Source of the DNA: Scenedesmus sp. PABB004
Lineage: Eukaryota
Length of the DNA: 64,000 nt
Assembly (NCBI GenBank): GCA_014905635.1
Contig: JABVCE010000027.1
Location: forward strand, 1 to 64,000
Direction of reading: 5' to 3'
Shown: positions 1 through 64,000 of the stretch, in pieces
Layout of the letters: every line of letters begins with the position of its first letter
How positions within the stretch are numbered: position 1 is the first letter of the stretch
Notes under the pieces: model-generated
What the model was told of the DNA's origin: nothing
What the model saw: the letters and a program-made list of their open reading frames with translations, nothing else
Databases searched by the model: none
Translations under genes and position numbers: made by a program

Positions 1-984
1 TTCCCCTGCCCCGCCGCCCCTGCGGAGCGGAGGTGCGGGGCTCCAACGGGCTGCCCCGGCACGCGCTGCGCCGCCGAGGTCCGCCGCCGCCGGCCGCGCC
101 GCGCCGCGGGCCGCGCGCCGCCCGCGCGCGCGCCGCTCGGCGGCGCCGCGGCGCAGCGCTGCCGGGCGCCGTTTCCCCTGCCCCGCCGCCCCCTGCGGAG
201 CGGAGGTGCGGGGCTCCAACGGGCTGCCCCGGCACGCGCTGCGCCGCCGAGGTCCGCCGCCGCGCGGCCCCGCGCCGCGCCGCGGCCGCCGCGCCGCCCG
301 CGCCGCGCGCCGCTCGCGGCGCCGCGGCGCAGCGCTGCCGGCGCCGTTTCCCCTGCCCCGCCGCCCCTGCGGAGCGGAGGTGCGGGGCTCCAACGGGCTG
401 CCCCGGCACGCGCTGCGCCGCCGAGGTCCGCCGCCGGCGGCCGCCCGCGCGCGGCCGCGCGCGCGCCGCGGCGCGCCGCCGCGCCCGGCGGCCGCCGCGG
501 CGCAGCGCTGCCGGGCGCCGTTTCCCCTGCCCCGCCGCCCCTGCGGAGCGGAGGTGCGGGGCTCCAACGGGCTGCCCCGGCACGCGCTGCGCCGCCGAGG
601 TCCGCCGCCGGCGGCCGCGCCGCGCCGCGGGCCGCGCGCCGCCCGCGCGCGCGCCGCTCGGCGGCGCCGCGGCGCAGCGCTGCGGGCGACCGTTTCCCCT
701 GCCCCGCCGCCCCTGCGGAGCGGAGGTGCGGGGCTCCAACGGGCTGCCCCGGCACGCGCTGCGCCGCCGAGGGCGCCGCCGGCGGCCGTGCCGCGCCGCG
801 GGCCGCGCCGCGCCCGCGCGCCGCCGCTCGGCGGCGCCGCGGCGCAGCGCCTGCCGGGCGCCGTTTCCCCTGCCCCGCCGCCCCTGCGGAGCGGAGTGCG
901 GGGCTCCAACGGGCTGCCCCGGCACGCGCTGCGCCGCCGAGGTCCGCCGCCGGCGGCCGCGCCGCGCCGCGGGCCGCGCGCCGC
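1..984 (+). repeat. 172-bp GC-rich tandem satellite, segment 1 (noisier copies)
   Basis: Repeating unit CCGTTTCCCCTGCCCCGCCGCCCCTGCGGAGCGGAGGTGCGGGGCTCCAACGGGCTGCCCCGGCACG...; many small indels here; array runs off the window start. Confidence 0.97.
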
Positions 985-1347
985 TGATGAGAGTGCGTGT
1001 TTTCGGCCGCACACTCACCCCATTGCGTGCATGGAGCCTAAAGGAAGCTACTCGGAACATTGGGCCTTAGTTGGGCTCTTGTGGAAGCTGCTAACCGCGG
1101 TGGAAGCTGCTTACGGCGCAGCTACCGGCAGCCGCCGAGAAGCTGCGATTACCGATACCGTTTCGGCTATATAGCTCCGTGCGCCCGCCCCGTTTGCCTA
1201 AGGAGTCTCTTCACCACACACATGTAACCTTTGCTCCTTCACTCGTGTCTCCGTGCTCTCCGTGCTCTCTCGTTGGCCAACCGCCGCTCTCCGCCGTTGT
1301 CGACTCGCTCCTCTAGCCGGCAACAACCGCGCCTACTCCGACCAAGA
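985..1347 (+). repeat. 5' LTR of copia element 1
   Basis: Starts TGATGAGAG, ends CCGACCAAGA; TATATA at 1168-1173 and TGTAA at 1223-1227. Confidence 0.95.
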
Positions 1348-1359
1348 GGTCATGAGCCC
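1348..1359 (+). promoter_or_regulatory. Primer binding site, half-tRNA-iMet type
   Basis: GGTCATGAGCCC directly after the LTR; one mismatch to the complement of the initiator tRNA-Met anticodon stem-loop GGGCUCAUAACC. Confidence 0.75.
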
Positions 1360-1884
1360 ATCCCCGGTGCTCTAAAGGCATCGCGGAGGCTTCGCGCGCA
1401 TCGCTCCGGCAACTCGACAACTCCGCGGAGCTCCGGAGGCCTCCGTCAAGCGGCCCAAAAAGTAGGCCCCAGAATCGATCCTGCGACCTCCACCGTCCTA
1501 TTCGAGAGCCCTATTGTCTACTTGGCGCTTGGCAGAGGCCATCGCCCCTTGTTCGCGACTTCTCTTACTTGAGTCGCCCTTGTCAAACGCAGTAAATCGC
1601 GCCGCGCTTGCTCGCGCGTGCTCGTTTGCGCTCCGTCGCGCTCCGTCGCGCTTCCCGCGCCGCGCTCGATCTACTCGGCGCCGCGCGCTCGACGTCGGCC
1701 CTTCTCGCGCCGACTTTGCCTCTTCTCACGCTCAAGGGCCTCGGCCCTTCGCCCGTCCGCGCCCCCGCGCCGCTCACAGGTGTACGTACGACCCGGCCGT
1801 GCGCATCGGTCATCAAGGCGGGCGTCCGTGCACCTTGGGCGTGCGTGTCTACACGGCAGCGTGACGTTGGAGGACATCCCTCGA

Positions 1885-1982
1885 CCCGCGCCCCTACGAC
1901 CCTCGGCGCCCTCGACTCTCGCGCCCCTACGACTCTCGGCGCCCTCGGCCCTCGCGCCCCTACGACCCTCGGCGCCCTCGAC
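1885..1982 (+). repeat. Short tandem repeat (~33 bp x3) in the copia 1 leader
   Basis: CGCGCCCCTACGACCCTCGGCGCCCTCG repeated three times with small changes. Confidence 0.8.
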
Positions 1983-2292
1983 CAACTCGTAACGCGCGCC
2001 GCGCTCGCGCCCGGCCGCTCTTGCGCCCCCGCGCGTGCGCCTCGGCTACGCTCGCACGCTACGCTAGCGCGCGCCTCGTGTCTCCAAACCCGAGCTAACT
2101 TCAAAGGGGCCTTGCCCCTTCGCCGTCCGCCCGCGCCCGCGCCGTACGTAGGTGTGCGTACGTCTCGGCCCGCGTGCATCGGACATCTAGGCGGGGCGTC
2201 CGTACACCTCGTACGTGCGCGCGTCTACGGCGCGGCGTGACGTGGGAGACATCCGCCAACAACTCCATCGGCCCGCCAACGCGGCTACCGTC

Positions 2293-5200
2293 ATGATGGA
2301 CTTTGAAAAGTTTGGCGTTGAGCGATTCACCGGCTCCAACTACGTCACGTGGAGCACCAAGATTACCTTCTACCTCAAGCTCAAGGGCTTCTATGGCGCG
2401 CTCATCGACGCGCCGCCGCCCGGCAACGACGCCGACGCCGCGCCCGCGCGCGACGCCGCGCGGGACGACAAGGCCCTCGCCGCCATCGTCCTCTCCGTCG
2501 ACAACAAGATCTTGCCACTCATCCAAACGTGCACCACCGCCAAGGAGGCGTGGGACAAGCTCGCCAACATGTACCACACCCAAAACACGGCAAGCATCGT
2601 GCGCTTCAAGCGCGAGTTGAGCACGCTCGCCAAGGGCAACACCGAGACCATCACGGCCTTGCCGGCCGCGCGTACGCGCTCAAGGACAACCTCATCTCCG
2701 CCGGCGCCACGGTGGACGACATGGACATCTCGCTCGCCATGCTCGACAAGCTCCCGAGCGCCTACGAGGTCACCAAGAAGATCATCATGAGCAAGAAGCC
2801 CTTCCCCACGCTCGAGGAGGTCATCTCCGAGCTCTTGACCGTGGAGGCGCAAACCCCGGCCAACACCGAGAAGGCCTACTTTGCGACCGCGCCGCGGCCC
2901 AAGTTCAAGCCGCTCAACAAGACGTCCAACCCGCGCTTCAACAAGCCCTTCAACCCGCGCGCGCCCATGCTCGGCGCGTCGCGCTTCGTCAACCCGCCGC
3001 GCCCGTTCAACGGCGGCGGCTCGCCCGGCGGCAACCGCCGCTTCGGCGCGTCCAAGGACGCCAAAGACGTGTGCTACTATTGCAAAGAAGCCCGGCCACT
3101 TCATCGGTGAGTGCCGCGAGCGGGCCGCGGTCGAGGCGCGCAAGGGCACGCCCGACACCGAGCGGCGCGAGGTGGCGTGGACCGCCACCACGCTCGCTCC
3201 CGACTACGACAACCCGGACTACGCGTGCACGTGGTTCATCGACTCGGGGGCCGAGCGCCACATCACCAACGACGCCGGCGACCTCAACAATCCCAAGCCG
3301 TGCTCGACCAAGGTCATCGTGGGCACCGGCGAGGTGGTCGCCGCCGAGCTCGAGGGCGACGCCATCTTGCACGAGTCCAACGTCATCTCGCGGCGCATCG
3401 TGCTTCGCCGCGTGCTCTACATCCCCGGCTTTGCGGCCAAGCTCGTCTCCATCAAGATGGCCAAGCTCGCCGGCGCCACGTTCATCATGGAGGGCAACAA
3501 GTGCGCCGTGCGCATGGGCGGCGAGACGATCGTCACCGCCATCGACGCGCCCAACGGCATCCCGTGCATCGTGAGCAACACGCTCCGCGGCTCCCCGAGC
3601 CCGGCGCTCATTGCCAAAGAGGCGCCCGAGGTGTGGCACGCGCGCTTTGGCCACCTCGGCTACGCCAACCTCGAGCGCGCCGCCAAGCACGGCATGGTGA
3701 CCGGCATGGACCTCACGACCACCGACTTCAAGGCGCTCCCCATGTGCGAGCCGTGCGTGATGGGCAAGACGACGCGCCTCCCCTTCGGTGAGTCCGCGAC
3801 GGTGTACGACACGCCGCTCGCGCTCGTGAGCATGGACGTGTGCGGCCCCATGACCGAGCTCTCTTACGGCGGCGCCAAGTACGCCGCGACCTTCATCGAC
3901 CACGCGACGGGCTACTCCATCGTGCGCACGCTCAAGAGCAAGGCCGACGTCACGCCGGCCGTCAAGGAGGTGCTCACCTACATGGAGAAGCAAACCGACG
4001 CCCACGTCAAGGCCGTCCGCACCGACAACGGCTCCGAGTACGTCAACGCCGACCTCTCCGGCTTCTTCAAGGACAAGGGCATCGCGCACCAAAAGACCAT
4101 GCCCTACACGCCCGAGCAAAACGGCACCGCCGAGCGGCTCAACCGCACGCTCCTCAACAAGGTGCTCCCCATGATCTACGCCGCCGAGCTCCCGCCCGCG
4201 GCGTGGGGTGAGGCGATCATGACGGCCAACCACCTCCGCAACCTCTCTCCCGTGAGCGGCAAGCCCAAGACGCCGTTCGAGGCCTTCTTCGGCCGCAAGC
4301 CCGACGTGTCAACGCTCCGCGTCTTTGGCGCCACGGCCTACGCCCACGTGCCCAAAGAGAAGAGGACCAAGCTCGAGCCGCACGCCGAGAAGGGCATCAT
4401 GGTGGGCTACCCGGCCTTTGGCAAGGGCTACCGCATCCTCATGCCCGACGGCAACATCAAGTCGAGCCGCAACGTCGTCTTCGACGAGAGCAAGGTGCTC
4501 TCCAAGAGCTTCGCCAACTACAAGTCCCCGACGCTCATCGACCCCGACATCACCCGCTATGCCGCCGAGAAGTTCCCGGCGGACGACGCCTTTGAGGACG
4601 AGCCCGACTCCGGCGCGCACGACGGCGCGCCGCCGAGCGGCTCCCCGCCGGGCACCCCGGGCGGCTCCCCGCCCGCGAGCCCCGGCGGCTCCCCGCCCTC
4701 GAGCCCGGGCGGCTCGCCGCCGCCCGCGCCGAGCCCGGCGCCCGAGAGCAACGACAACATGCCGGCGCCGACCGCCGGCGGCACCGACTCCACCACCGGC
4801 GGCACCATCACGCGCTCGGGGCGCGTGTCGCGCAAGCCCGGTGAGTGGTGGAACGCCGCCGCCGCCGCGCACTACGCGGGGCAGATCTTGCCCGACCCGG
4901 CCACGCGCACCGAGGCGCTCGGCCGGCTCGACGCGTCCAAGTGGGACGACGCCATGAACGAGGAGATCGCCGCCCACGTGGCCAACAACACGTGGGAGCT
5001 CGACGTGCCGCCCGCCGGCGTCAAGATCATCCCGACCAAGTGGGTCCTCACGACCAAGACCGACCTCGCCGGCAACATCGAGCGCTACAAGGGCCGCATC
5101 GTCGCCAAGGGCTTCCACCAGATCGAGGGCATCGACTACGACGAGGTCTTCGCCCCCGTCGGCAAGTACGCCACGCTGCGCGCGGTGCTCGCGCTCGCTG

Positions 5201-6420
5201 CGGCGCACGACTACGAGATCATCCAAATTGACATTAAGAACGCCTTCCTCCAAGGCAACCTCGAGGAGGAGGTGTGGATCAGCCAGCCCGAGGGCTACGA
5301 CGACGGCTCCGGCCGCGCGTGCCGCCTGATCAAGGCGCTCTACGGCCTCAAGCAGGCCCCGCGCGCGTGGCACTCGCGCCTGCACGAGGAGCTCACCAAG
5401 ATGGGCTTCGCGCCGTCCAAGGCCGACGCATCGCTCTACGTCGGCACCTCCGGCGCGTACATCCTCATCTACGTCGACGACATCCTCATCATTGCGCGCA
5501 ACCGCGCGCTCGCCGAGTCGGTCAAGGCGGAGCTCTTTGCCGCCTTCAAGACCCGCGACCTCGGCGAGGTGAGCCAGTACCTCGGCATGCACATCACGCG
5601 CGACCGCATCAACAAGACCATCAAGATCACCAACGAGAAGATGGTGACCGAGCTCGTCTCCAAGTACGGGCTCGCCGACTGCGCGCCCCGCGACATCCCC
5701 GTGAGCCTCGGCACCAAGCTCACCAAGGACAACGGCGACCCGCTCGACACCGTGGCCTACCCCTACACGTCGCTCGTGGGAGCGCTCCTCTACCTCTCCA
5801 TCACGGTGCGCCCCGACATCGCCTTTGCGGTGAGCGCGTTGACGCGCTTCATGTCCTGCCCCACGACCGTGCACTGGGGCGTGGCCAAGGGCGTGCTCCG
5901 CTACCTGGCCGGCACCACCAACATCGGCATCATCTACGGCGGCATCAAGGGCAGCCTGGACCTCAACGGCATGTGTGACTCGGACTACGCGGCCGACCTC
6001 GACACGCGCCGCTCGACCACCGGCTACGTCTTCACCCTCAACGGCGGCGCGATCACCTGGTCCAGCAAGAAGCAGCAGACCGTCGCGGCCTCCACCACCG
6101 AGGCCGAGTACATGGCCGCCTCCGCTGCGGTCAAGGAGGCCCTCTGGCTGCGCAAGCTCATGAGCGACCTCAAGTTCAACATCGGCGCCATCGACATCCT
6201 CTCCGACAACCAGGGTGCGATCAAGCTGCTGCGCAACCCCGTGTCCTCGCAGCGCTCGAAGCACATTGACGTCGCGCACCACTTTGCGCGCGAGCGTGTG
6301 GCCCGCGGCGAGGTCACGTTCCACTACGTGCCCACGGCCGACAACATCGCCGACGCGCTCACCAAGCCGCTGGCGCTGTCCAAGTTTGTGGCGTGCCGCA
6401 CCGGCATGGGCATGGTGTGA
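2293..6420 (+). CDS. Copia gag-pol polyprotein with two compensating frameshifts (~2660, ~3086)
   Basis: gag (FTGSNYVTW, TAKEAWDKL); knuckle CYYCK/KPGHFIGEC; protease WFIDSGAERH; IN WHARFGH..CEPC..VRTDNGSEY..NGTAER; RT IYVDDILI; RNase H CDSDYA..TEAEY. Confidence 0.93.
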
Positions 6421-6440
6421 GTGTTGCGTCCGCGTGGGAG

Positions 6441-6803
6441 TGATGAGAGTGCGTGTTTTCGGCCGCACACTCACCCCATTGCGTGCATGGAGCCTAAAGG
6501 AAGCTACTCGGAACATTGGGCCTTAGTTGGGCTCTTGTGGAAGCTGCTAACCGCGGTGGAAGCTGCTTACGGCGCAGCTACCGGCAGCCGCCGAGAAGCT
6601 GCGATTACCGATACCGTTTCGGCTATATAGCTCCGTGCGCCCGCCCCGTTTGCCTAAGGAGTCTCTTCACCACACACATGTAACCTTTGCTCCTTCACTC
6701 GTGTCTCCGTGCTCTCCGTGCTCTCTCGTTGGCCAACCGCCGCTCTCCGCCGTTGTCGACTCGCTCCTCTAGCCGGCAACAACCGCGCCTACTCCGACCA
6801 AGA
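6441..6803 (+). repeat. 3' LTR of copia element 1
   Basis: Copy of 985-1347, preceded by short purine tract CGTGGGAG. Confidence 0.95.
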
Positions 6804-8037
6804 GCCGCCCGCGCGCGCGCCGCTCGGCGGCGCCGCGGCGCAGCGCTGCCGGGCGCCGTTTCCCCTGCCCCGCCGCCCCTGCGGAGCGGAGGTGCGGGGC
6901 TCCAACGGGCTGCCCCGGCACGCGCTGCGCCGCCGAGGTCCGCCGCCGGCGGCCGCGCCGCGCCGCGGGCCGCGCGCCGCCCGCGCGCGCGCCGCTCGGC
7001 GGCGCCGCGGCGCAGCGCTGCCGGGCGCCGTTTCCCCTGCCCCGCCGCCCCTGCGGAGCGGAGGTGCGGGGCTCCAACGGGCTGCCCCGGCACGCGCTGC
7101 GCCGCCGAGGTCCGCCGCCGCGGCCGCGCCGCGCCGCGGGCCGCGCGCCGCCCGCGCGCGCGCCGCTCGGCGGCGCCGCGGCGCAGCGCTGCCGGGCGCC
7201 GTTTCCCCTGCCCCGCCGCCCCTGCGGAGCGGAGGTGCGGGGCTCCAACGGGCTGCCCCGGCACGCGCTGCGCCGCCGAGGTCCGCCGCCGGCGGCCGCG
7301 CCGCGCCGCGGGCCGCGCGCCGCCCGCGCGCGCGCCGCTCGGCGGCGCCGCGGCGCAGCGCTGCCGGGCGCCGTTTCCCCTGCCCCGCCGCCCCTGCGGA
7401 GCGGAGGTGCGGGGCTCCAACGGGCTGCCCCGGCACGCGCTGCGCCGCCGAGGTCCGCCGCCGGCGGCCGTGCCGCGCCGCGGGCCGCGCGCCGCCCGCG
7501 CGCGCGCCGCTCGGCGGCGCCGCGGCGCAGCGCTGCCGGGCGCCGTTTCCCCTGCCCCGCCGCCCCTGCGGAGCGGAGGTGCGGGGCTCCAACGGGCTGC
7601 CCCGGCACGCGCTGCGCCGCCGAGGTCCGCCGCCGGCGGCCGCGCCGCGCCGCGGGCCGCGCGCCGCCCGCGCGCGCGCCGCTCGGCGGCGCCGCGGCGC
7701 AGCGCTGCCGGGCGCCGTTTCCCCTGCCCCGCCGCCCCTGCGGAGCGGAGGTGCGGGGCTCCAACGGGCTGCCCCGGCACGCGCTGCGCCGCCGAGGTCC
7801 GCCGCCGGCGGCCGCGCCGCGCCGCGGGCCGCGCGCCGCCCGCGCGCGCGCCGCTCGGCGGCGCCGCGGCGCAGCGCTGCCGGGCGCCGTTTCCCCTGCC
7901 CCGCCGCCCCTGCGGAGCGGAGGTGCGGGGCTCCAACGGGCTGCCCCGGCACGCGCTGCGCCGCCGAGGTCCGCCGCCGGCGGCCGCGCCGCGCCGCGGG
8001 CCGCGCGCCGCCGCGCGCGCGCCGCTCGGCGGCGCCG
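6804..8037 (+). repeat. 172-bp satellite, segment 2
   Basis: About 7 near-identical monomers, same orientation. Confidence 0.97.
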
Positions 8038-8322
8038 ATGCCCGGTGCGGCTCGCCGCACCGGAAGGGGGGTGTGCGGCCTGATCTGCTGCTGCCCCTTT
8101 GATTGCGGGGCATCACCTGGTCTCCTTGGGCGCCCGTTGGGCGTTGGCCTCTGGCTGTGCCGTTGGGTGATGTGTGTGCCCCCTCTCGGGGGGCGCCGGG
8201 GCGCGGTTTTTCACGAGGGGTTGCTGCGCTCTTCCCGTTGGAGTTTTTTTCAGTGGGCTGCCCCTGGGCCTCGGTCCTTGTTTGGTCACCCATTGTAACA
8301 AAAAAAAAAAAAAAAAAAAAAA
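8038..8322 (+). mobile_element. 5'-truncated 3'-UTR fragment of the L1-like LINE with poly(A) tail
   Basis: Matches the reverse complement of ~12333-12613; ends CATTGTAAC plus A-run; about 6 bp of satellite (CGGCGC) missing at the site rather than a TSD. Confidence 0.92.
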
Positions 8323-11300
8323 GCGCTGCCGGGCGCCGTTTCCCCTGCCCCGCCGCCCCTGCGGAGCGGAGGTGCGGGGCTCCAACGGGCTGCCCCGGCA
8401 CGCGCTGCGCCGCCGAGGTCCGCCGCCGGCGGCCGCGCCGCGCCGCGGGCCGCGCGCCGCCCGCGCGCGCGCCGCTCGGCGGCGCCGCGGCGCAGCGCTG
8501 CCGGGCGCCGTTTCCCCTGCCCCGCCGCCCCTGCGGAGCGGAGGTGCGGGGCTCCAACGGGCTGCCCCGGCACGCGCTGCGCCGCCGAGGTCCGCCGCCG
8601 GCGGCCGCGCCGCGCCGCGGGCCGCGCGCCGCCCGCGCGCGCGCCGCTCGGCGGCGCCGCGGCGCAGCGCTGCCGGGCGCCGTTTCCCCTGCCCCGCCGC
8701 CCCTGCGGAGCGGAGGTGCGGGGCTCCAACGGGCTGCCCCGGCACGCGCTGCGCCGCCGAGGTCCGCCGCCGGCGGCCGCGCCGCGCCGCGGGCCGCGCG
8801 CCGCCCGCCCGCGCGCGCGCCGCTCGGCGGCGCCGCGGCGCAGCGCTGCCGGGCGCCGTTTCCCCTGCCCCGCCGCCCCTGCGGAGCGGAGGTGCGGGGC
8901 TCCAACGGGCTGCCCCGGCACGCGCTGCGCCGCCGAGGTCCGCCGCCGGCGGCCGCGCCGCGCCGCGGGCCGCGCGCCGCCCGCCCGCGCGCGCGCCGCT
9001 CGGCGGCGCCGCGGCGCAGCGCTGCCGGGCGCCGTTTCCCCTGCCCCGCCGCCCCTGCGGAGCGGAGGTGCGGGGCTCCAACGGGCTGCCCCGGCACGCG
9101 CTGCGCCGCCGAGGTCCGCCGCCGGCGGCCGCGCCGCGCCGCGGGCCGCGCGCCGCCCGCCGCGCGCGCGCGCCGCTCGGCGGCGCCGCGGCGCAGCGCT
9201 GCCGGGCGCCGTTTCCCCTGCCCCGCCGCCCCTGCGGAGCGGAGGTGCGGGGCTCCAACGGGCTGCCCGGCACGCGCTGCGCCGCCGAGGTCCGCCGCCG
9301 GCGGCCGCGCCGCGCCGCGGGCCGCGCGCCGCCCGCGCGCGCGCCGCTCGGCGGCGCCGCGGCGCAGCGCTGCCGGGCGCCGTTTCCCCTGCCCCGCCGC
9401 CCCTGCGGAGCGGAGGTGCGGGGCTCCAACGGGCTGCCCCGGCACGCGCTGCGCCGCCGAGGTCCGCCGCCGGCGGCCGCGCCGCGCCGCGGGCCGCGCG
9501 CCGCCCGCGCGCGCGCCGCTCGGCGGCGCCGCGGCGCAGCGCTGCCGGGCGCCGTTTTCCCTGCCCCGCCGCCCCTGCGGAGCGGAGGTGCGGGGCTCCA
9601 ACGGGCTGCCCCGGCACGCGCTGCGCCGCCGAGGTCCGCCGCCGGCGGCCGCGCCGCGCCGCGGGCCGCGCGCCGCCCGCGCGCGCGCCGCTCGGCGGCG
9701 CCGCGGCGCAGCGCTGCCGGGCGCCGTTTCCCCTGCCCCGCCGCCCCTGCGGAGCGGAGGTGCGGGGCTCCAACGGGCTGCCCCGGCACGCGCTGCGCCG
9801 CCGAGGTCCGCCGCCGGCGGCCGCGCCGCGCCGCGGGCCGCGCGCCGCCGCGCGCGCGCCGCTCGGCGGCGCCGCGGCGCAGCGCTGCCGGGCGCCGTTT
9901 CCCCTGCCCCGCCGCCCCTGCGGAGCGGAGGTGCGGGGCTCCAACGGGCTGCCCCGGCACGCGCTGCGCCGCCGAGGTCCGCCGCCGGCGGCCGCGCCGC
10001 GCCGCGGGCCGCGCGCCGCCCGCGCGCGCGCCGCTCGGCGGCGCCGCGGCGCAGCGCTGCCGGGCGCCGTTTCCCCTGCCCCGCCGCCCCTGCGGAGCGG
10101 AGGTGCGGGGCTCCAACGGGCTGCCCCGGCACGCGCTGCGCCGCCGAGGTCCGCCGCCGGCGGCCGCGCCGCGCCGCGGGCCGCGCGCCGCCCGCGCGCG
10201 CGCCGCTCGGCGGCGCCGCGGCGCAGCGCTGCCGGGCGCCGTTTCCCCTGCCCCGCCGCCCCTGCGGAGCGGAGGTGCGGGGCTCCAACGGGCTGCCCCG
10301 GCACGCGCTGCGCCGCCGAGGTCCGCCGCCGGCGGCCGCGCCGCGCCGCGGGCCGCGCGCCGCCCGCGCGCGCGCCGCTCGGCGGCGCCGCGGCGCAGCG
10401 CTGCCGGGCGCCGTTTCCCCTGCCCCGCCGCCCCTGCGGAGCGGAGGTGCGGGGCTCCAACGGGCTGCCCCGGCACGCGCTGCGCCGCCGAGGTCCGCCG
10501 CCGGCGGCCGCGCCGCGCGCCGCGGGCCGCGCGCCGCCGCCCGCGCGCGCCGCTCGGCGGCGCCGCGGCGCAGCGCTGCCGGGCGCCGTTTCCCCTGCCC
10601 CGCCGCCCCTGCGGAGCGGAGGTGCGGGGCTCCAACGGGCTGCCCCGGCACGCGCTGCGCCGCCGAGGTCCGCCGCCGGCGGCCGCGCCGCGCCGCGGGC
10701 CGCGCGCCGCCCGCGCGCGCGCCGCTCGGCGGCGCCGCGGCGCAGCGCTGCCGGGCGCCGTTTCCCCTGCCCCGCCGCCCCTGCGGAGCGGAGGTGCGGG
10801 GCTCCAACGGGCTGCCCCGGCACGCGCTGCGCCGCCGAGGTCCGCCGCCGGCGGCCGCGCCGCGCCGCGGGCCGCGCGCCGCCCGCCGCGCGCGCGCCGC
10901 TCGGCGGCGCCGCGGCGCAGCGCTGCCGGGCGCCGTTTCCCCTGCCCCGCCGCCCCTGCGGAGCGGAGGTGCGGGGCTCCAACGGGCTGCCCCGGCACGC
11001 GCTGCGCCGCCGAGGTCCGCCGCCGGCGGCCGCGCCGCGCCGCGGGCCGCGCGCCGCCCGCCCGCGCGCGCGCCGCTCGGCGGCGCCGCGGCGCAGCGCT
11101 GCCGGGCGCCGTTTCCCCTGCCCCGCCGCCCCTGCGGAGCGGAGGTGCGGGGCTCCAACGGGCTGCCCCGGCACGCGCTGCGCCGCCGAGGTCCGCCGCC
11201 GGCGGCCGCGCCGCGCCGCGGGCCGCGCGCCGCCCGCCCGCGCGCGCGCCGCTCGGCGGCGCCGCGGCGCAGCGCTGCCGGGCGCCGTTTCCCCTGCCCC

Positions 11301-12332
11301 GCCGCCCCTGCGGAGCGGAGGTGCGGGGCTCCAACGGGCTGCCCCGGCACGCGCTGCGCCGCCGAGGTCCGCCGCCGGCGGCCGCGCCGCGCCGCGGGCC
11401 GCGCGCCGCCCGCCGCGCGCGCGCCGCTCGGCGGCGCCGCGGCGCAGCGCTGCCGGGCGCCGTTTCCCCTGCCCCGCCGCCCCTGCGGAGCGGAGGTGCG
11501 GGGCTCCAACGGGCTGCCCCGGCACGCGCTGCGCCGCCGAGGTCCGCCGCCGGCGGCCGCGCCGCGCCGCGGGCCGCGCGCCGCCCGCCGCGCGCGCGCC
11601 GCTCGGCGGCGCCGCGGCGCAGCGCTGCCGGGCGCCGTTTCCCCTGCCCCGCCGCCCCTGCGGAGCGGAGGTGCGGGGCTCCAACGGGCTGCCCCGGCAC
11701 GCGCTGCGCCGCCGAGGTCCGCCGCCGGCGGCCGCGCCGCGCCGCGGGCCGCGCGCCGCCCGCGCGCGCGCCGCTCGGCGGCGCCGCGGCGCAGCGCTGC
11801 CGGGCGCCGTTTTCCCTGCCCCGCCGCCCCTGCGGAGCGGAGGTGCGGGGCTCCAACGGGCTGCCCCGGCACGCGCTGCGCCGCCGAGGTCCGCCGCCGG
11901 CGGCCGCGCCGCGCCGCGGGCCGCGCGCCGCCCGCGCGCGCGCCGCTCGGCGGCGCCGCGGCGCAGCGCTGCCGGGCGCCGTTTCCCCTGCCCCGCCGCC
12001 CCTGCGGAGCGGAGGTGCGGGGCTCCAACGGGCTGCCCCGGCACGCGCTGCGCCGCCGAGGTCCGCCGCCGGCGGCCGCGCCGCGCCGCGGGCCGCGCGC
12101 CGCCCGCGCGCGCGCCGCTCGGCGGCGCCGCGGCGCAGCGCTGCCGGGCGCCGTTTCCCCTGCCCCGCCGCCCCTGCGGAGCGGAGGTGCGGGGCTCCAA
12201 CGGGCTGCCCCGGCACGCGCTGCGCCGCCGAGGTCCGCCGCCGGCGGCCGCGCCGCGCCGCGGGCCGCGCGCCGCCCGCGCGCGCGCCGCTCGGCGGCGC
12301 CGCGGCGCAGCGCTGCCGGGCGCCGTTTCCCC
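8323..12332 (+). repeat. 172-bp satellite, segment 3
   Basis: About 23 monomers. Confidence 0.97.
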
Positions 12333-15300
12333 TTTTTTTTTTTTTTTTTTTTTTTTACAATGGTTGACCAGACAAGGACCGAGGCCCAGGGGCAGCCCAC
12401 TGAAAAAAGCTCCAACGGGAAGAGCGCAGCAACCCCTCGTGAAAAACCGCGCCCCGGCGCCCCCGAGAGGGGGCCCACACATCACCCAACGGCACAGCCA
12501 GAGGCCAACGCCCAACGGGCGCCCAAGGAGACCAGGTGATGCCCCGCAATCAAAGGGGCAGCAGCAGATCAGGCCGCACACCCCCCTTCCGGTGCGGCGA
12601 GCCGCACCGGGCCTCGGTGCAGCGAGGTGCACCGGCCCCAAGCCTCCGCGCGGAGATCACGCGCAAACGCCATCCACGCTGGCGGCGGCAGGGGCCGGCC
12701 TCAGCGGCATCAGCCCCCGCGCCGCGCGACGACACACGCACACACCAGGGGGCAGCAGTTGGCTTTGCTGCAAAAACCCCTGAGAAAGCCGCGCACCGAT
12801 GAGAAAGCCGCCCCACCGGGCAGGCAGCACGCCAAGCCGCCGCGCACGGAGCGCGTGCAGCCGCCAAACACGCCGGCGGCGCCAGGGGCCGGCCCCATCG
12901 GCTGCAGCCCCCTCGCCGCGCGACGACCAACACGCAGACACCAGCCCCGCGGCACGGGCGGACACCGCCCAACCTTGCACGCTGCAGAAGAAGCGCGACA
13001 CGCAGCCAGCCGGGGTCGCAGCAAGCCCGGCCGCGGACCCCCCGGCCCCTGCAGCTAGCCGCCGCGCTGTGCCGCCGCCGCCGCCGCCGCCGCCGCCGCG
13101 GGGTCCTGCGCCGCCGGCGGGCCAGCGCCGGCGCCGCCGGCAGCGCCGGCACGCCCGCTGCGGTGAGCCGGAACTCCATTGTGAAGCGGCCCCCGTGCTG
13201 GCCCGTGCGCGCGATGACCCCTCGGTGGCACCACCGGCGTTCGAAATCTGCCTGAGTGAGCTCCTTGCCGGAGCCCGACAGCCAGGAGCGCGGCACGCCC
13301 GCCAGCGCGCGCACGTCCATCGCTGCCTTTCGCCAGTCCAGCACGACTGCGTCGCGCACCGAGTACACAAAGATGCGAATCGCCGCCACAGGCGCGTGCC
13401 CGGGCTGGCCGCCGCCGTGCCGCGCGCGCGCGGCGAGCAGGGCGCGCAGCAGCAGCAGGCGGAGGTGCGTCCAGAGCTGCTGCAGCTCCGGCGCGACGCC
13501 CGACCTGGCAAAGTCGTCCGCCAGCATCACCCTGGGCGGGGCGGCGCGCGCGGGAAGCCCGGCTGCAGCCGCGCCCAGAGGTGAGCAAACCACTGCAGCA
13601 CCGCCGCCGCCACGGGGCAGCCGCCGAGGACGTGGCCGAGCGTCTCCAGCGGCGGCTGCTGCTGCGCGCGGCAGAGCGGGTGCGGGCACGCCAGCTCCGC
13701 CAGCTCCGGCGCCGCGCGCTGGTAAGAGAAGACCCTGTCGCCGCTGACGCGCACCCCGCCGTGCAGCAGGCTCCAGCCAAAGTGTCGCAGGGCGCGCGGC
13801 ATGCGCGCCTGCTGCGCGCGCGCGTAGCAGGCGGCCCAGGCGGGCGGCTCCGCGCGCTCGCCGGCGCGCGGCGGCGCAGTCGCACCAGTGAGCGGGTCGA
13901 CCAGGTCGTTGGCCGCCGGCTCCTGAACCAGGGTCCTGCGCTGCTCCAGCTGCTGCTCCCGCCGCTGCTCCTGCTCCTCGCGCCGCGCCGCGGCGGCAGC
14001 GGCCGCCGCCGGCCCGACGCGCTCCATGACGTGGCGCCGCGGGGGCGAGACTTTCTGCCACGCCGGCAGCCCAGGCTCCGGGTCTGGCGTCTCGGCCCGC
14101 TGCCGCGCCGCCCAGCTGCGCTTCTGGCCCGCCTCCCGCCGCGCGATGGCGCTGGCCGGGCATGCCTGGCCGTAGCCGGCGCGCCAGAGGCCCGGCACGC
14201 AGCCAACGCCGGGCGTCCAGCCCCCTGCCGGCGTGACCTCGCGCGCGCAGCGCAGCTGCAGCAGCCGCAGGGTCGCGCCGCGCACCGTAAACTGCATGAC
14301 CGTGGCCGCGTGCCCGAGCCCCCACACGGAGGGGTCGACGCGGACGTCAGGCCAAAAGCCCACGAGGAACCATCGCCGCGCCCTGCTGCGCATCTCCGGC
14401 TGCTCCGCCGGCGCCGCTGCCCCGGGCGCTCCGGCCGCCGCGCGCTGCGCGCCCGCCGCTGGCCGCGGCGCCTGCGCCGCGTCCACCACGCAGCAGTCCT
14501 CCCACCCCCCGCCGCGACTATCTCGGGCGGGGCTCGGCGGTGCGGAGCCTGCTGTCAGGCCCCACCTCGAAGAAGCACGCCGCTGCCGCGCCCAGCGCCC
14601 ACCGCCGTACCCACCGCACAGCGGGCGGCGGCGGCGGCGGCTGCGGCGGCTGCTCCACCGGCAGCGCCGCCAGCGGCTGCTGGGGCTGCTGCACCTCGCC
14701 GCCGCCCGGCGACGGCGGCGCCGCGCTGGGCCGCAGCGCCTGCCAACCCGGCGCGCTCGGCCCGCTGCGCGCGAGCGCCTGCTGCCACTCACCCGGCATG
14801 ACGACGCCGTCGGCGGCCGGCCGCCCCGGCAGGCGCGGCGCCGCCTGCCCGAGGCTGTCGCTGCGCAGCTCCGCGGGCAGGTCCTCGAGCGACGCGATGC
14901 GCGCGCCGCCCAGGGCCGCGCCGACGCTGCAGTTGCCCACCAGGGCCTCCACCCTGATCTGCTCCACGGTCATGCTGCCGTGGGGGATCACCCGGTGCAC
15001 GCCGAGAGCCGCAAACGCGCAGGCGATCGCGCCCCACCGCCACGGCAGCTGCGCCCGCAGCTCCAGCGCGGTGCCCTGCACGAGGGCGGCGGTGCCCCGG
15101 CCAGGCAGCGCGCGCGCGAAGCGCGCCGCCGCGGGTGGCTTCCAGGCCGCCCCCACCGGGTGCAGCAGCCTGGCGGCCGTCTTGGCCAGCATTGCCGTGG
15201 TGAAGGCCGCGACGTCGACCTGCGCCTCGCCGCCCATGCTCGCGGGCAGGCACGCGATGGCCGCCCGCGGAACCTGCCTGATAATGCGGTTGTCGCTCTC

Positions 15301-17562
15301 GCGGATGCACCAGTTGCCGACGATGTAGGCGGTGACGCGCCGCTGGATGAGGCGCAGGAGGTCGGCCGGCACCGGCACAAACTGCGCGTGCCAGCCCACG
15401 CAGGCCGCGAGCACCTGGCGCGCAACGTGCCGGCGGCCCGGGCGCGTGAGCGCGTACCGCGACCAGTGCGCGATGCGGCAGGTGATGGTGCGCAGCCGCT
15501 CGCGGTAAAGCTGCGCCGCGTGCCGCTCGACGCCGGTGGCAGAGAGCAGCACGCCCAGGTGCCTGATCGGCGCCTGCTCTGTGTCCGGGAAGCACACGCC
15601 CGTGCTGCACTCGACCAGCTGCCCGCTGCCATCTGGCTGCAGCTGCAGCGCCGGGTGGTCGCCCAGCAGCATGCCCTTGCACTTGGCCAGGTTGAGCTGC
15701 GCGCCGCTGGCCAGGCAGAACGGCGCGACGGCGCCGTCCAGCAGCCGCTTGGCGCTCTCCACTGACGCTGCGTGCAGGGTGGTGTCGTCTGCGTGCTGGT
15801 GGCAGCAGGGCGCCGGCCCTGCGCCGCCGGGCAGCTGCAAGCTGGCAAAGCCGGGCTGCCGCTGCACGCGCCGGCACATGGCCGCCAGCGGCTGCGCCGC
15901 CAGCACATACAGCAGCGGGCTGAGCGGGCTGCCCTGCGCGCAGCCCGACGCCACGCTGAACTCGCGGCTGACATGGCCGTCGTTGAAGGCGACGCGCGCC
16001 CGCGTGCCTGCGAGCAGCAGGCGGACCCAGCGCGTGGTTGCGTCGGGCAGGCCCATGCGCGCGAGGCACCTGAACAGCCAGCCGCGGTCGAGGCGGTCGT
16101 AGGCCTTGGCAAAGTCGAGGAACAGCAGGCAGCCCGGCGCGCGCGTCTCGCGCGCGTGGTCGATCGCCTCCAGGTGCATGAGCACGTTGTCGGCGATGTC
16201 CCGGCCCGGCACAAACGCCGTCTGCGTGCCGTCGACGATGGAGCCGAGCGCGGGCGCGAGCCGCTGCACGATGGCCTTGGCTGCGATCTTGGTGTCTGTG
16301 TTGAGCAGCGTGATGGGGCGGTAGCTGCTGACCGCCTCGCGCGGCTGGCCGCCCTTGTGGACCAGCGTGATGAGCCCGAGCCGCTGCGTCGCCGCGAGCT
16401 GCGGCGCGCCGGCTGCCTGGTTGAGGTAGTGATAGTTGAAGGCATGGACGAGCGGCTCGCCCAGCACCTCCCACAGGGCCGCGTAGGCCTCGCAGGTGAG
16501 GCCGTCGCTGCCCGGCGCCGCGCCGCGCGGCAGGCTGGCCAGCGCCGCCGTCGCCTCGGCGAACGTGAGCAGCCCCTCGGGGTCCTCGCCGCGGCAGGCC
16601 CGCTGCTCGGCTGCCGAGAGCTGCCGGTCCAGCGCGTCCAGCATGCAGTCCTGCTGCTGCTGGTCGGTCGGCCGGACGCCGAACATGCCGCCCGCACGTC
16701 CGCGTCGAAGAAGTCGGCGATGATGCGGCCGCCCTCCTGGACGCCTGCCCTGGAGGTAAGCGGCACGGCGGGCTGGCCCGGGCGGGCGAGCGCGTGAATT
16801 GGCTGCGCGCCGCCCGGCGCGCGGCCCAGGCGGTGGAACCAGCGGCTGGGCCCCTCGCCGCACTCTTCCCATACCGCCTCCAGAGCGTCCGCCTGCTGCC
16901 GCCGCTGCGCCGCCTCCGCCGCGGCGAGCGCCCGCTCTGCGGCGAGGGCGTTAGCGGCGGCCTCGGGGCAGCCGTACTGCTGGCTGCCTGCCGCCCAGCG
17001 CGCTGCGCGCAGCGCGTGCCGCAGCTGGTGGAGCTCCTGCTGCTCCTGCTGCCGCATCTCCGCACGCAGCTCCGCCGCGATGCGCCGCACACTCTGTTTG
17101 AGCTGCTCAAACAGCTCGCCCGGGTCCAGCCCTGCGTCCCGCAGCTGCTGCGCGGCAGCTGCCACACGGTCGCGGAGCTCGGCCCGGCGGCTGGCGCAGG
17201 CGAGCAGGTCGTTGGGGAACGTCCAGCGTCGCCGCCCAGCCAGCGGCTGTCCCGGCCGCTGCAGGCTGACGCTGACCGGCCTATGGTCGCTGTGGCACAG
17301 CGGGTGGTGCGCCGCACCGACCAGCCAGTGGTCGGCGAGCTCCTGCGCCACGAACCACGCGTCGATGCGGCCACCGTGCACCGCCCCGTCGCGCCGCTGG
17401 TAGTGCGTGGGCTGCGCGCGGAGCTGCGGCGCCACGCGCAGCAGCGCGTCGACGACGCCCGCCGCCGCGTTGGCGCGGGCGAGGTCCGCGCCGCCGTGGC
17501 ACCTGCGAGACCGCGCCGCCGCCTGCCCCGGCAGGGGCTGGACGTCAGCCGGCGAGACGTTT
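12333..17562 (-). mobile_element. 5'-truncated L1-clade non-LTR retrotransposon (possibly Zepp-like)
   Basis: Poly(T) 12333-12356 next to TTACA (TGTAA signal on minus strand); TSD CCGTTTCCCC(T) at 12323-12333 and 17563-17573; APE-RT-CCHC ORF2 on minus strand. Confidence 0.95.
13055..17562 (-). pseudogene. LINE ORF2 (APE endonuclease C-terminus, RT, CCHC zinc finger); truncated, at least 3 frameshifts, C-terminal end approximate
   Basis: GRIDAWF..SDHRPV (APE); APGSDGL, YRPITLLNTDTK, LDFAKAYD, GCAQGSPLSPLLY, QHADD (RT); CPHPLC..ETLGHVLGGC. Confidence 0.88.
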
Positions 17563-20500
17563 CCGTTTCCCCTGCCCCGCCGCCCCTGCGGAGCGGAGGT
17601 GCGGGGCTCCAACGGGCTGCCCCGGCACGCGCTGCGCCGCCGAGGTCCGCCGCCGGCGGCCGCGCCGCGCCGCGGGCCGCGCGCCGCCCGCGCGCGCGCC
17701 GCTCGGCGGCGCCGCGGCGCAGCGCTGCCGGGCGCCGTTTCCCCTGCCCCGCCGCCCCTGCGGAGCGGAGGTGCGGGGCTCCAACGGGCTGCCCCGGCAC
17801 GCGCTGCGCCGCCGAGGTCCGCCGCCGGCGGCCGCGCCGCGCCGCGGGCCGCGCGCCGCCCGCGCGCGCGCCGCTCGGCGGCGCCGCGGCGCAGCGCTGC
17901 CGGGCGCCGTTTCCCCTGCCCCGCCGCCCCTGCGGAGCGGAGGTGCGGGGCTCCAACGGGCTGCCCCGGCACGCGCTGCGCCGCCGAGGTCCGCCGCCGG
18001 CGGCCGCGCCGCGCCGCGGGCCGCGCGCCGCCCGCGCGCGCGCCGCTCGGCGGCGCCGCGGCGCAGCGCTGCCGGGCGCCGTTTCCCCTGCCCCGCCGCC
18101 CCTGCGGAGCGGAGGTGCGGGGCTCCAACGGGCTGCCCCGGCACGCGCTGCGCCGCCGAGGTCCGCCGCCGGCGGCCGCGCCGCGCCGCGGGCCGCGCGC
18201 CGCCCGCGCGCGCGCCGCTCGGCGGCGCCGCGGCGCAGCGCTGCCGGGCGCCGTTTCCCCTGCCCCGCCGCCCCTGCGGAGCGGAGGTGCGGGGCTCCAA
18301 CGGGCTGCCCCGGCACGCGCTGCGCCGCCGAGGTCCGCCGCCGGCGGCCGCGCCGCGCCGCGGGCCGCGCGCCGCCCGCGCGCGCGCCGCTCGGCGGCGC
18401 CGCGGCGCAGCGCTGCCGGGCGCCGTTTCCCCTGCCCCGCCGCCCCTGCGGAGCGGAGGTGCGGGGCTCCAACGGGCTGCCCCGGCACGCGCTGCGCCGC
18501 CGAGGTCCGCCGCCGGCGGCCGCGCCGCGCCGCGGGCCGCGCGCCGCCCGCGCGCGCGCCGCTCGGCGGCGCCGCGGCGCAGCGCTGCCGGGCGCCGTTT
18601 CCCCTGCCCCGCCGCCCCTGCGGAGCGGAGGTGCGGGGCTCCAACGGGCTGCCCCGGCACGCGCTGCGCCGCCGAGGTCCGCCGCCGGCGGCCGCGCCGC
18701 GCCGCGGGCGCGCGCCGCCCGCGCGCGCGCCGCTCGGCGGCGCCGCGGCGCAGCGCTGCCGGGCGCCGTTTCCCCTGCCCCGCCGCCCCTGCGGAGCGGA
18801 GGTGCGGGGCTCCAACGGGCTGCCCCGGCACGCGCTGCGCCGCCGAGGTCCGCCGCCGGCGGCCGCGCCGCGCCGCGGGCCGCGCGCCGCCCGCGCGCGC
18901 GCCGCTCGGCGGCGCCGCGGCGCAGCGCTGCCGGGCGCCGTTTCCCCTGCCCCGCCGCCCCTGCGGAGCGGAGGTGCGGGGCTCCAACGGGCTGCCCCGG
19001 CACGCGCTGCGCCGCCGAGGTCCGCCGCCGGCGGCCGCGCCGCGCCGCGGGCCGCGCGCCGCCCGCGCGCGCGCCGCTCGGCGGCGCCGCGGCGCAGCGC
19101 TGCCGGGCGCCGTTTCCCCTGCCCCGCCGCCCCTGCGGAGCGGAGGTGCGGGGCTCCAACGGGCTGCCCCGGCACGCGCTGCGCCGCCGAGGTCCGCCGC
19201 CGGCGGCCGCGCCGCGCCGCGGGCCGCGCGCCGCCCGCGCGCGCGCCGCTCGGCGGCGCCGCGGCGCAGCGCTGCCGGGCGCCGTTTCCCCTGCCCCGCC
19301 GCCCCTGCGGAGCGGAGGTGCGGGGCTCCAACGGGCTGCCCCGGCACGCGCTGCGCCGCCGAGGTCCGCCGCCGGCGGCCGCGCCGCGCCGCGGGCCGCG
19401 CGCCGCCCGCGCGCGCGCCGCTCGGCGGCGCCGCGGCGCAGCGCTGCCGGGCGCCGTTTCCCCTGCCCCGCCGCCCCTGCGGAGCGGAGGTGCGGGGCTC
19501 CAACGGGCTGCCCCGGCACGCGCTGCGCCGCCGAGGTCCGCCGCCGGCGGCCGCGCCGCGCCGCGGGCCGCGCGCCGCCCGCGCGCGCGCCGCTCGGCGG
19601 CGCCGCGGCGCAGCGCTGCCGGGCGCCGTTTCCCCTGCCCCGCCGCCCCTGCGGAGCGGAGGTGCGGGGCTCCAACGGGCTGCCCCGGCACGCGCTGCGC
19701 CGCCGAGGTCCGCCGCCGGCGGCCGCGCCGCGCCGCGGGCCGCGCGCCGCCCGCGCGCGCGCCGCTCGGCGGCGCCGCGGCGCAGCGCTGCCGGGCGCCG
19801 TTTCCCCTGCCCCGCCGCCCCTGCGGAGCGGAGGTGCGGGGCTCCAACGGGCTGCCCCGGCACGCGCTGCGCCGCCGAGGTCCGCCGCCGGCGGCCGCGC
19901 CGCGCCGCGGGCCGCGCGCCGCCCGCGCGCGCGCCGCTCGGCGGCGCCGCGGCGCAGCGCTGCCGGGCGCCGTTTCCCCTGCCCCGCCGCCCCTGCGGAG
20001 CGGAGGTGCGGGGCTCCAACGGGCTGCCCCGGCACGCGCTGCGCCGCCGAGGTCCGCCGCCGGCGGCCGCGCCGCGCCGCGGGCCGCGCGCCGCCCGCGC
20101 GCGCGCCGCTCGGCGGCGCCGCGGCGCAGCGCTGCCGGGCGCCGTTTCCCCTGCCCCGCCGCCCCTGCGGAGCGGAGGTGCGGGGCTCCAACGGGCTGCC
20201 CCGGCACGCGCTGCGCCGCCGAGGTCCGCCGCCGGCGGCCGCGCCGCGCCGCGGGCCGCGCGCCGCCCGCGCGCGCGCCGCTCGGCGGCGCCGCGGCGCA
20301 GCGCTGCCGGCGCCGTTTCCCCTGCCCCGCCGCCCCTGCGGAGCGGAGGTGCGGGGCTCCAACGGGCTGCCCCGGCACGCGCTGCGCCGCCGAGGTCCGC
20401 CGCCGGCGGCCGCGCCGCGCCGCGGGCCGCGCGCCGCCCGCGCGCGCGCCGCTCGGCGGCGCCGCGGCGCAGCGCTGCCGGGCGCCGTTTCCCCTGCCCC

Positions 20501-22778
20501 GCCGCCCCTGCGGAGCGGAGGTGCGGGGCTCCAACGGGCTGCCCCGGCACGCGCTGCGCCGCCGAGGTCCGCCGCCGGCGGCCGCGCCGCGCCGCGGGCC
20601 GCGCGCCGCCCGCGCGCGCGCCGCGCGGCGCTCGGCGGCGCGCGGCGCAGCGCTGCCGGGCGCCGTTTCCCCTGCCCCGCCGCCCCTGCGGAGCGGAGGT
20701 GCGGGGCTCCAACGGGCTGCCCCGGCACGCGCTGCGCCGCCGAGGTCCGCCGCCGGCGGCCGCGCCGCGCCGCGGGCCGCGCGCCGCCCGCGCGCGCGCC
20801 GCTCGGCGGCGCCGCGGCGCAGCGCTGCCGGCGCCGTTTCCCCTGCCCCGCCGCCCCTGCGGAGCGGAGGTGCGGGGCTCCAACGGGCTGCCCCGGCACG
20901 CGCTGCGCCGCCGAGGTCCGCCGCCGGCGGCCGCGCCGCGCCGCGGGCCGCGCGCCGCCCGCGCGCGCGCCGCTCGGCGGCGCCGCGGCGCAGCGCTGCC
21001 GGGCGCCGTTTCCCCTGCCCCGCCGCCCCTGCGGAGCGGAGGTGCGGGGCTCCAACGGGCTGCCCCGGCACGCGCTGCGCCGCCGAGGTCCGCCGCCGGC
21101 GGCCGCGCCGCGCCGCGGGCCGCGCGCCGCCCGCGCGCGCGCCGCTCGGCGGCGCCGCGGCGCAGCGCTGCCGGGCGCCGTTTCCCCTGCCCCGCCGCCC
21201 CTGCGGAGCGGAGGTGCGGGGCTCCAACGGGCTGCCCCGGCACGCGCTGCGCCGCCGAGGTCCGCCGCCGGCGGCCGCGCCGCGCCGCGGGCCGCGCGCC
21301 GCCCGCGCGCGCGCGCTCGGCGGCGCCGCGGCGCAGCGCTGCCGGGCGCCGTTTCCCCTGCCCCGCCGCCCCTGCGGAGCGGAGGTGCGGGGCTCCAACG
21401 GGCTGCCCCGGCACGCGCTGCGCCGCCGAGGTCCGCCGCCGGCGGCCGCGCCGCGCCGCGGGCCGCGCGCCGCCCGCGCGCGCGCCGCTCGGCGGCGCCG
21501 CGGCGCAGCGCTGCCGGGCGCCGTTTCCCCTGCCCCGCCGCCCCTGCGGAGCGGAGGTGCGGGGCTCCAACGGGCTGCCCCGGCACGCGCTGCGCCGCCG
21601 AGGTCCGCCGCCGGCGGCCGCGCCGCGCCGCGGGCCGCGCGCCGCCCGCGCGCGCGCCGCTCGGCGGCGCCGCGGCGCAGCGCTGCCGGGCGCCGTTTCC
21701 CCTGCCCCGCCGCCCCTGCGGAGCGGAGGTGCGGGGCTCCAACGGGCTGCCCCGGCACGCGCTGCGCCGCCGAGGTCCGCCGCCGGCGGCCGCGCCGCGC
21801 CGCGGGCCGCGCGCCGCCCGCGCGCGCGCCGCTCGGCGGCGCCGCGGCGCAGCGCTGCCGGGCGCCGTTTCCCCTGCCCCGCCGCCCCTGCGGAGCGGAG
21901 GTGCGGGGCTCCAACGGGCTGCCCCGGCACGCGCTGCGCCGCCGAGGTCCGCCGCCGGCGGCCGCGCCGCGCCGCGGGCCGCGCGCCGCCCGCGCGCGCG
22001 CCGCTCGGCGGCGCCGCGGCGCAGCGCTGCCGGGCGCCGTTTCCCCTGCCCCGCCGCCCCTGCGGAGCGGAGGTGCGGGGCTCCAACGGGCTGCCCCGGC
22101 ACGCGCTGCGCCGCCGAGGTCCGCCGCCGGCGGCCGCGCCGCGCCGCGGGCCGCGCGCCGCCCGCGCGCGCGCCGCTCGGCGGCGCCGCGGCGCAGCGCT
22201 GCCGGGCGCCGTTTCCCCTGCCCCGCCGCCCCTGCGGAGCGGAGGTGCGGGGCTCCAACGGGCTGCCCCGGCACGCGCTGCGCCGCCGAGGTCCGCCGCC
22301 GGCGGCCGCGCCGCGCCGCGGGCCGCGCGCCGCCCCGCGCGCGCCGCTCGGCGGCGCCGCGGCGCAGCGCTGCCGGGCGCCGTTTCCCCTGCCCCGCCGG
22401 CCCTGCGGAGCGGAGGTGCGGGGCTCCAACGGGCTGCCCCGGCACGCGCTGCGCCGCCGAGGTCCGCCGCCGGCGGCCGCGCCGCGCCGCGGGCCGCGCG
22501 CCGCCCGCGCGCGCGCCGCTCGGCGGCGCCGCGGCGCAGCGCTGCCGGGCGCCGTTTCCCCTGCCCCGCCGCCCCTGCGGAGCGGAGGTGCGGGGCTCCA
22601 ACGGGCTGCCCCGGCACGCGCTGCGCCGCCGAGCGCCGCCGCCGGCGGCCGCGCCGCGCCGCGGGCCGCGCGCCGCCCGCGCGCGCGCCGCTCGGCGGCG
22701 CCGCGGCGCAGCGCTGCCGGGCGCCGTTTCCCCTGCCCCGCCGCCCCTGCGGAGCGGAGGTGCGGGGCTCCAACGGGC
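17563..22778 (+). repeat. 172-bp satellite, segment 4
   Basis: About 30 monomers; period measured from CTCCAAC at 17607 and 17779 is 172. Confidence 0.97.
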
Positions 22779-22852
22779 TTTTTTTTTTTTGTTTTTTGTT
22801 ACAATGGGTGACCAGACAAGGACCGAGGCCCAGGGGCAGCCCACTGAAAAAA
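22779..22852 (-). mobile_element. ~75-bp LINE 3' stub
   Basis: T-rich tail plus TTACAATGGGTGACCAGACAAGG...CACTGAAAAAA, flanked by duplicated GCTCCAACGGGC(T). Confidence 0.9.
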
Positions 22853-23223
22853 GCTCCAACGGGCTGCCCCGGCACGCGCTGCGCCGCCGAGGTCCGCCGC
22901 CGGCGGCCGTGCCGCGCCGCGGGCCGCGCGCCGCCCGCGCGCGCGCCGCTCGGCGGCGCCGCGGCGCAGCGCTGCCGGGCGCCGTTTCCCCTGCCCCGCC
23001 GGCCCTGCGGAGCGGAGGTGCGGGGCTCCAACGGGCTGCCCCGGCACGCGCTGCGCCGCCGAGGTCCGCCGCCGGCGGCCGCGCCGCGCCGCGGGCCGCG
23101 CGCCGCCCGCGCGCGCGCCGCTCGGCGGCGCCGCGGCGCAGCGCTGCCGGGCGCCGTTTCCCCTGCCCCGCCGCCCCTGCGGAGCGGAGGTGCGGGGCTC
23201 CAACGGGCTGCCCCGGCACGCGC
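22853..23223 (+). repeat. 172-bp satellite, segment 5
   Basis: About 2 monomers. Confidence 0.95.
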
Positions 23224-23522
23224 TGTTGAAGGTCCTGGGCTGTCTGGTCTGCTTGCAGGCCAGCCCGCAGCAGCAGCAGCGCCCTCGCGCGCCCACGCGT
23301 GCGCGCGTGCGCTGCTGAGCTGTTTCAGCAAGAGTTTCACTGCGAGAGCCGGGGGCTCAGAACTCCAGTGGAGTACACACCACCGTGAGCAGAAGGGTGA
23401 ACACGAGAAGTTCCCAGCCTGCCGCGTGCCCTATAAAGGCTCCGCGTGCCACCGGCGCTTGTAACGAAGCACTCTGCCGCACCCAATCAGCGCTCTCGCG
23501 ATCACAACACCACCGCGCAACA

Positions 23523-23534
23523 GGTTATGAGCCC
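23523..23534 (+). promoter_or_regulatory. Primer binding site, half-tRNA-iMet type
   Basis: GGTTATGAGCCC is the complement of GGGCUCAUAACC (anticodon stem-loop of tRNA-iMet). Confidence 0.85.
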
Positions 23535-24025
23535 ATCCCGGCTCTGACCTTCACGCTCCATCCGCTGCGCCACCCCGGTGGTTCATCGCATCGAGACGCT
23601 CAGTGCTTTCGTTCCGTGCGTCAGCGCCAAGTCTGCGACACCGCGCGAAGCCGGCAAGCCCAGCCATCTGCTGCGGCCCGAGCCCGAGCTTCGAGGGGAC
23701 GCCCTCCAGCGCTCCGTGTCTTCCAGACGCGCTTTGGTGACTCAGCTGAGTCGCTCACGCACGCGCGCACCGCCCCGGCAAGGCGGTAGCCTGACAGCAG
23801 CAGCCGGCATCCTTGCCTGCCGCGTGAGCTGCCCCTGTGCAGCCCGCGAGCGCCGCGCCACGCGCGTCAGTTCAGCGGTTTGAAGCAGCTCTCATCGCGG
23901 CGCGCGCCGCGTGTACTCGAGCGCTTCCACTCAAGTCTTCGCCGCACTGCTCTGCCCGCCCGCAGGCGCCTACGGACTACGGACGCGCCCGGGCCACGGC
24001 TGCAGTCCTACAGGCTACAGACATC

Positions 24026-27000
24026 ATGGCCGATCCAGAGGGTGTAGCCCTGGGTCGAGCCGGGGCACCGCTCGCCCCCAACGCTGCGGACATGGCGGCC
24101 GACCAGCGGGCCTACGTCGCCACCGTCACGCGCAAGCCCAACCCGACGATCCTCGCTGACGACGGCAGCAACTTCTTCGAGTGGCAGGACGAGCGCCACG
24201 GGGAGCTCATCATGCACAACCTCGAGGCCGTGCTCACCGACCCCGACCACCCGGCGTCGGTGCGCATCCACGCCGCCCTCAAGACCACCGTGAGCGCCGT
24301 CGTCAAGGGCGAGTTCCACACGTACCGGACCACTGCCGACGTGTGGGCTGCGCTCGAGGAGCAGAACGCTGAGATCGCCTCCGCGCGCACCGGCGACTCC
24401 CTCGAGCAGCTAGCGACCATCACCTTCAACCCGAGCTCCGGCATGCCCGACTACATCAAGCGCGCCAAGGCCCTGCGCACCAAGCTCGCCAAGGTGGACT
24501 TCCAGGTCGAGGACCACATCATGATCACCCACCTGCTGCGGGGGCTCCGGCGCGCGCCAGAGTACACCTTCACCTGCGAGTCGATCGGGAAAGACCTCGC
24601 CCGTGGGCAGATTACGCTGCAGGAGGTGTACCAGACCCTCCTCCGCAAGAACGCCTGGGACGGCAACGACGGCGACTCCTCCTCCTCCAAGGGCTACGCT
24701 GGCAACCGCGCGCTCTACGCCGCTGCCGAGCACGGCGGCGGCGGCCGGCCGTTCCGGCCCGCGCCCGCCGGCGCCGGCGGCGGCGGCGGCAACGCCGCTA
24801 GCCGCGCGCCCAAGCTCTTCTGCAACTACTGCAGGAAGATCGGCCACACCAAGGACCAGTGCCGCAAGCTCAAGAACAAGCCCGGCGGCCCGCCCGGCGG
24901 CCCGCCCGGCGGCGGCGCGCCCGGCAGCGGCCCGCCCAACGGCGGCGCGTCCGGCGGCGCGCCCGGGGGCAGCGGCCCCTCGGGCGGCGGCCACGCGCGC
25001 GGCGGCTTCTCCAAGTTCAACGGCCAGAGCGGCAAGAGCAGCCACGGCGGAAACCACGGCGGCGGCGGCAACAACGCCGGCCTCAACGTGGCGTGGATGG
25101 CGACGGGCGTCGCGCCCGCGCCGCGCGACGACCGCGAGTGGTTCACCGACTCCGGCGCGACGCAGCACATGTGCTGCAGCCGGGAGGCCTTCTTTGAGCT
25201 CCGGCCGAGCGGCGGCGTGGTGCACACCGCGAGCGGCGAGACCATCGAGATCAAGGGCATCGGGAACATCTTCATCACCATCCCCAACGAGCGCGTGTTT
25301 GCGCTCTTCAACGTGCTCTACGTGCCCGAGCTCGCCGCCAACCTGCTCTCCCTGTCCAAGGTCACCGACATGGGCTACAGCGTCATGATGAAGGGCGCGG
25401 CGACCCTCATCTACAGCGACGACGACACGCTGCCCGTGCTGCGCGCGCAGCGCAGCGCCAACGGCGTGTGCAGCTTCATCTGCGACTACGTCCCGTCGCT
25501 CGAGAACCTCAAGAGCCTCTGCTACGAGCCCGTCAGCCTGCTCACGCTCCACGACACCGAGAGCGAGTGCCGCCTCTGGCACGCGCGCTACGGCCACGCC
25601 GGCTGCGACCGCATCGCGCGGATCGCGCGCGACGACCTGGCCGTCAACTTCCCGCTGTCTGCCTCCACGGTCAAGGACTACGGCGCCTCCCACATCTGCC
25701 CTACCTGCGCCATGGTCAAGTCCAGCGAGCGGCCCTTCAAGCCGACCGGCCCCAACAACTTTGGGCCAGGTGAGTTGCTGCACACCGATGTCGGCGACAC
25801 CGGCGTACGCTCAGCCGGCGGCAGCCGCTACTACGTCACTCTGATCGACGACGCGACGGGCTTCTCGTTCTTCGTGCCGCTGGCCTCCAAGAGCTACGTG
25901 ACGAGCTTCCTCAAAGAGACCATTCCTTTGATCGAGACCGCGACCGGCAACCGTGTCAAGGTGCTGCGCTCGGACAATGGAGGCGAGTACAACTCCACCG
26001 AGCTGCACGCCTACCTCGCCACCAAGGGCATCAGCCACCAGTTCACCACGCCCTACAGCCCCGCCTCCAACGGCAAGGCTGAGCGGCTCAACCGCACGCT
26101 GCGCGAAAGCGCCGTCGCGATGCTCAAGGCGGCGGGCCTGCCCAAGACCGTGTGGGCTGAGGCCTTCCACACCGCCAACTTTCTGCGCAACGTGCTGCCC
26201 ACGGACGGCAAGTCCAAGACGCCGTGGGAGCTCTTCTTTGGCACCAAGCCCGACGCCTCGCGCCTGCGCGTGTTTGGCTGCCGCGCCTACGTGCACACGC
26301 CTGCCGCGCTGCGTACCAAGCTGGAGCCCAGCGCTCAGCCCGGCGTGTTCCTCGGCTACCCTTCCTTTGGTGTGAGCACCACCGACGGCTGGCGCGTGCG
26401 GCTCGACAACGGCAAGACCGTGACCTCGCGCCACGTCCGCTTCGACGAGTCTGACCTGCCCGGCCGCGCGCGCACGACTGCCGGCGCGACCGACGCCAAC
26501 CTGGTGAGCTCGCCCCCGAGCTCGCCGCTCGTGATCGGCAGCGGAGTGCCGCTCCTGCCCGCAGACAACACCGGCGCTGGTGGCTCTCTCAGCCCCAGCA
26601 GCTCGGGCGCTGCTGCCGGCGATGCTGGCGACGCTGGCGACGCTGCCGGCGACCCTGGCGACGCTGGCGACACTGCCGGCGCGCTTTGCAGCAGCGAGTC
26701 AGGCAACCTGAGTAGCATCAGCAGCTACAGCAGCGCCAGCGACTCATTTGTCAGCGCTGGCGACTCATTTGGTGACTCGGGCGACAGCCCTGGTCAGGCA
26801 CCGAGCAGCTCGGGGCACTCGCCCAGCAGCGGCGGCAACGCAGCGAGGCTGATTCCTGGGCAGTCGCTGGTCACGGCGCCCAGGCGCAGCGCGCGCATCG
26901 CCGCGCGGTCTGCAGTTCCTGTGCAGCCGCCTGCGATTCCTGGGCAGCCGCGCGCCGACGCCTTCCCTGTGGTGGAGCAGCCGCAGAGCGCGCTGCTCAC

Positions 27001-28570
27001 CACCGACACGTCTGGCAGCAGCATCGTCGAGCCTACCAGCTACGACGAGGCCATCAACTCCCCGCAGGCGGCAGACTGGATCGCCGCCATGGCTGAGGAG
27101 CTGGCCTCTCTCCACGCCAACCGTACGTGGGAGCTGCAGACCAAGCCGCCCGGGGTCAAGGCCATTCCATGCAAGTGGGTCTTCACGCTCAAGCGCGACG
27201 CCGCCGGCAACATCGAGCGCTTCAAGGCGCGGCTGGTCATCAAGGGCTTTCACCAGCGCGCCGGCATCGACTACAACGACGTGTTCAGCCCCGTCATCAA
27301 GTACCAGACCTTCCGCGCGCTGATGGCCGCCGCGGCCGCGCACGACTGGGAGGTCAGGCACTTGGACATCAAGACTGCCTTCCTCAACGGCCACCTTGAA
27401 GAAGAGGTGTGGATGCAGCAGCCACCCGGCTCTGGTGAGCACGGCTCTGTGCTCGCCTGCCGCCTGCGGCGCTCGCTCTACGGCCTCAAGCAGGCGCCGC
27501 GCGTGTGGAACCAGCGGCTGCACGCCGAGCTGGTTGCCATGGGTTTTGCCCAGACCGCGGCTGACCCCTGCGTGTACTACCTCTACAAGGAGGGCTCCTT
27601 CATCATCCTGCTCGTTTACGTCGACGACATCCTGGTCGTCACGCCGCACGCTGACCTGGCCGCGCGCTTTACCGCGCGCCTGCTCAATGCGTTCGAGGGC
27701 CGCGACCTCGGCCCCGCGAGCTGTTTCCTCGGCATGACCATCGAGCGCAACCGCGCCGCGCGCACCATGAAGCTCTGCAACCCGAGGCTGATCTACGGGA
27801 TGCTGGAGCGCTTTGACATGGGCGACGTTAAGCCCCGCGGCCTGCCCATGCAGGCGGGCCTGCACCTCTCCAACACCAGCGGCGAGCCCCTCAACACCGA
27901 GGAGTTCCACTACTCTGCGCTGGTCGGCGCTGCTATGTACCTCGCCACCTCGCTGCGCCCCGACATCGCGCACACTGCGAGCGTGCTGGCGCGTTTCATG
28001 GCCAAGCCCACCATCGTGCACTGGCAGGCAGCCAAGGGGCTGCTGCGATACCTCGCAGGCACGGCTGAGCTGGGCATCAACTACTCGGGCGGCCCCGCGG
28101 GCCTGCACCTGGTCGGTTACACCGACGCAGACTACGCGGGCTGCCCCGACACGCGCCGCTCCACCTCCGCCTTTGTGTTCACCATGGGCGGCGGCGCTGT
28201 CTCCTGGTGCAGCCAGCGGCAGAAGACCGTCTCGGTCTCCACGGCCGAGGCTGAGTATGTGGCTGCCGCTGCCGCGGTCAAAGAGGCCCTTTGGCTGCGC
28301 AACCTGCTGCGTGAGCTGGGCTCGCGCAACGCCAACACCATCAGCATCTGGGCCGACAACCAAGCAGCCATCAAGCTGCTGCACAACCCCATCAGCTCAG
28401 CCCGCACCAAGCACATTGACGTCGCGTACTGCTTTGCGCGCGAGCGCGTCGTGCGCGGGGAGGTGAGCTTTGCCTATCTGCCAACCGCTGACATGGTCGC
28501 CGATGTGCTGACCAAAGGGCTGCCCGAGGTCAAGCACAAGGCGTGCTGCGCGGGCATGGGCATGGGCTAG
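24026..28570 (+). CDS. Copia gag-pol polyprotein, uninterrupted
   Basis: CNYCRKIGHTKDQC knuckle; WFTDSGATQH; WHARYGH..CPTC..LRSDNGGEY..NGKAER; VYVDDILV; YTDADYA..AEAEY; first ATG of ORF 23837..28570. Confidence 0.95.
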   Translation: MADPEGVALGRAGAPLAPNAADMAADQRAYVATVTRKPNPTILADDGSNFFEWQDERHGELIMHNLEAVLTDPDHPASVRIHAALKTTVSAVVKGEFHTYRTTADVWAALEEQNAEIASARTGDSLEQLATITFNPSSGMPDYIKRAKALRTKLAKVDFQVEDHIMITHLLRGLRRAPEYTFTCESIGKDLARGQITLQEVYQTLLRKNAWDGNDGDSSSSKGYAGNRALYAAAEHGGGGRPFRPAPAGAGGGGGNAASRAPKLFCNYCRKIGHTKDQCRKLKNKPGGPPGGPPGGGAPGSGPPNGGASGGAPGGSGPSGGGHARGGFSKFNGQSGKSSHGGNHGGGGNNAGLNVAWMATGVAPAPRDDREWFTDSGATQHMCCSREAFFELRPSGGVVHTASGETIEIKGIGNIFITIPNERVFALFNVLYVPELAANLLSLSKVTDMGYSVMMKGAATLIYSDDDTLPVLRAQRSANGVCSFICDYVPSLENLKSLCYEPVSLLTLHDTESECRLWHARYGHAGCDRIARIARDDLAVNFPLSASTVKDYGASHICPTCAMVKSSERPFKPTGPNNFGPGELLHTDVGDTGVRSAGGSRYYVTLIDDATGFSFFVPLASKSYVTSFLKETIPLIETATGNRVKVLRSDNGGEYNSTELHAYLATKGISHQFTTPYSPASNGKAERLNRTLRESAVAMLKAAGLPKTVWAEAFHTANFLRNVLPTDGKSKTPWELFFGTKPDASRLRVFGCRAYVHTPAALRTKLEPSAQPGVFLGYPSFGVSTTDGWRVRLDNGKTVTSRHVRFDESDLPGRARTTAGATDANLVSSPPSSPLVIGSGVPLLPADNTGAGGSLSPSSSGAAAGDAGDAGDAAGDPGDAGDTAGALCSSESGNLSSISSYSSASDSFVSAGDSFGDSGDSPGQAPSSSGHSPSSGGNAARLIPGQSLVTAPRRSARIAARSAVPVQPPAIPGQPRADAFPVVEQPQSALLTTDTSGSSIVEPTSYDEAINSPQAADWIAAMAEELASLHANRTWELQTKPPGVKAIPCKWVFTLKRDAAGNIERFKARLVIKGFHQRAGIDYNDVFSPVIKYQTFRALMAAAAAHDWEVRHLDIKTAFLNGHLEEEVWMQQPPGSGEHGSVLACRLRRSLYGLKQAPRVWNQRLHAELVAMGFAQTAADPCVYYLYKEGSFIILLVYVDDILVVTPHADLAARFTARLLNAFEGRDLGPASCFLGMTIERNRAARTMKLCNPRLIYGMLERFDMGDVKPRGLPMQAGLHLSNTSGEPLNTEEFHYSALVGAAMYLATSLRPDIAHTASVLARFMAKPTIVHWQAAKGLLRYLAGTAELGINYSGGPAGLHLVGYTDADYAGCPDTRRSTSAFVFTMGGGAVSWCSQRQKTVSVSTAEAEYVAAAAAVKEALWLRNLLRELGSRNANTISIWADNQAAIKLLHNPISSARTKHIDVAYCFARERVVRGEVSFAYLPTADMVADVLTKGLPEVKHKACCAGMGMG

Positions 28571-28985
28571 GGGCATCGCGCGTGCGTGGGAGCTGTGCAA
28601 ACCGCTTCGCGCGCTGCGTGGTGTGTGTTGGTTGATTACACTCACTTCTCTCGTGCGTGCTGCCTGCAATGCAGCCCACGTGGGAGTGTTGAAGGTCCTG
28701 GGCTGTCTGGTCTGCTTGCAGGCCAGCCCGCTGCAGCAGCAGCGCCCTCGCGCGCCCACGCGTGCGCGCGTGCGCTGCTGAGCTGTTTCAGCAAGAGTTT
28801 CACTGCGAGAGCCGGGGGCTCAGAACTCCAGTGGAGTACACACCACCGTGAGCAGAAGGGTGAACACGAGAAGTTCCCAGCCTGCCGCGTGCCCTATAAA
28901 GGCTCCGCGTGCCACCGGCGCTTGTAACGAAGCACTCTGCCGCACCCAATCAGCGCTCTCGCGATCACAACACCACCGCGCAACA

Positions 28986-29663
28986 CGCGCTGCGCCGCCG
29001 AGGTCCGCCGCCGGCGGCCGCGCCGCGCCGCGGGCCGCGCGCCGCCCGCGCGCGCGCCGCTCGGCGGCGCCGCGGCGCAGCGCTGCCGGGCGCCGTTTCC
29101 CCTGCCCCGCCGCCCCTGCGGAGCGGAGGTGCGGGGCTCCAACGGGCTGCCCCGGCACGCGCTGCGCCGCCGAGGTCCGCCGCCGGCGGCCGCGCCGCGC
29201 CGCGGGCCGCGCGCCGCCCGCGCGCGCGCCGCTCGGCGGCGCCGCGGCGCAGCGCTGCCGGGCGCCGTTTCCCCTGCCCCGCCGCCCCTGCGGAGCGGAG
29301 GTGCGGGGCTCCAACGGGCTGCCCCGGCACGCGCTGCGCCGCCGAGGTCCGCCGCCGGCGGCCGCGCCGCGCCGCGGGCCGCGCGCCGCCCGCGCGCGCG
29401 CCGCTCGGCGGCGCCGCGGCGCGGCGATGCCGTGCGCCGTTTCCCCTGCCCCGCCGCCCCTGCGGAGCGGAGGTGCGCGGCTCCAACAGGCTGCCCGGCC
29501 ACGGGCTGCGCCGCCGAGGTGCGCCGCCGGCGGCCGCGCCGCGCCGCGGGCCGCGCGCCGCCCGCGCGCGCGCCGCTCGGCGGCGCCGCGGCGCAGCGCT
29601 GCCGGGCGCCGTTTCCCCTGCCCCGCCGCCCCTGCGGAGCGGAGGTGCGGGGCTCCAACGGGC
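28986..29663 (+). repeat. 172-bp satellite, segment 6 (contains one divergent monomer)
   Basis: About 4 monomers; substitutions clustered at ~29420-29521. Confidence 0.95.
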
Positions 29664-29798
29664 TTTTATTTTTTGTTTTTTGTTACAATGGGTGAGCTTT
29701 TTTCAGTGGGCTGCCCCTGGGCCTCGGTCCTTGTCTGGTCACCCATTGTAACAAAAAAAAAAAAAAAAAAAAGGCCCAGGGGCAGCCCACTGAAAAAA
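29664..29798. mobile_element. LINE 3' stub (minus) interrupted by a second LINE 3' stub (plus, 29694-29772)
   Basis: T-tail-TTACAATGGGTGA | GCTTTTTTCAGTGGG...CATTGTAAC-poly(A) | GGCCCAGGGGCAGCCCACTGAAAAAA. Confidence 0.88.
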
Positions 29799-30154
29799 GC
29801 TCCAACGGGCTGCCCCGGCACGCGCTGCGCCGCCGAGGTCCGCCGCCGGCGGCCGCGCCGCGCCGCGGGCCGCGCGCCGCCCGCGCGCGCGCCGCTCGGC
29901 GGCGCCGCGGCGCAGCGCTGCCGGGCGCCGTTTCCCCTGCCCCGCCGCCCCTGCGGAGCGGAGGTGCGGGGCTCCAACGGGCTGCCCCGGCACGCGCTGC
30001 GCCGCCGAGGTCCGCCGCCGGCGGCCGCGCCGCGCCGCGGGCCGCGCGCCGCCCGCGCGCGCGCCGCTCGGCGGCGCCGCGGCGCAGCGCTGCCGGGCGC
30101 CGTTTCCCCTGCCCCGCCGCCCCTGCGGAGCGGAGGTGCGGGGCTCCAACGGGC
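29799..30154 (+). repeat. 172-bp satellite, segment 7
   Basis: About 2 monomers. Confidence 0.95.
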
Positions 30155-30206
30155 TTTTTTTTTTTGTTTTTTGTTACAATGGGTGACCAGACAAGGACCG
30201 AGGCCC
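30155..30206 (-). mobile_element. LINE 3' stub, tail-proximal part (split by the gypsy insertion; remainder at 43020-43044)
   Basis: Same stub as 22779-22852; continues as GCCCAGGGGCAGCCCACTGAAAAAA after 43019. Confidence 0.9.
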
Positions 30207-30406
30207 TGACGCACCAGATGAGCGACCCGTCGGATGAGCGCTGAGCGCCCCCGCTGCTGCTGCTCTGCCCTCACGCAACACACACCTGCGAGGCGCACAC
30301 ACGCGGCAGTTGACCCCAACTGCCCAGTTCAGGCCGCACCCGCTGGCTGTAGCGCGTGCGCGCAGTGACCAGGCCTGAGCGCTGCGGCCAGTCCAGCCGC
30401 TGCACA
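30207..30406 (-). repeat. Repeat A, terminal copy (200 bp)
   Basis: TGACGCACCAGATG...CCGCTGCACA; same as 30960-31159. Confidence 0.95.
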
Positions 30407-30410
30407 GGAT

Positions 30411-30957
30411 AGGGATTGCCCCACCCGGGATGCTCGCGGTCGGCTGCCCGACCCAGCACTCTGCTCTGGCGCGCCGCGGTCGCGATCGCTTCCTTTGCTT
30501 GCTGGCTCCCCCTGTGGCGTGCCCAGTGCTCGCGTCGACCTCTGCCCGCTCGCGGCGTGCGGCTGGGACTGTCGGGCGCGGTGGTTACCGTTGGCTGGTG
30601 CTCGACTGGGTTCTGGGGGGCGCTCGTCCCTCGCGGGGCGCGCCTAAGTTCACTCAGCGAGCGCGCAGCCAAGGGCGAACCCTGCCCCGTCAGCAAGGTC
30701 GCACTGGTTGCGAATCGGTGTGTAACCCCCACTCGGCCAGCACGCCTTGCAATGGCGCCTGCCGCTGCACAAAAGGCCTCAGACTAGGCCCCGCCACACA
30801 CAGCAGAGAGCACGGTCGCTGCCGTGCGCGGTCACCCGCGCTGCAGTACATGCCCCGGTGACCCCGCTGCTGCGCGCGCATGCAAGCCCACCAGTGCTCA
30901 GTCCGGCCGGCCCCAGGCCTAGCCTCCATCGGGCAGCAGCCCCCATCGGTGCTGACA
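30411..30957 (-). repeat. Repeat B, internal copy (547 bp)
   Basis: AGGGATTGCCCCACCC...GGTGCTGACA; same as 42473-43019. Confidence 0.95.
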
Positions 30958-30959
30958 GC

Positions 30960-31159
30960 TGACGCACCAGATGAGCGACCCGTCGGATGAGCGCTGAGCG
31001 CCCCCGCTGCTGCTGCTCTGCCCTCACGCAACACACACCTGCGAGGCGCACACACGCGGCAGTTGACCCCAACTGCCCAGTTCAGGCCGCACCCGCTGGC
31101 TGTAGCGCGTGCGCGCAGTGACCAGGCCTGAGCGCTGCGGCCAGTCCAGCCGCTGCACA
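30960..31159 (-). repeat. Repeat A, internal copy (200 bp)
   Basis: Separated from repeat B by the 2-bp spacer GC. Confidence 0.95.
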
Positions 31160-31473
31160 ACCCCCCAGCAATCACGCACGAGGTGAGGAGGCGGGATTGC
31201 TCAAAACGCGGGTGCTGGCAGCAGCGCTCGCAATGCTGCCAAGAGCACAACACACACATGACAAAGGCCCTGCAGCGGCGGCACGCACGCTGCTGGAACC
31301 AGGCACACCAGGCATTGGCACACGCACACCGCGCGGGGCAGATTCACCCGCTCCCCGCACATGCACATGCGCGCGCCCACGCGCCTGATCCCTCGCTGCA
31401 GTTGCCAACTGCCCCAACTGCCAGAGCTGGGCAGGCTGCAGCGCCCGACCGAAACTGTCCCCACTGCAGCTGC

Positions 31474-32658
31474 TCAGCGCAGCCTCTTGAGCTCAGACAT
31501 CTGGCTCGCCATGACAAAGGCCATCTGCTCAAACGTCTTCAAGTGACTGTTGTGCTGCTGCAGCATCTGCTGCACCTGCTCCTCCGTATACATCTGCGGT
31601 GCTGCCGCCTGCGTCTGCGGCGCCAGCTGCAGCATCTGCGCGGGCTGCGCCGGCAGGGCAACAAGCTGGTTCTGCCCCTGGCTGCTCTGCTCCTGCTGGC
31701 TGACCTGCTGCGGCGGTGGCGCACCGCCCTGACGCTGCCTCTGCACACTGCGCTGCGTCTGGTCACTGCTCTGGACAAAGTCACGCTGCAGCCGCCGCTG
31801 CTGCTCGCGCTGCGCGTATTCCATCGGCTGGCTGCCCTGCGCGCGTCTGCCGCGCTGCTGCGGCTCAGAGCGCCGCGGCGCCTGGCGGTCCGCGGGTCTG
31901 CCCTGGCGCTGGCCACTGGGCTCCTGGCTGCGCCGCGGGCGCTCCGTCCAGCGCCGAACGCCCGCTGGGAAGCAAAGGAGCTGGCTGAAAAGCCGATGCT
32001 GCCGCGACGTGATCTCACGGCAGTTGCTGCACTCCTTTGTGTCATGCGCGCAGGGCCCGTGCAGCTCGCACCAGGTGCGCCGGCCCTTGAAGCAGGCGTG
32101 CTCCTTGTAGCTGCCGCCTGTCTGCTGCTCCAGCAGCTCCCGCGCGGCCTGTGGTCCGCTGACCCGGCCGGCCCGGTAGTCCTCCAGCAGCTGCCAGGCT
32201 TTGGCCTCATACGGCTGCTGCTGGCTCTGGGCGCCAAGCTGGCTGTTGCGCCCCGAGCGCTCACCCTGCGCCGCAGGGCTGCACCCCCGCGCGGAGCGCT
32301 CTGCAGGTCCCTGGTCGGGGTCGTGAGGGCGCCGGCCGTGGCGGTTGCGGCTGCGGCTCCTGCTCCGGTTGCCTCGCCACGTCTGCAGGTCCGGCTGCTC
32401 CTCTCCCACGTCTTGAGGTGGCGGGCGGTCCGTGTGCTTGGAGCTCCCGCCGCTGTTCTGGCTGTGGCTGCAGTTGCGGTCGCTCGGCTCCTCCGCTGCC
32501 TCCGGGCTGGCCACATAGCCATCGTCGCCGCCGCTGCCGAGGCGTGCCAGCAGCTGTGCCGACAGGCCCCGCTGCTCATCGTTGCTCGTCCCCGGGGCGG
32601 CTTCCGGCATCTCCATCTCCTCATCCCCAAAGTCCAGCAGCTCCTCTTCACCCTCCAT
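31474..32658 (-). CDS. Extra ORF3 of the gypsy element: low-complexity protein with a Cx2Hx4Hx4C-type zinc knuckle
   Basis: ATG at 32658 (MEGEEELLDF), acidic N-terminus, WCELHGPCAHDTKEC, Q-rich C-terminus; open for ~394 codons. Confidence 0.65.
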   Translation of the reverse strand: MEGEEELLDFGDEEMEMPEAAPGTSNDEQRGLSAQLLARLGSGGDDGYVASPEAAEEPSDRNCSHSQNSGGSSKHTDRPPPQDVGEEQPDLQTWRGNRSRSRSRNRHGRRPHDPDQGPAERSARGCSPAAQGERSGRNSQLGAQSQQQPYEAKAWQLLEDYRAGRVSGPQAARELLEQQTGGSYKEHACFKGRRTWCELHGPCAHDTKECSNCREITSRQHRLFSQLLCFPAGVRRWTERPRRSQEPSGQRQGRPADRQAPRRSEPQQRGRRAQGSQPMEYAQREQQRRLQRDFVQSSDQTQRSVQRQRQGGAPPPQQVSQQEQSSQGQNQLVALPAQPAQMLQLAPQTQAAAPQMYTEEQVQQMLQQHNSHLKTFEQMAFVMASQMSELKRLR

Positions 32659-32800
32659 TGCCTGAGCAGCGGCAGTGTCGGCACGGGAGGGCAGTGTCAG
32701 CACTCGCCGGTTTGGCGGCTTGGCACACAGCGGACTGACGCGTGAGCACCCCCCAACCCCCAGCCAGGCCTCCATCTCTCCCGGTGCGGCATCAGCCTGA

Positions 32801-35800
32801 TCAGTGGCTGGGTCCTGCGGTCGTGTCGCCAAAGGCGCCGTCGCGTGGCAAGCGCACGCCTGCGGGCAGGAGCGTGTCCTGCGGGGTGAGGATCTTGGTG
32901 AGCTCCGCTGTGGCATAGCGGTACACGTCCCCATCCTCCCAGCACACATCAAAGTACGCCGGCCGACGCTGCTCGCCCATGAAGTGCGCGCGGCCCCAGA
33001 AGAGCCTGCGCTGGCCCGTCTGCCGATCCACAAAGTGCTGGCGCACCAGCCTGCCGTGCAGCTGCTTGGCTGCCTCGTCACGCTCGCGCATTGCGCGGTC
33101 TGGGTAGAGGTTCGCCCCCTCGTCGCGCTGCTCCCGCGCCTGGCGCTGGCGCACTGCGGCCTGCAGCTGCTGCTGCGTCACGCCGTCAGCGACGCACCTC
33201 GGGCACATCCAGTCGCCCTCGGGCACTTGATCCAGGCTCGGCTCCAGGCAGTGTTGGTGCCAGCCCGCGTCACAGTGATCGCACAGCAGCATCTGGTTCG
33301 CTGTGTGTGACTCCAGGTGCCCGCACGCCTCGCAGCTCGCCTCCTGCGGCTGCTCTGCCAGGGCTGGGTCAAGTGTGGGGTCGATCCCTAGCAAGTGGCA
33401 GGGCGCACACTGTGAAATGTGGCGGTCGATCTTGCGTCCGCAGCGGCCCTGCAGCATGAGGCGGCCGCTGGGCCTGACCTCCAGCACGCGCAGAATCACC
33501 GGGCGCGCGCGTGGCTGCAGCGCGCTGTACGCGTGAGTGTACGCGACATACACAAAATCACCTTGTTTGAACGTGGGCGTTCTTGGCTGGATCTCCCCGC
33601 TTCGCAGTCGCGCGTAGCGCAGCGTGTCTCGCTGCTGCGCGATCTCCAGGTTCGCCATGGCCTCAGGTGCCAGGCGCTCGACCAGCTGCCTGCGTGCGGC
33701 CAAGTCGGCGGCGGCCAGGTCAGGTGCGTCGAGGTCCAGCGGCTGGCTCAGCCGCTCCATCACTGCAGGCGGCACAATTGGCGCGCGTGCATAGAGCAGC
33801 TCATATGGCGTGAGGCCGGTGCTGCGCTGCGGGCTGCAGCGGTAGCCCAGCAGCAGCCAGGGCACGTGCATGTCCCAGTCACGCACTGCCTGCCGCTGCA
33901 GGCACGTTTTCTCCAGGGCTGCCTTCACAATATGAACAGATTTCTCCGCCGCGCCATTGGCAGCGGGATGGTTGGCTGAAGTGGGGCGCGAGTCAATGAG
34001 GCAGTCCAGCAGCAGCTGCTGGAAAGCACCCTGCCACTCGCCCCCGCGGTCGTGCACGACCTCGGCACACGCGCCAAAACGCGCGAGCACGTTGTGCAGG
34101 AAAGCATAGGCAGTGCACTCTGGCGTTTTCTCCGCAATAGGAATGGCCTCAATGTTCTTACTAAAGTGCTCCACACACACCAGGATGTAGCGGTGCCCCC
34201 GCTCTGAGCGCGGGAAAGGCCCGCACAGGTCCACGCCCCAGCGGTACATCATGCCGCGGATGGGCAGCGGCTGCAGCTCAGCTGGGCGCGCTGTAAAAGC
34301 TGCGCGGACCTGCCCGCACTCAGGGCAGCCGCCCACCAGCGAAGCCGCGTCGGCCAGCAGGCCGTGCCACCAGTGCGTGTGGTGCGCGAGTGCCGCAGTG
34401 CGGCGCACGCCAAAGTGCCCGCACCTGTCGTGGAAGCTCTTGAGCAGCTCCCGCCGTTCAGCCGGAGGGGGCACCACACGCGTGCTGTTGTCGGGCATGA
34501 GTCGCAGCAACTGCCCGCCCTGCCAGCGGTAGTACGCGCGGCGCTTGGCCACTCTGCAGCGCTCAGCCGCGTTTGTGCCCGCTGGGAAGTCTCCGTTCTG
34601 CAGCAGGTGCAGGGCGGTTGCGTCGGCCCAGATGTCACTGCTGCTGCCCTGCAGGGCGTCCTGCTCCGCTGCTGCCGCCAGCGCACATAGCACGCCGTAC
34701 GGCTTGCTCCCAGCAGCCTTGCTGGCTCCCATCTCGGGCACAAGTCCTGCCACTGGTTGTGTGCTGCCATGCTCCGCCCAGGCCCGGGCAATCGCCCAGA
34801 GTCCCGCCAGGCAGGCTGCATCGATCGCCTCGCCCAGGGCACGGCGGCGATCTCTGTCCGACACGCCAGGCGCGGCTGTTGCGCCCTCCGCATAGCCGAG
34901 CGCGCGCTCACGCTCGACTGTCAGGGGCTGGTCCCACGTGCCGTCTGCTGCGATCACGCTGCCCGGCTTGCCTGGCCTGAAGCTGTAGCTGTTGGGGTGC
35001 GCCATCAGCGTTGGCCAGGCTGCCATGGGCTGCCCTGGCACATTGCAGGGGTAGCGTGGTGGGAAATCAGGGTGCTTGACCGGCTGCTCCCGCCGCCCAG
35101 GCTCCAGTATTTGTGAGACCGTGAGGCCCGGCGGCCTCTGCACCTGCGCCGCAGCAGCGGCCAGTTGGGCAGGTGAGCATGCGTTCGTCCAAAACGCTCG
35201 CACGCGGTGCGCGCGGCTCCCAAACTGCGCTGCGTCCAGCACTGTCGGCTGGCCCAGCGCGTCACAAATCACTTTGAAGTCCTCCTCCGCAATGCGGTTG
35301 TCGCTGTGCCATTGCACTGGCACGTTCTCCAGCAGGTAGCAGGGCGGCTGGTCTGGTTGCAGCTGCTGCAGCGTGCCGATCAGGCGCACAATCTCGGTGA
35401 GCAGGCCTGATCGCGCCCCGCGCAGGCCCGCACCCGACCCAGCTGTGCTGAGGTCCTGGCAGGGCCATCCGCCCACCACGAGCCAGGGTTGGCGTTGCAG
35501 CGATGCTCCTTCTTGCACCAGGTGCCATGTCGTGATCTCGCGCACGTCTTGCGGGAGAGAGAACATGCCCTGCAGGGCAGACGTGGGCAGCAGGTCAGGA
35601 TACAGCGCTGTTAGCTGCTGCACTCTGTGCGCTGCTATCGCCCGGCTGGTGGGGTTGATGTCCACATACAGGTACTTGTGGATGCGTTTCCCTCCACGCA
35701 GGGCCATCTCCAGGCCCGCACACAACCCCCCAAACGCGTCCACAAGGACCAGGCCTTGCGTCGCTGCCGGAAAGAAACTCGCCGCCACGCTGGCGGTGGC

Positions 35801-37930
35801 CAGACCTGTGGCCCGGCGCACCCCAAATGCATCACGCGGCCCCGCGTGCGCACCTCCCGCGGGCGCGGCGGCTTGAGCCTGTGCTGCCGGCAGGTGTGGC
35901 ACCGCCGCTTGCACCCATGCGCGCGCCGAGCGCGCCAGTTGCCTTGCTGCCAGCTGGGCCGCGTAGGAGGCGTCATCCGGCAGTTGGTCCGCCGCGTCTG
36001 TGAAGGAGCCGTTATTGCCTGCCAGCAACGCGGCGGCGTCGGGCAGGAAAGAGTCAAGCCGGGTCTCACCAGCCGTCGCGCGCTCCAGAAGCTGTGCCTG
36101 CAGCTGCGGCTGGCTGGGCGGCGCCAGGGCTGTGCCCAGCAGCAGCGCCCCTGCCGCGGTGCTGTTCTGCGGCTTGGCCGCTGCGCGCTGCTGCTCCAGG
36201 AGCTCCCACGTGTACTCCGTCGTGTCCGGCGTGCCATCAGCCTGCAGCACTGCCGGCTGCAGCTGATACATGGGCTCCCTTGTGCGGTCCAAGCGCGCAC
36301 CTGCCGCGTCCACCGTTGTGGCTCGTGGGTGCCTGCTTGGCACATCTGCCACGTTGCTTTTGCCGGCCTTGTGGACCAGGGTGAACTCGTAGTCCTGCAG
36401 CGACAGCACCCAGCGCGCGTGCTGCCCTGTGGGCTCCTTGGCTGCGAGTAGCCAGAGCAGCGGGCGGTGGTCGGTGTGCAGGTGGAAGTGGGGCCCCTGC
36501 AGGTATGGGCGGAACGTCTTGACGCCCCATACTGCCGCCAGCGCCTCACCTTTCCAGGCCTCGTACCGCCGCTCGTGCTCGTTGAGCGAGCGAGAGGCAC
36601 AGGCGACCATGTACTCCCCCCCGTTCTGGTCTCTCTGGTTGAGCACGGCAGAGATGCCGTGAGGGCTCCAGTCCGTATACAGGTGGTATGGCCGTGAGGG
36701 GTCTGGGTGGCGCAGCACCGCAGTGGGTGAGGTGAGCGCATCGCGCAGCCTGTCAAAGGCAGCCGCCTGCTCTGGTCCCCACACGAAGCGCGTGCCTTTC
36801 TTGAGCAGTGCGTTGAGAGGCGCCGCAATAGCCGAGTACTCAGGCACATAGCAGCGATAAAAGCCCAGCACGCCCAGGTAGCTGCGCACTTGATCAGCCG
36901 AGGTTGGCGGCGCCAGCTCGCGCATTGCGGCGACCTTCGCCTGGTCAGGCTGCATGCCACTCTCACTGACCAGGTGGCCCAGGAAGGGCATGGAGTCGCT
37001 GCACAGCACCGTTTTGGATGGATGCGCGCGCAGCCCGACCGTCCGGAAACGGCCAAACAGCAGGCGCAGGCACCTCAGGTGGTCCTCAAATGTCTTAGTG
37101 TAGATACATATGTCATCCACAAAGACCACAGCAAAGTCTTTGAGCCCTGCTGCGCGCAGTTCGTGTTCCATTATTCTCTGGAAGATGGCGGTGGCGTTCA
37201 CGTGCCCAAAGGGCAGGCGCGTGAAGCTGTACAGCCTGCCTTCCCACCAGAAGCACGCGTAGCGCTGTGACGCCTCATCCAGCGGGATGTTGAAAAACCC
37301 GGACCTGCAGTCGACTTTGCTGCGCCACGTAGCACCTGCCATTCGCCGGAACAGCTCCTCTGGCAGAGGCAGTTTGTACTTGTCAATCACGGCGTTGGCG
37401 TTGATCGCCCGCCCATCGTAGCAGAACCTCTTGTCAGTGAGGGTGCCATCAGGCGCTCGCTTCGCCGCCATGACGATGGGGCAGGCATGTGTCATGCCAT
37501 GTGTGCTGACCTCGCGGATCACGCCCGCGTCAAGCATCTCCCGCACTTTCTCCCTTCCAATGTCCAGGTCCCTGGGGCTGGGCTTGCGCTCCGGGCAGAT
37601 GATGGGCTCCTCTGTCTTCATGCGCAGCTGCGCAGGGCCCAGCTCGCCCTTGTAGCCCACCAAGTCCTTCATCTCATACGCGAACACATCTTTGTGCTCG
37701 AGCAGCACCTGCTGCAACTGCTCTTTCTGCTCTGCTGTGAGCTCTGGGTGGTTCCCATGTATCCATTTGTGCTCTGGGTCCTGTTCCCAGCGGTCAGAGA
37801 GCTCCTCTGTCTCCTGCTCCCCTCCCGCAGTGTACGCCTCCAGCGGCGTCTGGCCAATCGCCGCTGCTGCAGGGTCCCGATCCTTGCCCCTCTGGCTCTC
37901 ACGCCTGCGGCTGCCTGCCGCCGACGCGAA
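32801..37930 (-). CDS. Gypsy pol: RT, RNase H, C5 cytosine DNA methyltransferase, integrase, PHD, Tudor-like (5' limit set at the inferred frameshift site)
   Basis: LPFGHVNA, FVDDICIY; YTDWS..EALAAVW..TDHRPL; DAFGG, GGWPCQDLS, ENV, RVRAFW; H..GHFG..CPEC, VDLCGP, HDRGGEW, NGAAEK; CEAC..CDHC..H..C..WMCPRC. Confidence 0.93.
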   Translation of the reverse strand, partial: FASAAGSRRRESQRGKDRDPAAAAIGQTPLEAYTAGGEQETEELSDRWEQDPEHKWIHGNHPELTAEQKEQLQQVLLEHKDVFAYEMKDLVGYKGELGPAQLRMKTEEPIICPERKPSPRDLDIGREKVREMLDAGVIREVSTHGMTHACPIVMAAKRAPDGTLTDKRFCYDGRAINANAVIDKYKLPLPEELFRRMAGATWRSKVDCRSGFFNIPLDEASQRYACFWWEGRLYSFTRLPFGHVNATAIFQRIMEHELRAAGLKDFAVVFVDDICIYTKTFEDHLRCLRLLFGRFRTVGLRAHPSKTVLCSDSMPFLGHLVSESGMQPDQAKVAAMRELAPPTSADQVRSYLGVLGFYRCYVPEYSAIAAPLNALLKKGTRFVWGPEQAAAFDRLRDALTSPTAVLRHPDPSRPYHLYTDWSPHGISAVLNQRDQNGGEYMVACASRSLNEHERRYEAWKGEALAAVWGVKTFRPYLQGPHFHLHTDHRPLLWLLAAKEPTGQHARWVLSLQDYEFTLVHKAGKSNVADVPSRHPRATTVDAAGARLDRTREPMYQLQPAVLQADGTPDTTEYTWELLEQQRAAAKPQNSTAAGALLLGTALAPPSQPQLQAQLLERATAGETRLDSFLPDAAALLAGNNGSFTDAADQLPDDASYAAQLAARQLARSARAWVQAAVPHLPAAQAQAAAPAGGAHAGPRDAFGVRRATGLATASVAASFFPAATQGLVLVDAFGGLCAGLEMALRGGKRIHKYLYVDINPTSRAIAAHRVQQLTALYPDLLPTSALQGMFSLPQDVREITTWHLVQEGASLQRQPWLVVGGWPCQDLSTAGSGAGLRGARSGLLTEIVRLIGTLQQLQPDQPPCYLLENVPVQWHSDNRIAEEDFKVICDALGQPTVLDAAQFGSRAHRVRAFWTNACSPAQLAAAAAQVQRPPGLTVSQILEPGRREQPVKHPDFPPRYPCNVPGQPMAAWPTLMAHPNSYSFRPGKPGSVIAADGTWDQPLTVERERALGYAEGATAAPGVSDRDRRRALGEAIDAACLAGLWAIARAWAEHGSTQPVAGLVPEMGASKAAGSKPYGVLCALAAAAEQDALQGSSSDIWADATALHLLQNGDFPAGTNAAERCRVAKRRAYYRWQGGQLLRLMPDNSTRVVPPPAERRELLKSFHDRCGHFGVRRTAALAHHTHWWHGLLADAASLVGGCPECGQVRAAFTARPAELQPLPIRGMMYRWGVDLCGPFPRSERGHRYILVCVEHFSKNIEAIPIAEKTPECTAYAFLHNVLARFGACAEVVHDRGGEWQGAFQQLLLDCLIDSRPTSANHPAANGAAEKSVHIVKAALEKTCLQRQAVRDWDMHVPWLLLGYRCSPQRSTGLTPYELLYARAPIVPPAVMERLSQPLDLDAPDLAAADLAARRQLVERLAPEAMANLEIAQQRDTLRYARLRSGEIQPRTPTFKQGDFVYVAYTHAYSALQPRARPVILRVLEVRPSGRLMLQGRCGRKIDRHISQCAPCHLLGIDPTLDPALAEQPQEASCEACGHLESHTANQMLLCDHCDAGWHQHCLEPSLDQVPEGDWMCPRCVADGVTQQQLQAAVRQRQAREQRDEGANLYPDRAMRERDEAAKQLHGRLVRQHFVDRQTGQRRLFWGRAHFMGEQRRPAYFDVCWEDGDVYRYATAELTKILTPQDTLLPAGVRLPRDGAFGDTTAGPSH

Positions 37931-40900
37931 AGCTGTTGGTTTGCAGCTGCTGTGCTGCTCCCCATGCCTGCGCCTGCGCCTCTGCGTGCGAGGGCGGCAG
38001 TGGCGCGCGTGTGTCGGCCCACGGCATGCGCAGTGCGCTGCTGCCTGGCGGCGCCAGGTGCGTGCTGAGCTGGCCAGCGGCGTGCCCCGTGGCCGCAGCG
38101 CCGGCGATCAGCAGCAGCAGCAGCGCGCACTGCAGGGGCAGCGCCTTACGCACAAAGCCGCGCGTGAAGGTGCGACGCCACATCTTGAACTTTCTCGGCG
38201 CATTGCACTCTGTGCCGTCAGGCGCGATGGGCGGCCTGAGGCAGCGCACATCGCCCGTCTCCATAGAACGGTAGCGCCAGCGCCCGATGCGCACGTAGAG
38301 GTCTGGTGCGCGCGCCCAGGGCACGTGCTGCTTCAGCCCTGCGCGCACGTGGCGCCAGGTGCCGCTCAGCCGGGCTCGCAGCCCGCTGCTCAGGCAGCAC
38401 GCGAGAACGCGCGGCACCCAGAGCGCGGCTGCGCAGAGCCAGCCCACCTTGTGGAGGATGCTGCGCACTGCCGTGTAGATCAGCGGCAGTCTGGGCGCAG
38501 GGCGGGGCCGGTGCCAGGTGTGGCTCAGGAGCTTGGTGGCGCTGGCGTAGGCCTCCTCCGCGCCCTGGCCCACCACGCCCAGCGCGAGCACCGCGCCCGC
38601 GCTGATGAGGGGCGCCTGGCTGAGGAGCATCAGGACCGGCAGCACCAGCAGCACCAGCAGCGCGTCCCGCGCGGTGTTCAGCGCCTTGAGCGCGCGCTGC
38701 AGCCAGCTGCAGCTGGGCTCGCTTTTGGCGTGGCCCTGCTCCTCGCCCTCGTTCTCCTCTGCGCGCAGCGTGCAGGCCGGCATCGGCTCCGTGCATGCGG
38801 CGGGCGTGCGTTCCGCCGGCTCGCTGCGCGCGGTGAGCCGCACCTGCATGCAGGCGAGCTTCGCCCCGTTGGTGGCCGGGCGCCCGCTGATGTAGTAGAA
38901 CTGGCTGTTGAACGGCAGCACGAAGCCGCTCACTTTGTCGATGATGTCCCGCCCCAGCACAGCGCCGTACATGCCGTACGCGCTTGGGCTGTCCACGACC
39001 AGGAAGCCGTCTGGCAGCTCCAGGCTGACCTCGTCCTCGGTGCCGTGGCCCAGGATGACCGCCACCGGCTCAGTGCGGCCGATGATGCTGGTCGTGGGCT
39101 GGCCCTCGATCGTGCTGACTGGTGGCAGCTGCTCCGGCAGCAGCCGGTACACGTGCAGGCCCATCTCCTGCGCCAGGCGCTGGTTGATGATAGAGGGGAC
39201 GCAGCCAGAGTCGGTGGCGGTGTTCTGCATCTGCATCACGCGCCCGCCGCTGGTGCGCACCATGGGAAGCTGCGGGCCATCAAACTTGATCATCGTCTGG
39301 CGCTGCCCTGTGCTGCGCTTGAACGCTGCCATCTGCTGCTCAAAGCTCGTGCTGCTGCCTGCGACGGCGTGCAGCTCCTCCAGCGCCTGCGCGCTTCTGC
39401 CATCCTCAGCCAGCTGCGCCAGCGCCACGGGCGCGTTGGTCGCTGCTGCGCGCGGCTGGCTGTTCTCCATCTCCTGGCCCTGCATCATCTCCTGGATCTT
39501 GCCCAGCTGGCTGGCTGCCAGCGGCTTCTCGCTCTCAAACACGATCTTGACCTTGAACTGCGGCGGCACCGGTTCGGCAGACGGCCTGCTCAGGGCCGGC
39601 TCCATGCCGCTGCTCAGCGGCGGCGCCGTGCGCGGCTGCGCGTTGTCCGCCGGCAGGAAGCTGCAGGGCATCACGCTCCTGCGCGCGCCGCGCGTGGCCG
39701 CGCCTGCGCTCAGCGAGTGCTCACCGATCTCGCAGAGCGAGCCCGCCGGCATGTGCTGCCAGTTGCTCAGGCTGCTGTTCTCCCAGCGCTCGCTGCCCTG
39801 CGGCTGGTGCAGCGGCGGGGTCTCATACTCGGGCCAGAGGGCCGCCGCGGCGACTGGCCCGCGCGCCTGCTGCTGGCGCTGGTGCTGCGCGGGCGTGGAG
39901 CCCCGCGCGCCGCTCTCACCAGACCAGGCCGGCTGGATCTTCAGCTCCTTGCAGCGCCTGAGGTAGTGCTGCACCGCGCCGGGCTCAGCGTTCCTGCCAG
40001 GCGCCCAGTTGGCAGGCGCCTTGTTGGGCTGGTCGTACCAGCAGACTGCGTGGCCTGGCCCAAAGCGGCAGTAGGGGCAGGGCGCGGGCGCGCGGTTGGT
40101 GCCACCGCTCGTGTGCGGGCGCAGCTCTGGCGGCGGCAGCGCGCGCTGCTGCGCCGCGCCCGCCGGCTGCATCGGCCGCGCCTGCTGCCAGTGGTGGTGG
40201 CCGCGCGGCTGGCTGTAGCCGTAGTACGACTGCCGCGTGTCGTAGCCGTCGGCGTAGGCGCCTGCGGGCGCGCTGTAGGGCATGTCAGCGCGCACGTCCT
40301 GGCTCGCGAAGGCAGCGCCCGCCAGGGCGTGGTGCGGCGCGCTGGCGGCCCAGTTGCCCGGGCGCTGCCCTGCGCCGCGCCGATCTCCCACCTGCCTTGG
40401 GCCCTGCACCTCGCGCGAGCCGCCGCCGCGCTCCTTGCTGCCCTGCACCTTGGCGTCCATGGAGCCGAGGAAATCGTGCCCCGCCTTGCGGAAGAGGCTG
40501 GCGCGCAGCGTGGACTGCGTGACTGCCTGGTGCTTCTCCGCGCACTCCAGCACGTTGTCCAGCGTCAGGCTGCCCAGGCCCTGCGCGATCACCTGCTGCT
40601 GCACCATGGCCCTGCAGGCGCCGCTGCTCAGCCCTGCGATGAACACCTGCGCCGCGCTGTCGGGCATGATGTGCAGCTCGCAGCGCAGCGTCCGGACGGC
40701 CTGCCGGATCCGCTGCGCGTACTCCTGCAGCGTGGCGTCGCCCTGCTGCATGGTGAAGAACTCGCTCACCTGCTCCTGCGTGGCGATGCAGAAGCGCAGC
40801 TCCATGATCAGCAGCAGCCGCTCCACCACGTACAGCACTGGCGTCCAGCGCTTGCCGGGCTGGTCGCCCGTGGTGGTGTAGATGACGGTCGCGCTGGCCT

Positions 40901-41834
40901 TGAGCTCCTGTGCGGGCGTGGGAGCGGGCGGTGCCGTTGGCGGCGCCGCTGGCGCGGGCCTGCCGGCCGCCTCGCCGCTCGGCTCGCCCGCGTGCTCGCC
41001 GCCCTTCGGGGGGCACGCGTCAGCAGCGCCCCGGTCCTGTTTCACCTGGACGCCCGTCGGCCTGATGGGCGGGACGTCGCCCATTCGCACCTGGTCCATC
41101 TCCATCTGGCTGACCACGAGGCCCCGCTCCAGCGCCTTGTCGAGGACGTCCCCGACGCGGTCTGTGTAGGCCTCGTGCAGCATCTTGTTGTGCCGCTCCT
41201 GGTCCTGTCTCGGGCCGAGCGCCAGCCGCACCTCCTCGGCAGAGGGGCGCGCCCAGAGGTAGCGCCCGTTCTCTGCCGCCAGGCCGTGGTCGGCGAGCGC
41301 CGCGCGGATCTTGAGGAGCACCTGGGCGGGCTCGCTCTCCGGCTCGACCTTCACCAGCAGCTGGTCCACGAACTCCGCGAGCGACATCACGGCGCGCCCG
41401 CTCTGCGTGCTCTTGCTGTGCGCGGCGCCGATCGCCGCCCGCGCCTCGTTGATCCACTGCTGCGCCGGCTTGCCCGGCTGCCCCGCCCAGAGCTGCTCAC
41501 CGTTGTGGCTGCCCGCCAGCTTGCGGGCGCTGAAGCGCGGCCCGCGCGGCGGGCTGCCGCGCCCGAGCTGGCCGTAGCTGCTGAAGTTGCGCAGCATGTC
41601 GTCCTCGTCGCTGTCGCTGCCGCAGTCGCTGCCGCTCTCTGCGGCGGGGTCCTGCGGGGCAGGCGGGTCAGCAGGGCTGGGCTGCCACGCGCCGCTCGGC
41701 GCGCCGCCCGTGCCCTGCTGGGCTGGCCGTAGGGCTGCTGCCCTGGCCTGTTGCGCTATGCGCTGGTAGGTGTCGCTGAGACTGCTGCCCTGGGGCAGCC
41801 GTGCGCTGCTGCGCGTTCGCCCCCAGCCGCTCAC
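37899..41834 (-). CDS. Gypsy gag-protease ORF with hydrophobic C-terminal extension; true start uncertain
   Basis: FFTMQQGDATLQEYAQRIR (gag-like); CPYCRFGPGHAVC; protease ATDSGC..AVLGRDII; 1311 open codons. Confidence 0.8.
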   Translation of the reverse strand: MSGWGRTRSSARLPQGSSLSDTYQRIAQQARAAALRPAQQGTGGAPSGAWQPSPADPPAPQDPAAESGSDCGSDSDEDDMLRNFSSYGQLGRGSPPRGPRFSARKLAGSHNGEQLWAGQPGKPAQQWINEARAAIGAAHSKSTQSGRAVMSLAEFVDQLLVKVEPESEPAQVLLKIRAALADHGLAAENGRYLWARPSAEEVRLALGPRQDQERHNKMLHEAYTDRVGDVLDKALERGLVVSQMEMDQVRMGDVPPIRPTGVQVKQDRGAADACPPKGGEHAGEPSGEAAGRPAPAAPPTAPPAPTPAQELKASATVIYTTTGDQPGKRWTPVLYVVERLLLIMELRFCIATQEQVSEFFTMQQGDATLQEYAQRIRQAVRTLRCELHIMPDSAAQVFIAGLSSGACRAMVQQQVIAQGLGSLTLDNVLECAEKHQAVTQSTLRASLFRKAGHDFLGSMDAKVQGSKERGGGSREVQGPRQVGDRRGAGQRPGNWAASAPHHALAGAAFASQDVRADMPYSAPAGAYADGYDTRQSYYGYSQPRGHHHWQQARPMQPAGAAQQRALPPPELRPHTSGGTNRAPAPCPYCRFGPGHAVCWYDQPNKAPANWAPGRNAEPGAVQHYLRRCKELKIQPAWSGESGARGSTPAQHQRQQQARGPVAAAALWPEYETPPLHQPQGSERWENSSLSNWQHMPAGSLCEIGEHSLSAGAATRGARRSVMPCSFLPADNAQPRTAPPLSSGMEPALSRPSAEPVPPQFKVKIVFESEKPLAASQLGKIQEMMQGQEMENSQPRAAATNAPVALAQLAEDGRSAQALEELHAVAGSSTSFEQQMAAFKRSTGQRQTMIKFDGPQLPMVRTSGGRVMQMQNTATDSGCVPSIINQRLAQEMGLHVYRLLPEQLPPVSTIEGQPTTSIIGRTEPVAVILGHGTEDEVSLELPDGFLVVDSPSAYGMYGAVLGRDIIDKVSGFVLPFNSQFYYISGRPATNGAKLACMQVRLTARSEPAERTPAACTEPMPACTLRAEENEGEEQGHAKSEPSCSWLQRALKALNTARDALLVLLVLPVLMLLSQAPLISAGAVLALGVVGQGAEEAYASATKLLSHTWHRPRPAPRLPLIYTAVRSILHKVGWLCAAALWVPRVLACCLSSGLRARLSGTWRHVRAGLKQHVPWARAPDLYVRIGRWRYRSMETGDVRCLRPPIAPDGTECNAPRKFKMWRRTFTRGFVRKALPLQCALLLLLIAGAAATGHAAGQLSTHLAPPGSSALRMPWADTRAPLPPSHAEAQAQAWGAAQQLQTNSFRVGGRQPQA

Positions 41835-42054
41835 CGTGGGTGATTGCGCTGGGCCTCCTTGCGGGGCTCAGCGGTGGCCACGGTGGGCAGGCTCCTGGCC
41901 CTCTGGGCCGCTTGTTCCGGCTTTGCGGCCCCTTGGGCTTCTCCCAGGCGGGGCCTGTGGCCTTGGCTCCGTGGGCTGGGCGCGGTGCGCGGCTCCCTTG
42001 TTCCCTTTTGGGCACGGCGCCTGGCCGGTTCGCGCGCCCTCTGGGCGCTGTGCT

Positions 42055-42298
42055 CCTGCTCCGCTCGGCCCTCTGGGCGCGAGCTGGCTCCTGCTCCGCT
42101 CGGCCCTGTGGGCTCGAGCTGGCTCCGCTCCGCTCGGCCCTGTGGGCTCGAGCTGGCTCCTGCTCCGCTCGGCCCTGTGGGCTCGAGCTGGCTCCGCTCC
42201 GCTCGGCCCTGTGGGCTCGAGCTGGCTCCTGCTCCGCTCGGCCCTCTGGGCTCGAGCTGGCTCCGCTCCGCTCGGCCCTGTGGGCTCGAGCTAGCTCC
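42055..42298. repeat. ~34-35 bp tandem repeat (~7 copies) in the gypsy 5' leader
   Basis: GCTCCGCTCGGCCCTGTGGGCTCGAGCTGGCTCC(T) units. Confidence 0.9.
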
Positions 42299-42472
42299 CG
42301 CGCCCTTTGGGCGTCTCCTCACGTGTTGGTCGGGCGATCCACGTCGGCCGCCACGTGCGGCTCGACGGCTTGTCGCCCGGCCTGGCTGGGCGCTCCTGCG
42401 CCCTCCTTGCTCTCCCCCGAGCGCAATGCGCCGCGCGGCGCGGCGCTTACCTGAGCAGCGGCCCCCCAGAAC

Positions 42473-43019
42473 AGGGATTGCCCCACCCGGGATGCTCGCG
42501 GTCGGCTGCCCGACCCAGCACTCTGCTCTGGCGCGCCGCGGTCGCGATCGCTTCCTTTGCTTGCTGGCTCCCCCTGTGGCGTGCCCAGTGCTCGCGTCGA
42601 CCTCTGCCCGCTCGCGGCGTGCGGCTGGGACTGTCGGGCGCGGTGGTTACCGTTGGCTGGTGCTCGACTGGGTTCTGGGGGGCGCTCGTCCCTCGCGGGG
42701 CGCGCCTAAGTTCACTCAGCGAGCGCGCAGCCAAGGGCGAACCCTGCCCCGTCAGCAAGGTCGCACTGGTTGCGAATCGGTGTGTAACCCCCACTCGGCC
42801 AGCACGCCTTGCAATGGCGCCTGCCGCTGCACAAAAGGCCTCAGACTAGGCCCCGCCACACACAGCAGAGAGCACGGTCGCTGCCGTGCGCGGTCACCCG
42901 CGCTGCAGTACATGCCCCGGTGACCCCGCTGCTGCGCGCGCATGCAAGCCCACCAGTGCTCAGTCCGGCCGGCCCCAGGCCTAGCCTCCATCGGGCAGCA
43001 GCCCCCATCGGTGCTGACA
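42473..43019 (-). repeat. Repeat B, terminal (5') copy (547 bp)
   Basis: Same length and apparently same sequence as 30411-30957; no repeat A next to it. Confidence 0.95.
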
Positions 43020-43044
43020 GCCCAGGGGCAGCCCACTGAAAAAA

Positions 43045-43207
43045 GCTCCAACGGGCTGCCCCGGCACGCGCTGCGCCGCCGAGGTCCGCCGCCGGCGGCC
43101 GCGCCGCGCCGCGGGCCGCGCGCCGCCCGCGCGCGCGCCGCTCGGCGGCGCCGCGGCGCAGCGCTGCCGGGCGCCGTTTCCCCTGCCCCGCCGCCCCTGC
43201 GGAGCGG
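43045..43207 (+). repeat. Last satellite monomer; array boundary
   Basis: Satellite ends at GGAGCGG, then unique sequence. Confidence 0.93.
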
Positions 43208-43369
43208 TTGGTCCCTGTGCCCGCTCAGGGCGCGCCCACTCGGAGAGAAGCGGCGGCTGAAGCGCGCCCACCTGTGCGGGTGAACTTGGGGGAACACGGG
43301 CGGTTTACAGGACACGCCTCGCGACGCAGGCGCTGCCGCTGCCGCTTCACCGCCATCCTGCCTTTCCTC

Positions 43370-45774
43370 TCAGCGCGGCATCGTGGCAACGAGGTGTGAC
43401 TGCTGCGTGGTCACGCCGACCCCGCCGGCCGCGCCATACGGCCCGCCACGCGCCGCAGCCGCCAGCTGCGCGGCGGCGCTCGGCGGCAGCCGCGAAGCAA
43501 ACGCCGTGGCCTCCGGCGCGTCGGCGGGCAGGGCCGCGAGGTACTGCAGCGTGGCCCACAGCGCCATGACCGTGCTGTGCCGCCACTCGCACGCCTGGCG
43601 CCCCGACTCGCTGTCGGCGCTGCACAGCCGCGTGAGCGCGGCGCCGTTGTTGCACACGTCGACCGCAAACCAGGGCCGCAGCGCGAGCGCGGAGCAGCAC
43701 CTGAGCGCGGAGCAGCAGCGAGCGGTGGGTGGCAGGGGCGGCGGGCAGCGGGAGGGGGAAGGGGCGGCGCGTCGTCCGCCCCTGCCATGCGTCGCCGCCG
43801 GCCGCGCACGCACCGGTACACGCCCGCGCGAGTGTCGTCAAAGGGTTGCTGCAGCAGGTTGAGCACCGCCTCGGCCGGGCTGCGCGCGCCGCCGGCGCCG
43901 CCCGACGCCGCCGCGACAGAGGCAAACACGGCGCCGCGCAGCGCCTCCTCGCCGGCGGCCGGCAGCAGCGCGGCGCCGCGGTCGCGCGCCTCGCCCGCGC
44001 GCTCCACGCCGGCGACCGACGCCAGCGCGTGCAGCGCCGCCAGGCGCACGGGCGGGCTGGCGGTGCGGCCGAGCGCGCGCACGGCGATGGGCGGCAGCAG
44101 CCCCGCGGGGTCCAGGGCGAGCGCCGCGGCCGCGGCGCCGCTGGCGGCGGCCATCTCGCACGCCGCGTCGAGCACGACCACCTCCACCTCGTCGCTGGCG
44201 CTGCCCCTGCGGCGCACGCGCGGCGGCGGGCGGGCGCGTCTGCTGCACGCCGCTGCCGCCGCCGCAGCGGCAGCAGCTGTCCCCCCCCCCCTGCTGTGGC
44301 GCCGACCGCCCCCCCCCCTAACCCACCGGTCGTCCAGCGCCTCTGCCATGCGCCCCAGGAGCTCGTGGCACGCGGCGCTGCCAGCCGGCAGGCCGTTGCC
44401 GTTGGCGGAGCCGCGGGCCCCGCGCCGCCGTCCACGTCCATCGCCGCCGCGGCGCCCCCGCCGTTGGCGAGGCCCGCCGCGCCCGCCGCCGCGCCGGCCG
44501 CGGCCGCGACCAGGCGCGCCGCGATCGGCAGCGCGCCCGAGGCCGTGCCCGGGTCGTCCAGCAGGCGCAGCAGCGGCGGCAGCAGCAGCTGCTCCAACAG
44601 CACCGCGCTGCCGGGGTCGGCGCGCGCGGCGAGGTCCTCCAGCAGCTGCAGCGCCACCAGGCAGCTCAGCGGGTCCACGGGGTCGAGCTGCGTCAGCAGC
44701 ACGCTCACCACGCCTGCCCAGCGGCACGGGTCGATGCAGCGGCGCGTGAGCGACGCCGCGTGCGCGCGCTCGGCAGCGCCGCGGCCGGCCCCCCCGCGGC
44801 GCGCGGCGCGCACCCGACTGCCTGAGCTGCTCCGCGTTGGCGGCGCTCGTGCCCGCCGCCGCGGCGAGCAGCGCAAACGCGCGCATGCGCTGCGTGGCGC
44901 TGCCGGCCTCGGCCATCTGCACGAGCGCCGCCCCCGCCGCGCTGCCGCGGGACAGCAGCGCCGCAAAGGCCGCCGGCCGCGTGCCGGCCTGCGCCACCAG
45001 CGCGCGCTCCGCCGCGCCCGCGACGGCGGTGTCGGCGTCCTGCGGCGCGCGGGCCGGTGGGAGGCGGGCGGGGTGGCCCAGGCGCCCGCCGCGAGGCGGG
45101 CGGGCGCACGCCGCTGCGCGTGCGCCGGCAGCGTTGCAGCGGGTGCGGCGCTCGACGGCAGCCGCCAGGCGCCGCCGCACCTTGAGCGCCTTCACCAGGG
45201 CCGCCTCCAGCGAGCGCTGCCGCGCGTCGTCCGCCGTGAGCAGCAGCAGCCGGCCCGTCTGCTCCGCGCCGAGCCGGCGCAGGCGCGGCGCGGGGCTGGC
45301 GAGCGCCGCCTCGGCGTACGCCGACGCGCCCGGCAGCAGCGACGTGCCTACGCGGGCGCCGCGGCGGTGCGGCGCGGTGGGTGTGAGAAGCATGTCGGGC
45401 AGGCGCGGGCGAGCCCCTGCGCGCACGGCGTGCGGGCGCCAGCAGGCGCCGCCGCTCGACTGCTCCGCCGCACCCAGCGGCGTGCCCAGCACTTTCGACA
45501 GCGCGGACGCCACGGTGTCCAGCGCGTCAGGGTCGATCGTGGACGTGCTCAGGACCCTGGCGTGGCGGCGCGGCGTGAGGGGCGGGCGCGATGCGCAAGA
45601 TGGCGCCGCTGCTGCCGCCGCGCCCGCTCACTGGAACACGGAGCCCAGCGGCTGCTCCTCCAGGAAGGCGCCGGCCACGGCATCCGTCACGGGAGGGTGT
45701 TTAGCGCTCGCGAGCACGCGCTCGCTGGCGGCCAGGAGGCCCGCCAGCGCGCCACCCGCTGCTGCCGCCGCCAT
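43370..45774 (-). CDS. 26S proteasome non-ATPase regulatory subunit 5-like (PSMD5/Hsm3 family) ARM protein, multi-exon
   Basis: LLTQLDPVDPLSCLVALQLLEDL and LLQQPFDDTRAGVYR resemble PSMD5 blocks; helical repeats; TGTAA signal near 43304-43308. Confidence 0.65.
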
Positions 45775-46013
45775 CGGCGCAGGGCAGAAGGGCAGCGGGA
45801 TCGCGGGAGGCAGGTTGCTCGGTGGCGGTGCGAGCTTGTGATCGTTGCGGCGCCGCGGCCGCCGCGCTGGACCGCCGCGCTGGACCGCGCTGGACCGCCG
45901 CCCCGCGGTCGACGCACAGAGGAGCTGGAGCAAGCCCGCCGCGGCGGGGCCGGCGAGGGTTGCAGGGCCTCCCCCCACATACCGGCCCGCCGCTCACGCC
46001 GCCGCGCGCGCGC

Positions 46014-47356
46014 TCACGCCGCCGCGGGCGCGCCGCCGCCGCGCGCGCGCCGCTTGGCCGCCGCCGCCTTGCAGCGCACCCAGTCCGCGACGTCGTCCGC
46101 GTGCGCCGCCGCGTCGGCGCCGCCGAGCAGGTCGTGGTAGGCGCCGCGCACGGTGACCAGCGTCTTCTCCGCCGCGCGCGAGGCCGCAAGGAAGGCCACC
46201 AGGTCGGCGTAGGGCGTGATGTGATCGGCCGTCGCGTGCAGCGCAAAGATCGGCAGGCGCAGCCGCGCCCGCGCCGCCTGCATGGCCAGCACGCCCTGCG
46301 GCGGCGGGACCGCGCGGTCGGGGCGCGCGGGCACGGGCGCGCGGGCGCGCGGGCGCGCGGGCGCGCGGCGAGCAGCGGCTGCGGGGCGCGCCTGGCCGAT
46401 CTGCCAGGCTGTGGACACGGGCGTGAGGCCGCGATAGACGAGCGGGTCGGCCTCGTAGTCAGCCACCTGGGGGGGGGGCGTCAGAGCGTCAGCGTGTCGG
46501 CGCGCCGCCCGCACCACCGCGCGCGCGGGGGCCCGGGCCGCGGCGCCGCACCGCGGCGGGGTCGGGGTTGAGGTCGCGCGCGGGGTCGAGGCGCTGCACG
46601 ATGCGCGCGCCGGGCAGCAGCCAGTTGAGCAGGGGGCCGACGAGGCGCTGGAGGCGGGTCAGGGGGCTCATGCGCACCCACAGGCAGCCGCTGACGAGCA
46701 CGAGCCCCGCCCACGCGCCCTGGTCGCGCAGCGCCGCGTGCGCCGCGACGAGGCCGCCGAGGGAGAAGCCCGATACGAACCAGGGCGCCGGCGGCAGTCG
46801 CGCGCGCGCGCGTGCGCGGCGCGCGCGACGCCGGCAAACTGGCAGAGGTCGTCCACCAGGTGCCCGAAGCTCCGGATCAGCGCGCGGCCGCCCGGCTCCT
46901 TGGGCTCGCTCTTGCCAAAGCCGGGCATGTCAAAGGCGTACACTGCGTGCGGCGCACGGTGTGGCGCGGCGGCGCGGCGTCCGCCGCCGGCCGCGGCGCA
47001 GACCACGCGCGCCGTGCCGCGGCGCGGGGAGGCGGGCGGGCAGCCACGCGCGCGCGCACCAGCGATGCCCGCCGCCGCGAGCTGCTCAAGGACTGCACAG
47101 GGAAGAGGGTTGGGGAGCAGGCGGGCGCGTGGGCAGCTGCTCACCCTGGCGCAGCAGCGGCAGGCCGCCCGCCCACGCGCGCGCCCGGCCAGCGCTGCCG
47201 CCGCATCGCCCCACCTGCCATCTTGCGGCCAGCGTGTTCCGCGTAGCCGTGGCAGAACACGAGCGCCGCGTGGACGTCGGCGGCGCGGGGCAGCAGGCCC
47301 CAGGCGTGCAGCCACTGCCCGCGGGCGTTCTCAAAGCTCAGGTCCACCTTCTTCAT
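46014..47356 (-). CDS. Alpha/beta-hydrolase, monoacylglycerol lipase/lysophospholipase family, multi-exon
   Basis: VFCHGYAEH, FDMPGFGKS, GFSLGG nucleophile elbow, LHATADHIT, GAYHDLL. Confidence 0.88.
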
Positions 47357-47718
47357 CGCGATTGGGTCTCGCAACGTCTACGAGCAGCTCGGAAGAGCTG
47401 CTACGCCGAGCTCGGCGGAGGGGCCGCGAGCGGGATGGCGCGCAACTGCCGGTGGGTCGTCACGGAGCGCGCGGGCGAGGGTGCGGGGCGCGACAAAGCT
47501 CACTCGCGACCGTGGGAACTGCGAGGCCACGGCGCGGGACGGCGCACTTGCCTGCGGGGCGCTCGCCGTTGCTGCGACTGCGTCGTCGCTGACACCACGC
47601 GCGACGACGGCGCCCAACACCTCTCTCTCTCTCCGCCGCAATCAGCCGGGTTCAGCAACACACTGTGCAGCAACAATGCGCCTGCGCCACCTCTGCACAA
47701 CAGCGCGGCGCGCGCAGC

Positions 47719-50700
47719 TCAGCCGTCGCTCGAGGCGTCGTCCTCCGTCACCGCCTCCGACGCGCTCGGCGTCTCGGCGGCCGCGAGCTTGCGCGCGCGC
47801 TCCGCCGCGCCACGCCCGCGCGCCCGCCCCCGGCCGCCGCGGCCACGTCCGGACGCGCTCGCCTGCCCCAGCCCGCGCGCCGCGCCGCCGCCGCGCCGCG
47901 CCCGGGCGCCGCCCGCCTCGCCCTCTGCCGCCTCGCCGCCGCTGGCCGCGACCGCGTCTGCCGCGCGCAGCACGCCCCGCAGCAGCAGCAGCTGGCTCTG
48001 CAGCTTCTCCTGGCACTGGCGCTGCGTCGGCGGCAGGCCGAGCGGCTGCGGCAGCGCCAGGTCGGCCGCGCGCAGCGCCTCGCGGTTGTCCAGCGCCGCC
48101 GCCATGCTCTCGGGGGACACAAAGTCAACCGCGACCTGCAGGTCGCCGCGCAGGTGTACCCGGGGGGGGGGGGTTCAGGGCGTGGGCCGGCGCGCGGCGG
48201 CTGCGAGACAGCGGAGAGGCGGCCGCACGGCAGGCGCGCACGCTGCGCGCGCGCCGCGCTCGCGCGACCGCCGCCGGCGCTCACCTTGCAGCAGGACGCC
48301 AGGTTGCGCACCTGGTGGGGGCAGCCCCCCGGCACGAACACGGCCTCGCCCTCGTGCTGCTCAAAGCGCCACAGCGCCACGCCCGCGTCGGCCGCGAGCG
48401 CGGCGAGGTGCGAGGCGCCGAGCATGAACGCCTGGCTCAGCGTGGGGCTCACGCCCGCCATGGCCACGCTGCCGGCCACGGGCTCGCCCTGGTGCACAAA
48501 CTCGCCGCCGCGCGGGCGCAGCCAGGCGTCGAGCGCGGCGGCGGGCGCGCCGCGCGGGCAGATGTCCCACACCGCGCCGGCGCCGCCGTACCTGCGCCCC
48601 GCCGCGGCCGGCCGCCCGTGGGTGAGGTGCGCGGGTGAGGCGCGCGCGGCGGCGGCGGCGGCGGCGGCTGCAGTGCGCGCGAGCTGCGCGGCGCGGGGGC
48701 CGCGCGCGGGCGCGACGCACCCGGGCGCGTCGGCCTCCGCGTCGCCGCAGCGCGGCGCCGCGCCGCTCGCGGCCGCGGCGGCGGCGGCGGCGCGCGACCC
48801 CGGGTCGCCGCCGGGCGTGGCGTGGAGCAGCAGGTTGACGGCGTCTGCCATGTCACAGTGAAGCTTGGTCACGCTGTCGCCCTCGCCGCCGTCGGGCACG
48901 GTGCTCGTGCGGCCGTACGCGACGTAGCACTGCCCGAGGCGGCGGCGGCGCGTGAGGCGTGCAGGGAGCAGGGAGAGGGAGAGGGCGGGGAGGGAGGGAG
49001 AGGGAGCGGGAGGGAGGGAGCGCGCAGGAGGGAGGGAGGGGCGTGTGCAGGGGGGCAAGCCCATGCGGCGCGGCGGCGGCGGCGCGGCGGCGCACCTTTG
49101 GCCCCAGGTCTGTGGGGTTGTCGTCGGGCGTGAGCGCGGTCGCGAGGTTCAGCGGGCTGAGCCCCGCTCCCAGGCGCGGGTCGGTGTACGCGCAGCGCAG
49201 CGGCAGCGCCTCCAGGAAGTCCTGCGCGGCGGGGCGGGGCGGGGGAAGGAGGGCCGAGGGTCGGGCAGGGGACGGGGAGCGGGCGAGGGCGGCGCGCGCG
49301 GCGGCGTGCACGCGCGGGGCGGCGCGGCGCGAGGGCGGGCGTGCGCGCAGGGCCGGCGTGCGCGCCGGGCCGCGTGCGCGCCGCACCACAAAGTGGCGCT
49401 GCATCTCCGCCCTGAACTGGCTGCGGGGCGGCCAGTCCTTGACCTTGAGCATCGCCACCTCCTGGGGGGGGGGGGGGCGCACCGCAGGCCACGGGCGCGC
49501 AGGCGGGGGTGCGGCGGCGAGTGGGCGCGTGGACGGCGGGCGGCGCGTGCGGGGGCTCCCACCGACCACCGCCCCTGCCTGCGCCGCCACACCTGCACGG
49601 GCTCGCCGTCGTGGCCGCGCCGCGTCACAAAGTGGCCGTGCGTGAAGCTGCGGGCCCGCGCGTGCGCGTGAGTGGTGGGCGGCGTGCGGGGCGCGCCCCC
49701 TGCCGGCGCCGGCGCGCGACGAGCAAGAGCTGCGCGCTGTGCGCGCTCTGTGCCCTGCACTGAGCCCCGCGCCCCGCGCGCGCTCACCCCTTGAAAAAAT
49801 CGTGCTGGGGCAGGTTGATGCGCCGAAAGTCTGCACAGTCCAGCACCGTCAGCCGCCCGCCGCCCTCGTCGTCGCTGTCGCCGGCGTCGTCCTCGTCCTC
49901 GGCGGCGTCCTCGGCGGCGGCGGCGCCGCCGCCGCCGCCGCGGCCCCGCGCGCCCGCGCGCTCGGCCTTGATGTCACGCACCGCGCGGCGCAGCGTGGCG
50001 GGGTCCCACGGGATGCGGCCCTGCACGGTGCGGCGCGGCGCAGGAGGCGGCGGGCGCAGGCGGCGGCGCGGAGGGCGGGGCGTCGGCGGGTCGCCGGCGC
50101 AGGGCGGCTCCCTTTCTGCGGTCGCGCGCACGCGCACCTTGGCGCCGCGCACGAGGACCGGCTCGCCCAGCGCCCAGCGTGCCCAGAACAGCGCGCGCGC
50201 CAGCGCGCAGCGCTCGCCGTCGGCGCCGGCGCCCGCCGCGGCGCCGGCGTTTGCGCCGCCGGGGCCGTGGCCGCAGCAGGCGCCCGCGAGGTCGTCGGCG
50301 TGGGGCGTGAAGAGCCACGCCCCGGGCGCAGCCTTGCGCCGCCACGCGTCCCGCAGCTGCGCTGGCAGCACGCGCCACCAGTCGGGCTGCTGCAGCGCCT
50401 GCAGCGTGATGGGCCCACGCCCGTCGGCGCGCGGCGGCAGCGCCACGCCCGACTGCAGCAGCGGACAGTCGTCCAGCGACGGCGCCGCCGCGCCCCCGGC
50501 GTCCTGCGGGCAGGCACGCGGCGGTGTGCGGGGTGAGCGCCGCGGCGGCCGCCGCACGCCGCCGTGCGCGACGACCGTCGCCGGCGCGCGCACCGCCGCC
50601 AGCGCCTGCAGGCGCTCCACCGCGCCCAGCAGGTCCTTGGGCAGCAGCAGCTGCAGCTCCAGCTCCTGCGCGCCGGGAATGGCGCCCAGCCCGCCCCGGA

Positions 50701-52495
50701 CCAGCTCGTCGTCGGGCCCCCGCCGCGCGGCGCGCGGCGCGCTGCGGCAGCCGGGGTTGCTGCAGCTCAGCGGGCCGCGCGCCGCGCGGCCGCCGCTGGC
50801 CGCGCCGCGGCGCAGGTCGGCGATGCACGACGCGCAGACGTCCCACTCGCACGCGGCGCAGTGCGCGAGCAGCCCGACCACGTGCGTGCCGCAGCGGTCG
50901 CACAGCACGCGCTGCCGCTGCGCCAGCGCCTCGCGCGGCACCGCCGCGAGGCCGCCGCCGACGCCCCACGCGGCCGCCTGCTCCTCCTGCGCCGCCAGCA
51001 GGTCGGCCAGCAGCGGCCGCAGCAGGCGCAGCGCGTGCGCGCCAAAGCGTGCGGCCGCGCCGGGGCCATGGCTCGGCGGCGGCAGCAGCCTGGCCGCGTC
51101 GGCGGTGCGCAGGCAGCGCCGGCAGGTGCACACGCCGCGGCACGCGGGGCAGGCCTCGTGCAGCTCCGCCAGGGAATAGAGGCCGTCGTAGCGATACACC
51201 AGGCACCTGGGCGCAGGGCACCGGAGTCGGCGCGGGGTTTCAGGCTTGAGCGGAGTCAGCGCGCGGAGAGCACGCCACGGCCGCCGGCGCGGCACCTCGC
51301 GGGACGACCGCAGCCTCCGCCGCGCGCCGCGCACCTGTTGCACACCGACTGGCCGCGGCAGCCCTCGCGCGCGCAGGTCCAGGGCACGTGCTGCACCTGG
51401 CAGTCGTGGCAGGACTTTGACACCTGCTTCCACTCGCTGCCGCCGCCGCTCGTAGGCACCTGCGGGCGCGCGGCGCGGCGGCCGCACGCCGCGTCAGCGG
51501 CCCACGCCGCCGCCGCAAGGCGCCGCGCGCGGGCGCGACCGCGCTGCGGGCGTGCGGCCGCGCCGCACCTGCGCGTAGAGCTTGCAGTGCGCGCCGGTCG
51601 CGTCGCCGCGGGCGTAGCTGTCCAGGGCCACCTGCTCCTCGCGCCGCCCCCTGGCCACGTCCTTCTTCAGCAGGCCCCGCCCCGCCGCCAGGCGCGGCAG
51701 GCCCGCCGCCGCCACGACCGCCGCGACGTCGCGCGGCGCGCCCCGCTCCGCCGCCGCCGCCGCCGCCTGCGGCTGCGCCGCGGGCTGCCGGTCCGCCTGG
51801 TCCGCCTGGGGCTGCCGGCCCCCGCGCCGCGGCTGCTGCGGCTGCTGCGCCTGCTCCTCGCTTGCCGCCGGGCGCGGCCGCTTGCGCTGGGCCTTTGGCG
51901 GCTCCTCCTGCTCCTGCGCCGGCCCCTCGTCCTCCGCTGCCTGCCGCGCGTCCTGCTGCTTGGCGCCCGCCTGCCTCATCCGCCGCACGCCGGGCTCCCG
52001 GCGCGCCGGCGGCCCCGGCTTGGCCTCCAGGACGAAGCTGCTGTCGCTGCTGCACGCCTCCTCGCTGCTGCCGCGCGTGGCCGCCGTCGCCACGCGCGCG
52101 GGCGGCGAGGCGGCCTTGCCGTGCTGCTGCCGCCGCCGCTCCCCACCGCGCTGCTGCTTGGCTGGCTGCGTCGCCGTGGGCTGCGGCTCGGGGCCGCCCG
52201 GCTTGCTGCCCGCCTGCTGACCCCCCAGCCTGATGGGCTTGTCCAGCGTCGGCGGCGGCCGCCGCGCCGGGGGCTTGGCCCTCGGGGCCGGCGGCGGCGG
52301 CGGTGGCGGGGCGCCGCCTTCGCCGCGCGGCCGCTTGCGCGGGGGCCCGGCCGCCGGCTCCGGCGCCAGCTCGTCCTGCCGCAGGATCACCGGGTGCGTC
52401 GCCTGCTGCTCACGGCCGCTGTTGATGTAGCGCCGTGGCGACGCGCCGCGCATGCCGCTCGGCGCGGGCGACGTCCGCTGCGCGGCGGTGGCCAT
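47719..52495 (-). CDS. JmjC histone demethylase, KDM3/JMJD1 (plant IBM1/JMJ25-like), with Cys-rich domains; start approximate
   Basis: LKVKDWPP, DLGPK-CYVAYG, GDSVTKLHCDMADAVN, GAVWDI, FEQHEGEAVFVPGGCPHQVRNL, DFVSPE; CPACRGVCTCRRC. Confidence 0.88.
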
Positions 52496-52961
52496 CGCCG
52501 AGCGCGCGCTGCCGCCGGGCCCGTGCCGGTTGCCCGTCCGCGCCGGTCTCGCTGGAGGGTCCGCTGGAGGGTGGCGGCTGAAGGGCAGCGGGGCTCCCGG
52601 GAGGGTGTCTGGGCCGGGCAACGTTGTGGCGCCGCCGCTCACGCTGCTCCCACGCCGCTCACACGTCTCCCGCCGCGCCTGCCGGTCGCCGTTGGCGCGG
52701 CAGGGACCTTCCGGGGCGGTGGAAGCCAGTGGCGGCGCGGCGGCAGCTGCAGCGGCAGCGGCGCTGCTCGCGGCAGCTGCTGCTGCGCGCGCTCTCGCGC
52801 TGGAGCCGCGGCTGCGCGCGGCGGCGGCTGCTGGTGTGTGGTGGCGCAGGCGGCGGAGGGCTCTTCCCGCGCCTGCCGCGTGGCGCGGTTTGAGCGGCCG
52901 GCGGTTGAACGTGGTTGAACGCGGGCGCGCGGCAACCGTCGCCGGCGGCGCGAGGCCGTGC

Positions 52962-53766
52962 TCAAAACTCCTCGACGTCCGCGGGCGCCAGGTGCGGCGC
53001 GAGGCGGCGCTGCCGCTTGCCCGTCGCGCCGTCGGTGAGCTCCTCGGCCTGCCGCTCGTCGCCCGCCGCGCCCGCCGCGCCCGCGGCGGCGGCCTCCAGC
53101 GCGGCGGTGGCCGCCGCGACCGCCGCCGCGCGCGCCGCCTCCGCCGCGCCGCGCTGCTCGTCCTCTGCGCGCTTCCTGGCACGGCCGTCGATCTTGGCCG
53201 CCACGCGGCGCTGCTTCTCTTCAGCCAGCGCCGCGAGGCTGCCGTGCTTGGCCACCGCCACCGCCTCCACCTGTGCGCGGCGGCGGCGGCGCGCACTGGG
53301 CACGGCGCAGCGCGGGGCGGCGCGGCGCGGCGCGGCGGCCCCGCGGGCGGGCGCGCGCTCAGCCCAGCGCGGCGCCGCGCCTGCGAGACCAGGTAGAGGT
53401 GCATGGGGGCCCACGTTGGGTGCTGCGGGTTGGCGCGCTCGAGGTGGCCCAGGCCCGCCAGGTCGGCGTCGCTGAGCAGGTACGTCGACTTGGCGTTGCT
53501 CTGCGGGGACGGCAGCAGCGGCGGCGGCAGGAGGGCGGCGCGGACGCTCGAGCGTCCGCGTGGCGCGCAGCAGCAGCAGCGCGCCGCGTGCAGTGGCGGC
53601 GGGCGCACGCCTTTGACGTCGTTGGCTCGTACGCCCTGCTGCAGGGCTTGCACACCGCCAGGCCGAAGGCGGCGGCATAGTCCGCGGCCACGCCGAGTGA
53701 GCCGCAGTGCACGCAGCCGCCGAGCGGCTGCGCGGGCGCCGCGGCGCGCGTCGGCGGCGCTGCCAT
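52962..53766 (-). CDS. XPA: DNA repair protein XPA/Rad14-like, 3 exons
   Basis: CVHC..FGLAVCKPC zinc finger; AKSTYLLSDADL; NPQHPTWAPMHLYL; KHGSLAAL. Confidence 0.85.
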
Positions 53767-54128
53767 GGGCGTGGTCGCACGCCTGCGGGGCCGGGCGGGG
53801 AGTGGGCGAGGTCGCTCGTCGCCGCGCTGGCGAATCGCCGCCGCCGCGTCACGCGCGTCTCTGCGTGGCGCGCTCGACCGGCGGCGGCGGTTGGCGATCG
53901 CCTCCTGGTGGACGACCAGCGGGTGCGCCCGCCCACCGACGCATCGAGCGCGCCCGCCAGCTCCGCCGGCAGGGCAGCAACAGCTCTCGCGTGCACCCAG
54001 CCTGCTCGCCGCCGCAGCTGTGCGCTGGCCTGAGCCCGCGTGCGGCCGCCAGGCGTGCACCGCGGTCAGGCCCGACACCAGCGGTGGGGAGCAGCCAGCG
54101 GCAGCAGCGGCAGCGGCCAGCGGCAGCG

Positions 54129-57100
54129 ATGCTGCGCCCAGCGGCCGCCGGGCTTGGCGCCTCGCGCCCAGCCGCCGGGAGGCGGTCCGCACAGCTGCCG
54201 ATCGCCTGTCCGGGCGCGGGGCTGCGCCGCGCCGCGGCGGCGCCTGCGGCCGCACGTGGGCGCCGCGCCGCGCTGGCGCCCCCAGCCCGCGTCGCCGCCG
54301 GCGACGCCGCGCTGCCCGACCAGCCAGCCGGCGGCGCTGGCGCCGGCGGCAAGGGCCCGCTCGACCTGGCCTGCGACGCGGGCAGCGCGATGGACCCGCG
54401 CGTCGTGTCAAAGTGGCTGCGCCAGTACCTCCCCTTCAAGCTCATCTCCCCAGAGTCGGTCAGCCTGCTCGCCGAGGTGCGAGCGAGGCACGAGACAGCA
54501 GCGCGGGCGGCGGCGCGGGCGGCGGCGGGCGGCGGGGCGGGCGGCCGCGGCGCCGCGTCCCTGGAGCGCGCGCGCGGCGGCGACCGCCGCCTGCGCGGCG
54601 CGCTGCTGCGCGGCGCCGCAGCTGATGCAGGTCGAGTTTGTGCCGGCCGGCAAGGTGCTCGGCCGCGAGGGCACCATGCCGGACGAGCTCGTCGTGCTGC
54701 GCCAGGGCAGCGTGTGCGTCAGCGGGCCCAACATGCCGGGTGCGCCGCCGCGCGCCGCCGCGCCGCGCAGCCCGCCGCCGCGCGGCCGCCGCCGACGCGG
54801 CCCCGGCCCGCCGACGCGGCGCGCGCAGTGTCCATTGACGCGGGGCCGGGCGCGAGCTTTTACCTCATCGAGCTGCTCCTGGGCCAGCCGACCAGCACGA
54901 CCGTGCGCACGACGAGCGACGCGACGCTGTGGGTCGTGCCCGCGCCGGCGCTGCTCGGCCTCGCGGCGCGCCGGCCCGACCTCGTGCTCGAGCTGGGGCT
55001 GCGCATGAGCCAGGAGATGGCGGGCAAGGTGGAGGCGATGGAGGCCAGCATGCAGGTGCAGGCGGCGGCCCAGGAGGTGGCGGGGCGGAGGAGGGGCGGC
55101 CCCGCGCGCCCGCCGCCGGCGGCGCCGCGGCGCACACGCGCGTGCCCGCCTGCTGCGCGGCGCAGAGCGAGGAGCGCCGCGCGCGCGCGCTGGCGCCGTT
55201 CCGCGTGTCCACGCCGCGGCGCGGCATCGTCGGCAACAGCAAGTACGCGGACCGCCTGCGCCGCCAGGTGGGCGCGGCGGCGCAGCAGGCCTCGGGGCGG
55301 GGCGCCTTGGAGCGGGCGGGCGCCGCAGGCCCAGGGGCAGGGGTGGAAGCGGGCGGCGCTTGGGCACTCGTGCGGCGCCACGTGCGGCGCGGCGCGCGGG
55401 CGAGTCGCGCGCCGCCGGCGCCGTGGGGCGGCGCGTGCGCGCAGATCCTGTCGGCGGCGCGCGACCCCGCGCGGCGCTCGTGCCTCATCTTCGGCGAGCC
55501 GGGGCTGTGCAAGGACAACGTCGCCGCGCTGGTGCACTTCAGCGGCCCCGACCGGCTCAAGGCGCGCGCCGCGCGCCGCGCTCCCGCCCCCGCGCCGCGC
55601 GCTGCGCGCCGCCCCCGCGCCGCGCGCTGCGCTCCCGCGCCCGCGCCCGCGCCCCTGCGCCCACGCCCGCGCCCGCGCCCGCGTGCCGGCGGGGTCGTTG
55701 GCCGCCGCGGCACGCAGCCCATGGTGCGCGTGGACGTGGCGGACATGGATCCGTTCATGACGGAGCTCTTTGGCCGCGGCAGCCGCGAGGGCCTGCTGCA
55801 CTGGATCCGCGACGGAACGGTCGCGATCGAAAACGTGCACAAGGCGGTGCGCGCCTACCCACCCGGCCGCCGTGGCGCGGCGGCTGCCCGCGCGCGGCCG
55901 CCTCGCCGGCGCGGCGCGGCGCGGCGCGGCGCGGCACTGCGCGCCCCCGCACACGAGTGCCGGCTGCTGCCGCGGGGCCTGTCGAGCGCCTGCCCTCCCC
56001 CTCCCCTTCCCCGCACGCGCTCCCCATCACACGCCCCCCTTGCTGCGACCCCCCCCCCCTGCCCCCCCCCCATTGAGCAGGAGGCGTTCATGATCCCCCA
56101 GCTGCGCCGCCTGCTCGAGGACGGCACCTACCAGCCCGCGCCCGCGCCGGTGCCGCTCGGCAGCGTCGACTTTCCCTCGGCCGAGCGCGCGAGCGCGGCG
56201 CGCGTCATCATGACTGCCGCGCAGCGCGTGCCAGAGCTCGAGGGCCTCGCGACCGTGATACAGGCGCGCACAGCACGCTCAGCGCGCACACAGCACGCAC
56301 AGCACGCGGCGGCGGCGGCCCCGCGTGCCCTCCCTCCCTCCCCCGCCCTGGCGCGCTCAGCGCGCACTGCGCACGCGCCGCGTGGCCGCCCCTCCCCCGG
56401 ACCAGCCGCCCCTGTGACCACAGCCCCGCGCGCGCTCGCCCCCCCCCCCCCCCCCACCACCACCACCACACACACCACCACCACCCCAACCACCACCCCC
56501 CCCCCCCCGCAGGTCCCGCCGCTGCGCGTGCGTCCGTCCGACATCATCGACCTCGAGCGCTACATGGCACGCGTGCTGTCCAAGGAGCGCGGCGTGCGCC
56601 TCAGCCTCACGCCCGAGGCGGAGCGCCAGCTCGTGGCCTACACCTTTCCCAACAACATCATCGTGCGCGCGCCCGCGCGCCGGGACGGAGGGAGGGGAGG
56701 GAGGGCGGGAGGGCGGAGAGGCGGAGAGGGAGGGCGGGGAGGCGGAGAGGGAGGGCGGGCGGACGAGGAGGGCGGCGCGGTGGGAGGCGCGGGCTGCGGC
56801 GCGTCGCGCCGATCGCCGACCGCCGACCGTCGGCGGCGCCCCGCGCGCGCAGGAGCTGGAGGGCATGGTGCAGCGCGCCGCGGCGCAGACGACGGCGGAG
56901 CGCGCCGCCGACGGCGCGGCGGGCGGCGCCGGCGGCGGCGGCGGCGGCGGCGCGGGCGGCCCCGGCGCGGCGCTGGCGCTCGACAAGGACGTCTTCTGGT
57001 TTGCCGCCCAGGCCAAGGACAGGTATGCGCTTGGCGCGGCCGCGGGCGCGGCGGCCGCGGCGCGCGCCCCGGCGCTCTGTGCAGCGCGGCGCCTCGCGCC

Positions 57101-60100
57101 GAGCCCACCGGCGCCGCGGCGGCGCGCAGGTTCAAGTGGAACACCCTGGCCGTGCCGCAGCTGCGCCAGGTGCGGGCCGCGCCCGCGCGCCGCGCGGCCC
57201 GCGCCCTCGCCCTCGCCCGCCCCGCGCCGCCGACCGGCCGGCCGCCGCCCGCCGCGCGCCGCGCCGCGCCGTGCCGCGCCGCGCGCCGTGCGCCGCGTCC
57301 AGCTGCTGCGCAGCGAGGTCTTCCCTGAGCTTATCAACCACCGCCTGGTCAAGCCCGTGTTTGCGGTCGTCGTCGCGCTGCTCTTCATCGGCCCCCAGGC
57401 GCGCCCGCCGCCCTGCACCGCCCTGCGCCGCCCCGCCGCGCCGCGGCCCCGCGCGCGGCCCCGCGGCGGGACGCGCCGCCGCCCCGCCGCCGCCCCGGGG
57501 CGCGACAGGACCGGGGGCACAACTTTTGCCTGCAGCTGTTCTGGGACTACTGGTGGCCCCTCATGTTCATTGCCTACCCCTTCCTCGGACGCATCTGGTC
57601 CGGACCGCACCGCCGCGCCGCCGCGCCGCTGCCGCGGCGCTGCGCCGCTGCGCCTGGCGGGCTGGGGGCTGCGCCTGGCGGGCTGGGGGGCCCTGTGGCA
57701 GGGTGGGGTGGGAGGGCTCCCGTCGAGGCCCCGACGACCGCACCTCACGCCGCCGCGCCGCGCGCCGTGCCGACGCGCCCCTCGCGCGCTTGCGCCCCGC
57801 TCCCCCCAGGTGCTCGATCTGTCCGTTCATGATCTACGGCGAGGTCATGCAGCGCTGGCGCACCGCGCAGGGCGCCGCGCTGCGCAAGTGGCCGCGCGAG
57901 GAGCGTGAGTGCCGCCGCGACCGCGGCGCGCGCGCGCGCCCGCGCGCCCGCGCCCCCGCCCGCGCAGCACGCGGCGCGGGGGCGGCGCCGGCCCCTGAGC
58001 GCTGCCGCCGCCTCCCGCAGTGGAGCGCTGGGGCGGCTGGTTCCTGTTTGCCCTCTTCGCCGCCATCCTGGTGTGGGAGGAGGTGCGGCGGCGGCGGCGG
58101 CGGGCGGGCGGCCTGTGACTGGCGCTGGCGCGGCGGCCGCCGGGGCGGCCACAGCCGCGGCGGCGGGCCGGCGCGCCCACCGCCCACCCGCTGCGCGGCG
58201 CGTTCGCGCCCCCGCCAGGTGTGGGACCTGCCCAACACGGCCGCGCTGTCGAGCTGGCTGCTGCTTCTCATCACCGGCGGGGCGGTCGTGTGCTCCGCGC
58301 TCTTCGAGCGCCGCCTCTGGTGCAGGTGGGCGGGCGGGCGGGCGGGCGGGCCGTTCCAGCTCTCGTCGCGGCGGCGAGGGCGTTGCGTACGCTGCGTGCG
58401 CGCCTCGCGGCGCGCGCGCGCCCCGCACGGCGCCGGCGCCGCCGCTGCGTCTGCGTCGCTGCCGCGGCCACGCCGCCGCGCGTCCGCCCAGGTACCTCTG
58501 CCCCATCGGCGGCATGAACGGCCTCTTTGCCAAGCTCTCCATGACTGAGCTGCGCGCGCGCCAGGGCGTGTGCAGCGGGACGTGCGACACGTACCACTGC
58601 TACAAGGTGGTCACAGCGGCGCACGGCGCGGCGCGGCGCGGGGCTCCCGTGCTGCGCGTGCTGCGCGCTGAGCACGCGCGCACGGTTGCTGCCGTCCGCG
58701 CCGCGCGCAGGGCGGGCCCGCGGAGCCGCCGGAGGGCCAGGAGACGCTCGGCTGCCCCGTGTACAGCCACCCGGTGGGGCGCGGCGCGCGCGGGACGGAC
58801 CGACGGGCGCCGGGGCGGCGGCCGGCCGGGCGCGCGTGGCCAGGGCTGCGCAGGGCTGCCTGCGCGGGGCGACGGCCGGCCGGGCGCGCGCGGCCGGGGC
58901 TGCGCAGGGCTGCCTGCGCGGGGGGCCGCGACGGCGAGCTGAGACCGGCGCGCGCCGCGCCGCCCCGACGCGGCGCCCTGCCGTCCCCCGCAGGCGCAGC
59001 TGACGGACAACCGCAACTGTGTGCTGTGCATGACCTGCCTCAAGGCCTGCCCCCACCGCAGCATTGAGGCGCGCGCGCGCCGCGCTTGGGGGCGCCGCTG
59101 CCGCGGTCGGGGCGCCGCCGCCCGGCCGGCCGGGCGCCGGAGCCCGCGCCGACGAGCGCGCGCCGGGCGCCCGCGCGCCGCCAGGTGCGGCTGCGCCTGC
59201 CGGGCGTGGACCTGTGGACGACGCACAAGCCGAGCTGGTACGAGCTGGCTCTGCAGTTCATGCTCCTCGGGGCGGTGCCGCTGCACAGGTGGGCGGGCGG
59301 GCACGCGTGCGCGCAGCAGCAGCAGGGGTGGGTCCTTCCGCGGCGTCGCCCGCGCGCGCGCGCGCTCGCCCGGGGCTCCCTGCGCGCCCGGGGGCTGCCC
59401 GCCACGTGCGCCGCCGCCGGCGGCGGGGGCGCCGCCGCGCAGGCTGGCGGAGCTGGAGGAGCAGTTTGGCGTGCCGCCGTCGCTGCTCGCGGGCATCACG
59501 CTGCCCCACATGGCCGCCAGCCTGGGCATCATGGCCCTGCCCGGTGCCATCGCGTGGGCGGCCGACGCGGCAATGCGCCTCGCGTTCGACGCCCCCGCGC
59601 CCGCCCCCGCGCCTGCGCTCGCGGGCGTGGGCGCGGCGGGCGCGGCGCCGCGCGGCGGCGGCCGCGCCGGCGCCCGCGCCGGCGCCGGCGCCGGCCCCGC
59701 CGGCGCGGCCGCGCTGCTCGCGGGCGCCGTCGCCGCGGCGCGCGCGGGCAGCGTGGCGGGCGGCGTCGCCGCGAGCAGCGCGGGCGGCGTGGGCAGCGCG
59801 CGCATCGTGCCCTTCCTGAGCCTGGCCTACGGCTACCTGCCCCTCGTCTGGGCCGCCACGCTGGCGCACTACCTGCCCGCGCTGCTCGAGGAGGCGGGCA
59901 CCATCCTGCCCGTCACGGTGCGCGCCGACGCGCCGCCGATGCCGCCGCTGCCGGCGCTGGGCCGCGCCCGCCGACGCGCCGACGCGCGGCCGACGCGCTG
60001 CCGCCGCCGCCCCGCGCCTGCACGCCGGCAGGCGGCGACGTTTGGCACGGACGGCAGCGCGCTGCCGACGCTCGTTGCGGCGCACGCGGTGACGCTCTTC

Positions 60101-60247
60101 CTGCAGGGCGCGACGCTCACGAGCGGCGCGGGGCTCAGCCTGCTGCTCACACGCAAGATCGGCGCGCGCCCGTGGCGCGTGCTCGCGCCGCAGTGCGCCG
60201 TCATCGTCGGCGTGACCGCGGAGCTCTGGCACCTCATCCTGCGCTGA
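54129..60247 (+). CDS. Putative plastid-targeted cNMP-binding / sigma54-type AAA / 4Fe-4S polytopic membrane protein, multi-exon
   Basis: Transit-peptide-like start; cNMP fold (LGREGTMPDELVVLRQGSV); IFGEPGLCKD, VPPLRVRPSDI, YTFPNNI-ELE; RIWCSICPF, RLWCRYLCPIGG, CVLCMTCLKACP. Confidence 0.82.
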
Positions 60248-60506
60248 AGGGCAGGAATGTTGAAACAGCGCTGGGGCGAGCCGGTGCAGTTTTGCCGGTC
60301 GGGCGGCGCAGCGGCGGTGCCGGCACCGCCGGAACCGCGGCGCGGCGGCAATCTGCGCCGCCCGCCCCACCGCCGTTCGGATTCGTCGCTCTGTCGACGT
60401 GGCCCACGCCGCGCCATCGTTTGCGCCCAGATCCCGCGGCGACCTCGGCCGGCAGGCCGCACTCGGCCAGCGCCTCGCGCCCTCCGCGGCCCCCTGCGCG
60501 CCGGCG

Positions 60507-62879
60507 ATGGCGGCCCTGGGCGGCTCCGGTTGCCTGCGCGCCCGCGCGGCGGGCGCCGGGCCGCGGGGCCGCGCTGCGCCGGTGCTGCTCTGGCCCGCCT
60601 GCCGCGGCGCCGGCGCGTCCCCCGGCCTGCGCGGCCGTCGCGGCGTGTGCATGGCACCATCGGGAACGCGCCTGAATCCGCGCGCGGCCGAGCAGGAGGC
60701 CGGCGCGGCGGCGGCGGCGGCGGCGCCCAGCGCAGCAGCGACGCCCGCTGCCGGCGACGGCGCGGAGGCGGGCGTGCACGAGGTCGAGGAGCTGCGCGGC
60801 ATCCGCGCCAACCTGGACGGCCAGGAGCCGGTGGTGGAGTATCGCGTCGCGTGGAAGGACGGCTCGCCCGACACCTGGTGCGGTCGCCCCGCCGCCGTGC
60901 GCGCGTCGCGCGGTCGCCCGTTGCCCCGCAGTGCCGCGAGCCGCGCCCGCCAACCACGGCGCGCCGCCGCTCTGCGCGTCCCCCCGCAGGGAGCTGGCGA
61001 GCAACCTGTCGCCCGACCTCGTGCGCGACTTTGACGAGCGCTGGTGGGCGGCCGCCAAGAAGGTGCGGCGCGGCCACACCCGCGCCCGCGCGCCCGGCGC
61101 TGCGCCTGCGGCGGCCGCCGGCCCGCGCCTGCTGCTCGCCGCCCTCACCCCCTCCGCCGCGCTGCTGCCGCGGCCGGCAGGGTGACGCCGAGACGATGGC
61201 GGCCATGCTCAAGTATGGGCGGCCCATCCTCAGCCAGGTGGGGCGCCGCGGGGCCGCCGCGCGGGCGGGCCGCGCCGCGGCCGCGCCTGCGCGCGCCTGG
61301 CCCCGGCACGCCGGGCGCGCCCCCGCGGCGGGTGGGGGCGCAGCACGGCGTCGCGGCGCCGCCGCCGCCGCCGACCTGCGCGCGCCGCCGCTCGCGCCGC
61401 CCGCGCCGGGCCCACTCAGGTCGTCGACGACGCGCGGCGCAGCGCGCTGCACTTTGCGGCAGCCGTGGGCGCGGTCAAGTGCGTCAAGCTGCTGGCCGAC
61501 GCGGGCGCCGACCTGGACCTGCAGGACAGGGAGGGTGAGCTGCGCGCCGCGCGCCGCGCGCCGCCGAGGCGCCGCCGCACCGCCAGCCGGCGCACCGCCG
61601 CCCACGCGGCGCCGCGCGCGCCGCGCACGCCCGCGCCAGGCTACACGCCGCTGCACATGGCCGCCGGCTACATGCAGACGGGCGCGATGGCGGCGCTGCT
61701 CGAGGCGGGGGCGGAGCCGCTCATCCGGGACAAGGCCGGCCGCGACGTGGTGAGCCTGGTCGACAACCTGCGCGCGACGATGCCGCCAAGCATGGCGGCG
61801 CTGCAGCGCATTATGGCGCTCGAGCAGGTCGCGGCGGGCCTCACCGAGCGGTGCGCACCCGCGCTGCGCGCCACCGCCCGCGCCGCGCGCCCGTGCCCGC
61901 GCGCCACGCGCAGCGCAGCGCGCGCGCGTGCGGGGCCCGACGCCAGCCCGCGCCGCGCTGCCGCGGTGCCGCGCGGCTCAGGCTGTACGAGGAGGTGGAG
62001 CCCAGCAGCATCATCGACGAGCGCGCGACGCCCGACGGCAAGGGCCGTGAGTTCCTGGTGGCCTACAAGGTGCGGCGCCGGCGCGGACGGCGCGGGGCAG
62101 CGGCGCGCGGCGCACGCGCCGCCCGCGCCCGCGCCCACGCCCACCGCGCCCGCGCCCGCGCCCGCGCCGCGCGCCGACCGCGCCCGCGCCGCGCGCCGAC
62201 CGCGCCCGCGCCGCGCGCCGACCGCGCCCGCCGCGCGCCGCGGCAGGACGACGCGCCCGACGAGTGGCTGGGCGAGGCGTTTGTGGCGCAGGACCTCATC
62301 GACGACTGGGCGGCGGGCCTCGAGCGCGCGCCCGTGGCTGCGCTGCTGGACGTGCAGCAGTGGGGCACCAGCCGCGAGTACCTGGTGCAGTGGGCCGACG
62401 GCAGCCCGGTGAGCGCGGGGGCGCAGGCCGCGCGTGCTCTCGGCCGCCGCCGAGCACGCGGCGGCTGGCGCAGGCGGCCCGAGCGGCGGCGTGGGTGCGC
62501 GCGCACGCGCCCAGCCTGCCCTCCCCCTGCCCCTGCCCCCCCCCCCTTCCCATCCCAGGACTCGTGGGAGGACGAGGCAAACATCCCGCCGGCGCTGGTG
62601 GAGGAGCTGCAGGCGGCGCAGCCGGCCCTGTTCCGGGGGCTCAAGGGCGGCGCGCCCTCGGGCGCGAAGAAACGGCGCAAGCGGCGGGGGCCCAAGGCGG
62701 TGCAGCAGCAGCAGCAGCAGCAGCAGCAGCCGCAGCCGGGGCTTGCCGGGGCACAGCATGCGCCGCCGGGCCTGGACGAGGCGCACGACGGCAACGGCAG
62801 CGGCGGCGCCGCGCCAGCGAGCAGCAGCAGCAGCGCCAGCAGCAGCAGCAGGGAGCGCGAGCCGGTGGCGACCAGCTAG
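60507..62879 (+). CDS. cpSRP43: Chloroplast signal recognition particle 43 kDa (chromodomain-ankyrin-chromodomains), multi-exon
   Basis: EYRVAWKDGSPDTW..DFDERWWAAAKK; RSALHFAA, YTPLHMAAGY ankyrins; EFLVAYK and EYLVQWADG chromodomains. Confidence 0.9.
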
Positions 62880-63557
62880 GATTGGGCGAGACCTGGGGGC
62901 TGGCGCTGGCATGGGTGACCAATTTCCTCCGGCTCCCGGCGTCCGCCTGCCCGGCACGCGCGCGCGTGCCGCCAGAGGTTCAAAGTCAGGTCAAGGAAGG
63001 CCGCGCGCGGAGAGTCGCGCTCGGCGGGCAGCAGCGCTCGGTGACGCCTCCCCCCGCAGCGCCAGCGCCCGCCGCACAGGCGTTCTGACGGACCAGAGGC
63101 ATGGAAAAGACGCATTACCGTCGCCGGACTGTCCGGCGAGCCCGCAAACGCAGTCCTCGGCGAGCTGGACCTGGTCGCCCTCGCGTTCGCCCGCGCTCGC
63201 CGGTCACACCGCATTTGGACCGGCGACGCAGGCCCCGGCGCCAGCAGAGGGTCGGCGCTGAGATCCGCGCACCGCAGACGCGCACGCACTGTAGAAGCGC
63301 ACGCACCCGACCCGCCACCGCGCCCGCTCTCTTCGCGCTAGCCCCCCGGCGCTTCTAGTAGCCCCGCACCCCCCGCGGCACCGTTGACGCTCTGTAGCGC
63401 ACCCCTCTCCGTCCCCGTGCAGCGCGCCGTTGCGCGGCGTGCGCACGCGAGCGGCAGCGCGTGCGCCGCTGTTCCAGGCATCCCGGCTTCGCCCGGCGCC
63501 GGGCAGCTCGTGCGCGGCCCGTCTCGGCGTCGCGTCGTGAGCAGGTCGCCCGCAGCC

Positions 63558-64000
63558 ATGCCGCGGGCCCGCGCGGTCGCAGCGTGCTGGCTGCTGCTGG
63601 CGCTGGCGGCGACCGCGCTGCTGGCCGCGCCCGCCGGTGCTGCTGCGTCGCCCCGGTCGCCCCGCCCGCGGCGGCCGCGGCGCTCGCCGGCCCCGCTGCC
63701 GGCCTCCGGGCGCCGCGGCGCGCTCGTGGTGCAGCCCGGCGACTGCGTCGACTGCCAGCACGTGCAGGTCGGCGGCGCCTGCTCGAGCTGGTCCTGCCAG
63801 TGCAGGAGCGGGTCGTGGCAGGTCACCTGGAGCCTGGTGCGCGCGCGCGCCGCCGGCGGGGAGCGCGCAGCACAGCGCAGCGCCGCGCAGCGCAGCGGTA
63901 CCGGCAGCAGCCGCGCGGCTGGTGCGTGCTCTCACCCCTGCTGCCGCCCGCCCCGGCCCGCAGCTGCCCGGCTGCAGCAAGGACAAGATCTCTTGGGCCT
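63558..64000 (+). CDS. Partial putative secreted Cys-rich protein (runs off window)
   Basis: MPRARAVAACWLLLALAATALLAAP signal-like peptide; CVDCQHVQVGGACSSWSCQC; apparent intron then LPGCSKDKISW. Confidence 0.5.
   Translation, partial: MPRARAVAACWLLLALAATALLAAPAGAAASPRSPRPRRPRRSPAPLPASGRRGALVVQPGDCVDCQHVQVGGACSSWSCQCRSGSWQVTWSLVRARAAGGERAAQRSAAQRSGTGSSRAAGACSHPCCRPPRPAAARLQQGQDLLG

Follow-up and report, generated by a model that had tools for sequence, protein, structure and literature searches.

Split direct repeats are traditionally associated with tyrosine recombinases, and paired LTRs with DDE integrases. The locus considered here raises the question of how a retrotransposon can combine the former repeats with the latter enzyme, and how such an element could be copied and inserted. 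It lies in a window of 64,000 nucleotides (the whole stretch of DNA that was analysed) and, against the textbook pairing, is an integrase element with a clear target-site duplication that bears the split layout.

The element occupies window positions 43019-30207 on the minus strand (12,813 nt), so that position 1 in element orientation is window position 43019. Its order in this orientation is B(547)-gag/PR-pol-ORF3-A(200)-GC-B(547)-ATCC-A(200), with B at 1-547, A at 11861-12060, then 'GC', B at 12063-12609, then 'ATCC', and A at 12614-12813. The same layout had been described in an earlier sequence-only reading of this DNA, and comparison of the copies bears it out: the copies of B are identical at 547/547 positions, with the first differences at position 548, and those of A at 200/200 positions. 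The repeats and their surroundings are listed below in window coordinates.

43020..43023, no strand: target-site duplication, 5' copy, 4 bp (GGGC in element orientation, GCCC on the plus strand)
42473..43019, minus strand: repeat B, 5' copy, 547 nt, starting with TGTCAGCACC; predicted promoter, transcription start and R-U5
42047..42298, minus strand: tandem repeats of 34/35 nt in the 5' leader
30960..31159, minus strand: repeat A, internal copy, 200 nt, TGTGCAG...GGTGCGTCA
30411..30957, minus strand: repeat B, 3' copy, 547 nt
30407..30410, minus strand: ATCC filler, the joint between the end of B and the start of A
30207..30406, minus strand: repeat A, terminal copy, 200 nt, ending with ...GCGTCA
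30203..30206, no strand: target-site duplication, 3' copy

The element does not carry a pair of identical, same-register LTRs at its ends: the 5' end consists of B only, and the 3' end of A-GC-B-ATCC-A. The split direct repeats of the PAT/Ngaro form (A1-int-B1-A2-B2) are present as B-int-A-B-A. No second copy of the element was found within the window.

The termini are of the TG...CA type (TGTCAGCACC...GGTGCGTCA), with short terminal inverted repeats. On either side of the element lie the parts of a poly(A) retroposon stub of ~78 bp, and an uninterrupted copy of this stub is available at window positions 29693-29771. The 5' flank matches it at 29/29 positions and ends with ...CTGGGC; the 3' flank matches it at 51/52 positions and starts with GGGCCTCGG... 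Both flanks thus continue the stub, and their matches have exactly GGGC in common (GCCC on the plus strand); therefore, the element was inserted as a single unit with a 4-bp target-site duplication, as the sequence-only reading had also stated. DIRS elements are not known to have integrase-type target-site duplications; here, the 4-bp duplication is exact.

Coding content of the element

The frames and domains are as follows (minus strand throughout).

37899..41867: gag-protease frame, 1322 aa stop to stop; the gag of relatives aligns with it
32801..38107: pol frame, 1768 aa
36974-37417: reverse transcriptase (RT), in pol
36389-36781: RNase H, in pol
~34808-35752: DNMT3-like C5 methylase, in pol
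33968-34471: integrase (HHCC and DDE), in pol
33194-33334: PHD finger, in pol
31474..33177: ORF3, 567 aa stop to stop

The gag-protease frame includes a zinc-knuckle-like CPYCRFGPGHAVC (40041-40079) and, upstream of the pol domains, the protease DSG (39204-39212); its match to Retrotrans_gag is weak (E 0.015, below the cut-off). The Pfam series RVT_1, RT_RNaseH, Integrase_H2C2 and rve gives pol the Ty3/gypsy order PR-RT-RNaseH-IN. Ty3 is the best solved match of the RT-RNase H region (E 5e-53) and the best match of the integrase (E 5e-17). The HHCC and D,D35E residues of the integrase (H1226, H1231, C1261, C1264, D1293, D1353 and E1388) do not vary among 15 aligned sequences, nor do the YxDD-type, FGG, PCQ and ENV residues. 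The gypsy-ordered pol with an HHCC/DDE integrase and the absence of a tyrosine recombinase, both proposed in the sequence-only reading, are upheld. In the latter case, the profile check covered 77 stop-to-stop frames of at least 90 aa on both strands, and 0/77 matched PF00589 or any recombinase at E <= 0.05. The element is a young, apparently intact retrotransposon of the Ty3/gypsy type.

A search for a chromodomain at the integrase C-terminus, where a chromovirus would carry it, gave no match; a PHD finger is found there instead (PF00628, E 3e-9). The methylase matches PF00145 (E 4.5e-11), and its best solved relatives are DNMT3A, 3C and 3B (E 6e-8). For ORF3, no family match was obtained, and no relative was detectable in the related loci. 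The C5 DNA-methylase domain and the PHD finger in pol are absent from the sequence-only reading, as are the G-run polypurine tract (PPT) and the self-priming primer-binding site (PBS) considered below.

Priming signals and joined termini

Four further features concern the synthesis and insertion of the DNA (minus strand).

42672..42683: predicted self-primer GCCCCCCAGAAC, B 337-348, the predicted 5' end of the genomic RNA; its 12 nt are a perfect complement of what directly follows B
42461..42472: putative self-priming PBS GTTCTGGGGGGC, directly after the end of B; the same arrangement is found in the related lineages L006 and L003
31160..31169: polypurine-type tract (G-run PPT) GCTGGGGGGT, directly before the internal A
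30948..30968: joined-termini palindrome GGTGCGTCA-GC-TGTCAGCACC with the core CAGCTG; proposed internal integrase site, found in 7/7 lineages

The statement of the sequence-only reading that no PBS for a tRNA follows the 5' repeat is correct inasmuch as no tRNA-type PBS was seen; it overlooks the 12 nt that follow the 5' B directly, which are predicted to be a self-priming site of the Tf1 type, i.e., a PBS complementary to the 5' segment of the element's own RNA. Such a site is found in 3/3 lineages with internal sequence after the end of B, and starts 0-2 nt after B in each of them. Its length is 12 nt in this element, 11 nt in L006 and 11 nt in L003; the empirical background of self-complements of this kind is 9/11,275, 0/10301 and 16/8323 windows, respectively. 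In L003, the last base of the 11-mer is exactly where the identity of the two repeat copies falls, from 100% to roughly 65-70%; a boundary between the U3-derived and the R-U5-derived sequence is thereby marked.

The suggestion that a copy of the 3' end sits in the place of the PPT was not confirmed. The G-run PPT lies directly before the internal A; therefore, A does not replace it but is located between the PPT and the joined-termini palindrome. G-run tracts occupy the equivalent place in L005, L011, L012 and L078. Thus, the element has a PBS after the 5' repeat and a PPT before the 3' repeat, as in LTR retrotransposons. From the PPT at the start of A and the self-priming PBS at the end of B, canonical reverse transcription with the LTR A-GC-B is predicted.

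The CA-GC-TG palindrome with inverted arms of 5-9 bp is located 63-240 nt after the PPT in each of the seven lineages whose contig includes the terminal block (this element, L001, L003, L005/L006, L011, L012 and L078), and it is kept down to ~40% pol identity. The start of A is TG in 5/6 lineages; the end of B is CCCT, CACT or CCTG, and CA in 0/3. The joint of the B end to the A start also occurs in L003, L005 and L006, where it has no filler, unlike the ATCC of this element. The B-to-A joints of L005 and L006 (independent assemblies of one family) are precise and identical, and the two units of L006 are 100% identical. The layout may be family-wide, as is indirectly suggested by the conserved motifs and by the contig joints, which the walking of an assembler along a repeat loop could also create; this element is the one copy with visible flanks.

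Proposed replication and its rivals

We believe that the observations are best explained by canonical priming, followed by ring formation or end joining and by insertion of a permuted provirus; we would give this model a probability of about 0.5. The RNA would start at about B 337, and its first ~12 nt would fold back on the PBS and prime the minus strand, as in Tf1, while the plus strand would be primed by the PPT. Ordinary two-jump reverse transcription would then produce linear DNA with the LTR A-GC-B at both ends. The outer ends of this DNA are presumably not the integrase ends because the end of B is not CA; they would be joined, the B end to the A start, which would give the ATCC joint. 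The integrase would presumably cut the CA-GC-TG palindrome inside the left LTR, and the TG and CA ends thus freed would be inserted with a 4-bp stagger. The outcome would be a circularly permuted provirus that still encodes the complete genomic RNA. An inserted form that is circularly permuted relative to the canonical two-LTR DNA implies an intermediate that was circular or had its ends joined, and that was opened at one fixed site in its interior. The model would resemble PAT/Ngaro in topology but would differ in its DDE integrase and in its canonical priming of the LTR type.

The hybrid strategy of the sequence-only reading (DIRS-like cDNA synthesis and integrase-mediated insertion) is retained in its second half, which agrees with the TG...CA ends, the target-site duplication and the intact HHCC/DDE integrase closest to Ty3. 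Its first half finds no support in this form: the PPT and the self-priming PBS define a normal LTR.

Some observations are against the model. Considering the TG at the start of A in most lineages, the integrase could also use the canonical left end. In the model, the ATCC filler has no explanation. Canonical synthesis predicts identical copies of B, yet those of L003 differ after the 11-mer, which may reflect a recombinant or two subfamilies. The model also allows a second permutation (B-x-A-GC-B-int-A), of which no flanked example was seen.

It is tempting to propose DIRS/PAT-like templated synthesis, considering that the layout is exactly A1-int-B1-A2-B2, as for PAT/Ngaro. The RNA would start within the 5' B and end within the terminal A, and the internal A-GC-B joint would be the template on which the missing ends are rebuilt and joined before insertion by the integrase. 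The precise and identical joints in L005 and L006 are what copying of the joint, as opposed to its new formation, would give, and the non-identical B tails in L003 would fit repeats that are not homogenised in each cycle. However, we consider this unlikely: the PPT at the start of A and the self-priming PBS at the end of B suit canonical LTR synthesis and would have no role here, the B copies of the element are identical over all 547 nt, also downstream of the predicted start, and the RT and integrase are Ty3-like, with a tyrosine recombinase in 0/77 frames.

Another explanation, which we find rather improbable, is that paired A-GC-B LTRs are the norm in the family and that the copy studied here is a one-off that resulted from aberrant integration of a two-LTR circle or another rearrangement. 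It is in line with the single flanked copy, with the canonical LTR defined by the PBS and PPT, and with the frequent TG at the start of A; but the termini actually used (TG at the start of B, CA at the end of A, inverted arms) are kept as a palindrome in 7/7 lineages, and nothing in a canonical LTR would call for the retention of this site. In addition, B does not end with CA in any of the three lineages, the B-to-A joints recur in two other lineages, and the same repeat structure is reported in a legend for KnitGypsy-Dnmt3 (PMC5890265). An assembly artefact, in which the A-B-A block, or else the lack of A at the 5' end, reflects a mis-join of repeats that are, admittedly, 100% identical, is hardly credible, since one short retroposon stub continues across both flanks with an exact 4-bp duplication, a mis-join would not shift A between the ends while keeping this duplication, and the same joints are found in related contigs of other assemblies.

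Relation to known systems

PAT, Ngaro and TOC-type elements (the DIRS order) share with this element the split direct repeats A1-int-B1-A2-B2, an internal joint formed by the joined termini, and an implied circular or end-joined intermediate. Unlike them, it has a DDE integrase in place of a tyrosine recombinase, a 4-bp target-site duplication with TG...CA ends, an RT closest to Ty3, a C5/DNMT3-like rather than Dam-like methylase, and a canonical PPT together with a PBS.

Self-priming is described in passages of PMC4600332 on Tf1 and Tj1. As in our case, the PBS directly after the 5' repeat has its complement further upstream within that repeat, about 200-300 nt short of the repeat's end, and a tRNA PBS is absent; unlike this element, Tf1 and Tj1 have ordinary paired LTRs. 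A precedent for the proposed opening of the ring is given by retroviral two-LTR circles (PMC1905944 and PMC4372172; see also PMC1180852): the DDE integrase cleaves the palindromic junction of the two abutted ends, and the opened circle can feed integration. In retroviruses, this palindrome arises where U5 is ligated to U3, and the path is a side one, whereas here it is encoded inside the LTR, 65-240 nt from the LTR start, and would belong to the main route.

The sequence-only reading knew of no description of this combination; however, it is in print once before, in the Fig. 4c legend of de Mendoza et al. 2018 (PMC5890265), where KnitGypsy-Dnmt3 of Klebsormidium nitens is given a DIRS-like repeat arrangement, Gypsy-type domains and a Dnmt3-like methylase in Pol. 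By description, both elements have a Dnmt3-like cytosine methylase in a Gypsy Pol frame and DIRS-like repeats; the element studied here carries a PHD finger at the C-terminus of its integrase, and its related loci with organism names belong to chlorophycean algae, unlike Klebsormidium nitens. Section 9 and the Fig. 4 legend of that paper give no target-site duplication, PBS, PPT, palindrome or mechanism for KnitGypsy-Dnmt3. The self-priming PBS, the PPT and the conserved joined-termini palindrome turn this one-line remark into a concrete and testable model of replication.

We would extend the model, as a tentative proposal that may well fail, to a whole green-algal Ty3/gypsy clade (the DNMT3-PHD type, perhaps with KnitGypsy-Dnmt3): its members would obligatorily ring or end-join their two-LTR cDNA, and the integrase would open and insert it at an LTR-encoded palindromic double-end site. 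If this is true, palindromic double-end cleavage by integrase, which in retroviruses is a side reaction under dispute, would serve a clade of eukaryotic retroelements as its normal route of entry, and a natural system with circle-to-integration as its main route would be available. The split-direct-repeat architecture, otherwise observed only in tyrosine-recombinase elements, would have been acquired by integrase-based ones; this would suggest an origin of the DIRS/PAT/Ngaro architecture from LTR elements, or the reverse, with a mechanistic bridge between them. In practice, LTR-finding software that expects paired LTRs would mis-annotate such elements, e.g., as DIRS or as fragments.

PHD-finger Gypsy elements are also presented for Chlamydomonas (Gypsy-7a_cRei and REM1; Craig et al. 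2022, PMC9940879). According to the parts of that paper concerned with it, Gypsy-7a_cRei (15.4 kb) is likewise a large green-algal Gypsy element with a PHD finger in Pol; unlike in this element, no DNMT domain is listed there, and the PHD finger is listed between RNase H and the integrase. The Fig. 6A legend of the same paper mentions "LTR subparts" and a left LTR without the final 8 bp of its right counterpart.

Layout and insertion of the element

The Ty3/gypsy-type element spans 12,813 nt of the minus strand, running from window position 43019 to 30207, as established by repeat finding, self-BLAST and direct reading. Its parts, in element positions (position 1 is window 43019), are as follows; the A and B repeats were located by all three methods and the remaining parts by direct reading.

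1-547, minus strand: B, 5' copy
between the 5' B and the internal A (11861), minus strand: internal region
11861-12060, minus strand: A, internal copy
between the internal A and the 3' B, minus strand: GC spacer
12063-12609, minus strand: B, 3' copy
between the 3' B and the terminal A, minus strand: ATCC
12614-12813, minus strand: A, terminal copy

The copies of B are identical at 547/547 positions, with the first differences at position 548, and those of A at 200/200. The element begins and ends as TGTCAGCACC...GGTGCGTCA, and its flanks belong to a poly(A)-tailed retroposon stub of ~78 bp, which also occurs as an uninterrupted copy at window 29693-29771. The 5' flank agrees with this copy at 29/29 positions, ending in ...CTGGGC, and the 3' flank at 51/52 positions, starting with GGGCCTCGG...; exactly four bases, GGGC, are common to both matches, so that the element must have entered as a single unit, leaving a 4-bp target-site duplication (TSD). 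Repeats, flanks and direct reading thus confirm in every detail the split-repeat layout, the termini and the 4-bp TSD described by the sequence-only reading. Self-BLAST found no second copy of the element within the window. The element is real, young and apparently intact.

The surroundings contain the following features.

29693-29771, plus strand: uninterrupted stub copy
30155-30206 / 43020-43048, minus strand: stub copy that was the target of the Gypsy insertion
1-984, 6804-8037, 8322-22779, 22853-23225, 28984-29664, 29799-30155, 43045-43344: 172-bp satellite
2839-6417, plus strand: Ty1/copia-type polyprotein frame
23828-28567, plus strand: Ty1/copia-type polyprotein frame (domains of the two frames: RVT_2, rve, gag_pre-integrs, Pol_BBD)

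The two copies of the stub tail (~78 bp, with poly(A) and a TGTAA signal) have opposite orientation and are ~400 nt apart; no TGTAA poly(A) signal was found within the element. The satellite, with up to 89% G+C and 82 copies in one array, occupies much of the first 30 kb, and every mobile element seen in the window sits inserted in it; both Ty1/copia-type frames form lower-GC islands inside it.

Coding content and relatives

The pol frame (1768 aa) contains, in this order by Pfam, RVT_1, RT_RNaseH, a C5 DNA-methylase domain (PF00145, E 4.5e-11), Integrase_H2C2 with rve, and a PHD finger. The closest solved structure is Ty3 for both the RT-RNase H (E 5e-53) and the integrase (E 5e-17); for the methylase part, the closest are DNMT3A, 3C and 3B (E 6e-8). 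In an alignment of pol from the element and 14 relatives, the FVDD-type RT motif, the methylase motifs FGG, PCQ and ENV, the HHCC residues and the D,D35E triad (D1293, D1353, E1388) are all invariant. The sequence-only reading was therefore right about a gypsy-ordered pol with an HHCC/DDE integrase, and also about the lack of a tyrosine recombinase, for which a profile scan gave 0/77 stop-to-stop frames of at least 90 aa on both strands; it overlooked the methylase and the PHD finger.

The upstream frame (1322 aa) carries a zinc-knuckle-like motif and the protease DSG, and its gag match is sub-threshold only. ORF3 (window 31474-33177, minus strand, 567 aa) overlaps the end of pol and carries a C-x3-H-x5-H-x4-C-like motif; it has no Pfam family and no tblastn match at E <= 1 in the corresponding regions of 9 related loci, and it may be no real gene.

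A protein search in which 7999 candidates were scored gave 187 proteins at E <= 0.001. Among the best 120 of the 187, the closest match is 61% identical, which implies that the source genome of the window is absent from the collection searched, and a PF00145 match is recorded in ~49 (hand count). The organism-named proteins among the matches listed come from Haematococcus lacustris, Tetrabaena socialis, Monoraphidium neglectum and Chlamydomonas eustigma, and one more from a "Minisyncoccia" MAG; PF00145 is recorded in none of the organism-named matches listed.

A metagenome scan yielded 77 loci, among which L001-L007 and L009-L012 are full pol relatives. Short fragments of such relatives (L008, L013-L016) were left out of the analysis; the remaining loci, mostly bacterial methylase matches, were set aside. 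Genome contigs gave one relative, L078, on a contig that contaminates a cyanobacterial MAG, and no second copy of its terminal block was found in that genome; viral contigs gave nothing but PHD-finger matches. The methylase region is alignable in L005, L006, L011, L012 and L078. Two names deserve a remark: L078 is a 13.5-kb contig with an algal-type retrotransposon filed under a cyanobacterial MAG, and P0070, the Pol of a relative, bears the name of a "Minisyncoccia bacterium" MAG. Both look like eukaryotic contamination of bins.

Priming signals and joints

Immediately upstream of the internal A lies a polypurine tract (PPT), GCTGGGGGGT, and G-run tracts occupy the equivalent place in L005, L011, L012 and L078. 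Immediately after the 5' B, 12 nt (GTTCTGGGGGGC) are the perfect complement of B 337-348. In L006, the complement of the 11 nt immediately after B lies 203 nt before the repeat end; L003 has an 11-nt stretch, starting 2 nt beyond B, whose complement lies ~300 nt before the end of its repeat. As a control, the frequency of such a complement was counted in 15-nt windows of the internal region: 9/11,275 for our element (12-mer), 0/10,301 for L006 and 16/8,323 for L003. Judged by sequence, the complement after B is the signature of self-priming of the Tf1/Tj1 type, where the element RNA anneals through its 5' end to the primer-binding site (PBS), as stated in the available text of PMC4600332. The earlier opinion that no tRNA PBS follows the 5' repeat holds (there is no TGG-type PBS after B in our element, L003 or L006, and no tRNA gene within the window), but a self-priming PBS does follow the 5' B. 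The informative test is the exact-complement search: with RNAduplex, 65/200 shuffles paired with B as well as the 30 nt after B did, the element being GC-rich. The 10-nt complement in L001 (6507 vs 6215) is within chance as a self-primer, and no candidate was found in L078.

In L003, identity between the repeat copies is 100% as far as the final base of the 11-mer and falls to roughly 65-70% beyond it; this switch shows the 11-mer to be a true border, with U3-derived sequence on one side and R-U5-derived sequence on the other. The positions of the PBS and PPT define a canonical LTR of the form A-GC-B, with a predicted U3 of A plus B 1-336 and a predicted R-U5 of B 337-547. Before this drop, the two adjacent repeat units (L003 1-1800) show 100% identity over 589 alignment columns, and near-identity returns over the final ~45 nt, a pattern that could come from recombination between subfamilies or from chimerism of the contig. 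The 5' leader of our element, between the PBS and gag, holds ~7 copies of a 34/35-nt tandem repeat (window 42047-42298).

In the joint between A and B, GGTGCGTCA-GC-TGTCAGCACC, both termini of the inserted element meet via GC, and the palindrome CAGCTG forms the core. A CA-GC-TG joint with inverted arms of 5-9 bp is found 63-240 nt after the PPT in L005/L006, L011, L012 and L078, and the joint also occurs in L003 and L001; it is thus present in 7/7 lineages with the terminal block in the contig, at pol identity down to ~40%. A starts with TG in 5/6 lineages, and B ends in CCCT, CACT or CCTG, with CA in 0/3. The conservation of CA-GC-TG (7/7), together with the lack of CA at the end of B (0/3), indicates that the conserved integrase-type ends are the start of B and the end of A; these are the ends used in the window insertion.

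The joint from the end of B to the start of A exists in two further lineages and is not expected with plain paired LTRs. In the contig of L005, internal sequence is followed by PPT-A-GC-B and then by A once more (overlap of 55 nt, period 825); that of L006, of the same family (99% identity), starts with two 824-nt units followed by internal sequence; L003 has the order A-GC-B-A-GC-B'-internal. These contigs have no flanks and are no proof of the full layout, as assemblers can walk a repeat loop. In L002, L004, L007, L009 and L010, the contig ends before the terminal block or none is recognisable. In L001 1-12142, 5.6 kb from gag to pol residue ~801 are present in duplicate (99.93% identity), with a spacer of 973 nt that holds a GGCA-GC-TGCC palindrome. 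It may be an internally deleted copy beside a full one, or a tandem array.

Known systems and a permutation model

The element matches PAT and Ngaro in topology, but lacks their defining tyrosine recombinase and has a TSD; it matches Ty3/gypsy in enzymes and priming signals, but lacks paired LTRs in register. The combination, of which the sequence-only reading knew no description, is already in print, once, in the legend to Fig. 4c of de Mendoza et al. (PMC5890265). The available portions of that paper do not analyse the termini, the TSD, priming or the mechanism. "KnitGypsy-Dnmt3" was found nowhere in the literature searched outside the 2018 paper, and a 2026 preprint, in its available part, gives "Gypsy-DNMT3" for streptophytes only. 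The literature searched yielded no description of a chlorophyte Gypsy-DNMT3-PHD clade with the split-repeat layout, and a search on the terms gave none of split direct repeats with an integrase in Gypsy; Craig et al. 2022 (PMC9940879) do mention "LTR subparts" for Gypsy-7a_cRei in the text available. TOC1, should its insertions have TG...CA termini and 4-bp TSDs, may owe its mobility to integrase elements like this one instead of tyrosine-recombinase elements.

New here are a self-priming PBS, a PPT and a palindrome of joined termini that is conserved; taken together they yield a testable permutation model, built on one flanked copy and on sequence signals in the relatives. With the PBS at the end of B and the PPT at the start of A, ordinary two-jump reverse transcription would produce linear DNA with A-GC-B at both ends. 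The inserted B-PBS-int-PPT-A-GC-B-ATCC-A (int, the internal region) would correspond to this DNA after its outer ends had been joined (ATCC) and the left LTR had been opened at its palindrome; joining of the cDNA ends would either precede integration, giving a two-LTR circle, or follow it. Cleavage of the encoded palindrome by the integrase would leave one TG and one CA terminus free, and these two would undergo concerted insertion, staggered by 4 bp. Cutting by integrase at the palindrome of abutted ends, and circles feeding integration, are described for HIV-1 in the accessible parts of PMC1905944 and PMC4372172, and foamy virus appears to offer a further precedent for such a route (PMC1180852). 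The hybrid replication suggested by the sequence-only reading (DIRS-like cDNA synthesis with integrase-mediated insertion) is partly supported: the split layout with an integrase is retained, but the PBS and PPT point to a canonical LTR.

The resulting provirus would still encode a complete RNA, R-U5-PBS...PPT-U3-R, whereas neither the other permutation nor a B-int-A product without repeats would do so; the observed form may persist for this reason.

Follow-up and report, generated by a model that had tools for sequence, protein, structure and literature searches.

We found that a 64,000-nucleotide stretch of DNA from the green alga Scenedesmus sp. PABB004 (contig JABVCE010000027.1, positions 1 to 64,000; the whole of it is called the window below) carries on its minus strand what is very probably an intact, recent and autonomous Ty3/gypsy-type retrotransposon, whose Pol comprises a reverse transcriptase (RT), an RNase H, a DNMT3-like C5 cytosine methyltransferase (DNMT), an integrase, a PHD finger and a small beta-barrel. 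On this reading the element belongs to a large clade, which we term type A, with named members from chlorophytes alone and with a second clade, type B, as its sister. The methyltransferase domain itself is present, in frame and of DNMT3 fold, and it keeps every catalytic motif. The features are collected in Table 1.

Table 1. Features of the element and its insertion site (aa, residues of the pol frame)
Feature	Position in window	Strand	Basis
Whole retrotransposon, 12.8 kb, TG...CA termini	30207..43019	-	Repeat map; flanks aligned to uninterrupted paralogous site 22745-22908
Target-site duplication GCCC, 4 bp	left copy 30203..30206, right copy 43020-43023	.	4-base overlap of flank matches
Repeat A, 5' copy in element sense	42467..43019	-	555 nt, 2 mismatches with copy 30405-30959
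3' repeat block B-A-B	30207..31159	-	B 30207-30406, A 30405-30959, B 30959-31159
Upstream gag/protease-like frame, first Met 41597	37899..41867	-	Open frame; weak Retrotrans_gag
Pol frame, 1768 codons	32801..38107	-	Open frame; +1 relative to gag frame, overlap about 208 nt
Reverse transcriptase, aa 231-378	36974..37417	-	Pfam RVT_1, 82.4 bits
RNase H, aa 443-573	36389..36781	-	Pfam RT_RNaseH 113.8 bits, RT_RNaseH_2 104.9 bits
DNMT3-like C5 cytosine methyltransferase domain, aa 770-1120	34748..35800	-	Pfam, model, Foldseek, family conservation
Integrase zinc-binding and catalytic core, aa 1213-1380	33968..34471	-	Integrase_H2C2 45.3 bits; rve 31.6 bits
PHD finger behind integrase, aa 1592-1638	33194..33334	-	Pfam PHD 37-38 bits
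Conserved C-terminal small beta-barrel, about aa 1684-1734	32906..33058	-	Model pLDDT about 95; possibly Tudor-like
Downstream frame ORF3, without known domain	31477..32667	-	Matches tail of gene model P0124 at 99.7%

Structure of the element and its insertion site

The window is 64-89% GC and has long open frames throughout, on both strands. Because every strand has such frames at this composition, long open frames alone carry little weight. Along one minus-strand frame, the pol frame, Pfam placed RVT_1, RT_RNaseH, DNA_methylase, Integrase_H2C2, rve and PHD in this order. The order RT, RNase H, integrase, with gypsy-type profiles, is that of Ty3/gypsy Pol; the rve match was sub-threshold, slightly below the Pfam cut-off of 32.6. 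The upstream gag-like frame matched Retrotrans_gag weakly, at 17.6 bits where the cut-off is 24.1, and contains, as judged by eye, a D-S-G stretch and a Cys/His knuckle. No Pfam protease profile matched this frame in the window; Asp_protease_2 is present in relatives. A public gene model, P0124, was 99.7% identical to the window over 1684 aa. It joins the gag and pol frames via a skipped stretch, and its N-terminal part matched the gag-like frame at 95.9% over 1192 alignment columns. ORF3, which corresponds to the tail of the same model, had no Pfam match and may not be a real gene at such GC content.

The ends of the element, TGACGC...CTGACA, and the duplication GCCC/GCCC were read against a paralogous uninterrupted site and correspond to Ty3/gypsy termini with a short target-site duplication. 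At that site the match of the left flank ends at 22831 and that of the right flank begins at 22828, giving the four-base overlap, so the duplication is called with a paralogue, and not a true empty allele, as reference. The repeat map did not show two identical long terminal repeats. Instead, the repeats are split in the DIRS-like order A-internal-B-A-B around a gypsy-type Pol. The B copies were identical (201/201) and the A copies differed at 2 of 555 positions, the repeats overall being 99.6-100% identical. The internal A/B junction reads ...CA + GC + TG..., which is an end-to-start junction. The element is very probably intact, autonomous and young, and it is apparently mobile.

The insertion target is a satellite with a 172-bp unit and 89% GC, and the same array also hosts two Copia elements and a further element with an RT. 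Since the insertion is a single event and other elements lie in the array, its location may mean tolerance rather than targeting. The observed/expected CpG ratio was lower in the element (0.88) than in the satellite (1.25) or the Copia elements (1.07-1.26), which hints at best faintly at decay driven by methylation. The only clear host-like match in the window was an XPA_C exon of ~45 aa, whose shortness makes it uninformative about the host.

A DNMT3-like methyltransferase domain inside pol

A preliminary description of this DNA had listed seven motif strings, in order and in one open frame, for a C5 cytosine methyltransferase within pol. All seven were found, but on the minus strand, the strand having been left unstated. 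The accompanying claim that positions 34790-35760 contain no stops holds for the minus-strand frame, which is open for 1768 codons from 38107 to 32801, and fails for the plus-strand frame, whose stops rule out a plus-strand reading of this interval. The strings are VDAFGG (aa 789, window 35726-35743), YVDIN (aa 814), GGWPCQDLS (aa 879, window 35447-35473, with the codon of the catalytic Cys883 at 35459-35461), LLENV (aa 925), AHRVRAFWTN (aa 966), ERERALGY (aa 1065) and RRALGEAID (aa 1088, window 34820-34846), and motifs I to X cover 34820-35743 of the minus strand. The catalytic motifs follow one another as AFGG (791-794), PCQ (882-884), ENV (927-929) and RVR (968-970), then ERERALGY and RRALGEAID, the last two of which were paired with DNMT3A motifs in a sequence alignment. 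The labels I (FxGxG-like), IV (PC, with the nucleophile Cys), VI (ENV), VIII (RxR), IX and X follow the usual naming of motifs in the family.

The Pfam profile DNA_methylase (PF00145) matched the domain alone with 46.5 bits (E 4.3e-12; cut-off 22), well outside what chance would give, and with 43.2 bits within Pol. This match is limited to profile positions 62-159 of 324, which span motifs IV-VIII; outside these motifs the domain call comes from the fold and the family alignment. An AlphaFold model of the domain had a pLDDT of 95.0 and a pTM of 0.92, and every match that Foldseek listed was to the catalytic domain of DNMT3A, 3B or 3C, with a TM on target of 0.82-0.85 over 326-341 alignment columns and a best E of 1.1e-17. 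In the model and the Foldseek alignments the methyltransferase fold spans the whole domain. With Pfam placing RNase H and integrase on either side of it, the early proposal of a C5 cytosine methyltransferase fused in frame between these two domains, with intact catalytic motifs, was borne out by both profile and structure.

To which class the domain belongs was indicated by a profile of the family searched against all PDB sequences. DNMT3A ranked first (72.4 bits, 3.4e-19), followed by 3C and 3B, then DRM (46 bits) and HhaI (34 bits), and DNMT1 was absent from the 51 PDB matches. The motifs run along the frame in the order I-IV-VI-VIII-IX-X and are not circularly permuted. The motif order of DRM is circularly permuted, which distinguishes it from DNMT3. 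The domain is closer to DNMT3 than to the other DNMT classes with solved structures, a ranking whose scope is such classes; the 'ChloroDNMTs' (PMC12344493) have no solved structure.

PHD finger and C-terminal barrel

The modelled PHD finger had its best structural matches in the PHD fingers of ORC1b (Z 9.3) and ATXR5 (Z 8.6), and it also matched those of BAZ2A/B and BHC80; all of these were solved with unmodified H3. The C-terminal barrel, a module that BLASTP found in 86 family proteins, gave weak structural matches to Spindlin-4 (VIA Z 5.3) and the SETDB1 tudor (VIA Z 4.4), which possibly reflect just a common arrangement. Judged from its model, the barrel is possibly Tudor-like. A firm Tudor identity was rejected: PTM_DIR17_Tudor, whose cut-off is 27.2, scored 23.8 bits in P0083 and 18.1 and 18.4 bits in two of another 21 relatives, and this Pfam profile had no match in the window copy.

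Extent and conservation of the family

Among public proteins, 309 representative clusters gave matches at E values up to 1e-30. The full order RT-RNase H-DNMT-integrase-PHD was present in 123 of 297 stored proteins, the remainder being mostly truncated forms of the same order, and 45 of 54 extra proteins chosen by RT-RNase H similarity alone also have the DNMT region. Named proteins with this layout come from Monoraphidium, Scenedesmus, Haematococcus and Cymbomonas, all of them chlorophytes, an indirect indication that makes the chlorophyte origin suggested in the preliminary description plausible. In public chlorophyte and metagenome data, type A proteins are annotated as 'hypothetical protein' or 'site-specific DNA-cytosine methylase'. 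Because the layout is common in these data, the window element is one member of a large family and not a singular case.

Degeneracy of the domain across copies had been named at the outset as a finding that would speak against it; the domain is instead constrained across relatives. Among 252 family proteins the catalytic residues were near-invariant (Cys883 in 250/250, Glu927 in 251/251, Asn928 in 248/251), as were the RxR residues (Arg968 in 249/252, Arg970 in 250/252). Of the 55 columns conserved at >=90%, the window copy departs from the consensus at one, with Asp790 for Glu, and agrees with it at the other 54. Median identity to the window in 104 full-length relatives was 46.8% for the DNMT, 41.7% for the RT and 50.6% for the integrase, values that suggest that the DNMT domain is conserved across the clade about as well as RT and integrase, with its apparent conservation inflated by the fact that most family proteins were gathered by similarity to the DNMT itself. 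The linker between RNase H and DNMT was detectable in just 47 of these 104 relatives.

Further searches delimited the family. When metagenome contigs were scanned with the family alignment, two of 79 loci were family-like, L002 and L001, the latter 43% identical across the entire domain, and the others were weak partial matches; no direct repeats were found around L001 on its 11-kb contig. A scan of prokaryote genomes gave no family members among the 80 loci kept, which were partial matches of 24-55% identity (best E 2e-13). In 10 longer relatives that appeared to have the DNMT only, no PWWP, BAH or chromo domain was found; six have an aspartic-protease or zinc-knuckle match before the DNMT, three have the DNMT alone and one has neither.

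In the DNMT tree a branch with SH-aLRT 100 separated type A from type B layouts (50 versus 26 rows), and the RT-RNase H trees gave the same split, also with SH-aLRT 100 (47 versus 14 and 61 versus 14 rows), all of these being quick searches without bootstraps and with K. nitens in the RT trees only. In the DNMT and RT-RNase H trees alike, the window copy falls on the type A side and hence outside the lineage of KnitGypsy-Dnmt3, which is type B. Named type B hosts are streptophyte algae (Klebsormidium, Closterium) and named type A hosts are chlorophytes; as judged from these trees, type A appears to be the sister of the streptophyte-alga clade.

Possible function and alternative explanations

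Cytosine methylation is the main weapon of the host against transposons, so a transposon with a de novo methyltransferase of its own presents a paradox. Three inferences can be ranked in falling order of support. The first is that the domain is predicted to be an active, SAM-dependent de novo cytosine methyltransferase. The second is that, because it is made as part of Pol, the enzyme would methylate either the cDNA of the element itself or the DNA of a new insertion and its surroundings; the preliminary description had proposed the cDNA or the satellite target. The third is that the PHD finger behind the integrase, which resembles readers of unmodified H3K4, may tether integration to non-promoter chromatin, in a manner likened to the chromodomain of chromoviruses. 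Such a scheme of 'read unmethylated H3K4, integrate, methylate' would mirror the logic of the ADD and catalytic domains in host DNMT3.

A bolder extension is conceivable, and we regard it as rather doubtful. Type A might be an old lineage spread across the green algae. Its integrase would read unmodified H3, and the de novo methyltransferase built in beside it would write 5mC at the element's own insertion site on landing, as a self-silencing or self-camouflaging module. Capture of the domain would then predate or cross the chlorophyte/streptophyte split, with independent later decay in, for example, Chlamydomonas and Tetrabaena.

Alternatively, the enzyme could be active on a substrate outside chromatin, namely element RNA, RNA:DNA or single-stranded cDNA in the particle, for example as a self-mark or for protection. 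With its place in Pol, flanked by RNase H and integrase, the domain would be packaged together with the enzymes of replication, and de Mendoza et al. have raised methylation of RNA for a LINE-borne DNMT and of cDNA for a DIRS-borne one (PMC5890265). However, the fold and motifs match the double-stranded-DNA enzymes DNMT3A/B/C and no sequence feature suggests RNA, and we consider such a substrate unlikely.

The domain could also be a non-catalytic module that serves either for DNA binding or tethering or, in the manner of DNMT3L, for recruiting or modulating the methyltransferases of the host. Five relatives, P0345 (Chlamydomonas reinhardtii, CHLRE_09g398141v5), P0303, P0327 and P0337 (all Tetrabaena socialis) and P0314, still have, between their RNase H and integrase, a region recognisable as DNMT-like, with family-profile scores of 55-158 bits, in which the PCQ cysteine, ENV and RxR are all lost, and one clade of relatives has the DNMT domain deleted (deleted forms are P0323, P0330 and P0341). 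These decayed and deleted relatives indicate that catalysis is dispensable for elements of such kind. In yeast, moreover, no methylation was obtained with the DNMT domain of KnitGypsy-Dnmt3 on its own, a result that the authors deem inconclusive (PMC5890265). Yet the window copy and nearly all relatives retain the catalytic residues, which is unexpected for a purely structural role. The decayed forms branch within catalytic-type lineages in the RT-RNase H tree, where CHLRE_09g398141v5 lies inside the type A clade, and are hence secondary. We therefore hold a non-catalytic role to be improbable. A fusion that is not real, arising from a chimeric assembly, nested insertion or chance read-through of a host DNMT exon, is scarcely credible despite the window-wide open frames at high GC, given that the domain order recurs in proteins of many sources and the DNMT region in proteins chosen without it, that the DNMT and RT-RNase H trees share their top split, and that the independent model P0124 is nearly identical to the window.

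Read as a retrotransposon with a probable methyltransferase of its own, the element has wider relevance. Transposon-borne de novo methyltransferases are documented in few lineages so far in the literature available to us. The green-lineage case now reaches beyond one streptophyte alga to a second clade of other build, with the DNMT next to the integrase and a PHD reader, and this clade is abundant in public data, some of its copies being young and apparently mobile. With catalytic, decayed and deleted forms side by side in a single tree, the clade supplies natural controls by which the gain from methylating DNA becomes testable. For annotation, such elements will inflate DNMT counts in algal genomes.

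Comparison with known systems

The closest published case is KnitGypsy-Dnmt3 of Klebsormidium nitens, for which de Mendoza et al. (2018, PMC5890265) describe a Dnmt3-like, non-rearranged DNMT in the Pol of a gypsy-type element; they group K. nitens relatives with Dnmt3. The preliminary description was right in citing dinoflagellate and charophyte retrotransposon DNMTs as precedent (PMC5890265). Its suggestion that a DNMT together with split repeats was new was not supported, because the gypsy-type Klebsormidium element has the same DIRS-like arrangement, A-coding-B-A-B (PMC5890265, Fig. 4c legend). The methyltransferases, too, are homologues, the window domain aligning with KFL_009030040 at 37% identity along 265 aa (E 8e-44). 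The builds differ: in K. nitens P0288 the DNMT comes before the RT (Pfam residues 312-369, RT at 770) and Pfam detected no PHD, and in Closterium P0261 the DNMT likewise precedes the RT, its place in both being between protease and RT, whereas in the window element it lies between RNase H and integrase and a PHD finger and beta-barrel stand behind the integrase.

Compared with host DNMT3A/3B/3C, which are its best sequence and structure matches and share the normally ordered motifs I, IV (PC), VI (ENV), VIII (RxR), IX and X, the window domain has about 22% sequence identity, a longer VIII-IX region and no adjoining PWWP or ADD, and it is set in a retrotransposon polyprotein.

A PHD finger in a chlorophyte gypsy element is already in print. 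Gypsy-7a_cRei of Chlamydomonas carries one in its Gag-Pol, proposed to steer insertion, and it and other PHD-bearing chlorophyte gypsy elements resemble the window element in this respect; the available text names no methyltransferase for it (PMC9940879 / preprint). The C. reinhardtii relative P0345 differs from the window in having a decayed DNMT-like region without catalytic residues. The co-occurrence of PHD and DNMT sets the window element apart from KnitGypsy-Dnmt3.

Other retrotransposons with a captured cytosine methyltransferase, some with a chromatin reader as well, include the EpiLTRs, SymbioDIRS-Dnmt3 and SymbioLINE-Dnmt. The EpiLTRs of Cymbomonas and Euglena have a DNMT at the 3' end of pol, sister to DNMT4, and also carry a Dam-type adenine methylase and a chromodomain (bioRxiv 10.64898/2026.05.21.726589). 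Cymbomonas also encodes the type A proteins P0110 and P0215, which form a family distinct from EpiLTRs. The two Symbio elements are of DIRS and LINE types and come from dinoflagellates; for a DIRS-borne DNMT3 domain, de Mendoza et al. report de novo CG methylation in yeast and propose cDNA self-methylation (PMC5890265). A search of the full-text literature, with Repbase, Dfam, theses and bioRxiv supplements outside its scope, found no description of an RT-RNase H-DNMT-integrase-PHD element in chlorophytes. The difference from the published case lies in a DNMT that follows RNase H in an element with a PHD finger behind its integrase.

A DNMT3-like methylase in the pol frame

The methylase inside the retrotransposon is a real feature. 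It lies in pol, a stop-free minus-strand frame of 1768 codons (38107 to 32801); a plus-strand reading of 34790-35760 was rejected, its translation being full of stops. All seven motif strings quoted in the preliminary description are present in the order it gave (35743 to 34820), in this one minus-strand frame without stops, and the Pfam matches likewise bear out its placement of the domain between RNase H and integrase.

Features of the element, its pol residues and its surroundings (family counts are from the methylase alignment)
Feature	Position	Strand	Details
Upstream frame	41867..37899	-	1322 codons; pol is +1 relative to it
RVT_1	pol residues 231-378		Pfam 82.4 bits
RT_RNaseH / RT_RNaseH_2	pol residues 443-573		Pfam 113.8 / 104.9 bits
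Gly794	pol residue 794		kept in 222/224 family proteins
DNA_methylase	pol residues 876-973		Pfam 43.2 bits (whole frame scanned)
Gly880	pol residue 880		kept in 250/250
Cys883	pol residue 883		kept in 250/250
Glu927	pol residue 927		kept in 251/251
Asn928	pol residue 928		kept in 248/251
Arg968	pol residue 968		kept in 249/252
Arg970	pol residue 970		kept in 250/252
Integrase_H2C2	pol residues 1213-1268		Pfam 45.3 bits
rve	pol residues 1288-1380		Pfam 31.6 bits, under the cut-off of 32.6
PHD	pol residues 1592-1638		Pfam 37.1 bits
172-bp tandem satellite	1-984, 6804-12333, 17563-23225, 28984-30206, 43020-43207		copies 95-100% identical
Second Copia-type pol	2839-6420	+	RVT_2 209.8 bits, rve, SH3_retrovirus, gag_pre-integrs; between satellite blocks
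Separate RVT_1-bearing frame, type unclassified	14518-16950	-	102.1 bits; between satellite blocks
Copia-type element, intact	23224-28985	+	one 1580-codon frame: zinc knuckle, integrase, RT; in satellite

Because open frames are uninformative at 64-89% GC, the case for a methylase rests on profile, fold and homologues. Scanned alone, the domain matched the Pfam DNA_methylase profile at 46.5 bits (E 4.3e-12, cut-off 22), a match confined to the profile's motifs IV-VIII. A phmmer search of all PDB sequences returned 33 matches at E ≤1, the first 26 of which were DNMT3A, 3C and 3B (best E 5.6e-8). An AlphaFold2 model built from an alignment of 41 relatives (A1) reached pLDDT 95.0 and pTM 0.92, and the structure comparison agreed with the profile: among the top Foldseek matches were DNMT3A/B/C catalytic domains only (best E 1.1e-17, TM on target 0.82-0.85, 326-341 alignment columns, ~22% identity). 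The A1 profile ranked DNMT3A first (72.4 bits), followed by 3C and 3B, DRM (46 bits) and HhaI (34 bits); DNMT1 was absent from its 51 matches. In contrast to DRM, the motif order is unpermuted. By these sequence and fold matches, the domain is a DNMT3-like C5-MTase, 'DNMT3-like' meaning the nearest among classes with solved structures. We regard the identity of domain and element as close to certain.

Conservation, loss and decay

The family of this region is very large, with 4261 matches at E ≤1e-3 and 309 at E ≤1e-30 among 1.84 billion cluster representatives; a separate search of proteins of 972-3094 aa gave 126 matches at E ≤1e-3. A MAFFT alignment of the methylase domain from 252 family proteins shows almost no variation at the catalytic positions, and the window copy has the consensus residue at 54 of the 55 columns conserved at ≥90%, the exception being Asp790 (consensus Glu). 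The domain is thus not degenerate and unconstrained across relatives, the outcome that would have spoken against the preliminary description. The residue preceding the catalytic Cys is Glu in 124 proteins and Pro in 112, and Pro in the window. Median identity to the window over 104 full-length relatives was 46.8% for DNMT, 41.7% for RT, 54.9% for RNase H, 50.6% for integrase and 49.0% for PHD, in a sample gathered by DNMT similarity and so biased in favour of that domain; the RNase H-DNMT linker was detectable in only 47 of the 104.

A second search used RT-RNase H alone as query and yielded 54 additional proteins, 45 of them with the DNMT region. Six end before integrase, and in three (P0323, P0330 and P0341), ordered RT-RH-IN-PHD, RNase H and integrase lie only 213-229 aa apart. 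Among named hosts, Haematococcus lacustris has a strong DNMT (434 bits); the region is weak in Tetrabaena socialis and Chlamydomonas reinhardtii (CHLRE_09g398141v5), at 55-158 bits, and, against the family profile, has lost the PCQ cysteine, ENV and RxR. These proteins (P0345 of C. reinhardtii; P0303, P0327 and P0337 of T. socialis) are gypsy Pols of volvocine algae in which the stretch from RNase H to integrase holds a DNMT-like region in decay; by its sequence, this region appears to be a pseudo-methyltransferase domain that has gone unrecognised in elements of a model alga. In an RT-RNase H tree of 75 rows, rooted on elements with DNMT before RT and sampling 54 of 157 catalytic-type rows (P0124 omitted), the DNMT-less clade and two decayed lineages nest among catalytic-type elements. 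DNMT presence therefore looks ancestral in the RT-RH-DNMT-IN-PHD clade (type A), with loss or decay secondary.

Two layouts and the C-terminal module

The type A order was found in 123 of 297 family proteins, most of the others being truncations of it; in 18, DNMT precedes RT (type B). A scan of ten longer 'DNMT-only' proteins found an aspartic-protease or zinc-knuckle match ahead of DNMT in six and host-type domains in none. A DNMT tree of 76 rows drew on the 265 proteins (of 297) whose domain coverage was ≥85%. It comprised 18 selected and 32 random type A proteins, every well-covered type B protein (16) and 10 long DNMT-only ones; K. nitens was excluded for low coverage. A branch with SH-aLRT 100 splits the layouts in this tree (50 versus 26 rows) and in an RT-RNase H tree of 61 rows including K. 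nitens (47 versus 14); neither of these quick searches included bootstraps or any DNMT-less or host outgroup. The trees show one change of layout and do not decide which is older or whether the domain was captured once.

Residues 1585-1768, folded with 24 relatives (alignment A2), gave a model at pLDDT 90.1 comprising the PHD, two helices and a five-stranded barrel. The best structural matches of the PHD were Arabidopsis ORC1b (Z 9.3, 43% identity), ATXR5 (Z 8.6), BAZ2A/B, BHC80 and DPF, fingers solved with unmodified H3. The barrel found weak Tudor-type matches only (Spindlin-4 Z 5.3, SETDB1 Z 4.4). Pfam PTM_DIR17_Tudor matched below its cut-off in the relative P0083 (23.8 bits) and in two of 21 further relatives (18.1 and 18.4 bits); the same Pfam scan found no match in the window copy. 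The module is conserved, with 86 BLASTP matches among family proteins. Two proteins with DNMT before RT, P0271 and P0294, also carry a C-terminal PHD, so the PHD is not exclusive to the window layout.

Structure of the element and its setting

In plus coordinates the element reads satellite, B repeat (30207-30406), A (30405-30959), B (30959-31159), internal region, A (42467-43019), satellite; in its own sense, A-internal-B-A-B. Just 2 of 555 bases separate the A copies, and the B copies are identical over all 201, which marks the insertion as young. A paralogous stretch without interruption (22745-22908) can be aligned to each flank: the left flank matches it as far as 22831, the right flank from 22828 onward, and this overlap indicates a 4-bp duplication, GCCC, with termini TG...CA, the pattern a DDE integrase should leave. 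Internally, A and B meet as ...CA-GC-TG..., an end joined to a start.

The upstream frame has a weak gag match (17.6 bits versus a cut-off of 24.1), and a profile scan of it found no protease. It overlaps pol by ~208 nt (37899-38107, minus strand), with pol in the +1 frame, and the two may be joined by a +1 frameshift or a splice. A near-identical public gene model, P0124 (3225 aa; 99.7% identity to the window pol over 1684 aa), bridges the overlap by skipping ~112 nt and joins upstream frame, pol and downstream frame; it represents a further copy, or else this same locus in a public assembly. The downstream frame (31477-32667, minus strand), within the element and spliced onto pol in P0124, is low-complexity with one Cys/His-rich stretch; it has no Pfam match and, among family proteins, is matched by P0124 only.

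The element sits in the 172-bp satellite (~89% GC, 24-25 CpG per 100 bp), which looks like a centromere- or heterochromatin-type array. This satellite occupies a large part of the first 30 kb, and at least four retroelements break it up. The intact Copia-type element has 299-bp LTRs (23224-23522 and 28687-28985) that are 99.7% identical. As two Copia elements and an RT-bearing stretch lie in the same array, tolerance of insertions may account for the location just as well as targeting. The CpG observed/expected ratio of the element, 0.88, compares with 1.25 for the satellite and 1.07-1.26 for the Copia elements. At 29664-29799 and 22779-22831 one shared non-satellite insert interrupts the satellite register; it contains a run rich in T or A together with the stretch ...GGTGACCAGACAAGGACCGAGG, and the DNMT element landed right at the edge of one such insert. 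From 44000 to 64000 the window is ~80% GC throughout (CpG observed/expected 1.18) with open frames on both strands, and the only matches are an XPA_C exon of ~45 aa (43.6 bits; minus-strand frame 51494-53848) and a cNMP_binding match, which is weak; host genes there are hard to read without transcript data.

Possible mechanism and comparison with known elements

An intact, conserved DNMT3-fold domain thus adjoins the integrase in the Pol frame of a young element with integrase-type ends. The PHD would steer integration to chromatin with unmethylated H3K4, much as the chromovirus chromodomain and the ADD domain of DNMT3 provide analogues. The DNMT would act on cDNA or at the insertion site. It may methylate cytosines de novo, most plausibly at CpG, by analogy with a DIRS-borne DNMT3 that methylated CpG in yeast (PMC5890265). 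We give such integration-coupled methylation slightly less than an even chance.

The preliminary description cited retrotransposon-borne DNMTs as precedent, and one is indeed published: KnitGypsy-Dnmt3 of Klebsormidium nitens, a Dnmt3-like domain in a gypsy-type Pol 'with the repeat structure of a DIRS' (de Mendoza et al. 2018, PMC5890265). That report gives Ka/Ks <0.2 and undetectable methylation in yeast, which its authors judged inconclusive. The combination with split repeats had been thought new, but this Klebsormidium element already has them (PMC5890265), and PHD fingers in Chlamydomonas gypsy elements are also published (PMC9940879). A 2023 survey reported no DNMT3 in its green-alga transcriptomes, and a 2026 preprint (bioRxiv 10.64898/2026.05.21.726589) names TE-borne cytosine methylases from Symbiodiniaceae, 'streptophytes (Gypsy-DNMT3)' and its own new EpiLTRs. 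Our full-text literature searches, with Repbase, Dfam, theses and closed supplements outside their scope, turned up no account of either the type A layout or its chlorophyte spread.

The window domain has a homologue in K. nitens, in the protein KFL_009030040 (P0288), at E 8e-44 and 37% identity over 265 aa. There, and in Closterium proteins, DNMT precedes RT and no PHD is present, whereas in the window DNMT follows RNase H and a PHD stands behind integrase. Retrotransposon-borne DNMTs, split repeats and gypsy PHD fingers were known; what looks new, within the literature searched, is the type A layout and its spread in chlorophytes.
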